Shown here in pieces: positions 1-64,000 of a stretch of DNA of 64,000 bases. The stretch is taken from IMG/VR virus record IMGVR_UViG_3300044681_000098, positions 9,749 to 73,748 of that record; one strand, given 5' to 3'. The stretch is from a virus. Under the pieces are notes generated by a model, which worked only from the letters and a program-made list of their open reading frames with translations, was not told where the DNA came from and did no database searches. The first letter of the stretch is position 1; the number at the start of each line of letters is the position of its first letter. Made by a program: the position numbers and the translations under genes.

Positions 1-177
1 TATCCACTATGAGTGCACTGCAAATCTTTATGGGAATAGTAATAGGATTCCTTGTCGTAAATTTAATGGCTACACTATTTCTTAAATGGTGGAACTTTGA
101 CTATGATGTATTGGATTCTCTAAGGGACTCCTTATACAAAGTATATTACAGGGATAGACAATAAAGGAAGGGAACGT

Positions 178-522
178 ATGGTTGCAAAGAATGATATCAC
201 TGGAGACTCTATTCAGACTAAGGGTGTTTCGAATACCTACCGTGATAACTATGATTTAATTTTTGGAAAGAAGGGTAATATGAAGACGAATAATGGGGGT
301 ATTACTTCCACGGATAACCGTAGTGGTATGACGATTGATTGGGATGTTGCAGATGGTATTACCAAGGCTAATCTTCTTGATCATTTTCATTATCTCACGA
401 AAGAGGTAAATGACCACGAGAAAGATGGTTCTTGGATGCATCCTGAGGATTACCAAAACAGTAAGGTAAACCTGCTGCCAGCCTTTAGAGTGATTCTGAA
501 GTATTATGGGGAGGATGTATGA
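178..522 (+). CDS. hypothetical phage protein (possibly a short N-terminal peptide fused to a second ORF starting at the internal Met, 280)
   Basis: ORF with purine-rich RBS (aaggaagggaa); a second RBS-like aagaaggg lies before the internal ATG. Confidence 0.6.
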   Translation: MVAKNDITGDSIQTKGVSNTYRDNYDLIFGKKGNMKTNNGGITSTDNRSGMTIDWDVADGITKANLLDHFHYLTKEVNDHEKDGSWMHPEDYQNSKVNLLPAFRVILKYYGEDV

Positions 523-567
523 AGTTATTAAGATTCTTTTTGGCTGAGATTTATAGGGGGTATAAGT

Positions 568-855
568 ATGTGGAGAAAGAGAGAGATTATGAAGGTCGAG
601 AAAAAATCCAGCGAAAGTAAAAACAGCGTTGAACTACTGGAATTGGTAGTAGATCTAGCGATGGAAGCGGATAAGTCAGATCCTATTGACTGGGGTATGT
701 TAGCTATTGATGAGGAAAATGCCTATCGGCTAATTGCTAGTCGGATTATTGAAGATCTGAAGGGTGAGTCCGTTGTTGCCATGTCTGTAATTACTCACCT
801 AATCGTCGAGAACATGGTTCTCAATCTGAAACTTAATGGAATGAAAAATGCTTGA
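568..855 (+). CDS. hypothetical protein
   Basis: ORF in a tightly packed plus-strand run, overlapping the next start. Confidence 0.6.
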   Translation: MWRKREIMKVEKKSSESKNSVELLELVVDLAMEADKSDPIDWGMLAIDEENAYRLIASRIIEDLKGESVVAMSVITHLIVENMVLNLKLNGMKNA

Positions 856-1144
856 CCATGACTTACTACGACCTACCTTTCAATGGATAAAAGATGATTA
901 CACTTCTAATCGCTATCGTTTTATTGTGGAACTGTTGGCTTGGTTTGTTAGTATTGGATGTTCGATTACAATGGCTTTCACAGTACCCAACCCTCCGCTA
1001 CTTGTACTATACCCTATTTGGATCAGTGGTTGTGCTATGTATGCTTGGGCTGCTTATACTAGGAAATCATTTGGCATGCTTGCTAATTACATCCTGCTAA
1101 CTGCTATTGATACACTGGGATTGTTTAGAATGCTATGGTTCTAA
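848..1144 (+). CDS. small membrane protein (about 3 TM helices)
   Basis: three hydrophobic segments; overlaps neighbouring genes. Confidence 0.7.
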   Translation: MLDHDLLRPTFQWIKDDYTSNRYRFIVELLAWFVSIGCSITMAFTVPNPPLLVLYPIWISGCAMYAWAAYTRKSFGMLANYILLTAIDTLGLFRMLWF

Positions 1145-1266
1145 TACTACTGGAAATACTTGGATACTGGATTGCTATGGCAGGGTTCATGGCAATGCTT
1201 ATGATATCGGCTCTCGCCTTTGCCAAGGTGTGTGAACTGATATTGGACATCGTCCTAAATAAATAG
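1135..1266 (+). CDS. 43-aa hydrophobic peptide (not in ORF track)
   Basis: manual translation MVLILLEILGYWIAMAGFMAMLMISALAFAKVCELILDIVLNK; fills the gap between genes. Confidence 0.5.
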   Translation: MVLILLEILGYWIAMAGFMAMLMISALAFAKVCELILDIVLNK

Positions 1267-1297
1267 TATTTCCCCCTTTCTCACTTTGGAGTTAACA

Positions 1298-1525
1298 ATG
1301 CTAATTGCAAGAATTACAGAACACGGTAACCAAGAAATGCTTGGCGACTGGGTTCTATCAGACACAAAAGCTGCCGATGGGCAGCGCACTCTCGTTGTTG
1401 GAACACTTGATGGTGTTACAAAAACTTTCTGGACTAAGAACGAAACTCTTATGACTGTTGCAGATCCTGAGCCAGTCGCCGAACCAGAGCCAGAACCAGA
1501 AGTTGTAAACGAAGAGACACCTTGA
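1298..1525 (+). CDS. hypothetical protein with acidic Pro-Glu tail
   Basis: GGAG RBS before ATG 1298; late-promoter-like CTAAATA/ATAAATA at 1255-1265. Confidence 0.65.
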   Translation: MLIARITEHGNQEMLGDWVLSDTKAADGQRTLVVGTLDGVTKTFWTKNETLMTVADPEPVAEPEPEPEVVNEETP

Positions 1526-1550
1526 CATTTAATGCTACCTAATGTATAAT
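1522..1550 (+). promoter_or_regulatory. sigma70-type promoter for the tRNA
   Basis: TTGACA(1522-1527)-17 nt-TATAAT(1545-1550), perfect consensus, 9 nt before the tRNA. Confidence 0.85.
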
Positions 1551-1559
1551 TAGGTATAT

Positions 1560-1635
1560 GCGGATGTAGCTCAGTTGGTAGAGCACCTGCCTTCCAAGCA
1601 GGATGTCGTGGGTTCGAGACCCATCGTCCGCTCCA
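1560..1635 (+). tRNA. tRNA-Gly, anticodon TCC
   Basis: 76-nt cloverleaf: acceptor GCGGATG/CGTCCGC, anticodon arm CCTGC-CTTCCAA-GCAGG, T-loop TTCGAGA, encoded CCA. Confidence 0.97.
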
Positions 1636-1655
1636 TATCATAAGTTGGAGTTATT

Positions 1656-2522
1656 ATGAAAGTTGCGATCACCAGCGATATCCATCTCGAATTCGGAGAT
1701 TGGAATCCGTCAAACCCTGAGAACGCAGATGTTCTCATCCTTGGAGGCGACATTCTAGTTGCATGCGAACTGGAACGTCTACAAGAAGATTCTTACGGTA
1801 TCCTCGACCACTACAAAGGTGAGCGATACAGAGACTTCCTAATCAAATGTAAAGAAAACTATAAGCACGTGGTTTACATCATGGGTAACCATGAACATTA
1901 CCATGGCGACTTTGCTGTCACGTCTAAGGTTCTTCGCAAAGAATGCGATGATCATGGCGTTCACTTTCTTGACAATGATATGATCAAGATCGAAGATTAC
2001 ATCTTTATTGGTGGCACTCTTTGGACTGATATGAACAAGCGTGATCCTTTGACTCTTTATCAGATTCGAAAGATGATGAACGACTTCCGCACAGTTAACA
2101 ATAGTGATGAGGTTGTAAACTTCCGTGATACCGATGGTAAGTTTCATACTAGGGTTGCTAAATTCTCGCCTGAGAATGCAGTTGAGCAACACGAAAAGAT
2201 GCTTGCCTATATCGACAATCTCGTTAAGGTAGAGCCAGAAGCTAAGTTTGTTGTCGTTGGACATCATGCGCCTAGTAAGAAATCTACCCATCCTCGTTAT
2301 GCCAATGAGCAACTAATGAATGGTGGTTACTCGTCTGACCTAGATCAGTTTATTATTGATCGCCCACAGATCAAATTGTGGACTCATGGTCATACTCATG
2401 AACTGTTTGACTACATGGTTGGTGAAACAAGAATTGTTTGCAACCCTCGTGGTTACGTAAACTATGAGAGGGGATCTGATGAAGCAGAACCATACCTTGC
2501 AAAAGTTATTGAACTACCTTAA
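1656..2522 (+). CDS. calcineurin-like metallophosphoesterase
   Basis: SDIHLE, GGDI, GNHEHY, GHHAP and HGHTH motifs. Confidence 0.9.
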   Translation: MKVAITSDIHLEFGDWNPSNPENADVLILGGDILVACELERLQEDSYGILDHYKGERYRDFLIKCKENYKHVVYIMGNHEHYHGDFAVTSKVLRKECDDHGVHFLDNDMIKIEDYIFIGGTLWTDMNKRDPLTLYQIRKMMNDFRTVNNSDEVVNFRDTDGKFHTRVAKFSPENAVEQHEKMLAYIDNLVKVEPEAKFVVVGHHAPSKKSTHPRYANEQLMNGGYSSDLDQFIIDRPQIKLWTHGHTHELFDYMVGETRIVCNPRGYVNYERGSDEAEPYLAKVIELP

Positions 2523-2682
2523 ATACTCAGGAGTTTGGATTGGGTTTGTTCTCAATCCTTACCACTGGGAAGTTGATATGGATTTGGGTGGTCCAACGGA
2601 TACGGATCCTTCAATGTATTTTATATACTTGACTTTTGGACCAGTTTGGTGTAGAATTGTTATAGATGACGGAAGATGGTAA
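2464..2682 (+). CDS. hypothetical protein
   Basis: ORF overlapping both neighbours; start uncertain. Confidence 0.55.
   Translation: MRGDLMKQNHTLQKLLNYLKYSGVWIGFVLNPYHWEVDMDLGGPTDTDPSMYFIYLTFGPVWCRIVIDDGRW
2629..2657 (+). promoter_or_regulatory. sigma70-type promoter (intragenic)
   Basis: TTGACT-17 nt-TAGAAT with extended -10 TG; same CTTGACTTTT context as the promoters at 17144 and 17580. Confidence 0.6.
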
Positions 2683-2876
2683 TGTCTAATTACAAACCTA
2701 TTAAAACATTTGAGAATCAAAACAAGACTCGAGAAGCAATCGTAGTCTTAATTGATGGTACGAAGTATGGTGTGAGCACCAAGAATGATTTTGGTGTTCA
2801 CTTCTTTAGTCAGTTTGATGAGAACGCAGATGCAGCAATGCACTTTGCAGAACAGTGGGTGAACAAATATGAGTAA
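2676..2876 (+). CDS. hypothetical protein
   Basis: ORF in a coupled gene run. Confidence 0.6.
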   Translation: MVMSNYKPIKTFENQNKTREAIVVLIDGTKYGVSTKNDFGVHFFSQFDENADAAMHFAEQWVNKYE

Positions 2877-3306
2877 GTATACATTAGATGTTAAGTTTCG
2901 CGAAGACGGTGAGGCATACATTGAATTGCCTGATGAGATCATTAAAGAGACTGGCTGGAAAGTTGGTGACGATCTTGAGTGGCAGGACAATGGTGATGGT
3001 AGTTTCACTCTAACTCAATCTGATAAAGAATGGGTTCTTGTTGAATGTATTAGCACCTTCCGTGAGCGTTATATGGTGCAGGTTCCTAAAGGTAAAGCTG
3101 AGTGGGCACTTGACACTGTAGTATGTGAGGAAGCCAAAGAGTTTTCTCAGGAGCATTTAGGTGAGACTATTGTTTCTCATCGAGTTGTTAGTTATGAAGA
3201 GGCTCTCAGAATCTGTGATGTGGATAACGACTATACACGAAGCTGGTCTGAGGAACAAAAGGTAAGAGCATTCTTTACTAAAGAAGGAGAGAAACGTGAC
3301 AACTAA
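2869..3306 (+). CDS. AbrB/SpoVT-like N-terminal domain protein
   Basis: GEAYIELPDEIIKETGWKVGDDLEW resembles the swapped-hairpin AbrB motif. Confidence 0.65.
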   Translation: MSKYTLDVKFREDGEAYIELPDEIIKETGWKVGDDLEWQDNGDGSFTLTQSDKEWVLVECISTFRERYMVQVPKGKAEWALDTVVCEEAKEFSQEHLGETIVSHRVVSYEEALRICDVDNDYTRSWSEEQKVRAFFTKEGEKRDN

Positions 3307-3658
3307 ATTCACATTCAAACAAGAGTATCCAGGGTTTTCTGGAATGAACTATTCATCACCACCAGCTACAGTAAGTGTAGAAGTTAGTGGTGATTTATCG
3401 GTACAACAACTGCTAGAGAAGTTTGAGGACTTCTTGCGTGGTGCTGGTTATGTATTCAATGGGCATATAGTCATTGAGGAAGAAGAAGACACCCCTAGTG
3501 TTTCCTTTGGTGGTAGTATGGATGACAATGTTACATTCTTTACTGACGACAGTATCAACCTTACTGGTGCTGCTGCTGGTGAAACTTATGTGGTGACAGA
3601 TTCTGAACATTCATCTTTCTATTACGATACGGAAAGAAACAAACCTGTAAAGGTATAA
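3296..3658 (+). CDS. hypothetical protein
   Basis: GTG start with AAGGAG RBS. Confidence 0.65.
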   Translation: MTTKFTFKQEYPGFSGMNYSSPPATVSVEVSGDLSVQQLLEKFEDFLRGAGYVFNGHIVIEEEEDTPSVSFGGSMDDNVTFFTDDSINLTGAAAGETYVVTDSEHSSFYYDTERNKPVKV

Positions 3659-3660
3659 CC

Positions 3661-4035
3661 ATGACTAAAGTTTTCACAGACGTTAGTGTATTTTTAGCTG
3701 CAGTTGGGCAAGATGTTCCTTCTGCACCTCTGAAGACTGTTTCAGATCAAGCAGAACTTTATAAGAAACTTATCAAAGAGGAAGTTGAAGAGTTTTGGGA
3801 AGCTGAAGCAGCATCCGATGATGTTGAACAGATTGATGCTTGCTTTGACATGATGTGGGTTATTGTTGGCTATATGAAGTCTCGTGGTTGGGATTGCGAA
3901 GCAATTTGGGATGAGGGTGCTAAGAGTAACTTATCAAAGATTGATCCAGTAACATGCAAAGTCCGTAAGCGTGACGATGGTAAGATTCTAAAACCAGAGG
4001 GATGGAAGCCACCAGACTTTACGAGATTCGTATGA
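3661..4035 (+). CDS. MazG-like all-alpha NTP pyrophosphohydrolase
   Basis: LIKEEVEE...EQIDACFD acidic motif; SNLSK and DGKILKPEGWKPP. Confidence 0.85.
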   Translation: MTKVFTDVSVFLAAVGQDVPSAPLKTVSDQAELYKKLIKEEVEEFWEAEAASDDVEQIDACFDMMWVIVGYMKSRGWDCEAIWDEGAKSNLSKIDPVTCKVRKRDDGKILKPEGWKPPDFTRFV

Positions 4036-4157
4036 TACTTGAAATTTTCTTTGCTGGTTTTATAACTGCTTTTGGTTGGTGGTCTGCAAACCATTATGTT
4101 ATTGAACCTTACTTTCCACCAAAGATTGAACGTAAACAAGATGAGGACAAACAATGA
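4032..4157 (+). CDS. 41-aa single-TM peptide (not in ORF track)
   Basis: MILEIFFAGFITAFGWWSANHYVIEPYFPPKIERKQDEDKQ; ATGA overlaps at both ends. Confidence 0.65.
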   Translation: MILEIFFAGFITAFGWWSANHYVIEPYFPPKIERKQDEDKQ

Positions 4158-4567
4158 TTGAGTGCCTAATCCTTGGCGATTCTATTGCCGTAGGTGTATC
4201 ACAGATTAAAAAAGAATGCGTATCTTTTGTTAAGTCTGGCATCAACAGTAAAACCTTCTATGAGAAGAACAAATCTCTTTTGGGGAAGCAGACTAATACT
4301 GGTATCACTATCATTAGCATTGGTCCAAATGATACCAAGTCTATTGACACGATTAAGTATGCGAATCTAATTCGAGAAAACATTAAGGGTAGAGTCTTTT
4401 GGATCCTACCCTCTCAAACAAAGAAGCCAGATAAGTTTCAAATTATTAAAGAGGTAGCTGCTGTTTGGGGCGACACTGTTATTGAAAGACCAGCGGATAA
4501 AATTTCCCCTGATGGTGTTCACCCAACATACGCAGGATACAAACAAATCGCAGAGATGGTGAAATGA
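4154..4567 (+). CDS. SGNH/GDSL hydrolase
   Basis: GDSIA, GxND and DGVHP blocks. Confidence 0.85.
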   Translation: MIECLILGDSIAVGVSQIKKECVSFVKSGINSKTFYEKNKSLLGKQTNTGITIISIGPNDTKSIDTIKYANLIRENIKGRVFWILPSQTKKPDKFQIIKEVAAVWGDTVIERPADKISPDGVHPTYAGYKQIAEMVK

Positions 4568-5061
4568 TTAAATTATACTTAGATATGGATGGTGTGCTCT
4601 GCAACTTTGAAGAAAAGTTTGCACCACTTAAACCTGCAGGTAAGAAATACGACAAAGAGATCTTTGCCAAGGCAGTAATGGAAGGCAAGATCTTCGAGAC
4701 TCTTGACTGGATGCCAAACGGTAAACGACTAATTGATGTTGTGCGCATGTTGCCTGTTACAGTTGAGATTCTAACTTCTGTTGGAACACACAGACCATTG
4801 CAAGCTGCTGAAGCTGCACGTCAAAAACAAAAGTGGTTGCATCAGCACAACATTCTTTACAAAGCAAACTTTGTGAATATGTTCTCAGAGAAAAAGAACT
4901 ACGCACACAAGAATACAATCTTGATTGATGATCGTCCAGATTGCGCTTTGCCCTTTACTTCTGCTGGAGGACATGGTATACTATACTCTGACAGCAAGCA
5001 TTCTGAAGCTGTTCAAGAGTTACAAAATCTAGTTCTTCAACTAAAGGCTATTCAAACTTGA
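4564..5061 (+). CDS. HAD-family 5'(3')-nucleotidase-like protein
   Basis: LDMDGVL, ILTS, K and LIDD motifs. Confidence 0.85.
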   Translation: MIKLYLDMDGVLCNFEEKFAPLKPAGKKYDKEIFAKAVMEGKIFETLDWMPNGKRLIDVVRMLPVTVEILTSVGTHRPLQAAEAARQKQKWLHQHNILYKANFVNMFSEKKNYAHKNTILIDDRPDCALPFTSAGGHGILYSDSKHSEAVQELQNLVLQLKAIQT

Positions 5062-5216
5062 GACAATACTGGCGCATTTGGGCTAAGGCATTAGGTGAAA
5101 AGGCAGGTGCTACTAAACAGGAAGCTGATAAGGTAGCACTTGTCCGTACTGCTATTGTTCTTTGCTACATAATTACTAACATCTTTATTATTGCTGGCGT
5201 TATACATCATTGGTGA
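5058..5216 (+). CDS. 52-aa membrane peptide (not in ORF track)
   Basis: TTG start; MRQYWRIWAKALGEKAG...ITNIFIIAGVIHHW, resembles a small protein I recall from aquatic T4-like phages. Confidence 0.65.
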   Translation: MRQYWRIWAKALGEKAGATKQEADKVALVRTAIVLCYIITNIFIIAGVIHHW

Positions 5217-5220
5217 AATC

Positions 5221-5763
5221 ATGAACATCTTCTATCTTGACAACAATCCTAAAACCTGCGCACAAATGCATGTCGATAAGCATTGCGTAAAAATGATTCT
5301 TGAATATGCCCAACTTCTCTCTACTGCTCACCGTGTTCTTGATGGTACTCCTTCTGTGGTTCTCAGTGACAAAGGACGACGCAAAACAGTTCATACTTTG
5401 CCTGATCATCGTAACGATCTACTGTATAGTGCTACTCACATCAATCATCCTTCTGCTATTTGGGTAAGACAGTCTGAGCAGAACTATATGTGGTTGTGCG
5501 AGTTGCTAGAAGAACTTTGTGTTGAGTATACCTATCGTTATGGTAAGGTTCACAAGATCGAAGCCACTGGTTTGATGCAAACTCTAAAGAATAATTTCCC
5601 AACCAATATTCCTATTGGACCATTCACTGAGCCAACCCCAGCAATGCCTGATGACTTCAAAGTTGCTGGTAACTCTATTCAATCTTATCACAACTACTAC
5701 CTTGGTGCCAAGACTAGAATGTTTTCTTGGAAGAATCGAGAGACCCCATCATGGATTCTTTAA
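5221..5763 (+). CDS. pyrimidine dimer DNA glycosylase/endonuclease V-like protein
   Basis: MNIFYLD...DKHCVKMILEYAQLLST, HxNHP, EYTYRYGKVH and AMP motifs. Confidence 0.75.
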   Translation: MNIFYLDNNPKTCAQMHVDKHCVKMILEYAQLLSTAHRVLDGTPSVVLSDKGRRKTVHTLPDHRNDLLYSATHINHPSAIWVRQSEQNYMWLCELLEELCVEYTYRYGKVHKIEATGLMQTLKNNFPTNIPIGPFTEPTPAMPDDFKVAGNSIQSYHNYYLGAKTRMFSWKNRETPSWIL

Positions 5764-6332
5764 CTCTTTTTCCGACTAAGATAAGCATTTACTATAATGA
5801 GGCTCTAGCTAGAAAGATAGAACCACTCATTGACGAATACACCGCAAGAGGTGAAGCAATGATGGGTATCGATAATCACATCACTACCTATAACAATCCT
5901 GAAGAGGGTGCTAGGTTAAACACCGATGGTAGATTAGCGGAAGCATTCCAATGGTGTATGTCTACTGCTTTGGATGATTTTCATAACAGAGGGTGGGATG
6001 TTAAGAATATAAAATTCCAACCCCACTTCTTTGCCAATGAGATAAGACATGGTGGGTTCTTCCATAGACATGCTCATCCAAACGCTACTATCTCTGGTTG
6101 CTTCTATGTCAATGTTCCTGATGGCGCATCTGATATTATCTTTCATGATCCTCGCCCATATAAACAATGTGTCATGTTACCCTGTAGAGAAGGGTTCTCA
6201 GATCTTCTGGCTGATGAATACCCAATGAAGGTTAAGACAGGAATGTTGTTAATTTGGAGTTCATGGTTGGAGCATGAGGTGGTTCAAAACAAATCAAAGC
6301 TGCCAAGAAAAACTTTAGTGTTCAACATGTGA
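5751..6332 (+). CDS. putative 2OG-Fe(II) oxygenase
   Basis: HAHPNATISGCFYV, FHDPRP, WLEHEV and terminal R-x-T-LVFN. Confidence 0.85.
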   Translation: MDSLTLFPTKISIYYNEALARKIEPLIDEYTARGEAMMGIDNHITTYNNPEEGARLNTDGRLAEAFQWCMSTALDDFHNRGWDVKNIKFQPHFFANEIRHGGFFHRHAHPNATISGCFYVNVPDGASDIIFHDPRPYKQCVMLPCREGFSDLLADEYPMKVKTGMLLIWSSWLEHEVVQNKSKLPRKTLVFNM

Positions 6333-6337
6333 TGTCG

Positions 6338-6344
6338 CTAAATA
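6338..6344 (+). promoter_or_regulatory. T4-type late promoter-like motif
   Basis: intergenic CTAAATA before the FmdB-PhoH-endolysin run. Confidence 0.6.
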
Positions 6345-6375
6345 GATTTATGTATTAAAGTGGAGTCAACAACTA

Positions 6376-6633
6376 ATGCCTACGTATAGAATGTTATGTA
6401 AGGATTGCGCTACGCAATTCGAAGTGTTCTGCAAGATCGCCGAAATGGACGATCCACACAAATGCCCCCAATGCCAATCTACAAGCTGGACTAGGGAAAT
6501 CACAGCACCAATGATCTGTGATCCTGTCAGAGTTGGTGCACGTAAAATGGATACTGGATTTAAGGAGGTACTGCAAAAGATACACGAAAAGACCCCAGGA
6601 AGCATTCTCAATAAACAATCTGGACAACTATAA
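6376..6633 (+). CDS. FmdB-family zinc-ribbon protein
   Basis: MPTY-CxxC...CPxC. Confidence 0.8.
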   Translation: MPTYRMLCKDCATQFEVFCKIAEMDDPHKCPQCQSTSWTREITAPMICDPVRVGARKMDTGFKEVLQKIHEKTPGSILNKQSGQL

Positions 6634-6645
6634 CAAGGAGAGCGA

Positions 6646-7419
6646 ATGGCTCGTACGGCTAAGAAACCATTAGTAGAACATGAAGACAGTGAGCCAACCC
6701 AAAAAGTCAGACCGATTAATAACTCACTAAGAGTTAGAATTGACGACCTAAAGACTTTTGAACCATTAACAGCGAATCAGAAAAAATTTTATGATGCCTA
6801 TAAAAGACAGGATTACTTCATCGCCTTGCATGGAGTTGCAGGAACAGGAAAAACATTTATTGCCTTGTATAAAGCGTTGGAGGAAGTTCTCGACAAGTCA
6901 AACCCATTCAACAAAATTATCATTGTCCGTAGTGCAGTCCCTTCTAGAGAAGTCGGTCATTTACCTGGAGACCTAAATGAAAAAACAGAAATCTACAGAC
7001 AGCCATACCAGCAAATCTGTTCCATTCTGTTTGGTAGACCAGACGCATACCAGAGACTCGAAGAACAGCACCACATTGAATTCATCTCTACCTCCTTTAT
7101 TAGAGGGATGTCTTTTGATGATGCAATTATTATCGTAGATGAAATGCAAAACTTAACATTTGAAGAAATTGATACTGTCATGACTCGTGTCGGTTATCGT
7201 TCTAAGATTGTTTGGTGCGGTGACTATCGTCAGACCGACCTAAATAAGAAGAAGAACGACATGAGCGGAATTTTAAGATTCTTCGACATTGCTATGCATA
7301 TGAAAGCGTTTACCAGAATTGAGTTTACGCCTGAAGATATCGTTCGTTCTTCTTTAGTTAAGGATTATATCCTAGCAAAATTAAAATATGAAGACTCAGG
7401 TCTTCACACAAATCAATAG
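6646..7419 (+). CDS. phoH: PhoH-family ATPase
   Basis: GVAGTGKT, GHLPG, FIRGMSF, DEMQN, MTRVG, GDYRQTD and DIVRS motifs. Confidence 0.95.
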   Translation: MARTAKKPLVEHEDSEPTQKVRPINNSLRVRIDDLKTFEPLTANQKKFYDAYKRQDYFIALHGVAGTGKTFIALYKALEEVLDKSNPFNKIIIVRSAVPSREVGHLPGDLNEKTEIYRQPYQQICSILFGRPDAYQRLEEQHHIEFISTSFIRGMSFDDAIIIVDEMQNLTFEEIDTVMTRVGYRSKIVWCGDYRQTDLNKKKNDMSGILRFFDIAMHMKAFTRIEFTPEDIVRSSLVKDYILAKLKYEDSGLHTNQ

Positions 7420-7427
7420 GAGGGATT

Positions 7428-7550
7428 ATGATTGAAGTACTATTTTGGCTTCTCGTAGGAGCGTTCATTGGCTGGCATTTCCCACAACCAGCATGGGCTA
7501 AAGTTTTAGAAGATAAAGTAAAGGGATTCTTTACTAGCAAGGGAGAGTGA
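7428..7550 (+). CDS. 40-aa membrane peptide immediately before the endolysin (not in ORF track)
   Basis: AGGAGG RBS; MIEVLFWLLVGAFIGWHFPQPAWAKVLEDKVKGFFTSKGE. Confidence 0.7.
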   Translation: MIEVLFWLLVGAFIGWHFPQPAWAKVLEDKVKGFFTSKGE

Positions 7551-7551
7551 T

Positions 7552-8169
7552 ATGATTACTCTAGAATTACTACAACACATCGCACCAAAGACCAGCGTTG
7601 ATCGTCTTCAAGAGTTTGTTGAGCCACTTGCACAGGCATGTGAGACTTTTGAGATCAATACACCTTCTCGCCTTGCTTGCTTCTTAGCGCAGGTAGCACA
7701 TGAGTCAGGTGGTTTCAGTGCGGTTAAAGAAAACCTTAACTATTCTGCTAAGTCGTTAGATGCAGTATTCCCAAAGTATTTTAAGAATGCTGGTCGCAAT
7801 GCTGCTGAGTATGAGAGACAACCAGAAAAGATTGCTAACATCGTTTATGCTAACCGCATGGGTAATGGTGATACAGCTTCTGGTGATGGTTTCAAATACC
7901 GTGGTCGTGGATTGATTCAACTTACTGGTAAGAATAACTATACAGCATTTGCTAATGATGTTGGTCTTACTATTGATGAAGCAGTTGACTACCTTGAGAC
8001 ATATGAAGGTGCAGCAATGTCAGCAGGTTGGTTCTGGGCTAATAACAATTTGAACCAGTGGGCTGATGCAGAAGATATGGTCACTTTGACCAAGCGTATT
8101 AACGGTGGCACAATTGGTCTTGAAGACCGTATTCACCACTTCCATATTGTGAAGGAAGCGTTAGCTTAA
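7552..8169 (+). CDS. glycoside hydrolase family 19 endolysin
   Basis: FLAQVAHESGG, ENLNYS, YRGRGLIQLTGKNNY and TKRINGG motifs. Confidence 0.93.
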   Translation: MITLELLQHIAPKTSVDRLQEFVEPLAQACETFEINTPSRLACFLAQVAHESGGFSAVKENLNYSAKSLDAVFPKYFKNAGRNAAEYERQPEKIANIVYANRMGNGDTASGDGFKYRGRGLIQLTGKNNYTAFANDVGLTIDEAVDYLETYEGAAMSAGWFWANNNLNQWADAEDMVTLTKRINGGTIGLEDRIHHFHIVKEALA

Positions 8170-8180
8170 AATTGAATTGA

Positions 8181-8837
8181 ATGTTTAATCATATACATCA
8201 TGATATACCCAAATTGGTTAGGACAACTGCCCCAGATGGTTCGAGAGTATATCAAACCCCATCTGGTGCAGCCTATCCATCCGTCACTAGCGTCACAGGA
8301 TTGCTTAACAAAGCGTCCATCATTGAATGGAGAAAGAGAGTCGGAGAAGCAGAAGCAAACCGAATCTCAAACCAAGCAGCATCAAGAGGAACTAGAATAC
8401 ACACTTTATGCGAGAACTTTCTGCTCAATAAAGAAGTGTTACCAGATCTCTTTGATCACGAACTCTGGAAAACGATCAAGCCAGAGTTGGATCGTATAAA
8501 TAATATACATTGTTTAGAAACTCAACTCTATTCTGACCATTTACAAGTAGCAGGTACTGTTGACTGTATCGCAGAGTATAATGGGAAGGTATCTGTAATA
8601 GATTTTAAGACATCCAAGCGAGTTAAGTCTAGAGATGATATCGGCAATTACTTTATGCAATGCGCAGCTTATGCTGTCGCCTTTGAAGAAAGAACTGGCA
8701 TCCCTGTACCACGTATTGTGATTATTATGGGGGTGGACGACGAACCAGAGCCATTGATCTTCCACGAGAAGCGTGATACATGGATAGATCAATTTATCTC
8801 TTTACGCAAGGAGTATCGCAAATGGAAAAGTGTATAA
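8181..8837 (+). CDS. PD-(D/E)XK (Cas4-like) exonuclease
   Basis: YPSVTSV, RGTRIH, AGTVDC, IDFKTS and QCAAY motifs. Confidence 0.88.
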   Translation: MFNHIHHDIPKLVRTTAPDGSRVYQTPSGAAYPSVTSVTGLLNKASIIEWRKRVGEAEANRISNQAASRGTRIHTLCENFLLNKEVLPDLFDHELWKTIKPELDRINNIHCLETQLYSDHLQVAGTVDCIAEYNGKVSVIDFKTSKRVKSRDDIGNYFMQCAAYAVAFEERTGIPVPRIVIIMGVDDEPEPLIFHEKRDTWIDQFISLRKEYRKWKSV

Positions 8838-9172
8838 TCGCATTGTCCATGGCTTTCGCCACTGCAGCATATGCACAAGAACCAATGAAGGTTAATATTA
8901 CTGGAGTTTGTTCTGACTTTGCAAGCATAACTGCCACTGCTGCAAAATACCAAGAGTTGCCATTTATTCGAGGAAGGGTTAACACCCCAGAAAGAAGTTC
9001 ATATTTCGTTCTATACTTAAATGCTGAAACTAGAACATGGACGTATAGCGAACAAATTTCTGATTCTTTATACTGTGTGATTGCCTCTGGTGAGGGTATA
9101 GAACCAGTACCTGATGTAATCGTACAGGAGTATAAAGATGCATACGGAAGAAACAATAAACAAAACTTTTGA
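8822..9172 (+). CDS. exported hypothetical protein
   Basis: AAGGAG upstream; signal-peptide-like MEKCIIALSMAFATAAYA-Q. Confidence 0.65.
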   Translation: MEKCIIALSMAFATAAYAQEPMKVNITGVCSDFASITATAAKYQELPFIRGRVNTPERSSYFVLYLNAETRTWTYSEQISDSLYCVIASGEGIEPVPDVIVQEYKDAYGRNNKQNF

Positions 9173-9263
9173 TTATTGGGTTTACTTATGGCTTCAATTT
9201 TATTATATGCCGTTCTTTGTGATGGGAGCAGTCAGTGAGCGTGGAAAAAACATATGTCCTTGA
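9138..9263 (+). CDS. 41-aa aromatic-rich peptide (not in ORF track)
   Basis: CAGGAG RBS; MHTEETINKTFDYWVYLWLQFYYMPFFVMG... Confidence 0.45.
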   Translation: MHTEETINKTFDYWVYLWLQFYYMPFFVMGAVSERGKNICP

Positions 9264-9411
9264 GTTGGTGCGATATAGAGACGCAGGGTTGCCAACGTAT
9301 ACTTGGTTCTACGTAATAGACAGTAGAGTAGTTAGTCCATACTTTGGCTCAGAACTAGAAGCTGAACAGTGGCTATTCAAAACTCTGAAACAAGATAACA
9401 CTGGGAGTTAG
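9241..9411 (+). CDS. 56-aa hypothetical protein (not in ORF track)
   Basis: GTG start; open frame fills the gap to the next gene. Confidence 0.5.
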   Translation: MEKTYVLELVRYRDAGLPTYTWFYVIDSRVVSPYFGSELEAEQWLFKTLKQDNTGS

Positions 9412-9415
9412 ATAG

Positions 9416-10216
9416 TTGACCCAAACGACTTACAAAACTATATTCGTCAGTGATGTGCATTTAGGTACACGTGATTCTCAAGCAGACAAGTTAAATAACT
9501 TTTTGAAACATAACACCTGCGAGACTTTATATCTCGTGGGTGATATTATTGATGCTTGGAAGATTCAACAAAACAAGTGGCGATGGAAACAGAGCCACAC
9601 AAATGTAGTTCGTAGAATTCTTGGTCACGCTAAACGTGGAACACGAGTTGTATATGTTGCTGGAAATCATGATGAATTTTTAAGACCGATGATTCCCTAT
9701 GGATTCTCATTTGGTCTTATAGAAATACATAATCAGACAGAACACATTGGTGTAGATGGAAAGAAATATCTTATAACACATGGTGATCTGTTTGATGGAA
9801 TAACAAGACTTGCTCCATGGTTAGCGTTTCTTGGTGACAAACTTTATGATTTAGTTTTAGATTGGAATTCCAAGTTTAATTGGGTTCGACGTAAACTTGG
9901 TTTTGGATATTGGTCATTATCAAAGTTCTTGAAACACAAAGTTAAGAAAGCGTCTGACTTTATGTTTCAGTTTGAAAAGAACATTACTGCATATTGTAAG
10001 AAACGTGGATTTGATGGTGTGATTTGTGGACATATACATCACGCAGAAATAAAAGAAATTGATGGTGTCGTTTATATGAACGACGGAGATTGGGTTGAAT
10101 CATGCTCTGCTTTAGTTGAACATCATGATGGTCGTTGGGAAATAGTAACTTGGACACAGGAGAGCGATAATGTGGATACTATTGATAATAGCAGTTCATA
10201 TAAACGATCCAAATGA
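9416..10216 (+). CDS. PlcP/LpxH2-like metallophosphoesterase (putative phospholipase C)
   Basis: SDVHLG, VGDIID, GNHDEFLR, HGDLFD, WLAFLGD, YWSLS, DGVICGHIH and NDGDWVESCSA; GNHD rather than the GNRD of true LpxH. Confidence 0.8.
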   Translation: MTQTTYKTIFVSDVHLGTRDSQADKLNNFLKHNTCETLYLVGDIIDAWKIQQNKWRWKQSHTNVVRRILGHAKRGTRVVYVAGNHDEFLRPMIPYGFSFGLIEIHNQTEHIGVDGKKYLITHGDLFDGITRLAPWLAFLGDKLYDLVLDWNSKFNWVRRKLGFGYWSLSKFLKHKVKKASDFMFQFEKNITAYCKKRGFDGVICGHIHHAEIKEIDGVVYMNDGDWVESCSALVEHHDGRWEIVTWTQESDNVDTIDNSSSYKRSK

Positions 10217-10343
10217 CATACCAGCAAAGATGACGTTACACTTACCCAATGAAAAAGAATGCATGCAGGCTGCAAAATCTCTTGAGTACGATTTGAAGTT
10301 TAAGCAGTTTAAGTTGGAGGCGACATGCTCTCAGAAAAGATAA
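10170..10343 (+). CDS. 57-aa peptide with N-terminal hydrophobic stretch and two Cys (not in ORF track)
   Basis: CAGGAG RBS; MWILLIIAVHINDPNDIPAK...ATCSQKR bridges the PlcP-like and GT2 genes. Confidence 0.6.
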   Translation: MWILLIIAVHINDPNDIPAKMTLHLPNEKECMQAAKSLEYDLKFKQFKLEATCSQKR

Positions 10344-11035
10344 CCATAGTAGTTCCCTGCAAGAATGAAGAAAACTATATCCATCATTTGCTGTATAGTC
10401 TACGCAAGCAGGACATTGGTCAGACACGCATCATCATAGCAGATGCCAGCACAGACAATACTAGAGCAGTGATCGAAGCCAACAAAGGCACACTAAACGT
10501 AGAAGTGATAGAAGGTGGACCTGTCAGTATTGCTAAGAATAATGGTGCTAGATTAGCAACTACACCTTACATTCTATTCATTGACAGCGATGTGCGTTTC
10601 TTCAAAGACACAGTGATACATGATTGTGTTCGCATACTGGAAGAAAAGCAATTAGACCTAATAGGATTGTACATCAAGTGTTATGACAATGACTTTGTAG
10701 CCAAGATAGGTTTTACTCTGTTCAATGCTATCAACGCTGTTATGCAATACTTCATTCCTTTCGCTGTAGGTGCATTCTTTCTAACACGCAGAGATAAGTT
10801 TGAAGAACTAGGTGGCTTCCCTGCTCGCTACGAAACATCGGAAGACTTTTTCCTAAGCAAGATGTATGATGTCAAGAACTTTACGCTTGTACATCACTAT
10901 TTTGGGCAGGACAGCAGAAGATTCAAGAAGATGGGCTACTTTGGTATGGCTTGGTATCTTATTAAAAACTTTTGGAATCGTAACAACCAAAAATATTGGG
11001 ATAGCATAGACTATTCCAAATATTGGGATAAATAA
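10325..11035 (+). CDS. family 2 glycosyltransferase
   Basis: IVVPCKNEE, DASTDNT, FIDSD (DxD), GGF...SED and DSRRF motifs. Confidence 0.9.
   Translation: MLSEKITIVVPCKNEENYIHHLLYSLRKQDIGQTRIIIADASTDNTRAVIEANKGTLNVEVIEGGPVSIAKNNGARLATTPYILFIDSDVRFFKDTVIHDCVRILEEKQLDLIGLYIKCYDNDFVAKIGFTLFNAINAVMQYFIPFAVGAFFLTRRDKFEELGGFPARYETSEDFFLSKMYDVKNFTLVHHYFGQDSRRFKKMGYFGMAWYLIKNFWNRNNQKYWDSIDYSKYWDK
11028..11034 (+). promoter_or_regulatory. late promoter-like motif upstream of the tmRNA
   Basis: ATAAATA about 6 nt before the presumed acceptor-piece start. Confidence 0.6.
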
Positions 11036-11040
11036 AAGAA

Positions 11041-11360
11041 TTGTTGTAATCCCTTCAAAGCGAAGGACTTCTGGACGAGGGTTCGATTCCCTCCATCTCC
11101 ACCAAAAGCATTCTATCCCCACCTGACGAGGAAGGATCGAAAGAACTAAAAAGAATGCTTCTGATGGGGATGATCTGGTTTCGACAGGGGTAGATAGCAG
11201 AGACGGCAACACGGTAGGCGATGACCGAAACAAGATTCCATAAGGAATAACTTGGATGACAAAGCAAATCAAAGTAAACGCAAACGAAGAAGTTTACGCT
11301 CTTGCTGCCTAAAGCAAGATGAGGTTTCGGCAGGTGTCCTTATAATCAAATCACCTGCCA
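11041..11360 (+). ncRNA. ssrA: circularly permuted (two-piece) tmRNA; tag ANEEVYALAA
   Basis: T-arm GAGGG-TTCGATT-CCCTC plus CATCTCC-A-CCA (11077-11104) precedes the 5' acceptor strand GGGGATG (11166-11172); 7-bp acceptor stem with G3-U70; tag frame 11280-11312. Outer boundaries approximate. Confidence 0.93.
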
Positions 11361-11381
11361 CTTATTCTTTTAGGGGGATTT

Positions 11382-11639
11382 ATGCAAAAAGTATTAGTAG
11401 GTATTCTCGCAGCACTATTATCATTATCAGTGTTTGCTGCTGAGCCAGTAAAGAAAAAAGAGCCAGCAAAGAAACAAGCTACAACGCAAAAGGCACCAGC
11501 TAAAAAAGCTGATGCCCCTAAACATGCTGACGCAGAAACTCAAAAATCAGTAATGGCTAAAGCAAAAGAAAAGATGGCTGAAAAGAAAAAGAAACAAGAG
11601 GAAGCTGCTGCTAAGAAGAAGCAGCAACCTAAGAAATAA
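11382..11639 (+). CDS. exported Lys/Ala-rich low-complexity protein
   Basis: signal-peptide-like N-terminus ending VFA-A, then a K/A/Q-rich basic tail. Confidence 0.7.
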   Translation: MQKVLVGILAALLSLSVFAAEPVKKKEPAKKQATTQKAPAKKADAPKHADAETQKSVMAKAKEKMAEKKKKQEEAAAKKKQQPKK

Positions 11640-12185
11640 TTACTTACCAGCTAGTGGGTTGTCTAATGCTCTTTGAATCTTAGAGTTCATTCTTTCTTCT
11701 AGATCTTTGATCTTACGATCTGATTCAGAAGCAAGTTGATCTCTTTTATTCTCGAATCTTCCAGCTGCAATGTCAATCATTTGACGAACCTTCTCTTCGC
11801 TTTCTTTAGTTCTTTGTTCGGTTCTGTCAACTTGCTTTTCGATTCTCATAATATCTTCACGCAACCCATTCTTAATATCTCGGCTGTAATCAACCGTCTC
11901 TTGAACTGACGTCTTGGTTGCAGCCATTTCTTTTGTTATGAGTTCAAGTCTCTTATCAAACTCAGTTAAGTCTGGTGCGACATAAGTTTGAATCTTCTCT
12001 TTCATATCCATATAGTCTTTATAGACTTCAAATGCTCCATAGAGACCACCTAGCACAGTTGATATAATACCACCAACAATCATTAGTTTAGCAGGTGTGA
12101 AGTTTATACCACCTACGCTAATAACTGTGTTTGGGTCTACTGCTGCTTCTAGTTGATCTACTTTTTCGTCTAAGTTTTTTGACAT
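11640..12185 (-). CDS. single-TM coiled-coil protein
   Basis: TM at about aa 35-52 then long charged heptads; ends ALDNPLAGK. Confidence 0.75.
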   Translation of the reverse strand: MSKNLDEKVDQLEAAVDPNTVISVGGINFTPAKLMIVGGIISTVLGGLYGAFEVYKDYMDMKEKIQTYVAPDLTEFDKRLELITKEMAATKTSVQETVDYSRDIKNGLREDIMRIEKQVDRTEQRTKESEEKVRQMIDIAAGRFENKRDQLASESDRKIKDLEERMNSKIQRALDNPLAGK

Positions 12186-12186
12186 G

Positions 12187-12597
12187 TTAGTCCTCTATCT
12201 TCTTTGGAGTTGGTCTTTGATACGGTGAAGTTGGTGGTGGAGGTGGTGGCGTTGGCGCATCATTCTTTTTAGATTGTGAGTACGCATTTGCACCAAAGAA
12301 TGCTGCTACCAAACCAGCGATAGCTACAAAGTAGGTTGGAGCAATATCACCAATGATTGTTGCTGCTCTATCAAGTCCGAAGAATGATGTAATCATGATT
12401 GTAGTTGGATACAGTAACATACCCCACAAAGCAAACCAAGCCATCTTACGCATGGCATCTCGTTGAGCATCTTGGTCTTCTAGTTCCCTACGCTTAAATT
12501 CAAGATACATATCCAATTCATCTTGGGAAACGTGTCCATCGCCGTTGGTATCTGCTGCTTCCAATCCTTCTACTGTTACTTTATGTTTATTGTTCAT
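12187..12597 (-). CDS. EF-hand plus 2-TM membrane protein (holin-like topology)
   Basis: DTNGDGHVSQDE canonical EF loop; two TM helices; Pro-rich tail. Confidence 0.75.
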   Translation of the reverse strand: MNNKHKVTVEGLEAADTNGDGHVSQDELDMYLEFKRRELEDQDAQRDAMRKMAWFALWGMLLYPTTIMITSFFGLDRAATIIGDIAPTYFVAIAGLVAAFFGANAYSQSKKNDAPTPPPPPPTSPYQRPTPKKIED

Positions 12598-14201
12598 TTC
12601 TTCTCCCTATTATATTGTTGCTCCACCATTCTATCCCAAAGAACTTCAGAAGCTAATCCCATTCTTAGTGCGCTCTTGTTTTCTTTAATTCTAACTTTGG
12701 CGTATATCTCAGTGGCTTTATAAAAATCGGCATCGGTTAAAGTCTTGCTTGTATAGTTTGAAAACCCTTCAACTGCTCCGAGTGATGATAGTTTATCATT
12801 TTCTGCTTTCTCCTCTGGTGTCAATTCTCTAGCAGCAACTGATTGTGCGCTTGATGTTGCACCAGAAGAAATAGATCTTTGGGTAGCAGATGCTACAGCT
12901 TGCGACTCTGCTGATGATGTTGAGTTTGTCGAACTACTTGTATCCATTGCAGCAGCTGCTGCTTGTTGAACAAGTTCAGTGTTTCTTCTTGCTGTCGCTG
13001 CAGGTGATGTCATGTTTGCTGGTGAGTTCATATTTGAAGCTGCAGACGATGATGAAGTAGTAGACGGAAGTGCGCTACCTCCAGTTGCTGCTGTTCCACC
13101 TGCTGCTACGCTGTTTGATACTACACTCATAATTTGACTAACGCTAAGAGAGGTTCCAGGTTGTGTCTGGTTTGATGATGACGCTGCTGTTTGTTGTTGA
13201 CTACTTTCAGTAGATGATGCAGTCGTCTGCTGTTGAGTGGTATCTGTTGTTGCTGCTTGCTGAGTAGTTGTTTCTGTTGTCGCAGAAATTGTTGTTACTT
13301 CTGGTGTTGGAACCGCAAAGGTTTCAGCTACCACTGTAGTTGTAGTAGAAACATTAGATGTGTTTCCTGTAGTCGCTGCGGATTGAGTCGTAGTACTCGA
13401 AGTTGCACTGGTTGTGGGTGTGGTTGTTCCTCCAGTTGCAACACTCCCCCCAGTAGTTGTGCTCGTTGTTGTGTTACCAATATATGTGGAACACGATGGG
13501 TCGGTTACAGGGATTTTGGTGCATGGGTCTTCCTTGACAGGAGCCAGTGACCAATTCAAAGAGAAAGAATTTAGTCTAAATTCTGGACCATAGTATCCAG
13601 CCCAGTATCCAGCATCTTGCCCTCTAACTGAGAACTGGACTTCAGATAAGTCTGCCCCAAGATATGATTTACTGAATACTTGCGTTCCGCTATAATCATA
13701 CCACTGCCCTGCTAGAAATTGAGAGTAATCATACGTGTATGATTCAACTACCGTACCAACTTTGTCTTTGATCAGAACAGTTACTACTAATGGGTCTTGT
13801 GCTCTTCCTTGCCCACTTTCTGTATTAGCGTTCTTCAAAGACCAACTGTAGTTATACCCATCAACTTGAATACCAGTTTGTTTCAATGCTTGATTGATTG
13901 CCCAAGTTTGGATAGCGATTTGGTTTGTGTATCCGAAACGCATAACTCCACTACCATTTTCAATTTGTAGTTGACTTCCTCCACTGTAGCCATTCCACCA
14001 TCCTTGGTCGACACAATATACGCCTGTGTTTACACTCCATGCTGAGCATGAATTGTTTACTAAGTTTCCAGTAGTACCAGATGTTGGTACTGCTGTGTCT
14101 TGTGCTGTTGCTGACTTAGAATAAAATGAGCAACAAAACGCCAAGACCAATACCAGACCAGAAACCTGGATCAATCTTTTTGAGCATTCCATCTTTTGCA
14201 T
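12594..14201 (-). CDS. exported protein: aromatic beta-rich domain plus Ser/Thr/Ala stalk
   Basis: signal/TM near the N-terminus, GQDAGYWAGYYGPE, DPC...DPSC and a long low-complexity region; start uncertain. Confidence 0.75.
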   Translation of the reverse strand: MQKMECSKRLIQVSGLVLVLAFCCSFYSKSATAQDTAVPTSGTTGNLVNNSCSAWSVNTGVYCVDQGWWNGYSGGSQLQIENGSGVMRFGYTNQIAIQTWAINQALKQTGIQVDGYNYSWSLKNANTESGQGRAQDPLVVTVLIKDKVGTVVESYTYDYSQFLAGQWYDYSGTQVFSKSYLGADLSEVQFSVRGQDAGYWAGYYGPEFRLNSFSLNWSLAPVKEDPCTKIPVTDPSCSTYIGNTTTSTTTGGSVATGGTTTPTTSATSSTTTQSAATTGNTSNVSTTTTVVAETFAVPTPEVTTISATTETTTQQAATTDTTQQQTTASSTESSQQQTAASSSNQTQPGTSLSVSQIMSVVSNSVAAGGTAATGGSALPSTTSSSSAASNMNSPANMTSPAATARRNTELVQQAAAAAMDTSSSTNSTSSAESQAVASATQRSISSGATSSAQSVAARELTPEEKAENDKLSSLGAVEGFSNYTSKTLTDADFYKATEIYAKVRIKENKSALRMGLASEVLWDRMVEQQYNREKK

Positions 14202-15030
14202 GTTTTACCTTTGTTGGATCTTCGCCATTTTTAATTGCATCCTGAACATTCTTAAGATAATCTTGATTGTCTTTCCATTCAACGAAGTCAGGTCTTAATG
14301 CTGGCGCAGCTGCCCAACCTGCTGCTGCTTTTGGACCAATCTCGCCTAAGAATGGGCAAGGTGTTCCAGCCATTTCCATCGCTTTGAAAATTCTTTCATC
14401 TTGACACATAACTGATACTGCTGCAACTTTCATTCCCATATCATAAAGTGTTTTGCTTAGTTTCAATCTTTCGCAATTCATATCTCTTACAGTACTACCA
14501 CCTGCGATACCTAGGATCTGAGTTTGCACTGCACCAGAGATTCCAGTAGTACATAGATCGTTATTGTTTGACATGATCGCTGGAGCAATAGCACTCGCTG
14601 GAGGAGATTTAATGTTTTGCGTAGTCTCTCCAGAGTTTATCTGTCTAACTGTGCTATCGTTCTGGTTTATATTTGTGTTGGTAGCTGTGGAACTGTTCAC
14701 GTTATTGTTATTATTTGTGTTCGTGTTCGTCGAGTTCACAGTTTGGTTAATAGTACTGTTGGATGTTTGATTTACGTTACTGTTTGAGGTAGAATTGATA
14801 GTCTGATTGATCGTGTCATTGTTGGTATTGATGTTTGTGTTGGTGCTCGTAGACGTTGAGTTTACGGTCTGGTTAATGGTATCATTGTTGTTGTTAGTAT
14901 TCGTACTAGTCGAAGTGCTAACATTGTTGTTATTATTGGTATTTGTAGTTACTATCTCGGTCACCTGTGCGTGAGCGAAATTTGCTGCCACCAATAATAA
15001 GGCAGTTACTGCTAGTTTTGCATTCATCAT
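14116..15030 (-). CDS. exported Asn/Thr-repeat protein with Cys-containing domain and C-terminal TM anchor
   Basis: signal peptide AHA-Q; N/T/S repeats; C-terminal FWSGIGLGVLLLILF; AAGGA RBS. Confidence 0.8.
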   Translation of the reverse strand: MMNAKLAVTALLLVAANFAHAQVTEIVTTNTNNNNNVSTSTSTNTNNNNDTINQTVNSTSTSTNTNINTNNDTINQTINSTSNSNVNQTSNSTINQTVNSTNTNTNNNNNVNSSTATNTNINQNDSTVRQINSGETTQNIKSPPASAIAPAIMSNNNDLCTTGISGAVQTQILGIAGGSTVRDMNCERLKLSKTLYDMGMKVAAVSVMCQDERIFKAMEMAGTPCPFLGEIGPKAAAGWAAAPALRPDFVEWKDNQDYLKNVQDAIKNGEDPTKVKHAKDGMLKKIDPGFWSGIGLGVLLLILF

Positions 15031-15139
15031 GAATCCTTGTGTTATAATTTTGTTGGATTATGATGCGGAAGATGGTATAATATATCGACTTCTCAACCTC
15101 AAACTTTAGATAATGTATGCTGCCATCCGCATACTAAAT

Positions 15140-15146
15140 TATTTAG
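15140..15146 (-). promoter_or_regulatory. late promoter-like motif for the four-gene minus-strand operon
   Basis: CTAAATA on the minus strand, 110 nt upstream of the ATG at 15030. Confidence 0.6.
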
Positions 15147-15166
15147 GCAAACCGAACCTTCCAAAC

Positions 15167-15195
15167 TTGACATTTCAAGAATGACTAAATATAAT
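15167..15195 (+). promoter_or_regulatory. overlapping sigma70 and late promoters
   Basis: TTGACA-17 nt-TATAAT with CTAAATA (15185-15191) overlapping the -10 box. Confidence 0.75.
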
Positions 15196-15267
15196 TACAC
15201 TAGGGTTGAAAGATCCCTTAAAAACTTTCATTTCACACAACACTCATAACACACAAAGGAGCTTTAT

Positions 15268-15540
15268 ATGAGTAATATGACACCGTTCGAGATTCGCCTT
15301 GAACTACTAAAAATGGCGAAAGATATGCTAACTGAAGATTACTATGGTAAACGTGAGATAGTTAGCCAAGACTGGCAGATGAAAGTCGAGTCAGCCAGAC
15401 TTAATGGCGGAGCAATTCCTGACCATCCAGGCTACCCAGCGTATCCTACCGAAGCTGAGATCATCACAAAAGCTGCATCTCTCAACGGCTTCGTTTCTAA
15501 CACCACTCAGGTCGCAGAAAAATCAACTAAGAAAGTTTAA
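15268..15540 (+). CDS. hypothetical phage protein, own transcription unit
   Basis: AAGGAG RBS; flanked by a promoter and a terminator. Confidence 0.8.
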   Translation: MSNMTPFEIRLELLKMAKDMLTEDYYGKREIVSQDWQMKVESARLNGGAIPDHPGYPAYPTEAEIITKAASLNGFVSNTTQVAEKSTKKV

Positions 15541-15548
15541 TTCTTGGT

Positions 15549-15575
15549 GGGTGTGGGTTTCCCACACCCTTTTTT
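15549..15575 (+). terminator. intrinsic terminator
   Basis: GGGTGTGGG-TTT-CCCACACCC followed by T6. Confidence 0.85.
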
Positions 15576-15590
15576 CAAAGGAGGTAACAA

Positions 15591-16160
15591 TTGTATATCC
15601 AACCAAAGAAACTAGGTTTGATTTTCACAATAGCTGTTATGCTCGCTGTCACTTTCGCTTTCATGACAGCAAAAGCAAATAACTACGAAGTTAGTAATAA
15701 ACCCATTGTTGTGGGGTTTGATAATTTAACAACAGAAGCACAAAGACAAGTCAAGTGCTTAGCAGATAACATATTTTTTGAATCTGCGTATGAGCCAATT
15801 CAAGGGCAAATTGGCGTAGCGATGGTAACTCTAAATAGAGTTGGACATCCTGAATTTGAGAGCAGCATTTGCGGAGTTGTTAAAGAACGACAAAGAAATG
15901 TCTGTCAGTTTTCTTGGTATTGCGAAGATAGGCAAAGAGAGAGATCTATAACTATCCTTAGCAGTGACAACCAAGTGTATCGTAAGATCTTGGAACTTGC
16001 GGTTTATGTTTATGTGAATCATGAACATATCGTAGATCCAACGAATGGTGCTTTGTTTTACCATGCGGATTATGTTCGCCCTAATTGGCGTGGAGTGGTA
16101 AAGACTACACAAATAGGTAGGCACATTTTTTATATCCACCCAAAACTACAAGGGGTTTAA
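15591..16160 (+). CDS. SleB/Hydrolase_2 cell wall hydrolase with N-terminal TM
   Basis: CLADNIFFES, VTLNRV, CQFSW, GALFYHADYVRPNW and IGRHIFY motifs. Confidence 0.9.
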   Translation: MYIQPKKLGLIFTIAVMLAVTFAFMTAKANNYEVSNKPIVVGFDNLTTEAQRQVKCLADNIFFESAYEPIQGQIGVAMVTLNRVGHPEFESSICGVVKERQRNVCQFSWYCEDRQRERSITILSSDNQVYRKILELAVYVYVNHEHIVDPTNGALFYHADYVRPNWRGVVKTTQIGRHIFYIHPKLQGV

Positions 16161-16163
16161 CTA

Positions 16164-16733
16164 ATGCTTTCTAAATTAAATTTGGATTTGTTGTTTGGTA
16201 AAGATGACTCGGATCAGAATCATTCTTTTTATTTACTTATGGAGGAAGTCTCGCATTCTTCGATTAAACCACTTATTGAATGGGTGATGGAAGCGAACTT
16301 TTCAGAGAAACGTCCAGATTTACTTAATCTAATGATCTGTTCTCCAGGTGGAGAACTCTCTTCTGCGTTTGCACTGATTGATGTGATGCGTGGTTCAGCA
16401 GTTCCAATCCGTACTATCGGTTTGGGGCAGATTGCTTCAGCAGGATTGTTAATCTTTATTGCTGGTAGCGAAGGACAAAGAATCTTGACACCGAACACAT
16501 CAATTCTATCTCATCAGTATACATGGGGTTCGTTTGGTAAAGAACATGAGTTGATGGCAGTCGCAAAAGAGTATGACTTAACCACCAAAAGGTTAATCGC
16601 TCACTATAAAAAGTGCACTGGTCTTAAAGAAGATCAGATTAGAAAGTTTTTATTACCACCACAAGACGTTTGGCTTGACTCAGCTGAAGCCAAGAAACTT
16701 AACCTATGTGACACCGTAAAGGATCTGAAATAA
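16164..16733 (+). CDS. clpP: ClpP-like protease subunit
   Basis: ICSPGG, GQIASAG (Ser), SHQ (His), D-VWL..EA...L.D (Asp). Confidence 0.88.
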   Translation: MLSKLNLDLLFGKDDSDQNHSFYLLMEEVSHSSIKPLIEWVMEANFSEKRPDLLNLMICSPGGELSSAFALIDVMRGSAVPIRTIGLGQIASAGLLIFIAGSEGQRILTPNTSILSHQYTWGSFGKEHELMAVAKEYDLTTKRLIAHYKKCTGLKEDQIRKFLLPPQDVWLDSAEAKKLNLCDTVKDLK

Positions 16734-17002
16734 TGGAAAACAAGGGGAAACTAATGAGAGACATATCAGTAATCATAGCAGTTGTTCTTCTCGCTGCTAT
16801 CTTTTCAATCTCGTATGTTGAGTATAATAGAAGTATTTTGATGTCCACAAACATTCAGAATGCGATAGACAAAGGAATTGACCCACTTGCGGTTCGTTGT
16901 TCCTACTCAGCTAAAGAAGATGTGGTCTGCGCTTTGTATGCAGGCACTCAGAGGACGTCAGTAGACGCACCGAAGGTCGAACTTAAGACTACTAAGAGGT
17001 AA
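16733..17002 (+). CDS. single-TM hypothetical protein
   Basis: N-terminal hydrophobic helix, two Cys. Confidence 0.7.
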   Translation: MENKGKLMRDISVIIAVVLLAAIFSISYVEYNRSILMSTNIQNAIDKGIDPLAVRCSYSAKEDVVCALYAGTQRTSVDAPKVELKTTKR

Positions 17003-17053
17003 AACCACCTTCCGAGGCTGAAATTAAGGCTAAATTAAGGCTGCCCTGCCCCT

Positions 17054-17080
17054 AAAACCCCACTTTTTGTGGGGTTTTTT
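17054..17080 (+). terminator. intrinsic terminator
   Basis: AAAACCCCAC-TTTTT-GTGGGGTTTTTT. Confidence 0.8.
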
Positions 17081-17081
17081 G

Positions 17082-17172
17082 TAAGTTGTTGATTTTACAG
17101 GGGAAAAATCTTCAAAAAAAGTGAAAAAAAGTGAAAAAAGTGCTTGACTTTTATTCCGAGATGGGCTAAAAT
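17082..17172 (+). promoter_or_regulatory. early sigma70 promoter with phased A-tracts and an IHF-consensus site
   Basis: TTGACT(17144)-17 nt-TAAAAT(17167); three A6-7GTG repeats upstream; TAAGTTGTTGATT (17082-17094) matches YAANNNNTTGATW. Confidence 0.75.
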
Positions 17173-17202
17173 AGCTGTATCAAAGTCGAAAAGGAGCCAA
17201 AA

Positions 17203-17583
17203 ATGTCGGATTTTAGGTCTTGGGAGGAACTTTCCCTGCTAGAACAGATGCAGTGCCAGTTTTGGGATATGTATAAGGATGCCCACGGCATTCGCCCACG
17301 TGGTATCGACACTTCCAGCTGGACCGAGGAAGACTTCCGCACGGAATTTGAGTATCTTGGCAAAGTCATCGACGCTAACTTCGAGGAAGAGAAGCGTCAA
17401 CAGGCAGAAGCCATCGTTCGGTTCGAAGATCGTGTGGCGAACTTGATGCATGCCAACACAAATCGTGAGCGTGTCATCGCTTGGTTGATGGATGCTGAGG
17501 GTGCTGATGGCGATCCTGAGTATATGTGCTACCTGTGTGGTCTTCCGTATGGGTATTTCAACAAAGAATTGCAAAATGCTTGA
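17203..17583 (+). CDS. hypothetical early protein
   Basis: AAGGAG RBS, directly after the promoter. Confidence 0.8.
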   Translation: MSDFRSWEELSLLEQMQCQFWDMYKDAHGIRPRGIDTSSWTEEDFRTEFEYLGKVIDANFEEEKRQQAEAIVRFEDRVANLMHANTNRERVIAWLMDAEGADGDPEYMCYLCGLPYGYFNKELQNA

Positions 17584-17608
17584 CTTTTAATCAGACTTAT
17601 GGTATAAT
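17580..17608 (+). promoter_or_regulatory. sigma70-type promoter
   Basis: TTGACT-17 nt-TATAAT with extended -10 TG; shares TGCTTGACTTTTA with the 17144 promoter. Confidence 0.8.
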
Positions 17609-17614
17609 TGAATC

Positions 17615-17965
17615 ATGATGATACTTCACACATCGTTCAAAAAGACTAAACCTAAGAAAAAGCCAGGATGGCAACAAGCACAGGCTGAGCACGATGCTTG
17701 GCTGAAGAAGCATGGCGTTCATCCTGACCAAAAGAAGGCTAAGAAAGTCGCCAATGAGGTTTACGTACCACCGAAGACCACCTATCGCAGAGAGACCGAG
17801 AAGTATCCTAGCCTTCCCTTCTCTGGTGCGCCATGCACAAAACCTGCTGAGAAAGTTTATACTGGCACACTCATCAAAGGTATCGGAACTATGCACAAGT
17901 CAAATGCTGTTCCAATCTTCTCTGATGAGCAAGCTATTGACATCGCAACCATGAGGAGAAACTAA
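17615..17965 (+). CDS. basic hypothetical phage protein
   Basis: ORF with C-terminal GIGTMHKSNAVPIF, which I recall as conserved in large myophages. Confidence 0.75.
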   Translation: MMILHTSFKKTKPKKKPGWQQAQAEHDAWLKKHGVHPDQKKAKKVANEVYVPPKTTYRRETEKYPSLPFSGAPCTKPAEKVYTGTLIKGIGTMHKSNAVPIFSDEQAIDIATMRRN

Positions 17966-17966
17966 A

Positions 17967-18122
17967 GTGAAAATTGAAATTCGTGAGGCTAAAAATGGCT
18001 TCGTATTATTTGTGACAAATGAGGTTGATGGTGAGTTTATTGAAGAGGAACATGTCTTCACTAGATTCAGCCAAGTCGTGAAATACCTTCGTGAGAACTT
18101 TGCATCCAACAAAGGAGAATGA
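17967..18122 (+). CDS. 51-aa hypothetical protein (not in ORF track)
   Basis: GAGGAG RBS, GTG start; MKIEIREAKNGFVLFV... Confidence 0.6.
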   Translation: MKIEIREAKNGFVLFVTNEVDGEFIEEEHVFTRFSQVVKYLRENFASNKGE

Positions 18123-18400
18123 TGATGCGTCAAGCAATTGAATCCCAGACCCTGAACTTTGCAGTTATGCGTGACCTAGTCGGTCTCGAGAAGTTACTCA
18201 AGGATCTGACAATGCAGCGTAAGAAACTTGATGCTTGGTTCGACAAGTATCTCGACAAGTTTGATCGCCAAATGGATCCAGCTGACCCTAAGACTGCAGT
18301 ATGGGTATTATACAACAAGAAATTTTCCGAGTATGAGGAACTGAAGGGTTGTATCACTACAGTGACTTACTACCGAGACAAGGTTAAGAAGAATGTTTGA
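18119..18400 (+). CDS. hypothetical helical protein
   Basis: AAGGAG RBS, overlaps the next gene. Confidence 0.7.
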   Translation: MMMRQAIESQTLNFAVMRDLVGLEKLLKDLTMQRKKLDAWFDKYLDKFDRQMDPADPKTAVWVLYNKKFSEYEELKGCITTVTYYRDKVKKNV

Positions 18401-18611
18401 AGATTCGAACTCTTTCTCGACTTACATCGAGAAGAAGGTGCGTGAGGGTAAAGGTCTTACGCACCTTGATGCCGTCCTAACATATTGCAAGGAGAACTTC
18501 ATCGATCCTGAAGAAATGAAGAAACTCATAAATAAATCTCTAAGGGAAAAGATTGAACTCGACTTTCAAAATGAAGGATACCTTCCAAAGAATGCGACAC
18601 TAGACTTATGA
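18393..18611 (+). CDS. gp33: late transcription coactivator gp33-like
   Basis: FSTYIE...LDAVLTYCKEN.ID...KLINKSLREKIE pattern; sits before gp59 and gp32 as in T4. Confidence 0.8.
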   Translation: MFEDSNSFSTYIEKKVREGKGLTHLDAVLTYCKENFIDPEEMKKLINKSLREKIELDFQNEGYLPKNATLDL

Positions 18612-18612
18612 T

Positions 18613-19218
18613 ATGGATGGGTTCAAAGCGTATAAGTATTACATGGCAACTAAGTTGCATTTTACCACTGACAAGTTTGATGTTTTTACCAATAGGAATG
18701 TAAAGGGAACTCGTGATGCGTATAACAATCGAAACGATCGTTACTTATTTGAGAAACTTGCAAGAAAGTTTTCTTCAGACCATGATCTCATTCAGTATTA
18801 TGTGGCAAACATGGCTTACGGAAACATCGGCGTTATTTATAGTGATCTTGATGCAGAAGATAATCTACTCACTTGGGTAAAACGTAAACAGTCTATCACT
18901 AAAGTCTTTTCAGACGACTTATCAAAGATAGTATTTCATCTAGAGACGAATAAAAAGTCCCAGTCAGAACTATTCACTTTTGATCATGACAATTTCCCAG
19001 AATTACTCAAGATGTTTCTTGGAGACCATGTTACTTTGGAAACGATGGTCATCTTGGATCACTACACACAATACCTACCTGAATGGAAGAAGTTTACAAA
19101 CTTGCTTTGGGAGGAAGAATGTCGTAGAATAGTTAAATCAAAGGGATTCGTTAAGTTTGACGAATCAAGAACAACCTCAGTTTACCAACATTTTTTACAG
19201 GAACTTCAAGAGTTATAA
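18613..19218 (+). CDS. gp59: helicase loader gp59-like
   Basis: YKYYMATKLHF, RNDRYLFEKLARK and TLETMVILD; synteny. Confidence 0.82.
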   Translation: MDGFKAYKYYMATKLHFTTDKFDVFTNRNVKGTRDAYNNRNDRYLFEKLARKFSSDHDLIQYYVANMAYGNIGVIYSDLDAEDNLLTWVKRKQSITKVFSDDLSKIVFHLETNKKSQSELFTFDHDNFPELLKMFLGDHVTLETMVILDHYTQYLPEWKKFTNLLWEEECRRIVKSKGFVKFDESRTTSVYQHFLQELQEL

Positions 19219-19219
19219 A

Positions 19220-19411
19220 ATGGGACGAACATATAGGCGAGAGAAGAACGAATACGAAGATAACTTCTACTCGAAAAAAAGTAAGAACTCTGCCAAGAAG
19301 CAGAAAAAAGAATTTATTGCTCGTGGTATGAGAGCACTAAATAATGATACCGAGGATTCTTTTATTGAATCTGAGGTATACAAAAACCATACTAAACGTA
19401 ATATACATTAA
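19220..19411 (+). CDS. small basic hypothetical protein
   Basis: ATG 1 nt after the gp59 stop; MGRTYRR... Confidence 0.55.
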   Translation: MGRTYRREKNEYEDNFYSKKSKNSAKKQKKEFIARGMRALNNDTEDSFIESEVYKNHTKRNIH

Positions 19412-19434
19412 ACATACGACAAAGGAAAACATAC

Positions 19435-20367
19435 ATGGATATCACAGCCCTTCGCAAAATGCGCAATAACGACTTCTCTAAAATCACTGGTGAGTTTGAG
19501 AAGATCGCTAACCCTTCTACAGAAACTAAGTCTTACAAAGACGATCGTGTCTGGAAACTTGAGCCAGATAAAGCAGGTAACGCTACTGCAGTTATTCGCT
19601 TTCTTCCTCGCTCAGAGGGTGACGAACTCCCATGGGTTCGTATCTTTAACCACTCATTCCAAGGTCCAACTGGTAAGTGGTATATTGAAAACTCTCTAAC
19701 AACCCTCAACGAAAAAGATCCTGTCGGTGAACTGAATTCACGTTTGTGGAATTCTGGTTCGGAAGCCAACAAGGAAATTGCTCGTAAGCAAAAGCGTAAA
19801 CTTACCTACATTGCTAACGTGCTTATCGTTTCTGATCCTAAGCATCCAGAAAACGAAGGTAAGGTTATGTTGTTTAAGTTTGGTAAGAAAATCTTTGATA
19901 AGATTATGGACAAGGCTCGTCCTACTTTCGAAGATGAGAAACCAGTCAACGTATTTGACTTGTGGGAAGGTGCAGACTTCAAACTGCGTATGCGTAAAGT
20001 AGATGGTTATGCCAACTACGACCAATCTCAGTTTATGGAACCATCTGCTCTTTTTGATGGTGATGAGGAAAAACTACTTGAGGTAGTTAGCAAGCAATAC
20101 AAACTCTCAGAGTTTCTTGATGCTAAGAACTTCAAGTCTTTCGATGAACTTGCTAAGAAGCTAGCAGATGTGTTGGATGAAACTGCACCAACTCGTAAGG
20201 CTGCTGCGGAGATGGAAGATCAAGATGATTACACTCCACCTGCAAAGTTCAAAGCAGTTGAGTCAAAGCCAATTGCTTCGAAACCTGAACCTGCAATGGC
20301 ATCAGCATCGTCAGAAGATGATGAGGATATGATGTCATACTTCCAAAAGATTGCCAACGAAAAGTAA
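19435..20367 (+). CDS. gp32: single-stranded DNA-binding protein gp32
   Basis: DKAGNATAVIRFLP, GKWYIENS, FGKKIFDKI, GADFKL, NYDQSQF and acidic tail. Confidence 0.95.
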   Translation: MDITALRKMRNNDFSKITGEFEKIANPSTETKSYKDDRVWKLEPDKAGNATAVIRFLPRSEGDELPWVRIFNHSFQGPTGKWYIENSLTTLNEKDPVGELNSRLWNSGSEANKEIARKQKRKLTYIANVLIVSDPKHPENEGKVMLFKFGKKIFDKIMDKARPTFEDEKPVNVFDLWEGADFKLRMRKVDGYANYDQSQFMEPSALFDGDEEKLLEVVSKQYKLSEFLDAKNFKSFDELAKKLADVLDETAPTRKAAAEMEDQDDYTPPAKFKAVESKPIASKPEPAMASASSEDDEDMMSYFQKIANEK

Positions 20368-20387
20368 TCTTAGGATATACCAAAAAG

Positions 20388-20411
20388 AAAGGGAGCGAAA
20401 GCTCCCTTTTT
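20388..20411. terminator. bidirectional intrinsic terminator between convergent gp32 and the tape measure gene
   Basis: AAAGGGAGC-GAAA-GCTCCCTTTTT with an A-run on the left and a T-run on the right. Confidence 0.85.
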
Positions 20412-20415
20412 CATT

Positions 20416-22521
20416 TTAACCAACTGCCCTAGTTCGTAAGTAGTTGTTCATAGTTCCATCAGGATTTCTTGGACTTGCTGCAGGCGCATATGTGTTAGTC
20501 ACTTTGGTGTTGTTAGTGGTTGGCGCATTCACTACTGTTTGTTGTGATACTTGCGCTTGCCCACCTCTAGCAACATCCTTTGAAGCAGAGTCAACAGCAG
20601 CTGCCTTTTGAGGATACCCTTGTGCTTCAACTCCCCTAGATTTCTCTGAACGCAACCTCATCATTGCTGCTTTTCTGTCTTCACGATTTGGAACTTTTCT
20701 ACCAAACTTCTGCGCTTCTTCCATTGCGTATTTCGTTAGGACTCCTTTATCCTTCTCAACATCCACTGCTGACTTTGATAATATTGGACTCTCAGAAGGG
20801 GGAACTTTTTCAACTTGAGGTGATCCTGCAGGGGATGCTCTTGACGCCAATCGTTTAGTTTCTGCATCACTCTGGTTTGCTGGATCATATACTACAGATC
20901 TATTTGGGGCAGCAGCTGGTGCATTTGACCCTGCAGGGGGAACTGGTGCACCAGAAGTGTCACCACCTGAAGTTTGGACCTCAGCCTTTTGATCTGGTCT
21001 GAATGGATACCATGGTCCAATACCAATCTGTTTACCGAATGCTTCAAATCCAATTGCTGGAATTTCAAAATCTTTGAACCAACCAAGAACTGAGTCTGAA
21101 AGATTCTTAACGAAGTCTGTTAGTGGCTTAAAGAATTCAGCGATTGGGTTTAAGATGTATTCATCAACCAAATTAAACACCGTGTCGAATGCGCTCTTTA
21201 TCGGCTCCATAACATAGTCTTTGAATATGTCGCCCATAAAACTAAAGAAGTCAGCGATAGGTTCAATAATGTAGTCATTAACGAATCCGCTAACCCAATC
21301 AACTAATGCTTGAACCTGTTCTTTGCCAATCAAGCCAAAGGTTAAGAATTCCAAAATACCACCTAAGCCAGCAATCAATGCCTTGCCTATATCTCCGCTT
21401 TCGGAGAACTCTTTGAAACCAGCGAACAGACCACTAGCAAGTGAACCGATGATCGCAGCAATTGGTAATACTTTAGTGATGAACTTTAGAATGGTTGCTG
21501 GGTTCAATAAGAATCTAGCTGCGCTAATTAGTCCACGACCAATAACTGAACCAAGACTCATCAAACCACTAACAACGAACTTACCAATACCCATAATTCC
21601 ACGACCGATTGACATTACCATCCTGCCAACCCAACCGAGTGCTCTCTTGGTTAGGAAGTCAGATATCTTATCTAACAACCCACCCTTTTCTTCCTTCTCT
21701 TCTTCTTTCTTTCCACCAGCTGGTCTGGTGTTTTCTTCAATCTTTGCCAATAGTGCAGTTTGCTCATCCATCTTTCTAGCATTCTCTACTTCTTCTTCGC
21801 TAGTAGTGATTGAGTCTGCTAATTCTTCTGATCGTTTAGCTTCAAATACCTTCTTGCCTGCATCACCTTTGGAATCTTTACCACCAGTTATAATGTTTCT
21901 GAATCTAGGATCAACTTTAGCTAAACCTGCTTCTAGTTCTGCTTTCTTTTTCATCTCAGGGCTGCGCTTGATCTGATCGTCAGTCAGCCCCATTGCTCTC
22001 ATTCTTTCAATTTCTTTTTCATTCTTTTGGATCTTGATAATCTCTTTGTTAGACTTCTCAAATCTCTCTTTGAATACTTCTTTAGCCTTGTCCTTACCCA
22101 ACAGGTTAACTGATGGGTCAGTTTTCATCATCGTCTTAACATAATCTTGTTTAGCTTCTCTCTTCTCGAGAGTCTTGTCTATAATTCCACCTTTGCCACG
22201 TTCAACTATGCCAGTCTTATCAAGAAACCCTCTAAGAGTGAAGAAGTCTTTGAATGCATCAATCTTTTCTCCAATGGCACCTCTGCCACCAACAAATCCC
22301 TGCATAGCCTTTGCTTTATCTGAGATACCACCAAGCTGATTGCTCTTCTTGATTGTTTCTGCCAGCTTTACGATGTTCATGTTCAACATCTGCTGGGTCG
22401 TCAGCGTCTTTTGGGATAACTCGTTTGACTTTTTAACCTGTTCGTCAACCTTTTTGGATGTGTCATCACCCTCTGTCTTTTGACGATAATCAGCAAGTCT
22501 TATGATAGCAGCTTTAGCCAT
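20416..22521 (-). CDS. tape measure protein (gp29-like)
   Basis: long helical protein with central hydrophobic segments and aromatic-periodic repeats; C-terminal VVNAPTTNNT; follows gp26/gp51. Confidence 0.7.
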   Translation of the reverse strand: MAKAAIIRLADYRQKTEGDDTSKKVDEQVKKSNELSQKTLTTQQMLNMNIVKLAETIKKSNQLGGISDKAKAMQGFVGGRGAIGEKIDAFKDFFTLRGFLDKTGIVERGKGGIIDKTLEKREAKQDYVKTMMKTDPSVNLLGKDKAKEVFKERFEKSNKEIIKIQKNEKEIERMRAMGLTDDQIKRSPEMKKKAELEAGLAKVDPRFRNIITGGKDSKGDAGKKVFEAKRSEELADSITTSEEEVENARKMDEQTALLAKIEENTRPAGGKKEEEKEEKGGLLDKISDFLTKRALGWVGRMVMSIGRGIMGIGKFVVSGLMSLGSVIGRGLISAARFLLNPATILKFITKVLPIAAIIGSLASGLFAGFKEFSESGDIGKALIAGLGGILEFLTFGLIGKEQVQALVDWVSGFVNDYIIEPIADFFSFMGDIFKDYVMEPIKSAFDTVFNLVDEYILNPIAEFFKPLTDFVKNLSDSVLGWFKDFEIPAIGFEAFGKQIGIGPWYPFRPDQKAEVQTSGGDTSGAPVPPAGSNAPAAAPNRSVVYDPANQSDAETKRLASRASPAGSPQVEKVPPSESPILSKSAVDVEKDKGVLTKYAMEEAQKFGRKVPNREDRKAAMMRLRSEKSRGVEAQGYPQKAAAVDSASKDVARGGQAQVSQQTVVNAPTTNNTKVTNTYAPAASPRNPDGTMNNYLRTRAVG

Positions 22522-22708
22522 TTCTTTGTGCCTGTTGTCTAAGTTTTTCTTCTTCTAAAAATTGTAATAATAAAGACACATATACTTCACGCTCAAATGG
22601 AACCATATCTTCTAGTTCTGATAAACTATATTTATGATATTGCATTAAGGCGAAGTTCATTTTGTAGTAGTTGTGGAGCGATTCGTGGCAAAGGTTTATT
22701 AAAAAAAA
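22514..22708 (-). CDS. gp51: gp51-like frame, probably reached by a -1 shift from gp26 (alternative ATG at 22660)
   Basis: LINLCHESLHNYYKMNFALMQYHKYSLSELEDMVPFEREVYVSLL, resembling T4-like gp51; not in ORF track. Confidence 0.75.
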   Translation of the reverse strand, partial: FFLINLCHESLHNYYKMNFALMQYHKYSLSELEDMVPFEREVYVSLLLQFLEEEKLRQQAQRNG

Positions 22709-23412
22709 CTGTCTAGCCCTTGGACTCTTACTTTATTTTCCTTGGCGCAGACTGGGCATTTGAAGTCCATAGTCTTTTCTAGTCTAGGCATGGTCTCAAA
22801 GAATCCCTGAACCTTTCTAAACTGATCTTGTGTCAAGTTTTCTAAGAACTCCATCAATTCCTCTTTTGTGTATTCATCAGTATGATGGACTTCTTCACCA
22901 GCGTAGATTTTATCAATGCTCTTTGCTACGATGCTGAACACTGCCTCAGCGTCTTCTTCTGAGATAGATTGAAGATCTGATAGCAGTTCAATCGAAGGGT
23001 AGCGCATAATCACACCAACATCTTCAAATAGCCTGATGTTGTTTGTATGCCCTTCTGGCTTTTCTACCTGCAGCTTTGTTAAATCAATAGATACCTGCAC
23101 CTTTGCCTTCTCATCCTCACAGGTATCACACTTGAGGATAAGATCCACGTTTTCTCCAACCGACTTCGCTCTTAATTGAGTAAATAGAAACTCAATATCG
23201 AACAAAGCCAGTTTATTTACATCGTAGTCACCCACGACGCAAGATTGAATGACACCTTTTAGTGTATCAACCATAACTTGTTGGTCGTCGCTTTGCTGCG
23301 CTACCAGTAATGCTTTTTCTTCTTTGACCAAGAATGGTCTAAACTTAACAACTGTGTCGGTCGACGGAATCTTGGTTGTATACGTAACAGTCTTTTGAAT
23401 TGGTAAACCCAT
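22699..23412 (-). CDS. gp26: baseplate hub/tail assembly protein gp26
   Basis: FRPFLVKEEKALL, FDIEFLFTQLRAKSVGE, FFETMP, two CxxC and terminal GLDSFF. Confidence 0.9.
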   Translation of the reverse strand: MGLPIQKTVTYTTKIPSTDTVVKFRPFLVKEEKALLVAQQSDDQQVMVDTLKGVIQSCVVGDYDVNKLALFDIEFLFTQLRAKSVGENVDLILKCDTCEDEKAKVQVSIDLTKLQVEKPEGHTNNIRLFEDVGVIMRYPSIELLSDLQSISEEDAEAVFSIVAKSIDKIYAGEEVHHTDEYTKEELMEFLENLTQDQFRKVQGFFETMPRLEKTMDFKCPVCAKENKVRVQGLDSFF

Positions 23413-23416
23413 AGTA

Positions 23417-23833
23417 TTATTCTCCTCTTTGCAAATTCTTAATAACTTTATTCAAGTCAGATGTAGTCCCAACAAATAGATTGTTGTTGACTGTTTTTGG
23501 TGAAGACCCTTCGTCCTTCGTTGCCTCCAATTTTTGTTTCTGTTGGTGTAGATCTAAAAGTTGTTGATTGATGTCAGCTAACTGTTTCATCAAATTACCA
23601 ACAACCTCAAATGCTCTAGGGTGCTCACTTTGTTGCGCAACTGCTAGTGCTGATTGAAGAGCAGCTTGACCATCTAGTATCAGTTGCCTTAAATTATTCC
23701 TACCGACATCAAAGTCGTCTTGAATAATCGAACCACTACCTTCGATGATCTCTCCATCGATAGTAACTATCTCAGTTTTTGTTTTTTGTGGAATCTCTTC
23801 AACTCCGAATGTTTTAGACAGTGAATCACTCAT
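23417..23833 (-). CDS. gp16: terminase small subunit gp16-like
   Basis: SEHPRAFEVVGNLMK and NNNLFVGTTSDL motifs. Confidence 0.85.
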   Translation of the reverse strand: MSDSLSKTFGVEEIPQKTKTEIVTIDGEIIEGSGSIIQDDFDVGRNNLRQLILDGQAALQSALAVAQQSEHPRAFEVVGNLMKQLADINQQLLDLHQQKQKLEATKDEGSSPKTVNNNLFVGTTSDLNKVIKNLQRGE

Positions 23834-23849
23834 AATATTTCATTCCTTA

Positions 23850-24683
23850 TTAACCGAATAATCCTTTAGTCAAACCAGCCAACCCTGATCCACCACCACC
23901 GAGGAATGTCCCAACAGGATCGCTCTGGAATGAGTTGAATGTGTTTTGGAATTGACTAAATGAACTTAAAAATTCTGATGGTGCACCAAACAAACTTGAC
24001 TCCGTGAAGTAGTTTTGTAGGACGTTGCCGAAGTCGAATGCATTACCAAGATCTAGAGCACCGAATGCATCATCTATACCTAGTTCTTCTGCTAACTGAC
24101 CAGCAGCACCCTTCCCTCCTACGTTGGAGCGTTGAGCATTAGCATCAACACCAGCAAGTGGTTCTCTTCTCCAATATTTGTATTGAAGCGTGACTGTTAG
24201 TTTAGCGATATCTTTTGAGTTGTTGTCTAGGTTAATTGGAGCAACAACTTTAGGGTATGCTTGAAAGAGTTTGATAGCAAACGCAGCATCTTCCTCTTTA
24301 TTGTAAACGTAGACAGTTACGTCTTGGGTGTAATCGTTATAATAGTTTTGGTATCTTGCGGTGTCATTGAAAATAGATGATTGCCAAGTGTCGAAGTATT
24401 CTTTAACCTGATAATTCTTATCAACATACAACACAAGGTTCATTGGTTCGTATGCTACCTCATACGGAGTTTCTCTAACCTCTCCGTATGTTCTAGCAGG
24501 GGTTGTTAGAATGTTCTTTCCAGGGATTGATGCGCTTTCGCAGAACAAACCAACACGTCTTGCAATACTACCAGCAATTGGGTTGACTGATCCGATGGAA
24601 ACGAAAAATCTATTCGTTACTGCCATCCCACCTTTTATTTCAGAGATGAAATCTGATAATCCTACTTTGACTGCTTCTGTCAT
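23850..24683 (-). CDS. tail tube initiator gp54-like (tube-fold protein)
   Basis: NRFFV, CESASIPG, FDTWQ, AYPK and LTVTLQYKYW. Confidence 0.7.
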   Translation of the reverse strand: MTEAVKVGLSDFISEIKGGMAVTNRFFVSIGSVNPIAGSIARRVGLFCESASIPGKNILTTPARTYGEVRETPYEVAYEPMNLVLYVDKNYQVKEYFDTWQSSIFNDTARYQNYYNDYTQDVTVYVYNKEEDAAFAIKLFQAYPKVVAPINLDNNSKDIAKLTVTLQYKYWRREPLAGVDANAQRSNVGGKGAAGQLAEELGIDDAFGALDLGNAFDFGNVLQNYFTESSLFGAPSEFLSSFSQFQNTFNSFQSDPVGTFLGGGGSGLAGLTKGLFG

Positions 24684-25276
24684 CTGGATGCTTTCCTAGA
24701 GTCTGCCCAGACCTTGGAAGTGCTTGCTTTCTGGAATTGCTCAACAGGAAGCATCATTGCCGTAGTCCAGTCGTTTACGTCAATCCTTCTGAATGAGGAT
24801 TGCACATTTGAACTTAGATATTCTTTAACGCAAGGTTTCGCTAACTTCAGTCTAGAAGTGGCTTCAATAATAGCCCATGATAATCTCAATCTTGTAGTTT
24901 GATCCATTTTTTGATTGGTCATGTAACTCATAAGTCTGTCTAGCAACAACACTCTTAGCGGATATGGTAAGTAGTGAAGATTTAATCCTAGAAAGCCATT
25001 TGGAGTTTTTCTAAACGGAAACACCAGTGGGAAGGCATCCCAATATGGTAGTTCGTCTTTCCACTTTGCGTCATAAATGAACATATAGAGGTGTCCAGGG
25101 GTTATCCTCTGCTTCACCTCTTGTGGGTTTCTGGTCAACAGTTGTTTTGGTGTTACTCGTTCTTTTCTTAGTAGCAGAATCTGTTGGGTGAACCAAGACC
25201 TCGACTTAGACCAAGCTGATCTGTCGTACTTATACTTGTCGAAGATTTCTCTAACTGTTTTGGTTTTTTCTTTCAT
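24680..25276 (-). CDS. gp2: DNA end protector gp2
   Basis: MFIYDAKWKDELPYWDAFPLVF, GLNLHYLP and LPVEQFQK...VWADS. Confidence 0.9.
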   Translation of the reverse strand: MKEKTKTVREIFDKYKYDRSAWSKSRSWFTQQILLLRKERVTPKQLLTRNPQEVKQRITPGHLYMFIYDAKWKDELPYWDAFPLVFPFRKTPNGFLGLNLHYLPYPLRVLLLDRLMSYMTNQKMDQTTRLRLSWAIIEATSRLKLAKPCVKEYLSSNVQSSFRRIDVNDWTTAMMLPVEQFQKASTSKVWADSRKASR

Positions 25277-25284
25277 GAGTATAT

Positions 25285-25725
25285 TTAGCCTTTCAAACCT
25301 AACTCATTTTCAGTCACTATCATAAATTTGTAGTTACGGTCAAGTGCCCATTTTCTTGCAGCCTCCCACTTGGCTTGGTTGACTAAGAAGGTGTAACTTT
25401 CCTTTAGGTATCTTTTTGTCTGCTTTCCTGGGTAATCAGGTGGTATTGTCTGCTTAGATGGTTTAATCTCAACTAAATATGTTTGGATTAGTCCATTTTT
25501 GTCTTTCACAGTGATTTTGAAGTCCACGAAGTATCGGTGTATGGTGTTTCTAACTGGGCATCTGTATGGAATTACGGTTTCTTCAGAAGACCACTTTACT
25601 ACGCTTGGATTGTGGTCACACCATATAGCAAACTGGGTCTCCCAACTTGAACGCATTATGATGTTCGTTGGGTCGCCTTTGTACTTGTGTGGGTTTATAG
25701 GAACATATCGTCTTTTGTGGAACAT
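25285..25725 (-). CDS. gp4: head completion nuclease gp4
   Basis: NPHKYKGD, RSSWE, WSSEE, HRYFVDF, EIKP and NQAKWEAA. Confidence 0.92.
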   Translation of the reverse strand: MFHKRRYVPINPHKYKGDPTNIIMRSSWETQFAIWCDHNPSVVKWSSEETVIPYRCPVRNTIHRYFVDFKITVKDKNGLIQTYLVEIKPSKQTIPPDYPGKQTKRYLKESYTFLVNQAKWEAARKWALDRNYKFMIVTENELGLKG

Positions 25726-25766
25726 AAATAATTCTGTTGAATATGGACAGTCTTCAACTATTTATA
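25724..25766. promoter_or_regulatory. pair of opposed late promoters driving the two divergent structural blocks
   Basis: ATAAATA on + (25724-25730) and TATAAATA on - (25759-25766). Confidence 0.7.
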
Positions 25767-25782
25767 GAGAGAAACATAACAA

Positions 25783-26832
25783 ATGGCAACCGCATTCAAA
25801 TCGTCAACGCCGACTCCAGGTAATACTGTTGGCGTTGCAAGCGAAGCATCTGGGTATAAGTTAAACGACTTAACGTACCCAGAAGACTTATTTGGAACAC
25901 TAGATTATGGTGGCAACTATGTTGTATTCTTTATCAATGTCTCCGAGGATTCAACTTTGTTGTCTAGTGGTGCATCGACTGCCTATAAAGGTGATGTGCC
26001 TCCTCGCCTTCGTGGTCAGGGTATTGCAGCAGCCGCAGATAAAAACGTCGTGACTGGTATAGCTACAGTTCTTGGTGCTACTGCTGGAACAGCATTAGGT
26101 AGTGGACCACTTGGTGCTGTTATTGCTGGTGGTGGAACTGCAGCAGTACCTACACCAGCTGGTGGTAAGTTAACAAGACCACAGAAAAGATTAGATACTG
26201 CTATTGCTTTATATATGCCTAACCAGTTGAATATTAGATATGGTGTTCAGTATGAAGAAGAAACTATGATGGTGTTGGCTGCAGCAGGTAAGGTTTCTGA
26301 GATTGTGAACAACGCAATCGGCGATGGTAACTTTGATGCAAAATCGGCAGGAAGTGCTGCTAGAAACTTCATAGCAAACCAAGCAATAAGTAAAGATGTT
26401 CCAGGTGCAGCTGCTGCAGCCTTTGGCGCAGGTGTTGCTGCAAACCCAAAGAAAGAACAAGTTTTCAAGGGTGTTGATTTTAGATCATTTCAGTTTAACT
26501 ACCAGTTCTTCCCAAGAAGCGAAACAGAAGCAAGGAAGGTTCTAGACATAATTCAAACATTCAAACTTCACATGCACCCAGAACTGAAGGGTGATGATGG
26601 CTTCTTATACATCTACCCATCAGAGTTTGATATTATGTATTTTAACGGTGGCAGTCAAAACGGAGCAGTCCATAAGCACACATCTTGTGTATTGAAAGAG
26701 ATGAACGTGAACTATTCTCCACAAGGGCAGTTCAATGCTTTCAAAAACGGCATGCCAGTTCAAATTAACATAGATATGACTTTCTTAGAACTTGGATTGC
26801 TTACCAAGAAAGAAATTCAAGAGGGGTTATAA
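25783..26832 (+). CDS. gp48: baseplate tail tube cap gp48-like
   Basis: IALYMP, NPKKEQVFKGVDFRSFQF and YPSEFDI; synteny before gp53. Confidence 0.85.
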   Translation: MATAFKSSTPTPGNTVGVASEASGYKLNDLTYPEDLFGTLDYGGNYVVFFINVSEDSTLLSSGASTAYKGDVPPRLRGQGIAAAADKNVVTGIATVLGATAGTALGSGPLGAVIAGGGTAAVPTPAGGKLTRPQKRLDTAIALYMPNQLNIRYGVQYEEETMMVLAAAGKVSEIVNNAIGDGNFDAKSAGSAARNFIANQAISKDVPGAAAAAFGAGVAANPKKEQVFKGVDFRSFQFNYQFFPRSETEARKVLDIIQTFKLHMHPELKGDDGFLYIYPSEFDIMYFNGGSQNGAVHKHTSCVLKEMNVNYSPQGQFNAFKNGMPVQINIDMTFLELGLLTKKEIQEGL

Positions 26833-27329
26833 TGGCATACTTTTCAAAATTCCCATCAATCTATTACGACTTCAATTACGGTAAGAATGATACCAGACTA
26901 CAAGTATTACGAGACATCACAATAAATGTTAGGCTACAGAAAGATGTTCTTACCAATGTTGTTGCTTATGATTGGTACGACATAAAAGATGGAGAGACAC
27001 CTGAGATTCTAGCACACAAGTGGTATGGTCATGCGGAATATCATTGGATCATTATGATCGCAAATGAGAAGTATGATTACATCGCAGACTTCCCAATGGA
27101 TGTTGTGTCATTAGAAAAATACATTGACGACAAATACGGAGTAACTAAAGATGATGTTCACCATTATCTAGACTCTAATGGTTACATTGTCGATCCATTC
27201 TCGAATGGAACACCTGTTAGTAACTACCAATATGAATTTGATCTGAACGATAAAAAACGTAGAGTTAAAATGATTAGACCTGAGTATATTAATACTATCG
27301 TCACGACTCTTGATAAACTGGTTTCCTAA
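26832..27329 (+). CDS. gp53: baseplate wedge gp53
   Basis: YFSKFP, GETPEILAHKWYG...HWII (LysM-like) and NDKKR. Confidence 0.88.
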   Translation: MAYFSKFPSIYYDFNYGKNDTRLQVLRDITINVRLQKDVLTNVVAYDWYDIKDGETPEILAHKWYGHAEYHWIIMIANEKYDYIADFPMDVVSLEKYIDDKYGVTKDDVHHYLDSNGYIVDPFSNGTPVSNYQYEFDLNDKKRRVKMIRPEYINTIVTTLDKLVS

Positions 27330-27340
27330 GGTAATATTTA

Positions 27341-28657
27341 ATGGCTGAGATTAATACAACTGATGTTTCTCCAAATAAGTTAAGATTTGGTGGCGACGTC
27401 AACATCAGTGATGCTACTATCCTTAGCAAGAATGCATCATTGAATGTGGCGAACATGATCAAACGTATTGAGTTGTTTGAGGATGTATATTCACCATTCA
27501 TTACTGGTTCTATTGTCATCCAAGATTCTTTGGATATGCTTAACTACTTCCCATTTGTTGGTGAAGAGTATATCCGTCTGAAAATATTTACCCCAACATT
27601 TGACTCAGACCCAAAGAGGACTATTGATGATACCTTTTACATATATAAAATGACAGACCACACAATCAGTGGTGACAATCAAATTGTTTATGCTTTACAC
27701 TTTATAAACATTGATGTTATTAAAGATGTTAACACTAAACTTAGTATCCCACTTGAGGGTAGCTGTAGCGATATTGTTAAAAATTTGCTAACAAGCGAAT
27801 ATGGTCTAAAGAGTTCAAAGCAAATTGCTACTTGGGAACAGACAAACAATAATATTAAATTTATTGCTTGCAACTGGAACCCTGTTAAGGCGATCAATTT
27901 TGTTTGTAAAAACTCACAGAGTGGTCCAAGATCGGACTTCGTGTTCTTTGAGAATAGGTATGGTTATAATTTTTCTACGATAGGTAACCTAATCTCTTCT
28001 CAATCACAACCATTTCAAGAGTTCACTGTTGCGAAACAAGTTAGGGATCAGAACGCAGGTGCTTCTGTGAAAAATCCAGAACTTGATTATAAGAAAACTA
28101 TTGATTACAAACTACCAGTCGGTTTTGATTACATCGACAGAATCACTAGTGGTTCCATTGCTTCAAAACTAATAACTTATGATTATGTTACCAAGAAGTA
28201 TACTAATCTCTCTTGGTCAACCCCAGAAAATTATGATAAGTTTCCACACTTGAATGAATTCAAACCATTTAGTTCTTCGCTAGCATTTAATACTAGTGGC
28301 ACTCAAATGCTTGATGCCAAACACTATGGAATCTTTAACGGATATGGTGATATATCCAATACTAAAAATATGCAAGCACGAGTTGCTATGATGAAGTTGT
28401 ATGAATACTTTAAGGTTGAGTTAACAGTTAGGGGAAGAACAGATTATACGGTTGGTATGAGAGTTAACTTAAAAGTTCCTGCACGTGAACCAGTAAGGTC
28501 TGATACCCCACCGCAGGACTCTATTGATAAAATGTTCTCTGGTGATTATTTGGTCACTGCTTTGAATCACATTATTACTCCAGAATCACATGAGTGTGTT
28601 ATGGAAGTCGTTAAGGATTCGTTAATATTTAATTTGGATGGGATGAGACAACAATGA
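27341..28657 (+). CDS. baseplate hub protein (gp27-like)
   Basis: EDVYSPFITG, FFENRYGYNF and SGDYLVTALNH; position directly before gp5. Confidence 0.7.
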   Translation: MAEINTTDVSPNKLRFGGDVNISDATILSKNASLNVANMIKRIELFEDVYSPFITGSIVIQDSLDMLNYFPFVGEEYIRLKIFTPTFDSDPKRTIDDTFYIYKMTDHTISGDNQIVYALHFINIDVIKDVNTKLSIPLEGSCSDIVKNLLTSEYGLKSSKQIATWEQTNNNIKFIACNWNPVKAINFVCKNSQSGPRSDFVFFENRYGYNFSTIGNLISSQSQPFQEFTVAKQVRDQNAGASVKNPELDYKKTIDYKLPVGFDYIDRITSGSIASKLITYDYVTKKYTNLSWSTPENYDKFPHLNEFKPFSSSLAFNTSGTQMLDAKHYGIFNGYGDISNTKNMQARVAMMKLYEYFKVELTVRGRTDYTVGMRVNLKVPAREPVRSDTPPQDSIDKMFSGDYLVTALNHIITPESHECVMEVVKDSLIFNLDGMRQQ

Positions 28658-31344
28658 GACTTTATGTTGGTGTAGTTGAAAATAGATTAGATCCGCTCAA
28701 ACTTGGTAGATGCCAAGTTAGGGTTGTTGGTATTCACGACCCAAGAAAGGCAGTATTGCCTACTGACCAATTGCCATGGGCTATGCCGATGCAGCCTTTG
28801 GTTTCTGCTGGTATAAGCGGAATTGGTCACGCACCTGTCGGTCCAGTTGAAGGAACAACAGTCATTTGTGCGTTTCAGGATGAAGATACACAGTTTCCTA
28901 TTATCCTTGGTTCGCTTGGTGGTATTCCTCAGAAGGAAGGTAAAATTGAAGAGGATCTTGGTACTCTCAGCACAGGAACACCGAACACAACTACCACTTA
29001 CGACAGTTCAGGTAATATCATCCAAAGTGGAACACCTTCTGATGCCCCTGTTAAAGAAGAACCACCAGCTAAAGATCAGGTAGTTGATCCAAACCAAACA
29101 CCTGGTCTTGGAAAGCCAGGAAATCAATACACAACTATCTCAAGTGCTGCTATTGAACTAATTAAAAAGGGTGAAGGTCTTGCTAAGAAGATTGGTAACA
29201 ATCAGGTTCAAGCATATCCAGATCCAGGTACAGGTGGTAAACCTTGGACTATTGGCTACGGTACTACGAGAATTAACGGTCAAGAGGTTCAGCCTGGACA
29301 AGTTATTACTATCGCTGAAGCAGAAAGAATTTTCACTGAACAAGTAAAGTCTGTCTACTTACCAGCAGTCACAAGCAGAGTACGTGGTGTTGTGACCCAA
29401 AGTATGATCGATGCTATGGTTTCATTGACATATAATATTGGTGCTGGTAACTTCGCAAAGTCAAGTGTTCTACGAGAAGTGAATGCAGGAAACTATGAAG
29501 CTGCAGCTAACGCATTTTCTTCTTGGAATAAAGCAGCAGGAAAGGTTTTAGCTGGATTGACAAAAAGACGAGATGAAGAAGCACGTCTATTCTTAAAAGA
29601 TGGCATTCCAGGGAAGGGTAAAGCAGTACAGACGCAGGATGATAGACCACCAGTAGACTCACCGACACAAAGTGGTGCTCCGTCAACTGGTACAGGTTCT
29701 GGTGCAAATACAACCAGCAACCCTTCTAGTGAATTTGGATTTAGAGACCCCAACAACAAATACCCACTATACACTAATGAGCCAGATACCAATAGATTGG
29801 CTAGACATGAGACTATTGAAAACACAGTAGTATATTCTAAGGAAGCAGCAAGGGTTAAGGGTGTCGAAACTGCTAGGGGTAAAACATGGGATCAATCTCC
29901 TGTTCCTTACAACGCAGAGTATCCTTGGAATAAGACTTTTGAATCCGAGAGTGGGCATATCATGGAGTTTGATGATACGCCTGAAGCAGAGCGTGTTCAT
30001 CTATATCACAAGAAGGGAACTTTCTTTGAGATCGACCACAACGGAACTAGAGTAACTAGAGTTGTTGGTGACGACTATTTGATTCTCGAACGAAACGGAA
30101 AGATTGCAGTTTTTGGTAACGTAGATGTTACCGTTGAGGGTGCGCTAAACGTATTAGTTCAAAACTCTGCTAATGTTGATATTAGCGGAAGCATGAATAT
30201 CAATGTTTACAATGATGCAAACATTAACGTAGCAGGTGACGCAAAGTTACGTGCAGCAGGCAACCTCGACATAAAGGCAGATAACATTCACATAGAATCT
30301 GAAGGTGACTTCTTTGTTAAATCAGGTGGGTTGGTCAATATTGAATCTAGTGATGGTATGAACTTAAAGTCTGGTGCCTATTTAGGTGCGCTTTCTTCAG
30401 GAAACATGTATCACAAAACCAGTGGGGCATACTATGCCACTTCAGGTGCTGGCATGGATTTGAAAGCAGGTGGTTTGTTTAGAGCAGATTACTCTAAGGG
30501 TAACTTCGGTATGGGTGCTTCCTCAGCACCTAGTGCTAATGGATCTGAGTCAGCGTCAGATCTTGGTTCTATTGGTAAGCGTGAAACAACTGAACCAGAA
30601 ATTTCTGAACTCAAAGTTAACAGCAGACAAGAAAGAGCTGCTAAACGATATGAGACTGAAGACGATGAGGGTGGCGACAGAGAAGAGTTTATTAAAGAGC
30701 AAACTAGAAGTGGTGCCATCGATCCTACCGAACAAGGTAAACCAAACCCAGCAGCTACTCCTGCTGAAGAATCTACACCTAAAGCAAACCAAATTCAACC
30801 TAAGGGTGCTAAGTGTGATATGATTTATGGTATGACTACATTCCCACGTGATATGAAACTGTCTAAGTATTTCACTGTCAATGACATGACTAAAGGATTC
30901 ACACGACCTATCGCTGATTGTAACGGAAAGTCTGCGCAGGAGATTGCGTGTAACCTTAAAGGTGTTTGCGAAAACGTCATGGATGTCATCAAAGCGAAAT
31001 ATCCAGGTCTTACCATTACAAGCGCATTTAGAAGACCAGGAGATATTAGCGTCGGCGCATTAGAGAAGTCGCAGCACACAGCTGGTCAGGCTGTTGATTT
31101 TGCTATTGCTGGATTTAGTAGAAAACAACACTTTGAGGCAGTTCAGTGGATTCAACAAGCAGTTCCATACGACCAACTTATCTTAGAGTATGATGCTAAG
31201 TCTACTGTTTGGATTCACGTTAGTTACACGTATGGTCAACTACGTAGAATGCACTTCACAATGTATCACCATGTTAGAACTGGTAAGATGGGGCAGTTTA
31301 TTTACATCCCAGAAGGTTCTACTGATATTCCTCCGAGGGTCTAA
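28654..31344 (+). CDS. gp5: baseplate spike gp5: OB-fold, lysozyme, beta-helix and C-terminal M15 peptidase
   Basis: GVVENRLDPLKLGRCQVRV; EG...DP...WTIGYG; ESESGHIMEFDDTP; SAFR, SQH...AVD, DQLILE and WIHVS. Confidence 0.9.
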   Translation: MRLYVGVVENRLDPLKLGRCQVRVVGIHDPRKAVLPTDQLPWAMPMQPLVSAGISGIGHAPVGPVEGTTVICAFQDEDTQFPIILGSLGGIPQKEGKIEEDLGTLSTGTPNTTTTYDSSGNIIQSGTPSDAPVKEEPPAKDQVVDPNQTPGLGKPGNQYTTISSAAIELIKKGEGLAKKIGNNQVQAYPDPGTGGKPWTIGYGTTRINGQEVQPGQVITIAEAERIFTEQVKSVYLPAVTSRVRGVVTQSMIDAMVSLTYNIGAGNFAKSSVLREVNAGNYEAAANAFSSWNKAAGKVLAGLTKRRDEEARLFLKDGIPGKGKAVQTQDDRPPVDSPTQSGAPSTGTGSGANTTSNPSSEFGFRDPNNKYPLYTNEPDTNRLARHETIENTVVYSKEAARVKGVETARGKTWDQSPVPYNAEYPWNKTFESESGHIMEFDDTPEAERVHLYHKKGTFFEIDHNGTRVTRVVGDDYLILERNGKIAVFGNVDVTVEGALNVLVQNSANVDISGSMNINVYNDANINVAGDAKLRAAGNLDIKADNIHIESEGDFFVKSGGLVNIESSDGMNLKSGAYLGALSSGNMYHKTSGAYYATSGAGMDLKAGGLFRADYSKGNFGMGASSAPSANGSESASDLGSIGKRETTEPEISELKVNSRQERAAKRYETEDDEGGDREEFIKEQTRSGAIDPTEQGKPNPAATPAEESTPKANQIQPKGAKCDMIYGMTTFPRDMKLSKYFTVNDMTKGFTRPIADCNGKSAQEIACNLKGVCENVMDVIKAKYPGLTITSAFRRPGDISVGALEKSQHTAGQAVDFAIAGFSRKQHFEAVQWIQQAVPYDQLILEYDAKSTVWIHVSYTYGQLRRMHFTMYHHVRTGKMGQFIYIPEGSTDIPPRV

Positions 31345-31346
31345 TT

Positions 31347-32039
31347 ATGGGTATTGTGAAGGCTACAATAACATATGATGACAGTTACCCAACTGGTAAT
31401 CCTGAATACTTTTATGGACCATTGGGGCAAGATCCATCTGCAGGCGCATCCCCTAGACTGTTGTCAGTTTATGAGATTCTTGATACTTGGAAAGTCACTA
31501 TTCTGTATACGTATTGGGAAACTTTGTTGCAAGAGATTGAGAAACCAGATGTCCCAACAGACATCATTAGTGTTACTTCTAGTTTAGACGCACAAGGTGT
31601 GAAGTTTGAGATAGACAATACTGGAGTTAGGGGTGTTCTTACAATTAGTGGGACTTACTCTGGTATCTTTGAGCAGAGACAATACGATCTTAGGATGGTT
31701 AATGATTCACTATTGATTGACGCTGATTTGGAAACTGTTGGTGATGATTATTATGCTCCATTTAACTACATACCAGACCTAAGAATTTGGTTAGAACAGG
31801 ACATAACAGTTAAGGTTAAGGTTGACGATCCACTCACTGGCGAGGAAACATTTGATTGGAATATTAAACAAACCGTCCTAAATAATTGGGAAGCTAACAG
31901 AAAACGACTAATTCAGATTAGGGATAACCTAAACCGAGAAGAAGAAAAAGAAGCTAACAGATATCAAGCCACTGCTCTATCGGATGAAACTATTCTCCCT
32001 GATGCTGATGGTGTGACTCCAGTAACTAAGTTGAGGTAA
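31347..32039 (+). CDS. hypothetical baseplate-region protein
   Basis: ORF between gp5 and PAAR. Confidence 0.7.
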   Translation: MGIVKATITYDDSYPTGNPEYFYGPLGQDPSAGASPRLLSVYEILDTWKVTILYTYWETLLQEIEKPDVPTDIISVTSSLDAQGVKFEIDNTGVRGVLTISGTYSGIFEQRQYDLRMVNDSLLIDADLETVGDDYYAPFNYIPDLRIWLEQDITVKVKVDDPLTGEETFDWNIKQTVLNNWEANRKRLIQIRDNLNREEEKEANRYQATALSDETILPDADGVTPVTKLR

Positions 32040-32041
32040 AA

Positions 32042-32335
32042 ATGCCAGCAATTGCTTTACAAGGTGGTAGATCTACAGGGCACGGATGTTTCCCACCAAA
32101 GAGTGCTCTTGGACCATATACGACAAAAACCTATGTCAATGGCGTTCCTTGTCAGCGCATAGGAACTGCTTATGGACCAGTACACAATTGTGGTAAGTCT
32201 GTTCATGGGATGGGTGGTGTCGTATCAGGTTCTTCTAAGAATTTGATGGAAGGTTCTCCAGTCGTTAGAATCGGCGATAAGATCGCTTGTGGCGATATGG
32301 TCGCCAAAGGATCTTCCAACACGTTTTTCGCATAA
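32042..32335 (+). CDS. PAAR spike tip protein (gp5.4-like)
   Basis: GHGCFPP, His/Cys metal ligands and PVVRIGDKIACG. Confidence 0.88.
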   Translation: MPAIALQGGRSTGHGCFPPKSALGPYTTKTYVNGVPCQRIGTAYGPVHNCGKSVHGMGGVVSGSSKNLMEGSPVVRIGDKIACGDMVAKGSSNTFFA

Positions 32336-32350
32336 GGTAATAAATAAAAG

Positions 32351-32743
32351 ATGGCTACTGCAACTAAGATTTTCACCGATTTGGATTTGTCGTTCATACC
32401 ACATCCATTGACAGGGGATATCGTAAAACGAACTAACGAGAATGCAGTAAAGGCATCACTAAGAAATTTATTGCAGACGAATAACTACGAGAGAAGGTTT
32501 CATCCTGAAATCGGAACTCCATTAAGACAATTACTATTTAAGAACGCAGACCCTTTAACTAGAGCGATGGTTGAGAGGGCTATTACAGATACCGTAAGAA
32601 ATTACGAACCAAGAGTTACCCTCACGGCAGTTGATGTCAATTTCTCCCCAGACAATAATTCGATTATGATTAGGGTCGAATTTAAGATCTTGAATACGTC
32701 AACAATCCAGAGACTCAATTTAACTTTAGAGAGAACACGATAA
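32351..32743 (+). CDS. gp25: baseplate wedge/sheath initiator gp25
   Basis: DLDLSF, AVKASLRNLL, ERRFHPEIG and YEPRV. Confidence 0.92.
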   Translation: MATATKIFTDLDLSFIPHPLTGDIVKRTNENAVKASLRNLLQTNNYERRFHPEIGTPLRQLLFKNADPLTRAMVERAITDTVRNYEPRVTLTAVDVNFSPDNNSIMIRVEFKILNTSTIQRLNLTLERTR

Positions 32744-34597
32744 ATGGCTGTCGATAATAAAAGAATTAGAGTTGGCGAGCTAGATTTTGACGGAATCAAG
32801 CAGAACCTAAAAACATACCTACAAGGTCAATCTGAGTTTTCGGATTATGACTTCGAAGGTTCTGGTATGTCTGTCTTGCTGGATGTATTAGCGTATAACA
32901 CTCACTATAATGCTTTGTATACCAACCTAGCTATTAATGAGATGTTTTTGGATTCAGCAGCAAAACGATCAAGCATCACATCAATCGCTTCTATGCTTGG
33001 TTACACTCCTAGGTCAGCAATTGGTTCAAGAGCATTAGTTAATGTTACCGTAACCAACGTGCCAAATAACCCACCTGTTCTTTATATCCCAACACTTCAG
33101 CCATTTCCAGCTAGTGGTTCTTTTAGCAATACATATGGTGCATATAATTTCTACAACCTAAATGCTGCAGTTGCCCAAAGAACAGAAAGCAACACATACG
33201 TATTTCAGAATGTAGAAATCATCGAAGGTACTCCGCTAACATATAGATTCTTAGTTGAAGAGAATACTCAATACATTCTCCCAAATGATAATGTTGATAC
33301 GTCAACCATTAGGGTTCGTGTTCAAGATTCTCCAGATGCTCCAACATACGTTTCTTATTCTCTGAATACCTCCGTCGTCAACACAACAAATAAAACAAAG
33401 ATTTTCTTCTTAAAAGAAATTGAAGGTGGTAGATTCCAAATTTACTTTGGTGATGGTGTTGTTTCAGAAAAACCAAGCGTTGGTAACATTGTAACTGTAG
33501 AATATATGACTGTGAATGGTGATGCAGTCAATAATGTTAGAATCTTCACTTATGGTGGAACATCAATTGGTGGTGGTATTGCTTCGGTGACGACTGTTCA
33601 ACCATCTTCTGGTGGATCTCCTGCAGAAACTAATGAGAGCGTTAGGTTCAATGCAGTTAGAGCGTTTGCTGCTCAGAATAGAACAGTCACTGCTGAAGAC
33701 TATAAGATTATCATCCCTCAGCTATATCCAAACATTGATACCATTTCTGTTTGGGGTGGTGAAGAAAACGACCCACCTATTTACGGTAAGGTGTTCATCT
33801 GTATTAAACCAAAGACTGGTAGTGTGCTTTCGGCTGCAGCAAAAAGCAATTTGATTGAAACAATATTGACGTCAAGAAACGTCGTTTCAATCACACCAAC
33901 AATTATCGATCCAACGTATTTGGATATTGTCCTAGAGGTTAACTACTACTTCAATCAGCTTAAAACAAAATACTCTGAATCTACTTTAACCTCTTTGGTT
34001 AAGGATACGATATCATCATACAACTCAACTGAACTAAAATCTTTTGATTCGGTATTCAGACTATCAAGATTGCAAAGGTTGATTGACACAACTGAGGACG
34101 CAATTGTTTCGTCAGTTGTTAGAGTTAAACTCAACAGAAGTATTGTTCCAAACTTTACTACAAACTCATCCTATACGATTAACTTCCACAACCCAATCTA
34201 TAATGAGCCAGGAAGCACAGCTGGTAGTAACGTAACTTCTACTTCGTTCACTATTAGTGGGCAGACCAATAACTACTTCTTTGATGACGACACTCAGGGT
34301 AACTTAAGATTATTCTATCTGGCTACTGATGGACAAAGAGTTTACGTAGACAACGCTGCTGGTAGTATCGATTACGGTTTAGGTAAGATTGTTATTAACA
34401 GTATTAACATCTCTTCTGCTGTCAATGATATTTTGACATTCACAGTAGAACCATCTTCTTATGATGTAATCTCTGTTAGAGACCAATTGGTTAGAATTGA
34501 TGAGGCAAGAACTTTAGTGTATGGAATTCCAGATAGAGTTGCTTCAGGTGAATATGTAAGTGGATCTAATTATATCTTCACGCCAAATAGGAATTAA
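32744..34597 (+). CDS. gp6: baseplate wedge gp6
   Basis: LDFDGIKQNLKTYL, DYDFEGSG, AQNRTVTAEDY and WGGEENDPP.YGKVFI. Confidence 0.95.
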   Translation: MAVDNKRIRVGELDFDGIKQNLKTYLQGQSEFSDYDFEGSGMSVLLDVLAYNTHYNALYTNLAINEMFLDSAAKRSSITSIASMLGYTPRSAIGSRALVNVTVTNVPNNPPVLYIPTLQPFPASGSFSNTYGAYNFYNLNAAVAQRTESNTYVFQNVEIIEGTPLTYRFLVEENTQYILPNDNVDTSTIRVRVQDSPDAPTYVSYSLNTSVVNTTNKTKIFFLKEIEGGRFQIYFGDGVVSEKPSVGNIVTVEYMTVNGDAVNNVRIFTYGGTSIGGGIASVTTVQPSSGGSPAETNESVRFNAVRAFAAQNRTVTAEDYKIIIPQLYPNIDTISVWGGEENDPPIYGKVFICIKPKTGSVLSAAAKSNLIETILTSRNVVSITPTIIDPTYLDIVLEVNYYFNQLKTKYSESTLTSLVKDTISSYNSTELKSFDSVFRLSRLQRLIDTTEDAIVSSVVRVKLNRSIVPNFTTNSSYTINFHNPIYNEPGSTAGSNVTSTSFTISGQTNNYFFDDDTQGNLRLFYLATDGQRVYVDNAAGSIDYGLGKIVINSINISSAVNDILTFTVEPSSYDVISVRDQLVRIDEARTLVYGIPDRVASGEYVSGSNYIFTPNRN

Positions 34598-34599
34598 TA

Positions 34600-37500
34600 A
34601 TGGCATCTCTAGTCAAGGCTAAAGTATCAGCTGTAGTATCCCAACAACTACCAGAGTTTGTTAGGGAAGACCACCCACAGTTCAGCGTATTCTTAAAAGC
34701 ATACTATGAGTGGTTGGAACAGAACTACCCAATGAGAGAATTGGAGTCGATCATGAGCATCGACTCGACATTAGATGAGTATGTTGAATACTTTGCTGAT
34801 CAATTAATGCACCTGATGCCGAAGGCAATGGTAGCAGATAGAAGATTGGTTCTTAAACACGCTAAAGATTTGTACTTAGCTAAGGGAACTCCTGGCTCGT
34901 ATGAACTGTTATTCAAGTTGATGTTTAATGAGACCCCACAGCAGATCTATTATCCTAAGAGGGATATGCTTAGAATCTCTGATGGTAAGTGGTCTTCTAA
35001 TAGAGTTATCAGAGCAGTTCAAATTTATGACAACAATGGAACACCTACTACATTAGAAGGTGAGTCCTTTGAGCTAGTTGGTCAAACAATTTACCAAGAT
35101 GCTTATAGTGGATTGGACAAACCTGCTAGTGCTAGGGTTGAGTCAATCATTAAGTACTATGTTGGCACAGCACTAATCAATGAGATCACAATCTCAGAAG
35201 AAGGTATTCTTGGATTCTTCGAGCCAAATCAGTTAATCTACGGAACATCAAACGTAACAGGGCAAAGGGTTGAACTGTATGTTCTTCCTTTTATCTCTAA
35301 AGTCACAATCGACCACCCAGGAAAGTATTATTCTCCTGGTGATCTGCTATCAGTTATAAGTGGTGATGGCTCTGGATTTAGAGCGGAAGTTTCCTCAATC
35401 CAGAACGGATCTGTTTCTAGAGTTGAAGTAGTCACAGGTGGTGAGGGTCACTACGTTGGACAGCCTGTTGTATTCGATAACACTGATGCAGGTTATGGTG
35501 GGTCATCCTCAGTTGAAACTGCAACAGCTTATGTTAGCGAAGTTGAGTATGGTTACTTCATGTTGGAAGATACAGATCGTTGGGCACCATCGACAAACTA
35601 TTTCTCAACTGGTGCAAGAATTGTTTATGATGGATCTGAATATCAGGTAACAACAACTGGTAGAACATCTGACACTACTCCACCATCCCATTTATATGGA
35701 ACAGCATACAACGGAACAGTTGCATTAAAATATGTAGGCACTGCATCAGGTAGATTAGTTTCAGAAGATGAATACCCTATCTCCCTTGAAAGAGATCGTG
35801 TCTACAGAATTGATGAGTTCGGTAATTATATCGGAACTGATACATCATCTGATTCAGAGATAATTGAGTATAGATCTACAGGAGCAGTAAAGGCTGTTAA
35901 ATTAACTTATGGCGGAAAACACTATAACAAACTTCCTAAGGCATATACAGCAACTGATTACATCAGTGCTATTTCAACTCCAGCTGGTGACGATGCGACT
36001 GTCAATGTCACTACTGTGTTACCTCATGGACTAACCCAAGGTGACACTATCGTATTGGTTGGAACTGTTAAGGGTGTCGCAGATGGAACATACGTTGTTA
36101 GCGCTGTCGTTGACTTATATAACTTCAAATACATAGCACCATCCGTAACAAAGTTGACTGGTAACTTACAGAAGTTTGGATATAAACAATACTTCTACCC
36201 TATTAGACAGAACGCCAATTTACAAAGCAGCAAGGTTAAACTCAAACCCCTATCTGAAACTATTGGTGCTGTTACCGATATTGTGGTTGCTAACTTCGGT
36301 TACAATTACAATACTGCAGTATTACATCTACCAACAGTTATGCAAGTTGAGGACACTGTTGGTATATTCTTGAATGGTGAAACTGTTGAGATTCAATCGC
36401 AGACATTTGCTCTGGAGATTACTGGTGATGAATTCCTTTTAGAGAATGGTCAACCATTCGAACTTGAAAATCAATTAACATCATCAGGTATCGTTAAAGC
36501 GTTCGATCGTGATACAAATGTTTTGCAGTTATCGCCTTCTGATGTAACATTCAGAAACAGAGGAAGAATTGTAGGGCAAACAAGTGGTGCTTCTGCCAAA
36601 ATTCTAGACGTTAACACTGGTCTTGTTACACCTATTATTGCAGGTAATGGTCTAACGGCAGGTAAGTTTACTAACTCAGATGGTAAAGTTTCTGATGCGT
36701 CTAAACGTATTCAAGACAGCTTCTACTATCAAGATTACTCGTATGTTATTCGTATTGGTCAATCTGTAAACAAATATCGTGACGCTGTTAAGAAACTTCT
36801 ACACCCAGTTGGTCTTGCGCTGTTCGGTGAAGTTAGTTTGATTAATGCAGTTAGAGCATTAATGCGAATCATGAATGACAACAAAGCTGTATTGACAAGC
36901 ATTGTTGATACGCAATCTAGAGCTTCTATGCTAGCTGTTGGTAATTGGCAAGAAGAAACATATAGAGTCCTCTATGAGAACTCTGATGTCCTTAATCATC
37001 TAAGTTTAGAAGGTGGTTATCTAGAAAGATTTGTGACTGAGGATGGAAAAGATAGAATCATTTCTGAAGAAAACAACATCTTTATCACGGAACGTAGTGA
37101 TGAGGATGGTAGAATTCTTCTATTAGAGAATGGTGATAAGTTCAACTCAGAAGAGCAAATCTCTATCTTTGAACCTGAGCACGTCTTAGGTGAAACTTAT
37201 AATTTCTTCCGTTTAGAGAACGACAATACTCATACTAAGTCTAGAAACCCAGATAAGAGAAAAGAGCAGTGGATTCTTAGATTAGAGGACTTCGTTCCTT
37301 CTTACTACGATTCAGATACGTTGAAACTTGAGACTGCTGCGCTCAATAATGATGGTGTGCTTGCTGATGATGGTAATGATCTATTGCTAGAAGATGGTGG
37401 AAGAATCTTAAATCAGATTCAGCTATCAAAACCTGCACCAAGTATGCGTGTTCTGCAGTCCGAGATGTTGCCACCAGTTATTATTCCAGAGATGGATATC

Positions 37501-38787
37501 AATACCGTCCATCTGTTGGAAATGTCGCCAGAAGTGTTCAAAGAACTTGTCTTCAATATCAAGACAAAAGTTGCAATGGATCAATTGCGTCGTGGCGTCT
37601 ACTTACTAGAAACAGGAGATCAGTTACTTCTAGAGAATGGTGATAGACTATCGATTGGTTCAACTCAATATCCTGAGAATACCACTGAACACTATATTGC
37701 AGTAACTATGAATCCAACTAACGTAGAGTTGGACAACTTGTTGCTAGAAACTGGATACTTACTACAATCTGAAGATGGCGAGACTCCTGGTTATTCCTAC
37801 ACTGTAGAGATCGACGATACTCCTGTTAACGCAAGAGTTATCACTATGAGATCGCTTTCATACCAGATGAATAACCCAATCTTTATCGGAATGAGAACAA
37901 ATAACGGATTCCGTTTCATCTTTAACGATAAATATGATTTACCAGAGGGAACTGTTACTGATACGAGAAAGACTACAATTGCGGATCAAGAATACGATGA
38001 ATGGGACGTGTTGCTAGACTATGGATTGTTGGATGCGATCGACAATGGTGGGTCAACCAAATACTTCAGTATTGTTTGGTCTGCACCAAGAAACAAGTTT
38101 ATTCTAGATAGCCAGTCACAGCATATTTTTGCAGGAAACTTTGCTAGCGATATGACAGTTATTGGTAACAAACAAAATAAGGTTGTTAGACAGATCAGAC
38201 CATCATTCGCTTCTCTAGGATCCAGCTTCAAATTCTTAGAACAAAGAAAGTTTACTTTCCCACCATACACATACGGTTCGGCAGGATCGCTACAGGTTGT
38301 CCCTGGAACTTCATACGTGGGAACAGAATGGACTGCTACTACCCCTGTGTTGACGAAACAAGTATTCAACTATGATGGTAATGCTTATGAAGTAACAGTT
38401 GCAGGAACCACAGGTTCTTCTGCCCCTACCCATACCAGCGGATCTGTTGTTGATGGTGATGCGGAACTAACTTATATTGGTCCAGCAAAGGAAACAATTC
38501 AATATCTACCAGATGATTCTAATGGTGGATTTACTGGTGGTTGGTATCTACAATACCCAGCGCCAAACAGAGAGTATTGGAACAATGAGACCATTACGCT
38601 CGAATCAGGCGACACACTACTAACCGAAGCTGGAGGAGCGCAGTTAGTGGAAGTCTCAGAAAACTCAGGTGATGTTCAAATCAAAGATTTTGAGAATGTC
38701 ACTCTTTATGATGTAATAAATAGAAAGCATAAGAGAACAAACTATGCTGTTGGATCTTACATAGAAATTTACAAGGGTAATCCCTAA
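34600..38787 (+). CDS. gp7: baseplate wedge gp7-like protein, expanded
   Basis: QLPEFVRED, YLAKGT, SDGKW, IQDSFYYQDYSY and HPVG; lies between gp6 and gp8. Confidence 0.8.
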   Translation: MASLVKAKVSAVVSQQLPEFVREDHPQFSVFLKAYYEWLEQNYPMRELESIMSIDSTLDEYVEYFADQLMHLMPKAMVADRRLVLKHAKDLYLAKGTPGSYELLFKLMFNETPQQIYYPKRDMLRISDGKWSSNRVIRAVQIYDNNGTPTTLEGESFELVGQTIYQDAYSGLDKPASARVESIIKYYVGTALINEITISEEGILGFFEPNQLIYGTSNVTGQRVELYVLPFISKVTIDHPGKYYSPGDLLSVISGDGSGFRAEVSSIQNGSVSRVEVVTGGEGHYVGQPVVFDNTDAGYGGSSSVETATAYVSEVEYGYFMLEDTDRWAPSTNYFSTGARIVYDGSEYQVTTTGRTSDTTPPSHLYGTAYNGTVALKYVGTASGRLVSEDEYPISLERDRVYRIDEFGNYIGTDTSSDSEIIEYRSTGAVKAVKLTYGGKHYNKLPKAYTATDYISAISTPAGDDATVNVTTVLPHGLTQGDTIVLVGTVKGVADGTYVVSAVVDLYNFKYIAPSVTKLTGNLQKFGYKQYFYPIRQNANLQSSKVKLKPLSETIGAVTDIVVANFGYNYNTAVLHLPTVMQVEDTVGIFLNGETVEIQSQTFALEITGDEFLLENGQPFELENQLTSSGIVKAFDRDTNVLQLSPSDVTFRNRGRIVGQTSGASAKILDVNTGLVTPIIAGNGLTAGKFTNSDGKVSDASKRIQDSFYYQDYSYVIRIGQSVNKYRDAVKKLLHPVGLALFGEVSLINAVRALMRIMNDNKAVLTSIVDTQSRASMLAVGNWQEETYRVLYENSDVLNHLSLEGGYLERFVTEDGKDRIISEENNIFITERSDEDGRILLLENGDKFNSEEQISIFEPEHVLGETYNFFRLENDNTHTKSRNPDKRKEQWILRLEDFVPSYYDSDTLKLETAALNNDGVLADDGNDLLLEDGGRILNQIQLSKPAPSMRVLQSEMLPPVIIPEMDINTVHLLEMSPEVFKELVFNIKTKVAMDQLRRGVYLLETGDQLLLENGDRLSIGSTQYPENTTEHYIAVTMNPTNVELDNLLLETGYLLQSEDGETPGYSYTVEIDDTPVNARVITMRSLSYQMNNPIFIGMRTNNGFRFIFNDKYDLPEGTVTDTRKTTIADQEYDEWDVLLDYGLLDAIDNGGSTKYFSIVWSAPRNKFILDSQSQHIFAGNFASDMTVIGNKQNKVVRQIRPSFASLGSSFKFLEQRKFTFPPYTYGSAGSLQVVPGTSYVGTEWTATTPVLTKQVFNYDGNAYEVTVAGTTGSSAPTHTSGSVVDGDAELTYIGPAKETIQYLPDDSNGGFTGGWYLQYPAPNREYWNNETITLESGDTLLTEAGGAQLVEVSENSGDVQIKDFENVTLYDVINRKHKRTNYAVGSYIEIYKGNP

Positions 38788-38804
38788 AAGATAGGAGAAT
38801 TTAA

Positions 38805-40238
38805 GTGGCTGCTATTATCACTAACAAGTTTCGCATTCACAATGCGCAATCTTTCAAAGAAGGATTTAGTGAGGTTGCCGATACAAAGATGTATCTTGGT
38901 ATTGGACGCCCACAATCTTGGGACAACGAAAACTCACCAGATACACCATACGACACCGTAGGATCTGAGTATTACAATTGGGACGACATGCTTGCGTTAA
39001 AGCGCATTCAGTCTACCGATGTTTCTCTATCCGTCGTTCGTCGTAACTGGGTGTCAGGTAAGTATTACGACATCTATCGTCACGATTACGATGGAACAAC
39101 TACTGGCGTTAACATTGATTCTGGTGCTACAACTACACCAGCATCTTTATATGACGCTAACTTTTACGTCATCACTGACGAATATAACGTATACAAGTGC
39201 TTAAAGAACACAAGTAACGGTAACGTAGTTCAGTCTACTGTCAAACCAACAGGAACTGACTCAAACAATATTACAACTTCAGACGGCTACATCTGGAAAT
39301 ACATGTATACTGTTGCACCTGCTGACGTTCTTAAGTTTGTTTCTACTGACTTCATCCCAGTAAAAACACTAGGTTCAAACCCAGGATCTACAGATTCCTA
39401 CTATGGTCAATACCTAGTTGAACAAGCAGCAGTTGATGGTGCTATCGATCGCATCGTGATTGATGACTTTGGATCAAACTACAATAGAGCAGCTAGTGAA
39501 ATTAGCGTAACTATTATTGGTGATGGTCTTGGCGCTGAAGCTGAAGTCACAACTTCTGATGGTCAGGTTAAAGAAGTTATCGTTACCAATCGTGGAACAG
39601 GGTATACTTGGGCACGTGTTGAGATCGGTCTTCCTGATCTTGGTTCAGGTAACGCAGCTGCTACAGCTATCATTTCACCAAAGGGTGGTCATGGTAAAGA
39701 CGCTGTTGAAGAATTAGGTGGCTTCTATGTTATGATGAACGTGCGTCTTGAGTATGATGATGGCGCTGGCGACTTCCCAATTGACAACGATTATCGCCGT
39801 ATCTGCTTGATCCGTGATCCAATCAACTTTGGTGCAAGTAGCGTTGCTTCCAACGTAACTCTAATTGCAAATAGAACTATTAGCTACTCTGCTGTTAGTG
39901 GAACATTTGCTCTTGATGAAGAGTTCAAAGGAAACACAAGTGGCGCACGTGGACGTATTGTCTCGTTGAACACTGGTTCATCACCTAAGACTCTACGTTA
40001 TATCCAAACTAAAGACGATGGCGCTGGCTTAGGATCTCCTGATCCAACTATCGGTGCATTGTTCCAAAATGGAGAAACTATTGTTGGTTCAACAACAGGT
40101 GCTCAGGGAACTATTACTGGTATTGCTGATCCAGACGTTACATCTGATAGTGGTGATATTATCTACGTTGAGAATCGTCGTCCAATTAACCGTGCTGGCG
40201 ATCAAATTGAAGATATCAAAATCATTGTTGAAATGTAA
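38805..40238 (+). CDS. gp8: baseplate wedge gp8
   Basis: AIITNKFRIHNA, YNVYKCL, DGYIWKYMY, PKGGHG and IIYVENR...EDIKIIVEM. Confidence 0.9.
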   Translation: MAAIITNKFRIHNAQSFKEGFSEVADTKMYLGIGRPQSWDNENSPDTPYDTVGSEYYNWDDMLALKRIQSTDVSLSVVRRNWVSGKYYDIYRHDYDGTTTGVNIDSGATTTPASLYDANFYVITDEYNVYKCLKNTSNGNVVQSTVKPTGTDSNNITTSDGYIWKYMYTVAPADVLKFVSTDFIPVKTLGSNPGSTDSYYGQYLVEQAAVDGAIDRIVIDDFGSNYNRAASEISVTIIGDGLGAEAEVTTSDGQVKEVIVTNRGTGYTWARVEIGLPDLGSGNAAATAIISPKGGHGKDAVEELGGFYVMMNVRLEYDDGAGDFPIDNDYRRICLIRDPINFGASSVASNVTLIANRTISYSAVSGTFALDEEFKGNTSGARGRIVSLNTGSSPKTLRYIQTKDDGAGLGSPDPTIGALFQNGETIVGSTTGAQGTITGIADPDVTSDSGDIIYVENRRPINRAGDQIEDIKIIVEM

Positions 40239-40281
40239 AATAAATAATTGTTATACAACAATTTAATAAAGAGAACGAAGA

Positions 40282-43200
40282 ATGGCTATTAACTTTAACG
40301 TCGCACCGTATTATGATGATTATGCTGATGAAGATGGATACTTGAGAGTCCTGTTCCGACCTGGATATGCTATTCAGGCTCGAGAACTAACTCAGCTTCA
40401 AACTATCCTGCAGAAACAAGTAAGTCGCTTCGGTGATCACGTCTTCAAGAACGGCTCTATGGTTGTTCCTGGAGGCGTGAACGTGGACAACTTGGTCCAC
40501 TTTGCTAAACTTGACACTTTGTTCGATAACCAATCAGTTTCTTCATACATTGATTCTTTTAGAAATAAAATTATCACTGGTGTTGAATCTGGTGTTAAGG
40601 CACTTGTTATCGACACAAGCAACTGTGAGTGTATGGTTCCAGAAGATGGCGATACTCCAACTCTTTATTTCAAGATTGAACAGACAGGTGGCGATGGAGA
40701 AACCAAGAGATTTATTCCTGGTGAATCTATTGTTGCCTATGAAGATGACAACTCAACTACAACAAACTATCGTTTAACCGAAGATCAAGTCGGAGACATC
40801 TACGTCAACGTCAGATCTTTCGGTGACGGTGGTGTCCCTGCTACATCATATACTAAGAATCCAGTAAGCGACGTTCTGGGTTACTCATATGCTGTTGAAG
40901 TAGAACAGGGTGTTTACTACATTGACGGATTCTTTGTTCAGAACGAAGAACTTCACTTATATGTTGGTCGTTTCCAACAAAACCCAACATGTAGGGTTGG
41001 CTTCAAAGTTGAAGAACAAATCATCACACCTGAAGAAGAGCCAGCATTATCGGATAATGCTCAGGGCACAACTAACTATGCTGCTCCAGGTGCTCACCGT
41101 TACAAGATTAACCTTTCTCTAGTTAGACTACCACTAGATTCAACTGACGACATTAAGTTCATCGAACTCGTTCGTATCGTTGATGGTCGTATTCAATCTA
41201 AACTCGAGAAATCATCATATGCTGAACTAGAGAAGACACTTGCTCGTAGAACCTTCGATGAGTCAGGCAACTACGAAGTTAACAAGTTTAAGCTAACAAC
41301 TAGAGAGCATTTGAACTATGATGGTGGAGGTGTTTACCCACCAGTCCCTACAGATTCAGCTTTAATTGATGGTCAAACATATGGAGACATCGACAAATTT
41401 GTTGTTGCTGTTTCTCCAGGTAAAGCATACGTCCAAGGTTTTGAAATTGAATCAACTGCTACTCAGTTTATCCCTATCGACAAGGCTAGAGAAAATTCAG
41501 TAACAGGAGATGAAGGTGGTCACATCATTCGTGAAGATGACTATCCAATCCAAACACCTATTGGAAACTACGTTATTGTAGATAATGTGTTTAATTTCCC
41601 AGAAAGCACATTCCCTACTGTCAATCTATATTCAGTATCAAGAAAACCACCAAACGGAACTACGATAACTGATGGTGTTGCTCCAGATAGCACTACTAAG
41701 GTTGGTACTGCTAGAGTTAAATCATTCCAATTACATTCTGGAACATACAACGGAGATGCGTCTCAGTTCAAACTCGCATTGTTTGATGTTCAGATGAGCA
41801 CCAATAATACTACTGGTCTCAAGTATGTCTTTTCAGATACTGTAAAATCAGTTGCTTTGGATTCGAATGATAGCAACATATTTACTGCTGATATTGTTAC
41901 AACTGAACTTGGGATTATCGGTTCTGCTGATGTCTCAAATGCTTCTGATTCTGTAACAGGTATTGGTACTTTGTTCCAAGACCAAGTGTCAGTTGGTGAT
42001 GTTCTTTACATTGACGGAAATAAAGTTGGTGTTGTTGCAAGCATTGAATCAAACGTAGCCCTAACTTTAGAAAACGCTGCTGATGATACATATTCAGGTA
42101 TTGTTGGCGTTGCAAGAGCAATCATTGAAGACCAGAGATATGAATCTTTAATCTTCAAATCAGAATTCAAACCTCTCAAGACATTGAGAGGTGTAGACGC
42201 TAACGGTAACGACACAGTTGACTCTTCTGTATTAACAGTTAGACGTCAGATTACAAACACGTCAGATAGCCAAGGTGGCTTGTGGTCTTACCAGTTGACT
42301 TCATCTTTTGAAGCATTCCAGTCAACCCAAGATTTATCTAACTATACTTTATTCTATACCCACCCACTAACTGGATCTAGACGTTTCGTTGAGATTACTT
42401 CTAGCCAATTATCTCTGTCTACCAACAACAGAGAAATTACAATCACCAACCCTAACATTATTGCTTCTCAAGAATATACTCTCCTTGCTAGCGTTGAGCA
42501 AAGAAAAGCGACAGCTAAAGAAAGAATTAAGACTCTCAACACAGATGAGCAGTATACAATTACTAGCAAGAAGTCTGTTACAGAGAAAACCATTCTGCTA
42601 CCTCATGCTGACGTACTGAGAATCAAAGACATTAGAGTAAATCCAGGAAACTTTGATTCTTATGTTGAGTTAAATTCTGTTAGCGTGTTGAACAAGTATT
42701 CATTTGACAATGGTCAAAGATCTACACATTACCAGAAAGCAAGTATTAGTCTGTTGCCTAACGTATCCCCTCCATCTGGGGCTATTAAAGTCATTTACGA
42801 TTACTTCTCTTACAGTGGTAACGGTAACTATTTCTCTGTTGATTCATACACTGCTACCATCGACGATGACACCAATGACTTCACATATTCTGATATTCCA
42901 TCGTTCTCTGTTAGAGGTAGTGATGGTGTAACTGAAACATTATATCTGCATGATGTTATTGACTTTAGACCAGTTGTCGAGGGGTTGAACACATTCACCC
43001 CAGACATTCCAAAAGTTGGTTCTTCTTTTAGCACAAGCATTGCATACTACTTACCACGTTTTGATAAGATTAGCTTGGATTCTATTGGTAGATTTGTAGT
43101 AACAAAAGGAATTCCTGATCTAGATCCCAAAGAACCAAAGGATCCTACTGAGGGAATGGTAATGGCTACCATTTATGTTCCTGCGTATACAAAGAACGTA

Positions 43201-46200
43201 AGCGACATCAGAGTGTTCCAGCGTGACAACAAACGCTACACAATGAAAGAGATTGGTAACCTAGAGAAGCGTATTCAGAACTTAGAATACTATGTTTCTC
43301 TAACACTACTAGAGCAAGAAACTGCGTCATTGCAAATTAAGGACGCACAAACAGGTCTAGACAGATTCAAGAACGGATTCATTGTTGACCAGTTCACAGG
43401 ACATGGCGTAGGTGATGTTCAGAATATTGATTATAGAATCGCTGTTGATTCTGAGCGTAATGAACTACGCCCAATGCACTTTACTGATGCGTTAGATATC
43501 GTTGAAGATGTAAACTCATCAGATGAACGTCTTGCCACAAATTACAAAAAGTCTGGTGATATTATTACCCTACCATATACAGAAAACCTGTATATGTTTA
43601 ACCCTAACGGCACTAGAACTATTGACGTTAACCCATACAAGATTGGTGCGTTCAAAGGTGAGATTGTTCTAAACCCAGAAGGCGATAACTGGAAAGACAC
43701 AGATCGTCGTCCAGACTTACAAGTTACAGATGACAACAACTTTGATGCTATTAAATTCTTAGCTGATGAGTTGGGTGTCACAGGAACTGTTTGGAACGAA
43801 TGGCAAACAACTTGGACTGGTTCTTCAACAACTACTAGAACTTGGCAAACTGGTGACCCAACTCGTCGTCGTCAGATTGTTACTGGTTACCAGCAAACCA
43901 CTAGAGTTGATACTGGTGTACAATCTAGAACTGGTATTAGAACTTCGGTTCAGTCTTCAGTGAACACAGAAGATTATGGTGATAGAGTTGTTGACGTTTC
44001 TTTTGCTCCATATATGAGAGCAAGACCAGTCACCTTTGTCGCAAAGAACTTGAAAGCTAATACAAGATACTACTCTTTCTTCGACAAGCAAGCAGTTTCA
44101 TCTTACGTAACACCAGCTGACGTATTTAAGGTTACTCGTGCTGCTGGAACTACGTTCATGACATTTGACCCTGCTGAACTTTCTGACAGAGTTATTGTTG
44201 GCGATACGGAAAGAACCGTAGAAGGTGCTGCAGAACCAGCGTTCCAAATCGGTGAAGTGTTGAGACAGGGTGTTCATACTCCTTGCACAATTCAATCCAT
44301 CGCAAATATTACTGCTGATGCTGGCGCAGGTAACTTCACTGTTACTGTTGACACTGTAGCGAACTTGGCTGTTGGTCACCAAGTTAGACTGTACAACATG
44401 GCTCCAGTTAGAGTCGTTCCTGCTGTTAGAACCAGAAGACCAAATGGTAGTTACCAGACACAAGCTAGTATGACTGTTCCTCTTGGATCAACATCTAGAC
44501 AGTTGAACAACAGAAGATTCGTAATCACAGCAATCAATGGAACTACTTTAACATTAGCTAATATCAATGGTGGTGTTATTGGTAAGTTTGACGCATACTC
44601 AAGAACTGGAGCATATGCTGGATCTGATGGCGCTAAACTTGTTAGGGTTCGTGCTTCTGCTGTTGTTGCGTTTGCTGGCGTAGTAGACGATGAGGATTCA
44701 AACGGTCCAGTTGTTCAAGACGTCCATGTAGTTAACATAAAAGGTGGATTCGCAATTGGAGAAACCTTAGTTGGTAAGATTGTATTTAATAATGCTGCTA
44801 GAAATACAGTAACGCTAACTGCCATTAATGGAAACTCTACAGTTGGCACATTACCAGTTTACAAACAAATCGGCGATGCCGTAAGATCTGATACATGGGG
44901 TTCTTGTGTTGGTGTGTTCAACATCCCTAACGACGACACTCTGAGATTCAGAACTGGTGAACGTGAGTTCAAACTGACAGACAACATCTCCAATAGTGAT
45001 GCTGATTTTGACTCTAAGGGAACTGTGCTGTATTATTCACAAGGTGTTACACTTTCTAAAGAAAGAACAATTGTCAATAGCAGACAGGCGAACTTCGTTC
45101 AAGACAGATTGTATGAATCAATTCCAGTAAGACGTGTTTCTACCTCTACTAGACAGTTGTATTCTTACTATACAGGTCACGACCCAGTCGCTCAGACATT
45201 TACTGTCCAATCTGAAGGTGGTGTCTTTATTACTGGCGTCGATCTATATTTCTCTGAAGCTGGAAACAGACCAACTACTGTTGAATTTAGAAACACAAAC
45301 AATGGTGTTCCTTCTTCTAAGATTATGCCATTCACAACTGTGACTAAGACTCCACAGCAGATCAATGTGTCTGATGATGGCTCTGTTGCAACAAGATTCA
45401 CTTTCGCTTCGCCAGTGTATCTACTAGACAACGAAACTTATGCGTTGGTTGTTAAGACTGACGAACCTGGAGCGCAGGTTTGGGTTTCCGAAGTCGGTCA
45501 AACAGATATCTTGACAGGCAACATTGTTACTTCCCAGCCACTAACTGGTTCGTTGTATCTATCACAGAACAGTAAAGAATTTGAGATTAATCCACTTCTA
45601 GACATGAAGTTTAGAATGTATGCAGCTGAGTTTGATACTACTCAAATTGCAACAGTTAACTTGAAGGCTGAACACGCTAGAAACATCAACTTGCCAGCTA
45701 ACCCATTCCAGATTAGTCAAGGAACTGACATCGTTAGGGTTCGTGCACCAAGACACGGTTTCCAAGCAGGTGATTATGCTTACATCTCAGGTGTAGAGGA
45801 ATTCCTTGATCCAGATACGCAAGAGTTGAAGCGTTATGGTACTGCAAGTAGCGAATATGGTATTCCTGCTTCATTATTAACTGGTCCAGTTCAAGTTATT
45901 GCTGAGGGTTTGGACATCGATTACTTCTGTTTTGTTCTTGACACCACTGATGACTTTATTGATCCAGATACTGGATTGAGCAGACCAATTCGACTGATAA
46001 GCAACGCTGCTGGAACAGAAAACGAATACAATTCGTTAACAAGCAGCTATACCGTAACTGTTCAACAGATTCTTGATGAGTTCGTTAACGGTAACTACGG
46101 TGGCACTGGTGTTATTTGCTCTAGACAGTTGTTACTCGATACTCTATTCTTGAAGAGCGATAGCGTTGTTCCAACAGGAACACGTTTGGAGTGGTCTGTT

Positions 46201-48009
46201 CAGGCAACTAACGAAGATAACTCTACTACTGGTTACAAGAACATTTCTGAGAATACAAACTTCTCGTTCGGCACCAGAAAAGTTATTCGCTCATATGAAA
46301 ACGAAGCGATCATTTCCGCAGCATCTGGAGTTGTGAGACCATCGTTGTCAATCAGAGCTAAATTGTATTCTGATAACAAGAATGTATCTCCAGTTCTTGA
46401 TTTGGCTAAGTTGTCTTCTTATGTTGTTCGCAACCTTGTTGACAATCCTACTGAAGAACTTGTCAACATTAATGGCGTTGATGACACAACATTGCTGGCA
46501 GAAGGTTCTGTAACAGCAGCAGATATCGGAACACAAAACGGAACAGGAACTGTTGTCTCTTATTACCTAACCAACGTGTTCGGTACTGATGTGACATTGA
46601 GTGAGTTCACTTCATCAGGAAGCGATTGGTCGATCACAAACTCCGATCCAAGTGCATATAACTGGTTGGGTACTGGTACTTCTCAAACATCAACACCATG
46701 GAAATACTTGTCTGTTGGTGATGAGTTGTACTCAACTTCTGCTACTGAGGCTCTTGAGTCTGCAGAGAAATATGGTAGAGTTAAGTCTATTAATGCTTCG
46801 ACTCTAGTGTTGGAAAATTCCAACAAGCAAGTCACTGCAGGAAACTTCCCTCAATTCAAGGTTCTATCTAAAGTTATCCGTGGCGTTGGAACTGACTTCT
46901 CTAGAGAGATTCCAGCAGGAAGTGCTGTCAACGGAGCGAATGGAACTTTTGTAGGTATCGTGAACAGCGTTCAGTCTGCGACAAAAGCTACTCTATTAAG
47001 TTTCGCAGAATATGCAAACATTGATGGTTCAGGTGTTGGTCTATCGTTCCAAACTGAAACTAAGGAAGGTAAGTTGACATTTGGTAATACTGAAGATGGT
47101 GTTTATGGTTTAATTTCTACCAATATCGATACAGCAGACAACTTACTTGCATTAGCTAAAGCAGGTAAATATCTGTTGCTTGAAGGATTTAACGCTGTAT
47201 TGAATGGTAAGTATCTGGTGCATAATGTTGATGTTAGCAGCGATATCAGCGTATATGTTGGTAATGCTGATGATGATAAAGTTGTTATCAAAGTAACCCC
47301 TGCGTTCAGTATTGCCTCTGGTAAAACTTGGACTCTAGATTTGGTAAATGACTATATCTACTTCCAAGGAGAGGGTTTTGTTACTGATGCAGCTGGAACA
47401 GGCAAGACTGTTACATTCTCTGGTGCATCCTTAGCGACCCAAGCAGCTGCTGGCGATATTATCACTCTAAAATCTAGCGGAGTAGGTTCGTTTGAAGGCG
47501 ATGATTCTCAGATTGGAGTTGTTGATGTTATCAATACTGCAAACACTCTAACTCTTGTAGACAATGCCGAGGAAGCGATTGCAACTCCGACTGTTTACTA
47601 TATCAGAAAGAATGCAGCAAATTACAGAATCGCTCAACTTGATAAATTCGTTGAAGACTGGGCACCAGTAGGCGCAACCAACTACGCCAACTATGTAACA
47701 AGACCGTTGGTTCTTTCGTCACCTGCTGACTCATTGAAGATCTTGTTTGACGCAAGCGTTCCAGTCGGAACAGTTATCAAGATTTACTATAAGACTTGGG
47801 ATGGTGCAGACGATCCTGCTACTCTAAACTATGTTGATAGCGGATTCGCTACAAGCACTTCTGACCCAGAAGATACGTTTAGCGAGCGTTCTTTAGATAT
47901 CACTGATATTGCTCCATTTAAGAATGCTGTTGTTAAGATTGTTATGAAGGCAGATAACCCAGCTATCGTTCCTAAAGTTAAGAATCTAAGGATTGTTACT
48001 CACTCATGA
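40282..48009 (+). CDS. very large virion structural protein (VrlC/DUF4815-like)
   Basis: NVAPYYDD, RVLFRPGYAIQARELTQLQ, APGAHR, LARRTFDESGNY, DRFKNGFIVD and DPVAQTF. Confidence 0.8.
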   Translation: MAINFNVAPYYDDYADEDGYLRVLFRPGYAIQARELTQLQTILQKQVSRFGDHVFKNGSMVVPGGVNVDNLVHFAKLDTLFDNQSVSSYIDSFRNKIITGVESGVKALVIDTSNCECMVPEDGDTPTLYFKIEQTGGDGETKRFIPGESIVAYEDDNSTTTNYRLTEDQVGDIYVNVRSFGDGGVPATSYTKNPVSDVLGYSYAVEVEQGVYYIDGFFVQNEELHLYVGRFQQNPTCRVGFKVEEQIITPEEEPALSDNAQGTTNYAAPGAHRYKINLSLVRLPLDSTDDIKFIELVRIVDGRIQSKLEKSSYAELEKTLARRTFDESGNYEVNKFKLTTREHLNYDGGGVYPPVPTDSALIDGQTYGDIDKFVVAVSPGKAYVQGFEIESTATQFIPIDKARENSVTGDEGGHIIREDDYPIQTPIGNYVIVDNVFNFPESTFPTVNLYSVSRKPPNGTTITDGVAPDSTTKVGTARVKSFQLHSGTYNGDASQFKLALFDVQMSTNNTTGLKYVFSDTVKSVALDSNDSNIFTADIVTTELGIIGSADVSNASDSVTGIGTLFQDQVSVGDVLYIDGNKVGVVASIESNVALTLENAADDTYSGIVGVARAIIEDQRYESLIFKSEFKPLKTLRGVDANGNDTVDSSVLTVRRQITNTSDSQGGLWSYQLTSSFEAFQSTQDLSNYTLFYTHPLTGSRRFVEITSSQLSLSTNNREITITNPNIIASQEYTLLASVEQRKATAKERIKTLNTDEQYTITSKKSVTEKTILLPHADVLRIKDIRVNPGNFDSYVELNSVSVLNKYSFDNGQRSTHYQKASISLLPNVSPPSGAIKVIYDYFSYSGNGNYFSVDSYTATIDDDTNDFTYSDIPSFSVRGSDGVTETLYLHDVIDFRPVVEGLNTFTPDIPKVGSSFSTSIAYYLPRFDKISLDSIGRFVVTKGIPDLDPKEPKDPTEGMVMATIYVPAYTKNVSDIRVFQRDNKRYTMKEIGNLEKRIQNLEYYVSLTLLEQETASLQIKDAQTGLDRFKNGFIVDQFTGHGVGDVQNIDYRIAVDSERNELRPMHFTDALDIVEDVNSSDERLATNYKKSGDIITLPYTENLYMFNPNGTRTIDVNPYKIGAFKGEIVLNPEGDNWKDTDRRPDLQVTDDNNFDAIKFLADELGVTGTVWNEWQTTWTGSSTTTRTWQTGDPTRRRQIVTGYQQTTRVDTGVQSRTGIRTSVQSSVNTEDYGDRVVDVSFAPYMRARPVTFVAKNLKANTRYYSFFDKQAVSSYVTPADVFKVTRAAGTTFMTFDPAELSDRVIVGDTERTVEGAAEPAFQIGEVLRQGVHTPCTIQSIANITADAGAGNFTVTVDTVANLAVGHQVRLYNMAPVRVVPAVRTRRPNGSYQTQASMTVPLGSTSRQLNNRRFVITAINGTTLTLANINGGVIGKFDAYSRTGAYAGSDGAKLVRVRASAVVAFAGVVDDEDSNGPVVQDVHVVNIKGGFAIGETLVGKIVFNNAARNTVTLTAINGNSTVGTLPVYKQIGDAVRSDTWGSCVGVFNIPNDDTLRFRTGEREFKLTDNISNSDADFDSKGTVLYYSQGVTLSKERTIVNSRQANFVQDRLYESIPVRRVSTSTRQLYSYYTGHDPVAQTFTVQSEGGVFITGVDLYFSEAGNRPTTVEFRNTNNGVPSSKIMPFTTVTKTPQQINVSDDGSVATRFTFASPVYLLDNETYALVVKTDEPGAQVWVSEVGQTDILTGNIVTSQPLTGSLYLSQNSKEFEINPLLDMKFRMYAAEFDTTQIATVNLKAEHARNINLPANPFQISQGTDIVRVRAPRHGFQAGDYAYISGVEEFLDPDTQELKRYGTASSEYGIPASLLTGPVQVIAEGLDIDYFCFVLDTTDDFIDPDTGLSRPIRLISNAAGTENEYNSLTSSYTVTVQQILDEFVNGNYGGTGVICSRQLLLDTLFLKSDSVVPTGTRLEWSVQATNEDNSTTGYKNISENTNFSFGTRKVIRSYENEAIISAASGVVRPSLSIRAKLYSDNKNVSPVLDLAKLSSYVVRNLVDNPTEELVNINGVDDTTLLAEGSVTAADIGTQNGTGTVVSYYLTNVFGTDVTLSEFTSSGSDWSITNSDPSAYNWLGTGTSQTSTPWKYLSVGDELYSTSATEALESAEKYGRVKSINASTLVLENSNKQVTAGNFPQFKVLSKVIRGVGTDFSREIPAGSAVNGANGTFVGIVNSVQSATKATLLSFAEYANIDGSGVGLSFQTETKEGKLTFGNTEDGVYGLISTNIDTADNLLALAKAGKYLLLEGFNAVLNGKYLVHNVDVSSDISVYVGNADDDKVVIKVTPAFSIASGKTWTLDLVNDYIYFQGEGFVTDAAGTGKTVTFSGASLATQAAAGDIITLKSSGVGSFEGDDSQIGVVDVINTANTLTLVDNAEEAIATPTVYYIRKNAANYRIAQLDKFVEDWAPVGATNYANYVTRPLVLSSPADSLKILFDASVPVGTVIKIYYKTWDGADDPATLNYVDSGFATSTSDPEDTFSERSLDITDIAPFKNAVVKIVMKADNPAIVPKVKNLRIVTHS

Positions 48010-48266
48010 TCGATTCTCCAAACTTTGTTAAGGTTCAGAACAGCCCAGGACTTGTTAAAGACAAAAGAACTGGTGCTGTTCTGAATGTAGATGTTGACAA
48101 GTATCGTCAGCACAAGCAGCTTCAAGCAATCACTAAAAAGAATCTTTCAGAGAAGAGTCAAATGAGTTCGCAAATTAACTCTTTGAATTCAGAGATAAAT
48201 AATATAAAGAACGACATCAACGAGATTAAAGACTTGTTGCAGATTCTAATTAAAGATAGGAATTAA
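48006..48266 (+). CDS. small coiled-coil hypothetical protein
   Basis: LVKDKRTGAVLN then heptads. Confidence 0.7.
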   Translation: MIDSPNFVKVQNSPGLVKDKRTGAVLNVDVDKYRQHKQLQAITKKNLSEKSQMSSQINSLNSEINNIKNDINEIKDLLQILIKDRN

Positions 48267-48267
48267 T

Positions 48268-48486
48268 ATGGCTCTCCCATATCAAGAAACACCAATTAAC
48301 ACGGTTCCAAAAACTGACGACTTTGATCAGTGGCGTGTGAAAACAAATCAAGCTATTGAACGAACAAACAACCAAGAAGTCAAGATTGGTGACCTAAATA
48401 CATTGTTGGATCCACAAGATAACTTAGTTAACGCAGTTAACAGTGGTCGCCAATTTTCAATAGCAATCACTCTTGCTCTAGGATAA
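48268..48486 (+). CDS. small virion-associated protein
   Basis: FDQWRVKTN motif; ends IAITLALG. Confidence 0.65.
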   Translation: MALPYQETPINTVPKTDDFDQWRVKTNQAIERTNNQEVKIGDLNTLLDPQDNLVNAVNSGRQFSIAITLALG

Positions 48487-48492
48487 TAAAAC

Positions 48493-48813
48493 ATGGCAAA
48501 CGTATTCAAAAATTCACTTAAAAAAGATGTGGGAACATCTGCTGTAGAAGTATACACAGTTCCGACAGGTCAAAAATCAATCATCATTGAACTTGATGTA
48601 TGTAACACTGCTATCGGAGCAACACAGTGTGATGTTTTTATCACTAAGAGTGCAGTTGATTACTACGTAGTTAAAAATGCACCAGTTCCAGTCGGTGGTT
48701 CTTTGCAAGTTATCGCAGGGCAAAAGATTGTATTGGAAGCAGGTGACTCAATTTATGTTAAATCAGCTGCTGGAACATTAGACGTAATCGCTTCTATTCT
48801 TGAGGACGTATAA
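48493..48813 (+). CDS. hypothetical beta-rich virion protein
   Basis: MANVFKN...VPVGGSLQVI..QKIVLEAGD. Confidence 0.7.
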   Translation: MANVFKNSLKKDVGTSAVEVYTVPTGQKSIIIELDVCNTAIGATQCDVFITKSAVDYYVVKNAPVPVGGSLQVIAGQKIVLEAGDSIYVKSAAGTLDVIASILEDV

Positions 48814-50006
48814 TGGCATATCTTGGTAACTCTTTCCCAGACGTTTCTTCTGGTACTAGAACTAGAGAGGACTTCATCGGTGATGGAGTCCAAACCACAT
48901 TTTTACTTCAGCAACCTGTTCCTGGTGCTTTTGAGGGTAACATTTCAGTCATTGTTGATAACGTAAACCAACAACCTGAAGACGCATATAACATCGTAAC
49001 AGTAAAAAAGTTAAACTTCAACAATCAGGTTCTTGAGTTCCAAAGAAACAAAGTAGTAACTCAATCAAGTAGTGGTGCAACAGGCATCATTATCGAATAT
49101 CAGCAGAACACAGGATATCTTTATGTTTTACAGACATCTTCTGCAGACTTCGTTTCTACTGGTAGCACACAAATAGTTCAACAGAATGATAACTCAACAA
49201 CGTCTACTGCTTTTGTGACAAGTATCGAGACACTGTATGGTAGAGGGTTATCCTTTACTGGTATTCCAGATGTTGGTCAGGTTATTTACGCTACGCATCT
49301 TGGTGGGTTGTCATACCAGAGTGCACCAGCTGCTGGCTCGGTAACTGCTGAGACATTAGCAGACAACCTTAGAGATTTTAGTACAGTTAAGTATACAGCA
49401 ATTGCTGCCGATGACACATTTGATTTGAATAGACAAGAACAATTTGTCAATTCATTATTGGTAACAGTTGATGGGCAGATTAAAAGTCCAGGAGATGATT
49501 ATAGTATTTCGAACAGTGGAAATTCTATAACCTTCACTACCCCAATGAGCGGTGGGGAAGCTATTGTTATTAGACATTTGTCATTCTCAACAGTATCTAG
49601 AACTGCTGTCGAAGAATATGGGTCATGGACTCCTAACTTTACTATTGGTGGCGGAACAAGCAACTTAAACTTTCTATCGAAAATTGGAGTCTATAATAAA
49701 ATAGGAAGGATGGTAAGCATTAACGTATCAATGCGTTTGATTCAAGCTGGTGACTCAACAGGTGTGTTGACAATTTCTGGACTTCCATATATTTCTTATG
49801 GTGTTACTGATCATGTGTTCCCAATTTTCATCGATGAATGTGATTCCCTAGATGGCGTCCCTATGGCTAAACTTCAACCACAAACATCAACAATTCAACT
49901 TGGGTATATCAACCAAGCTACTGGAAGATGGGTAGCATTTGACCACCAAGTATTGACTAACTCCTCACAAATTATTCTATCATTCTCTTACATGAGTGCT
50001 AAATAA
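48813..50006 (+). CDS. putative tail fibre/baseplate accessory protein
   Basis: MAYLGN, two copies of a F-x-L...V.VD...Q/K.P...Y module, and EEYGSWTP fibre-like C-domain. Confidence 0.7.
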   Translation: MAYLGNSFPDVSSGTRTREDFIGDGVQTTFLLQQPVPGAFEGNISVIVDNVNQQPEDAYNIVTVKKLNFNNQVLEFQRNKVVTQSSSGATGIIIEYQQNTGYLYVLQTSSADFVSTGSTQIVQQNDNSTTSTAFVTSIETLYGRGLSFTGIPDVGQVIYATHLGGLSYQSAPAAGSVTAETLADNLRDFSTVKYTAIAADDTFDLNRQEQFVNSLLVTVDGQIKSPGDDYSISNSGNSITFTTPMSGGEAIVIRHLSFSTVSRTAVEEYGSWTPNFTIGGGTSNLNFLSKIGVYNKIGRMVSINVSMRLIQAGDSTGVLTISGLPYISYGVTDHVFPIFIDECDSLDGVPMAKLQPQTSTIQLGYINQATGRWVAFDHQVLTNSSQIILSFSYMSAK

Positions 50007-50027
50007 TAGAAGGAAACAGGAGACAAA

Positions 50028-50255
50028 ATGGCGTTAAGTAAAATCAAGTCTGGTTCACTACAACCAGACATCAAACTCCAAGGCGACATCGTTGACTTGC
50101 CAGGTGGCTTAAGTGAAGAAAGAACTGGTGCTCCTGAACCTGGAAACCTAAGGTTTAACGATACGTTAAGAAAAATGGAAATATATAATGGTTCTACTTG
50201 GGACGTTTACAACACCCAAGCATTACAAATTGCTTTATCAGTTGCACTTGCATAA
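50028..50255 (+). CDS. small fibre-associated protein
   Basis: GNLRFNDT...EIYNGSTW motif; ends IALSVALA. Confidence 0.7.
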   Translation: MALSKIKSGSLQPDIKLQGDIVDLPGGLSEERTGAPEPGNLRFNDTLRKMEIYNGSTWDVYNTQALQIALSVALA

Positions 50256-50281
50256 CAAAATATTGGAATCAGAGGAAATAA

Positions 50282-53200
50282 ATGGCTAAGAAACTCCTAG
50301 CAACAGGTTACAGAATTGATAGAAATAACAACTCAATCTTTCTTGAGGGTAACGTCCTTCACCAAAGATTGTTGCTTATTACAGATGTAACATTAAATAG
50401 AATCCTTTATAACTTCGCTGACGAAGGTTCTGGTCTTATTTCCATCAACTATGATGGAGATACACAAGAAACAGAACTGATTCTACGTCAGTCTCTTTCT
50501 AATCTGAATGTTTTAGACACAGACACTCTTCAAGTTTTGATTGAAGAGGAATCGACTTCATTCAGACCAGAAGATCCTTTCCTAGATCCTGTTAGCAAGA
50601 TTCGTGTTAGCCAACCAGAAAACCTTATTGACACTGACTTTGAATATGGTCTTCAGTCAACTAAGTGGGAAACACTAAAGTTAGTTAATAACATCCCATC
50701 GTTCTATTCAAAGAATGGTGTTTCTTCTGTAACTGTAACCTCTGTGCAGTCAACTGTTCAGGATAACAAAGTAATCGTTACTGCGCCAAACCATGGGTTA
50801 GCAGTCGGTTCACCTTTTGAGATCACTGGACTATCGAACTCTCAGTTTGAGGGTGGCTATATTGTAACTACTATCATTAGTCCAGACCAATTCTCTTACC
50901 AATTACCATTTAAGTCATTAGTTACGCAAGAACTAGCAACTGTTTACACTAACATTCTACCTGGAGCTTTCTATTTCGGCTCTCAGATCACAGTTGTTGA
51001 TATCACAACTAATGGTTTACCAGAATCACACTTAACTGTTCAGACACGTTACCCACACGGTTTCTCTATCAACACTCCATTCTACTTCTTGAATACTGTT
51101 GCGGTTTTCCGTCAAGACATTCCAGTTACCCAGTTCGTTATTGACGACACAGTGACTAACGATGTGTCAACTACAACAGAATCTGTTGGTGAATCTGTTA
51201 ACGACTACAGAATCTCTTCAGTAACACCTTATAACTTTATCGGTAGAAATACACGTTATATCGATTCTACTAATGCAATTATTAGCACTTATGTTCCTAT
51301 CTCTTCGGTAAGAGTCACAAGTGGTGGTGCTGGTTATCAGCAAGATCCAGTTGTTCTACCTAAAGGTGTTAATACTGGAACTATCAGCCAAACATCATAT
51401 GAAATTGCTTGGAACGCAAGCACTGGTGTTGCTCTAGCTACTGATATCATCACTACTGCTGCAAACAATTTCCAAACTGGCGACAGAATTGAGTATTTTG
51501 GTCCAGCAACAGCTAACACTGCAACTTCTTCAGGTGTTATTTCGGGAAATAGCTTAGTCGATAATCTGACTGGCACGGACAACTATACTGGTGTTACAGA
51601 CACTAATGGTAGAGGTTTCGTTGCTACTATGATTACAACGTCAGCTACCTTTAATGGTGCTGCGCTTGGTGCAACAACAGCAACAATGTCTATCCCAGAG
51701 ATTAATGTGGATAGCAACTTGTCTCTACCACAGATTGGTATGGCAATTCAACTAAGAGTTGGCGCTGCATATATTCTTCCTAATGGCACTAAGATCTCTA
51801 ACGTATCGTTGAGCGCAGGAACATACACTCTATCTCTAGAGTTCCCTGCTCCTCTTTCTGCTGCTATTAACGCCACATTGCCTGGAGCAGCATTTGCTAC
51901 TGGCATCGATCCTATCGATAATACATTCTACGCTAAGTCTCACGGATTTGAGACAGGCGACTACATCAATTATGTCTATACTGCCGCAACTGGTGGTACT
52001 GGTAACTTCCCAGCTTCATCTGTTGGTCCAACAGGATTGACATCTGGTACACGTTACAACTTAATTAAACTTGATGATGATCGTTTCAGACTTGCTACTT
52101 CTAGAGAAAATGCCCACAGAGGAATTCCTGTTGACATCACAGACATTGGCTTCCCAACACAAACTGCTGGGCAGAACGTAGTACCTGGAATTAAGTTTTA
52201 CGGACAAAACAAGAGCATTTACTACAGAAGAATCAGCGCAACAACAGGTACTTTGCACCCAACACAAGCTGATGCTCTTTCAAACACAAACATCCTGAAC
52301 TTCACTGCTGCTGGTACAAACGTGGCACACAACTTCAGTGCAGCTAGAGCTGTATTGACTGCAGTAAGAACAGGAAACCAATTAACTGGCGTTACCGTTG
52401 ATGATGGTGGTAATACCTATGAAAAGAATAGTGCTATTACTGTTCTTGCTAAACAAACAGTTAGATCTATCCAATCAACAAACAATGGTGGTGGTTACGC
52501 TTCTGGAACAACTAACGTACTTAGATTCAAGACTCAGGAATGGGATTCTCCAATCTATGTTGGTATGAGAGTCACAGGAACAGGTATTCCTGCTAACTAC
52601 TCAGTTCAATCTATTAGCGATGACCCAGTTAACCCAGGATATCAGTCTATCTCGATCAACGGTAACATTAATGCAAACATTGCCGTTGGTAATGTATTGA
52701 CATTTGAAGATCCAGCTGGAACAGCTGCTGTTGCAGTTCCTAATGTTAGAACTCAATGTGTATACTATCCAAACCACAATTACGTAATTGGAGATGTTGT
52801 TTACTTCGCAGCACCACCAAATCCAGTTGGCGTAACAGGAACACAATTCTATGGTGGGGTTGCTGAGTCTAGAGCATACTATGTATACCCAATCGATTCC
52901 GATTACTTCGCTCTAGTGACATCATTCCCATCTACTGGTTATACCGTAACGACATCAAACTCTAGAGTTGCTATCACAACTACTGGAACAGTATACCTAG
53001 ACAGAAAGTTCATGATGACTACGGCAGCTAGGGTAACTAGCGTTGGATCAAACATTATTAACTGGTCTAGCCCAACTCCAATTAGTTTGGTGAACGGTGA
53101 TGCTATTGTTATCTCTTCTGGATCAGGTGGAACTGATACTATTGCAAGTTTACCAGCAAACTCAGTATCAGCTGCCGTAGGCGCAACCTATGATAATGGT

Positions 53201-56200
53201 TTACATAGAGTATTTTATATTGTCAACTCAAACCAAAATGGCTTGGCACAATCTGGCGCAATTCAAATTTCTCAAACACCAAATGGTGCAATCCAGACAC
53301 TAGGTGCTATGACTGGTGCTGTATTACTAATACCAGCTGTGGTTATCCCTGAAGCGGATTCTATCTATTCTCCAAACCATGGATTCCAGAACGATGACTT
53401 CGTAACTTATACATCTACTGGAACTGCTATCACTGGATTGAATGCGCAGATCGGATCCAACGGATATCTAATCAATAGAATTTCAGACAATAGATTCAAA
53501 CTTAAGACTACTGCTGGTGCTATCGTCGACTTAAAGAACTTTGGTAGCGGAACACATGCGTTCAGCAACACCAAGTATGCCGAATCCGCAAACGTAATTA
53601 ACAAAGTCGGTCACGGTTTCAATACTGGTGATGAGGTTATCTATGACGCTGACGGTAATCCAATTATCGACGGTCTTGTTAGTAACGGTGTTTATGTCAT
53701 TAAGAAGGTTAGCGATGATGCATTCCGTGTTAGTGCAGCATCAAATTCTGCTGATATGAAGATCACCAGAGTTGCTAAACTTGCAGCAAACACTACGATC
53801 ACTGTAGAATTCCAAATTAACCATGGTCTATCGGTTGGTGATTCAATTATTATTCGTGACAACCCAATTCAATACATGAATAACTATTGGACAGTTGCAT
53901 CAGTTCCTGCCACTCCAACAGTTAACGGTTCACCTTCTTCTATCACTATCACTGTACCATACTTTATTGATTCTTCTCCAGCTGTTACACAAAACATTGT
54001 AGCTGGAACTACCTATGGTATTGGTTACAAATACGTGAACTTTAAGTATGTTACTGCAAACAATGCTTTGATTACTCCAGCTGCTGTTGGAAATACATTC
54101 ACAACATTCCAAGCGTTTGATTCGCAAATCACTAAGGAAACACCAGCTGTTCAAGGTGGTAGCATTGTTTCTGCTCTAAGAACTAGACAGAGTACGGTTA
54201 TCCCTACTGGTTCTTACGTTGATACTGTGAGTGGCACATCAATTAGAAAAGCCAAAATCTATTTCAATCGTTCTATCATTGATACCATTTCTCGTGAATC
54301 AGATGTTGTTACCGTTACAACAGTAGATCCACACGGTTATGCTGATGGACAAACAGTAGTAATTTCTGGTCTTGTTGATGAGACATTCAATACAGGTATC
54401 ACCCCTGTAGCAATCACTCTGATTGATTCTACAAGTTTCTCGTTTAGCCAAGTTGGCGACGATGCAACAGAAGATGGAACCTCTCTATCGCATGTTGATA
54501 TGGCATTGACTTCTGCTCAAGCAGCTTTGTTTAATGCTAATGGTGTGGATTCAACGTCAACAACAACTCTAACTCTACAAGCAGCAGCTAGTGGAGCAAC
54601 TACCTTAACATTAAGAGCAGCAGCAAATACTGCTATCTCTAATGTGTCTAAAACTCTAGTAGCTGGTGCTGGTTTAATTGGTCAAACCACATTGACTGTG
54701 CCAGATTTAGTTGGTATTAGACCAGGAAACCCTGTTTCTGGTGTTGGTATTAACGTCGCTGCTAAGGTGAAATCAATCATTAGTGACACTGCTCCATATC
54801 AGATTGAATTAACTCACCCACATACTGCTAACACAACAGCAACTGCTTACTTGTTCTATCAGATTCAGGTTGGTCAGAAAGTTGTTGCGACGGCACCACA
54901 TGATGCTGAGACAGTTAGAACGACAACCGCATCAGCTACAAACTTTAGATTGGTTGCAACAACTGCGCCAGCTAATGCTAAGGTTGGACAGTATGTAACT
55001 GGTAATAGAGCAACTACTGTATTTGATGGTGATTCTGAACCTGACACAAATACGTTTGATGTGCCTACAACTGATAACGTATACACAGTTCCAAGAATTG
55101 TTCAAACACGTTACGATGGTCCATCACCATTCACAGGAACCTCATCATATCTTGGTGCAACAGCACCAGGAAACTTAGGTGCAGTAACTGCTGCTGGCTC
55201 TGGTTTCACAAACATTAGAAACTTCCAAAGTGGTGCAGGTGGTTCTACCGCAGTTTTAGTTGGCGCAAGCCAGTTTATCGTTACTGACCATTGCTGGGAA
55301 GTCGGCGATGCGGTTATTTATGAATCATTCGGAGACACTGCTGTAGCACCACTGGTTAGTGGAACTACTTACTATGTTATCCCAGGAGACGGTTCTGGTG
55401 GTTTCCCATACGATAATATTCAACTGGCACTAAGCCCAGAAGATGCAGCAACTGGAACCTTTATTCCTCTTGTGGGAACAGGTGGTGGTCAATTCCACAG
55501 ATTCTTCTCACCAAGAGTTCTGTTCGGTCCAAGCCTAGTTGGTTCTATTACTAATGCTACAGGAACGATCGCTATTGGTATGGGCGTGACTGCAGTGTCT
55601 ACTGCAGCTACTCCAGTCAATCAGACAACTATCCCAGACTTCACTAAAGTTACTGATATCGTTGATATGTCTGCTCAGGCAAGAGCTAACGCTGCTGGCT
55701 ACAAGTATAGAGTTGTGGTGGATAGCGTTATGCAAGCTGTTGGTACATCCAGCAGTACTGCCGTTACTGTTACGATGAACAGAATTAGAGCTGGTGCATT
55801 CTCAAATGGTACTACAGTTTACACGGATTCTACCACTGGACTCGCTGTTGGTATGAAGTTAGACTTGGGTACAAACGCTGCATTCAGTGGAACTGAAGCA
55901 GGTGTGCTAGCTAATGATACAATCATTACTGCAATTGCAGGTGATGGTAAGTCGTTCACAATTAGCGCTTCGCCATCTACAAATATCAAGAATGCAAGAG
56001 TTATTGCAGGAACTGGTTCCTCTCAAGTATCCTCTACTACTATCTTCACGTCAGACACAACTGGTCTCGTTGTTGGTATGTGTCTCAACGTAGATAGTTC
56101 ATCAGCTTCTGGTGGTGCTGGCGCACTAACTGGAATTACTGATACTGATGCTACTACAGTCACGAGAGTTACCTCAGTTTCTACATACTCATTCACTGTT

Positions 56201-59200
56201 AGCCGTGCAGCAAGCACTGCGTTAAAAGCAGCTAAAGTTTCTGCTGGCGCAGCTTCTGCTCCAAACATCACAGGAAGCCAATCAAGAGTTTACCTATACA
56301 GCACCGATAACATCCAAAAGGGTATGTTTATCAAAGTTGATGCTGGAACAGGTCTAGCATTTGGTCAAGTTGCAAATACTGCAACTGCTGGTGTGGTTAA
56401 CGTGATCAACCCAACTGAAAAGTGGGTTAGCCTTGCGACTGGTACAACAGTCTGGAACGCTACTCCTACTGCATTCGACATCACAACTCCGTTAGCTTCT
56501 GCAGCGATTTCGTTTGGTGCTAACAGTGACGCAGCTGATAAGATTTTCTTACCATCTGTTTCTGGTATCAATACAGGAATGGCTCTGACTCTAAACTCAG
56601 CTTCTAGTGGAACACTTCAGGCTAACACTACAATTATTGCTGTTGATCCTGCTCTACGTTCTATCCAACTAAGCGCAACTCCTGCTGTTGCAGTTGTTGG
56701 TGGATCATTTACTGGAACTATTGCAGATGGTATCGTTGAAGGTCTTTATGTTACTTCAAATGAGCCAAACTTCCCAGAAGGTGCTTACGTCACTAATGTA
56801 ACTGGAACAACAATCGAGCTTAACGTACCGCATGGTGGTGTTAGAAGTGGTCAGTCAGTTAGCTTTAGCCCATTTGCAGAAGGAACTCAAATCACAACTA
56901 TTACTGCTGACGCAGTGAATGGTACTAATATCGTTCTGAACCAAGCACACGCAGGTATCCTTGGTGGTACCAACGTAGAATTTAGAAAGATACCAGACAA
57001 TACATACTTGAGTTCTATTGCTAACTATGCAGCCACAAACTGGGATCTAACTTTAACACCTAAGAATCCTATCGGTTCTGCTATCGTAGTTGACACTGGA
57101 ACAGCAAACGACAGACCTCTGTCATACAACTTTATTGGCTCTGATAAGAACCTTGGTTCTATCACAGACTTCAATACGCTCGGAACTCACATCTTCACTA
57201 GAAGCAGTAACGCTGATGGCGTTTACACTGTTGAAGATATTCCTGAGCCAAACAAGTTTGTTGTTAGAACAGATGGTTTCATCCCATTCAATACTAAGTC
57301 GTTCTTAGATAGCAACGTCAACTATACACAAAGCTACATCTATATTGCTAGCCACAAGTTTAGAGACGGCACTTCTCTGATTTACAGAGCAGGTTCTGCT
57401 GATCCTATCCCTTGCTTGGCTTATACTGATTTTGAAGGTAATGAACAGACTACTCTAATTGATGGTGTTATATACTACGCTGTGGTTGTCGACCCTAACT
57501 ATATCAAACTTGCGACTTCTTTCGATGACGCAACTTCTGACAATCCATCTACTATTGACTTTGATTCTGGCGCAACACCTATGCAGGGTCAGCAATCATT
57601 CGACACTTACTCTATCTTAGGATTGACAACTGGCGAAGGTCGTGTTCAGATTACTGAAGAGTCAGATATCGTTGTTGGTGTTGGAACTAAGTTCCTAACC
57701 AACTTCAAGGGTGGTGACGTATTCCGATTCTACACTGCTGCGAATCCAGGTCTGATCTTCAGTTATCTGGTTAGCTCGGTAAAATCTGATACCTCTATGA
57801 AGTTGCAACAAGTGGTTCCAACAAATGGAACTGTCTCGTTCAATACTATCACAAATAGAACAGTTACTGGAACTGCCGTAACAGTTGGTACTCAAACTAT
57901 CACAATAAGTAGTTCAACTGGTTTGGCTGTTGGTTATCAGATCTCTGATGCGTTGGGTACATATTTCCAAGCGAACACTAGAATTACTGCGATTAACGGT
58001 AACGTGCTTAGCTTAGACAAGTATCTCATCGTCAATGCTCCAGCAAATACTGCGGTTCAGATCCTGCCTCTATTCCAGTACTTCATCAATACAAATATGT
58101 ATGTGAAGTCAAATGCTGTTACAACTCACCGTCCATTTGATGGTGGTGTTTCTATGACAACTGGTTTGGCTCCTGATTCAACTATCACTCGTCAGACAAG
58201 AAGATACTTCCGTTACCAGTCTGGTAAGGGTATCCAATGTTCGATGGCTATTAACTTTAACCCACCAAATGATATTGAAGAATTGTCATCAAGTGGAAAC
58301 ATTGCCAAAGTCAAAGTTGATATTCCTCACGGATTTAATTCTGGTTCTACAAATAGAATTAGAATTACTGAGGCTGAAACTCCATCAGGACACAATGGTT
58401 ATAATGGTGAGTTCCAAATCCAAGAAGTTATAGACGACTACACATTCACTTATGTGTATGAAGATACTGGGTTGATTGGAAAGGTTTCTGACGGTTCTTC
58501 TACTATCACGAATGTGGCTACATTTACTGATATTGAGGTTGGTAAGATACTCAAGCCAGGAACATATGCTGGAATTACAGTTCCAGAAAACTGCTTCATT
58601 ACTTCAGTTAACCAGACTGCAAGAACTGTATCTCTAGATAAGAATCTAACTGGAGACACTAGCTTCGTTGAGATCGATACTATCACCAGAGTCAACAACG
58701 TGACTGTGGTAGTGACGACTACGGATCACGCTCTTGCTAATGGAGACTTTGTCTCTATCCAAGATGTTGCAACTTCTGGTTTGAATATCAATTATGCTCC
58801 AGTTAGAGTATTAGACTCCACTACATTCGAGTTCGATTCAAATGCAGTAGACGCAAATGACGTTGGTGGTTCTGTTTATATTTTGACTAGAATTACTGCA
58901 TACAGACAGAATGGTTCTTCGGTCTCTTATGGATTCCCTAAGTACAACCTGAAGTCTTGGCAGGATGCTTCTATTAGAGCAGGTATGTTTGATAACCAGA
59001 ACGGTATGTTCTTTGAATATGATGGTCAAAATCTATACTGCGTAAGAAGAAGTTCAGTTCAGCAGATCTCTGGTAAGTCAACTGCTACATATCGTTCTTC
59101 TCTAATCACTGGTACTAATACAAAGTATACTACTCAACTTTCTGTTGGTGAGTTTATCGTTATCCGTGGTATGTCTTATAAAGTTATCGGAATCGATAGC

Positions 59201-60493
59201 GATACTCAAATGTATGTCCAACCAGAGTATCGTGGTTCCTCTCTAAATAACATCATCGTAACTAAGACTGTTGACACCAAAGTTCCACAACAACAGTGGA
59301 GTCTCGATAAAGCTGACGGTAGAGGTAGAAGCGGATACATCCTTGATCTGAATAAGATTCAGATGGTGTATATCGACTACTCATGGTATGGTGCTGGTAA
59401 GATCCGCTTCGGATTTAAGAATAACAAAGGTGAGTGTGTATACTTCCACGAGTTCAAACATAATAACAACTTCACAGAAGCATATATGCGTTCTGGTAAC
59501 ATTCCAGCAAGATATGAGGTGGTAACAAAAGGTCAACCAACCTTCTCGCCTTCTCTATTCCACTGGGGTACTTCTGTTATTATGGACGGTCGCTTCGATG
59601 ACGACAAGGCATACTTGTTCACTGCTGACTCCGATGTGGTTTCTTTGACTAACGGTTCTATTGCTATCCTATCAGGCGCAGCAGGTTATAGCGCCAGAAG
59701 AAATACCAATTACTTCACGATCGCTCTATCAGACGCTACCAAGTATACTAAGGGTGGAACTGTTATCCTTGTGACTAGCTATACAAGTGCAACAGTATAT
59801 ACTTTAGACACGTTTAACCAATACTTGCCAGCAAATACTGTTATTACTGGTGTTGACTTGTCAATCGGTAATAACTTGGCAAGAGTTTATATGTCTAATA
59901 ATTGGAGACAAGACTACAACGTGTCTCCAACTACCTTCGTTAGAGTTGCTGTTGGTGGTGGTACTTCTGCTAAATCAATTTCTGACTTGGCTCCAATTCC
60001 TCTAGTTTCTGTTCGTCTAGCACCTTCTGTTGATAACGGATTGTCTGGTGGTCTAGGATTCCGTGATGTTATTAACAGAATGCAATTGACTCTGAACTCT
60101 TGCGGTGTTCTAGTTTCGCACGAATCTGAGGTTCGTCTATACTTGAACGGTGAGTTGTCCGACTCTGCGTTTATTAATAACCAGTCGCCTTCGCTCTCTC
60201 AGCTGTATAGACACAAACCTGGAGAAACAGTTAGAAATGGTATCTTGTTGTTCTCGTTCAGAGCAACTGGTGGTACTCAAACTACAAGTGGTAAGAGAAC
60301 CTTAGTTCAGACTTCTCAAGATCTTGGCGACATCGCTACATTGGGTAACTCTATCCTTGGTGGTGATGAGGTCTTCCCTAACGGTCCAGATATCTTGACA
60401 ATCACAGCAACGCCAATTGATACTTCTACAATTACTGCTGCTGAACCATACCAAGCGTCTGCTCGTATCACTTGGTCTGAGTCACAAGCGTAA
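50282..60493 (+). CDS. giant 3403-aa repeat-rich virion/fibre protein
   Basis: uninterrupted ORF with GAGGA RBS; Thr/Gly/Ser-rich; many HG-x3-G-D and T-x-GL-x-VG-M repeats. Confidence 0.85.
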   Translation: MAKKLLATGYRIDRNNNSIFLEGNVLHQRLLLITDVTLNRILYNFADEGSGLISINYDGDTQETELILRQSLSNLNVLDTDTLQVLIEEESTSFRPEDPFLDPVSKIRVSQPENLIDTDFEYGLQSTKWETLKLVNNIPSFYSKNGVSSVTVTSVQSTVQDNKVIVTAPNHGLAVGSPFEITGLSNSQFEGGYIVTTIISPDQFSYQLPFKSLVTQELATVYTNILPGAFYFGSQITVVDITTNGLPESHLTVQTRYPHGFSINTPFYFLNTVAVFRQDIPVTQFVIDDTVTNDVSTTTESVGESVNDYRISSVTPYNFIGRNTRYIDSTNAIISTYVPISSVRVTSGGAGYQQDPVVLPKGVNTGTISQTSYEIAWNASTGVALATDIITTAANNFQTGDRIEYFGPATANTATSSGVISGNSLVDNLTGTDNYTGVTDTNGRGFVATMITTSATFNGAALGATTATMSIPEINVDSNLSLPQIGMAIQLRVGAAYILPNGTKISNVSLSAGTYTLSLEFPAPLSAAINATLPGAAFATGIDPIDNTFYAKSHGFETGDYINYVYTAATGGTGNFPASSVGPTGLTSGTRYNLIKLDDDRFRLATSRENAHRGIPVDITDIGFPTQTAGQNVVPGIKFYGQNKSIYYRRISATTGTLHPTQADALSNTNILNFTAAGTNVAHNFSAARAVLTAVRTGNQLTGVTVDDGGNTYEKNSAITVLAKQTVRSIQSTNNGGGYASGTTNVLRFKTQEWDSPIYVGMRVTGTGIPANYSVQSISDDPVNPGYQSISINGNINANIAVGNVLTFEDPAGTAAVAVPNVRTQCVYYPNHNYVIGDVVYFAAPPNPVGVTGTQFYGGVAESRAYYVYPIDSDYFALVTSFPSTGYTVTTSNSRVAITTTGTVYLDRKFMMTTAARVTSVGSNIINWSSPTPISLVNGDAIVISSGSGGTDTIASLPANSVSAAVGATYDNGLHRVFYIVNSNQNGLAQSGAIQISQTPNGAIQTLGAMTGAVLLIPAVVIPEADSIYSPNHGFQNDDFVTYTSTGTAITGLNAQIGSNGYLINRISDNRFKLKTTAGAIVDLKNFGSGTHAFSNTKYAESANVINKVGHGFNTGDEVIYDADGNPIIDGLVSNGVYVIKKVSDDAFRVSAASNSADMKITRVAKLAANTTITVEFQINHGLSVGDSIIIRDNPIQYMNNYWTVASVPATPTVNGSPSSITITVPYFIDSSPAVTQNIVAGTTYGIGYKYVNFKYVTANNALITPAAVGNTFTTFQAFDSQITKETPAVQGGSIVSALRTRQSTVIPTGSYVDTVSGTSIRKAKIYFNRSIIDTISRESDVVTVTTVDPHGYADGQTVVISGLVDETFNTGITPVAITLIDSTSFSFSQVGDDATEDGTSLSHVDMALTSAQAALFNANGVDSTSTTTLTLQAAASGATTLTLRAAANTAISNVSKTLVAGAGLIGQTTLTVPDLVGIRPGNPVSGVGINVAAKVKSIISDTAPYQIELTHPHTANTTATAYLFYQIQVGQKVVATAPHDAETVRTTTASATNFRLVATTAPANAKVGQYVTGNRATTVFDGDSEPDTNTFDVPTTDNVYTVPRIVQTRYDGPSPFTGTSSYLGATAPGNLGAVTAAGSGFTNIRNFQSGAGGSTAVLVGASQFIVTDHCWEVGDAVIYESFGDTAVAPLVSGTTYYVIPGDGSGGFPYDNIQLALSPEDAATGTFIPLVGTGGGQFHRFFSPRVLFGPSLVGSITNATGTIAIGMGVTAVSTAATPVNQTTIPDFTKVTDIVDMSAQARANAAGYKYRVVVDSVMQAVGTSSSTAVTVTMNRIRAGAFSNGTTVYTDSTTGLAVGMKLDLGTNAAFSGTEAGVLANDTIITAIAGDGKSFTISASPSTNIKNARVIAGTGSSQVSSTTIFTSDTTGLVVGMCLNVDSSSASGGAGALTGITDTDATTVTRVTSVSTYSFTVSRAASTALKAAKVSAGAASAPNITGSQSRVYLYSTDNIQKGMFIKVDAGTGLAFGQVANTATAGVVNVINPTEKWVSLATGTTVWNATPTAFDITTPLASAAISFGANSDAADKIFLPSVSGINTGMALTLNSASSGTLQANTTIIAVDPALRSIQLSATPAVAVVGGSFTGTIADGIVEGLYVTSNEPNFPEGAYVTNVTGTTIELNVPHGGVRSGQSVSFSPFAEGTQITTITADAVNGTNIVLNQAHAGILGGTNVEFRKIPDNTYLSSIANYAATNWDLTLTPKNPIGSAIVVDTGTANDRPLSYNFIGSDKNLGSITDFNTLGTHIFTRSSNADGVYTVEDIPEPNKFVVRTDGFIPFNTKSFLDSNVNYTQSYIYIASHKFRDGTSLIYRAGSADPIPCLAYTDFEGNEQTTLIDGVIYYAVVVDPNYIKLATSFDDATSDNPSTIDFDSGATPMQGQQSFDTYSILGLTTGEGRVQITEESDIVVGVGTKFLTNFKGGDVFRFYTAANPGLIFSYLVSSVKSDTSMKLQQVVPTNGTVSFNTITNRTVTGTAVTVGTQTITISSSTGLAVGYQISDALGTYFQANTRITAINGNVLSLDKYLIVNAPANTAVQILPLFQYFINTNMYVKSNAVTTHRPFDGGVSMTTGLAPDSTITRQTRRYFRYQSGKGIQCSMAINFNPPNDIEELSSSGNIAKVKVDIPHGFNSGSTNRIRITEAETPSGHNGYNGEFQIQEVIDDYTFTYVYEDTGLIGKVSDGSSTITNVATFTDIEVGKILKPGTYAGITVPENCFITSVNQTARTVSLDKNLTGDTSFVEIDTITRVNNVTVVVTTTDHALANGDFVSIQDVATSGLNINYAPVRVLDSTTFEFDSNAVDANDVGGSVYILTRITAYRQNGSSVSYGFPKYNLKSWQDASIRAGMFDNQNGMFFEYDGQNLYCVRRSSVQQISGKSTATYRSSLITGTNTKYTTQLSVGEFIVIRGMSYKVIGIDSDTQMYVQPEYRGSSLNNIIVTKTVDTKVPQQQWSLDKADGRGRSGYILDLNKIQMVYIDYSWYGAGKIRFGFKNNKGECVYFHEFKHNNNFTEAYMRSGNIPARYEVVTKGQPTFSPSLFHWGTSVIMDGRFDDDKAYLFTADSDVVSLTNGSIAILSGAAGYSARRNTNYFTIALSDATKYTKGGTVILVTSYTSATVYTLDTFNQYLPANTVITGVDLSIGNNLARVYMSNNWRQDYNVSPTTFVRVAVGGGTSAKSISDLAPIPLVSVRLAPSVDNGLSGGLGFRDVINRMQLTLNSCGVLVSHESEVRLYLNGELSDSAFINNQSPSLSQLYRHKPGETVRNGILLFSFRATGGTQTTSGKRTLVQTSQDLGDIATLGNSILGGDEVFPNGPDILTITATPIDTSTITAAEPYQASARITWSESQA

Positions 60494-60503
60494 GGAGAAA
60501 ATA

Positions 60504-61127
60504 ATGGCGTTTATTGGAAGAGATCCTAGCTACGGAACCTTTGAGAAGCAGTTACTGAATACCAATGGTTCCACTACTAACTTTTTGTTAGATTACTTGG
60601 TATCAAGTGCTGCATCAATGTTGGTAGTAAATGCTGGAGAAGTGTTACAACCTGAAGTTGACTATGATATTACTGATGGAGGAGCAGAGATTGAGTTCGT
60701 CGATCCTCCATCAGGAACTACCTTTATCGTCTTCTTAGGTAAGCAGTATTTGGTTCCAACGGTAGCTGACCAGTCACTCGACAGGAATGCGTTCTCCCAA
60801 ACCCTACAACAATCAGTTATCCCACTTTGGGTTCCTGTTAGCGCCAGCACTGCAGTTACTGCTGGTAGCTATTATGTCGTAAACACAAGTTCATCTGCAG
60901 TAACTTTAACATTACCTGCTAACCCATTGTTTGGGCAGACGTTTAGAGTTATCGACGGTGAGGGTTCATTCTCAACAAATAACTGTATTCTGAACCCAAA
61001 TGGTAAAAAGATTATGGGTGCTACATCAAACTTCACCCTATCAGTGAACAGAACCTCTATCGCATTCGTTTACAATAATGAAGCGAATGGATGGGTTGCA
61101 ATTGAAAATCACAATTTTGTAACCTAA
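60504..61127 (+). CDS. putative fibre/baseplate accessory protein
   Basis: AAGGAG RBS; MAFIGRDP resembles the 48813 N-terminus; VNTSSSAVTLTLPANP C-domain. Confidence 0.7.
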   Translation: MAFIGRDPSYGTFEKQLLNTNGSTTNFLLDYLVSSAASMLVVNAGEVLQPEVDYDITDGGAEIEFVDPPSGTTFIVFLGKQYLVPTVADQSLDRNAFSQTLQQSVIPLWVPVSASTAVTAGSYYVVNTSSSAVTLTLPANPLFGQTFRVIDGEGSFSTNNCILNPNGKKIMGATSNFTLSVNRTSIAFVYNNEANGWVAIENHNFVT

Positions 61128-61160
61128 TAAATATGTATGTAATACTGTGGAGAGGATAAA

Positions 61161-61493
61161 TTGGCTACAATAACAAACTTATACGTTGATCAAGGAACCA
61201 CCTTCGAGACGATCGTTGATGTGACTAACCAAGATGGCACACCTCTCAATCTTTCAGGATATACAGTTGTTGCTCAAATGAGAAAGTCTTATCAGTCTTC
61301 CTCGTCTACCTCATTTAATGCTTCAGTGTTCGGAGATCCAGAAAATGGTCAAATTAGTTTGACTTTAGATCCAGAGGATACGTCAGGCATGCGTGCAGGA
61401 AGATACCTTTATGATGTTGAAATCAGCGCAAGTGGAAAGACATACAGAGCATTGGAAGGTATCGTTTTAATCTCACCAGAAATCACGAGATAA
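61161..61493 (+). CDS. BppU-like virion structural protein
   Basis: NLYVDQGTTF, LSGYT..AQMRKSY and GRYLYDVEI. Confidence 0.7.
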   Translation: MATITNLYVDQGTTFETIVDVTNQDGTPLNLSGYTVVAQMRKSYQSSSSTSFNASVFGDPENGQISLTLDPEDTSGMRAGRYLYDVEISASGKTYRALEGIVLISPEITR

Positions 61494-61498
61494 CTAAA

Positions 61499-61753
61499 AT
61501 GGGCATTAAGGCAAAACTTAGTCAACAGGTAATACCGCAAGCCAAGGTAAGCACTCTTGGTTCACAGGTTAAAGTACCAGCAGTAGGTATCCAAGGGATA
61601 CAGAGCGGTGCTATTGGTAGTATTAGTACCTTATCTGATGTTGACCTAACAAACACCGAAGATGGTTCTTTATTAATATACACGCAAGCAACTACTAGAT
61701 GGACTGCTTCTAGAAACTTAAACGCCCAAGACATGGACGGTGGAAATTTTTAA
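61499..61753 (+). CDS. small fibre-associated protein
   Basis: LSDVD...DGSLLIY...W motif; ends DGGNF. Confidence 0.65.
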   Translation: MGIKAKLSQQVIPQAKVSTLGSQVKVPAVGIQGIQSGAIGSISTLSDVDLTNTEDGSLLIYTQATTRWTASRNLNAQDMDGGNF

Positions 61754-61767
61754 TCGGAGATAATTAG

Positions 61768-63957
61768 ATGGCATCAATTATTCGCATCAAACGATCTACT
61801 ACTTCTGGGGATCCGTCAACACTAGGTAACGGCGAATTAGCCTACTCAGCGTTAAGCGGAACCCAATCAAATGGTGGTGATCGTCTTTACATTGGTATTG
61901 GATCAGAAACTGCAGGTAATGCGGCGAACCACTTCGTTGTTGGTGGTAAATACTTCACGGATCTTTTAGATCACCAGCACGGCACAGTTACTGCATCCTC
62001 AGCGCTAATTGTTGATGCTAACAAGAAACTAGATGAGTTGAATGTCGATAATTTGACATTGAACACCAACACTCTGAGTTCTACAGATGCTAACGGTAAT
62101 ATCTACATAGATCCAAACGGTACTGGCTACGTCCAGATCGTTGGAACAAACGGATTGGTTATTCCAGTAGGAACAAATCTCCAACAAGGTCCAGCTGTTC
62201 AAGGTGCTATTAGATACAACACAGATACTTCTTCGTTTGAAGGTTACTCAGGAACTACTTGGGGATCTCTCGGTGGAGTTAAATCTGTTGACCAGTTAAC
62301 TTACATCACTGCTGAATCAACTCCAGGTGCTTCTGATGACACGCTATCGTTTGTCACAAATGGAACAGAGCGTTTCTTCATTGATACAGATTCTGCTGAA
62401 TTTGATTCGACAGTAGTAGTTAGAATCGACTCAACTACTACTTCAACTAGCTCATCAAGTGGTGCGCTAGTTGTTTCTGGTGGTGTTGGTATCGGTGAAA
62501 ACCTTTATGTTGGTGGAAACATAAACGTAACTGGTGGTTTGACTGTTAGTGGTGCACAAACTCTAACAGGCGACTTCGGTATCAATGGTGGTGACTTATA
62601 CTCTACTTCTACCACATTCAACCTGTTAAACAGAGATGACGCAAACTCTGTAACTGAAGATGGTCCAACTACAGTAAATGCCTTCTTAGGTGCTACATCA
62701 GTTAACATTGCAGCAAATAGTGGAACTACAACTGTCAATAATAACTTAAATGTTAAGCTCGACGCTGATGTTGACGGAAACCTAAACGTAGACGGAACTG
62801 CGCAAATTGATGGTGCAACAACTATCGGTGCAGCTGGAACTCGTGCTGCACTAACAGTATATGGTACTACGGTTTCTATCGTTGGTACTGATAATACAAC
62901 AATGGGTATTAATGCTGCTACAGCATCAAACCTAACTTATACTTTACAAGCTGACAATACAGTTGGTGATGCAAACCTTGATATCAATGTCAAGAATGCT
63001 GCTACATTAGACGCAACAAGCATCTCTCTAGATGCTACAGAATCTTCCAACTTAACAGTTACTGCAAACTCTGGTAGCAACCATACACTAACTATCGATT
63101 CGTCGAACTCTGGTGCTGGTCTTGGACTTATTGCAATCGGTTCTACCAACACTGATGAAATAAATGTCACATCAGGCGACCAAGTAAATGTCGATGCTCC
63201 TGATGTAAACGTAGGTGCAGATACCTTCGACATCGTTGGTAAGTCTACAGCTGATGCAGCAGTAACAATCACTGGTTCGTTGGATGTTGATTCTATCAAG
63301 ATCGATGGAAGAACAATTTCTTCTACTGATGCAGCTAACCAAGAAATTATCATTGACCCATATCCAGCTGGTGGCGACAACGGTGGTACAGTTATCATCA
63401 AAGGTAACTTGCAAGTTGATGGTACTACAACTACCGTTAACTCGACTCAAGTCACTATTGACGATCCAATCTTCACTCTTGGTGGAGACACTGTTCCAAT
63501 AGCAGACGACAACTTAGATCGTGGTATCAAGTTTAACTGGCACAATGGCTCCGACGCTAAAGTTGGTTTCTTCGGTTACGATGATTCTGCTGCTGAGTAT
63601 GTGTTTATTTCTGATGCTACTGAAGCATCCAATACATTCTCTCCAGCGACAGCAAACGTATTTGGTAACCTACGTGCTGGTAAGCTAGCACTGAAAGATA
63701 CTACAGCATCTACATCTTACTCTACTGGAGCATTGATTGTTGATGGTGGTGTTGGTATCGCTGGTCAACTAAACGTAGATGGCGCTGTTAACAAATTTAC
63801 AGGAACTACTGCTTCTACATCGATTACTACAGGCACTGTTGTTGTCTCTGGTGGTGTTGGTGTCGCAGGTTCTGTGTATCTTGGTGTCAATTTGATTGGT
63901 TCTGGGGCAGCAACTTCTGACCTAGACGGATTTAACATTGATGGTGGTACGTACTAA
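61768..63957 (+). CDS. tail fibre protein
   Basis: IIRIKRS...L.NGELAY N-domain; GAIRYNTD; repeated GALVVSGGVGI; GNLQVDGTTTTVNST; ends IDGGTY. Confidence 0.8.
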   Translation: MASIIRIKRSTTSGDPSTLGNGELAYSALSGTQSNGGDRLYIGIGSETAGNAANHFVVGGKYFTDLLDHQHGTVTASSALIVDANKKLDELNVDNLTLNTNTLSSTDANGNIYIDPNGTGYVQIVGTNGLVIPVGTNLQQGPAVQGAIRYNTDTSSFEGYSGTTWGSLGGVKSVDQLTYITAESTPGASDDTLSFVTNGTERFFIDTDSAEFDSTVVVRIDSTTTSTSSSSGALVVSGGVGIGENLYVGGNINVTGGLTVSGAQTLTGDFGINGGDLYSTSTTFNLLNRDDANSVTEDGPTTVNAFLGATSVNIAANSGTTTVNNNLNVKLDADVDGNLNVDGTAQIDGATTIGAAGTRAALTVYGTTVSIVGTDNTTMGINAATASNLTYTLQADNTVGDANLDINVKNAATLDATSISLDATESSNLTVTANSGSNHTLTIDSSNSGAGLGLIAIGSTNTDEINVTSGDQVNVDAPDVNVGADTFDIVGKSTADAAVTITGSLDVDSIKIDGRTISSTDAANQEIIIDPYPAGGDNGGTVIIKGNLQVDGTTTTVNSTQVTIDDPIFTLGGDTVPIADDNLDRGIKFNWHNGSDAKVGFFGYDDSAAEYVFISDATEASNTFSPATANVFGNLRAGKLALKDTTASTSYSTGALIVDGGVGIAGQLNVDGAVNKFTGTTASTSITTGTVVVSGGVGVAGSVYLGVNLIGSGAATSDLDGFNIDGGTY

Positions 63958-64000
63958 ATAATTCATACCTTTGGTAGTTTTTACTACCTCATACCCTTTT

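Follow-up and report, generated by a model that had tools for sequence, protein, structure and literature searches.

The locus lies in a 64,000-nt stretch (hereafter the window) of the IMG/VR virus record IMGVR_UViG_3300044681_000098, rated 44% complete by CheckV. The window derives from a genuine T4-like myovirus, as gp32-, gp5-, gp6-, gp8- and gp48-like proteins were identified by PHROG searches, and the sequencing runs containing it are labelled as freshwater metagenomes. The module comprises a metallophosphoesterase gene, a small bridging ORF and a GT2 glycosyltransferase gene (Table 1). The phosphoesterase gene is preceded by a GGGAG Shine-Dalgarno sequence 8 nt upstream of its start, the bridging ORF overlaps the first gene by 47 nt and the third by 19 nt, and the glycosyltransferase gene starts 109 nt after the phosphoesterase stop codon. 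A PhoH-like gene (PF02562, 4.1e-46) is located 2.0 kb upstream. The three ORFs, the overlapping bridging ORF and the upstream PhoH, together with the GNHD, WLAFLGD, YWSLS and GDWVESC motifs of the phosphoesterase, had been noted in a first-pass annotation and are confirmed here.

Table 1. Coordinates of the module and of neighbouring features in the window
Coordinates	Strand	Feature	Length	Start codon
6646..7419	+	PhoH-like ATPase; context only, not a consistent part of the module		
9235..9411	+	ORF of unknown function, not conserved with the module	58 aa	
9416..10216	+	PlcP-family metallophosphoesterase (predicted Mn-dependent phospholipase C)	266 aa	TTG
10170..10343	+	Conserved small ORF of unknown role, optional accessory	57 aa	
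10325..11035	+	Small GT2 glycosyltransferase (predicted GT-A fold, inverting-type)	236 aa	

The three ORFs of the module are real genes rather than chance ORFs. At least 597 IMG/VR contigs encode relatives of the phosphoesterase (tblastn E <= 1e-3), the 80 best being 80-93% identical, thousands of protein clusters match it, and 478 contigs encode relatives of the GT2; this wide distribution of the module in viral contigs was not noticed in the first-pass annotation. Estimates of dN/dS between the window and a relative are about 0.05 for the phosphoesterase, 0.09 for the GT2 and 0.15-0.24 for the 57-aa ORF, although dS is saturated. In contrast, the 58-aa ORF ending 5 nt before the phosphoesterase start has no Pfam or PHROG hit and no tblastn match in any of the 160 related loci. 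A DNA-level search of the phage collection matched only the tmRNA.

The phosphoesterase (Pfam Metallophos, 5.9e-12) belongs to the PlcP family and not to LpxH, as the first-pass annotation had proposed. In alignment A1 it is 51% identical to the P. aeruginosa PA3219 orthologue, 44% to the S. meliloti SMc00171 orthologue (53.9% and 47.9%, respectively, by tblastn) and only 22% to E. coli LpxH, while characterised PlcPs are themselves only 46-47% identical to each other (PMC8528852). The PlcP references were recovered from mislabelled PLSDB records, the P. aeruginosa one being identified by its Agt1 and cyaB neighbours, and LpxH was taken from E. coli K-12. The metal-binding residues D13, H15, G42-D43, G83-N84-H85-D86, H122, G205-H206 and H208 are invariant in alignments A1 and A3. 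The blocks GNHDEFLR, WLAxLGD, YWSLS, CGHIHHAEI and GDWVESCTA are shared with the PlcPs, whereas LpxH has GNRD and lacks the others. In an IQ-TREE phylogeny of 53 sequences the LpxHs split off with 100/99 support, and the window protein lies inside the clade containing both characterised PlcP orthologues (96/79).

An alternative assignment as LpxH (UDP-2,3-diacylglucosamine hydrolase), with the gene pair acting in LPS or lipid A biosynthesis, is what automatic annotation suggests: JGI names for homologues say LpxH, and KEGG-based virome papers list viral lpxH under LPS biosynthesis. It is also true that the best PDB matches of the AF2 model are LpxH, sharing a calcineurin-like core with a helical cap inserted after the HGD motif. 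Nevertheless, the protein scores 52.6 and 39.8 bits against LpxH equivalog cut-offs of 134 (NF003743) and 190 (TIGR01854). One gammaproteobacterial genome carries both a true LpxH (249 bits, cut-off 134) and a separate 59%-identical homologue flanked by PhoH2 and a GT4. Moreover, the closest cellular homologues are alphaproteobacterial and occur in genomes where the LpxH model finds nothing above its cut-off. The LpxH reading is thus contradicted and very unlikely, and the current counting of viral "lpxH" among LPS-biosynthesis auxiliary genes appears to be a systematic misannotation.

The GT2 is linked to PlcP in relatives essentially without exception. Among 86 close viral-clade loci, 79 are not cut off downstream, and 74 of these have a glycosyltransferase right after PlcP: this GT2 in 42 and an Agt-like GT4 in 32 (38-46% identical to the Agt references, P. 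aeruginosa Agt1 and the L094 GT4), with no locus containing both. Of the 80 best GT2 loci, 77 have PlcP directly upstream, 2 have it about 700 nt upstream and 1 is cut at the contig end. Of 80 divergent loci, with GT2s only 32-57% identical, 79 abut a 35-48% identical GNHD phosphoesterase, in either gene order (27 and 52 loci). Partner type requires about 12 switches on the PlcP tree, of which 2-3 are forced by well-supported branches. These data give direct comparative support to the first-pass suggestion of a GT2 in place of Agt. Some phages, however (Mosig, S-SRM01 and those designated L010 and L067), carry PlcP without an adjacent glycosyltransferase. A role of the phospholipase as a lysis aid degrading the inner membrane at the end of infection, with the glycosyltransferase as unrelated cargo, could be considered because phospholipases can damage membranes and a lysozyme-like gene lies 1.2 kb upstream. 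This is very unlikely, as unrelated cargo would not show a near-universal linkage independent of gene order, and the gene does not sit in a holin-endolysin cassette in most relatives.

The GT2 itself matches PF00535 (1.3e-20) and PF13506 (GT21, 2.1e-9), and its DxD motif (D87, D89) and E173-D174 are conserved across 65 family members. The AF2 model (pLDDT 93.5) has a generic GT-A fold whose best PDB matches are TarS, AvpGT and PcManGT, which says nothing about the acceptor; sequence and profile searches of the PDB likewise gave only generic GT2 hits. The nearest curated family, TIGR04283, is matched below its cut-off, and the ESM Atlas returned mostly viral neighbours and automatically named CrtQ-like clusters, which are leads only. 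The protein has no transmembrane segment, only a hydrophobic helix (residues 124-140, mean hydrophobicity 0.55) and an aromatic, basic C-terminal stretch (residues 198-227, with 7-8 aromatic and 3-5 basic residues and a low helical hydrophobic moment). GT2-family diacylglycerol glycosyltransferases do have precedent in the cyanobacterial monoglucosyl-diacylglycerol synthase (PMC3276260) and Mycoplasma genitalium MG517 (PMC6506492), the latter binding the membrane monotopically without transmembrane helices; the window protein is much shorter than MG517 (236 against 341 aa). It is conceivable, though unlikely, that the GT2 acts on another lipophilic or membrane-bound acceptor, such as a host monoglycosyl-diacylglycerol, a polyprenyl phosphate or a carotenoid-like lipid, with PlcP contributing something else. 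The nearest curated or automatically named relatives (TIGR04283, HpnB, CruG and CrtQ-like clusters) act on varied lipophilic acceptors, and the best structural match by TM-score is a polyprenyl-phosphate mannosyltransferase. All of those matches are weak or below cut-off, while strict adjacency to PlcP across deep divergence and replacement by an Agt-like GT4 in the same slot point to a shared substrate stream.

Taken together, these observations are best explained, with moderate confidence and in the absence of enzymatic evidence for either protein, by a phage-borne membrane-lipid renovation module. The PlcP-family enzyme would cut the head group from host glycerophospholipids, leaving diacylglycerol in the membrane and releasing a soluble phospho-head group. 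The GT2, as inferred from gene context, would then transfer a sugar from a nucleotide sugar onto that diacylglycerol, giving a phosphorus-free glycolipid, and thus do the job that the GT4 Agt does in bacteria and in sister phages. The inferred net effect is that lipid phosphorus becomes available for phage nucleotide synthesis in phosphorus-poor fresh water, while the membrane stays intact until lysis. It should be noted that PlcP releases phospho-head groups and not phosphate, so that a phosphatase is still needed, and none was identified in the module. If the module works as inferred, phages not only import phosphate but mine the host's own membrane phospholipid, which would represent a new class of auxiliary metabolism.

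Phosphorus scavenging as the selected benefit is inferred. The homologue in Pelagibacter phage Mosig (50% identical) sits next to a phosphate ABC transporter (pstS-like) gene, and the module is very common in contigs from lake and freshwater samples. The proximity of PhoH, taken as a cue in the first-pass annotation, is weak support, since PhoH lies within 4 kb of the PlcP gene in only 4 of 80 relatives. No Pho-box-like site was found near the genes (5 matches in the window against 8.9 expected by chance), although the host and its Pho box consensus are unknown and phage genes need not use one. The T4 late-promoter motif TATAAATA is not upstream of the module, and sigma-70 and terminator scans were not above shuffles. 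With the same chemistry, the altered envelope could instead block superinfection, change receptor display or stabilise the membrane during the latent period. Lipid renovation changes membrane protein content and may affect phage receptors in P. aeruginosa (PMC9804370), and frequent swapping of the partner glycosyltransferase would be expected if the product matters at a contested surface. This alternative remains possible but less likely, as the products are bulk membrane lipids rather than surface polysaccharide.

The closest known system is the bacterial PlcP-Agt lipid renovation pathway (S. meliloti SMc00171; Phaeobacter MED193; P. aeruginosa PA3219-PA3218; B. cenocepacia BCAL2364-2366). 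As in P. aeruginosa, Burkholderia and a Ruthturnera genome, a glycosyltransferase gene follows PlcP directly, often overlapping it. The module differs in being carried by lytic T4-like phages, in lacking dagK and in having a GT-A/GT2 partner that is not orthologous to the GT-B/GT4 Agt. Because GT2 enzymes invert, the product would probably be a beta-linked glycolipid, whereas GT4 gives an alpha-linked one. No PlcP-GT2 pairing was found in 74 bacterial loci or 401 sampled Alphaproteobacteria. A host donor was also rejected: all hits above 66% identity in "bacterial" genomes lie on MAG contigs of mutually inconsistent taxonomy that carry the phage cassette, and true cellular homologues reach at most 60% identity. 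The GT2 would represent a previously uncharacterised glycolipid synthase family defined purely by its phage context. It is tempting to speculate, although this reading is doubtful at present, that it is a virus-restricted family of inverting diacylglycerol glycosyltransferases that has repeatedly displaced the host-type Agt. Infected cells would then fill their membranes with a beta-linked glycolipid the host itself never makes, which could serve both phosphorus release and exclusion of competing phages. Compared with the phosphorus-stress auxiliary genes of cyanophages and pelagiphages (pstS, phoA, phoH), likewise carried by T4-like aquatic phages, the module would act on the host's own lipid phosphorus pool rather than on uptake from outside.

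The 57-aa ORF is present in 36 of 80 close loci, beside either glycosyltransferase type, and has only a weak PHROG hit of unknown function; the ORF after Mosig's PlcP is unrelated to it. Its 33 distinct homologues share a hydrophobic N-terminus, a P.D.PG block, LKF..FK and two conserved Cys.

The three open reading frames reported in the first-pass annotation, which had proposed a PlcP-like phospholipase linked to a GT2 glycosyltransferase through a small overlapping frame, are present on the + strand, and the first of them contains GNHD, WLAFLGD, YWSLS and GDWVESC exactly as had been noted. The window is part of a 73.7-kb IMG/VR virus record that CheckV rates 44% complete and carries homologues of T4-type gp32, gp5, gp6, gp8 and gp48, so this is a real T4-like myovirus.

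Coordinates of the PlcP-GT2 module and of other features in the window and in related loci (L numbers denote related loci; positions are those of the window unless a locus is named)
Location	Strand	Feature	Description
9416-10216	+	PlcP-family phosphoesterase	266 aa; TTG start with GGGAG 8 nt upstream; matches Pfam Metallophos
10170-10343	+	Small ORF	57 aa; overlaps both of its neighbours
10325-11035	+	GT2 glycosyltransferase	236 aa; Glycos_transf_2 at 1.3e-20 and, more weakly, GT21
6646-7419		PhoH	
11000-11403	+	Two-piece (permuted) tmRNA	Rfam beta_tmRNA (RF01850) at 139.8 bits; ARAGORN tag ANEEVYALAA; 5' end overlaps the last 24-36 nt of the GT2 gene
1560-1635	+	tRNA-Gly(TCC)	
1656-2522	+	Second, unrelated metallophosphoesterase	288 aa; phrog_1649 at 9.5e-52
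4564-5061	+	NT5C-like 5'-deoxynucleotidase	Upstream in the same gene block
5727-6332	+	2OG-Fe(II) oxygenase	Upstream in the same gene block
12594-14201	-	ORF with signal-peptide-like N-terminus	Very long Ser/Thr/Asn-rich low-complexity region; no family hits
14116-15030	-	ORF with signal-peptide-like N-terminus	Very long Ser/Thr/Asn-rich low-complexity region; no family hits
40282-48009	+	Giant ORF	2575 aa; structural region
50282-60493	+	Giant ORF	3403 aa; structural region
L074:5977-6654		BPL_N (amidotransferase-like) gene	Directly after the glycosyltransferase
L016:4728-5627		RimK-type ATP-grasp gene	Between PlcP and the GT4
L060:4898-5788		RimK-type ATP-grasp gene	Between PlcP and the GT4
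L002 (Synechococcus phage S-SRM01) 4998-5702		PlcP-like gene	38% identical

The phosphoesterase is a PlcP and not an LpxH. Against the two LpxH equivalog models of NCBI it scores 52.6 and 39.8 bits, where the cut-offs are 134 and 190, and by sequence it reaches LpxH entries of the PDB only through its N-terminal half, at E of about 1e-4. Named references for comparison were recovered from public records: a P. aeruginosa record in which the gene is followed by a GT4 and cyaB, the PA3219-PA3218-PA3217 arrangement described previously (PMC8528852), an S. meliloti chromosome, filed as a plasmid, with the SMc00171 orthologue, and E. coli K-12 for lpxH. It should be noted that some PLSDB "plasmid" records (NZ_CP042268.1, CP090106.1) are really chromosomal, one being a 3.7-Mb S. 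meliloti replicon labelled pSymB, while P. aeruginosa "plasmids" carry the PA3217-PA3219 region. In the alignment the window protein is 51% identical to PA3219, 44% to SMc00171, 49% to the homologue of Pelagibacter phage Mosig and 58% to a Ruthturnera homologue, but only 22% to E. coli LpxH; characterised PlcPs are themselves only 46-47% identical to each other (PMC8528852). The blocks GNHDEFLR, WLAxLGD, YWSLS, CGHIHHAEI and GDWVESCTA are shared with the PlcPs, whereas LpxH lacks them and has GNRD instead. In a 53-row IQ-TREE analysis three LpxHs are cut off by a 100/99 branch, and the window protein sits inside the clade that contains both characterised PlcPs.

The distribution of paralogues points the same way. 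One gammaproteobacterial genome has a true LpxH (249 bits) together with a separate homologue, 59% identical to the window protein, flanked by PhoH2 upstream and an overlapping GT4 downstream, and in three Hyphomonadaceae genomes the LpxH model finds only the PlcP-like gene, below cut-off. Of 401 sampled Alphaproteobacteria, 145 have a homologue, usually a single one and mostly at 44-60% identity (one of these, G245, is an unpublished genome on which no claim made here depends). The best PDB matches of the AF2 model (pLDDT 79, with the cap region at low confidence) are LpxH, so it has a predicted LpxH-like architecture, a core plus a helical cap inserted after the HGD motif.

At least 597 IMG/VR contigs encode relatives of the phosphoesterase, the 80 best being 80-93% identical, and more than 8000 protein clusters match it. 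The viral sequences form one clade with 100/98 support. Hits above 66% identity in "bacterial genomes" all lie on MAG contigs labelled Haliscomenobacter, Polynucleobacter, Fischerella, Bacteroidia or Gammaproteobacteria (loci L085-L090), which carry the same cassette and are most simply explained as phage contigs binned by mistake, likely contaminating the MAGs. The nearest true cellular homologues, in Hyphomonadaceae, are 54-60% identical. Protein identity stays at 80-93% while synonymous sites are saturated, giving dN/dS of about 0.05, and the enzyme is therefore under strong constraint in phages.

The glycosyltransferase is the informative part of the module. Among 86 viral-clade loci the gene directly after PlcP is this GT2 in 42 and a GT4 in 32, the latter with GT4 Pfam domains and 38-46% identity to the Agt references (P. 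aeruginosa Agt1 and the GT4 of locus L094). Seven loci are cut off within 400 nt, three of these showing a partial GT2, and five have neither glycosyltransferase, although three of those five have under 1 kb of downstream sequence. No locus has both types, and both partner types occur with and without the 57-aa ORF. The two deepest viral branches (loci L089 and L090) and the nearest bacterial operons have the GT4. On the PlcP tree the partner type needs about 12 changes, of which 2-3 are forced by well-supported branches, and near-identical PlcPs carry different partners. Further genes may belong to the module, as a BPL_N gene recurs directly after the glycosyltransferase in 18 related loci, including L074, and a RimK-type ATP-grasp gene lies between PlcP and the GT4 in two.

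The association also holds in the reverse direction: of the 80 best GT2 loci, 77 have PlcP directly upstream, 2 have it about 700 nt upstream and 1 is cut at the contig end. Viral GT2s only 32-57% identical to this one, fetched through a 44%-identical representative, abut a phosphoesterase 35-48% identical to that of the window in 79 of 80 loci, upstream in 27 and downstream in 52, and all distinct full-length copies read (39) have GNHD. In contrast, none of the 74 bacterial PlcP loci fetched has this GT2, and a family profile finds only weak, non-adjacent hits in the 401 Alphaproteobacteria. The GT2 is thus an obligate partner of PlcP, found only in viral contigs so far, and interchangeable with Agt, which is strong context evidence that it consumes the PlcP product.

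The AF2 model of the GT2 is confident (pLDDT 93.5) and shows a predicted GT-A fold, for which Foldseek returns generic GT2 enzymes, namely TarS, AvpGT, TarP and PcManGT, the last with TM 0.72. D87-x-D89 and E173-D174 are conserved in 65 family members, and the nearest curated family, TIGR04283, is matched below its cut-off. There is no transmembrane helix, only a hydrophobic helix at 124-140 and a C-terminus rich in aromatic and basic residues. GT2 enzymes that glycosylate diacylglycerol are known, including the cyanobacterial MGlcDG synthase and the monotopic Mycoplasma MG517. As GT2 enzymes generally invert and GT4 enzymes retain under the CAZy convention, the GT2 and GT4 versions would be expected to give different anomers.

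A phosphorus link is suggested but not shown. The PlcP of Mosig lies beside a phosphate ABC transporter gene, and the stretch analysed here occurs in freshwater metagenome runs. Against it, or neutral, are the following: PhoH, which the first-pass annotation had pointed out upstream of the module, is near PlcP in only 4 of 80 relatives, no Pho box or late promoter was seen to precede the module in motif scans, and PlcP would release phospho-head groups that still need a phosphatase. Altered surface properties, also raised in that annotation, or altered membrane properties remain a live alternative purpose. A cyanophage, S-SRM01, carries its PlcP-like gene among hli, psbA and ferredoxin genes with no adjacent glycosyltransferase; cyanobacterial membranes are already mostly glycolipid.

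The bacterial PlcP-Agt pathway is well established (PMC8528852), whereas in the literature searched no paper joins PlcP with auxiliary metabolic genes, or phospholipase and lipid remodelling with phage auxiliary genes, and virome papers list viral lpxH under LPS biosynthesis. The module represents a phage-borne version of this pathway with a new partner enzyme family, widespread and currently misannotated, and the interpretation in the first-pass annotation of a GT2 acting in place of Agt is supported as far as sequence can take it, although both enzyme activities and diacylglycerol as the GT2 acceptor are inferred.

Regarding the genomic surroundings, the betaproteobacterial type of the tmRNA overlapping the GT2 gene hints at the host class, and similar tmRNAs occur in Stenotrophomonas, Xanthomonas and Pseudomonas phages. 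The two minus-strand low-complexity ORFs coincide with a strong negative AT skew, and the two giant ORFs are presumably fibre or virion proteins. Like the window, Mosig has a 2OG-Fe(II) oxygenase near its PlcP.
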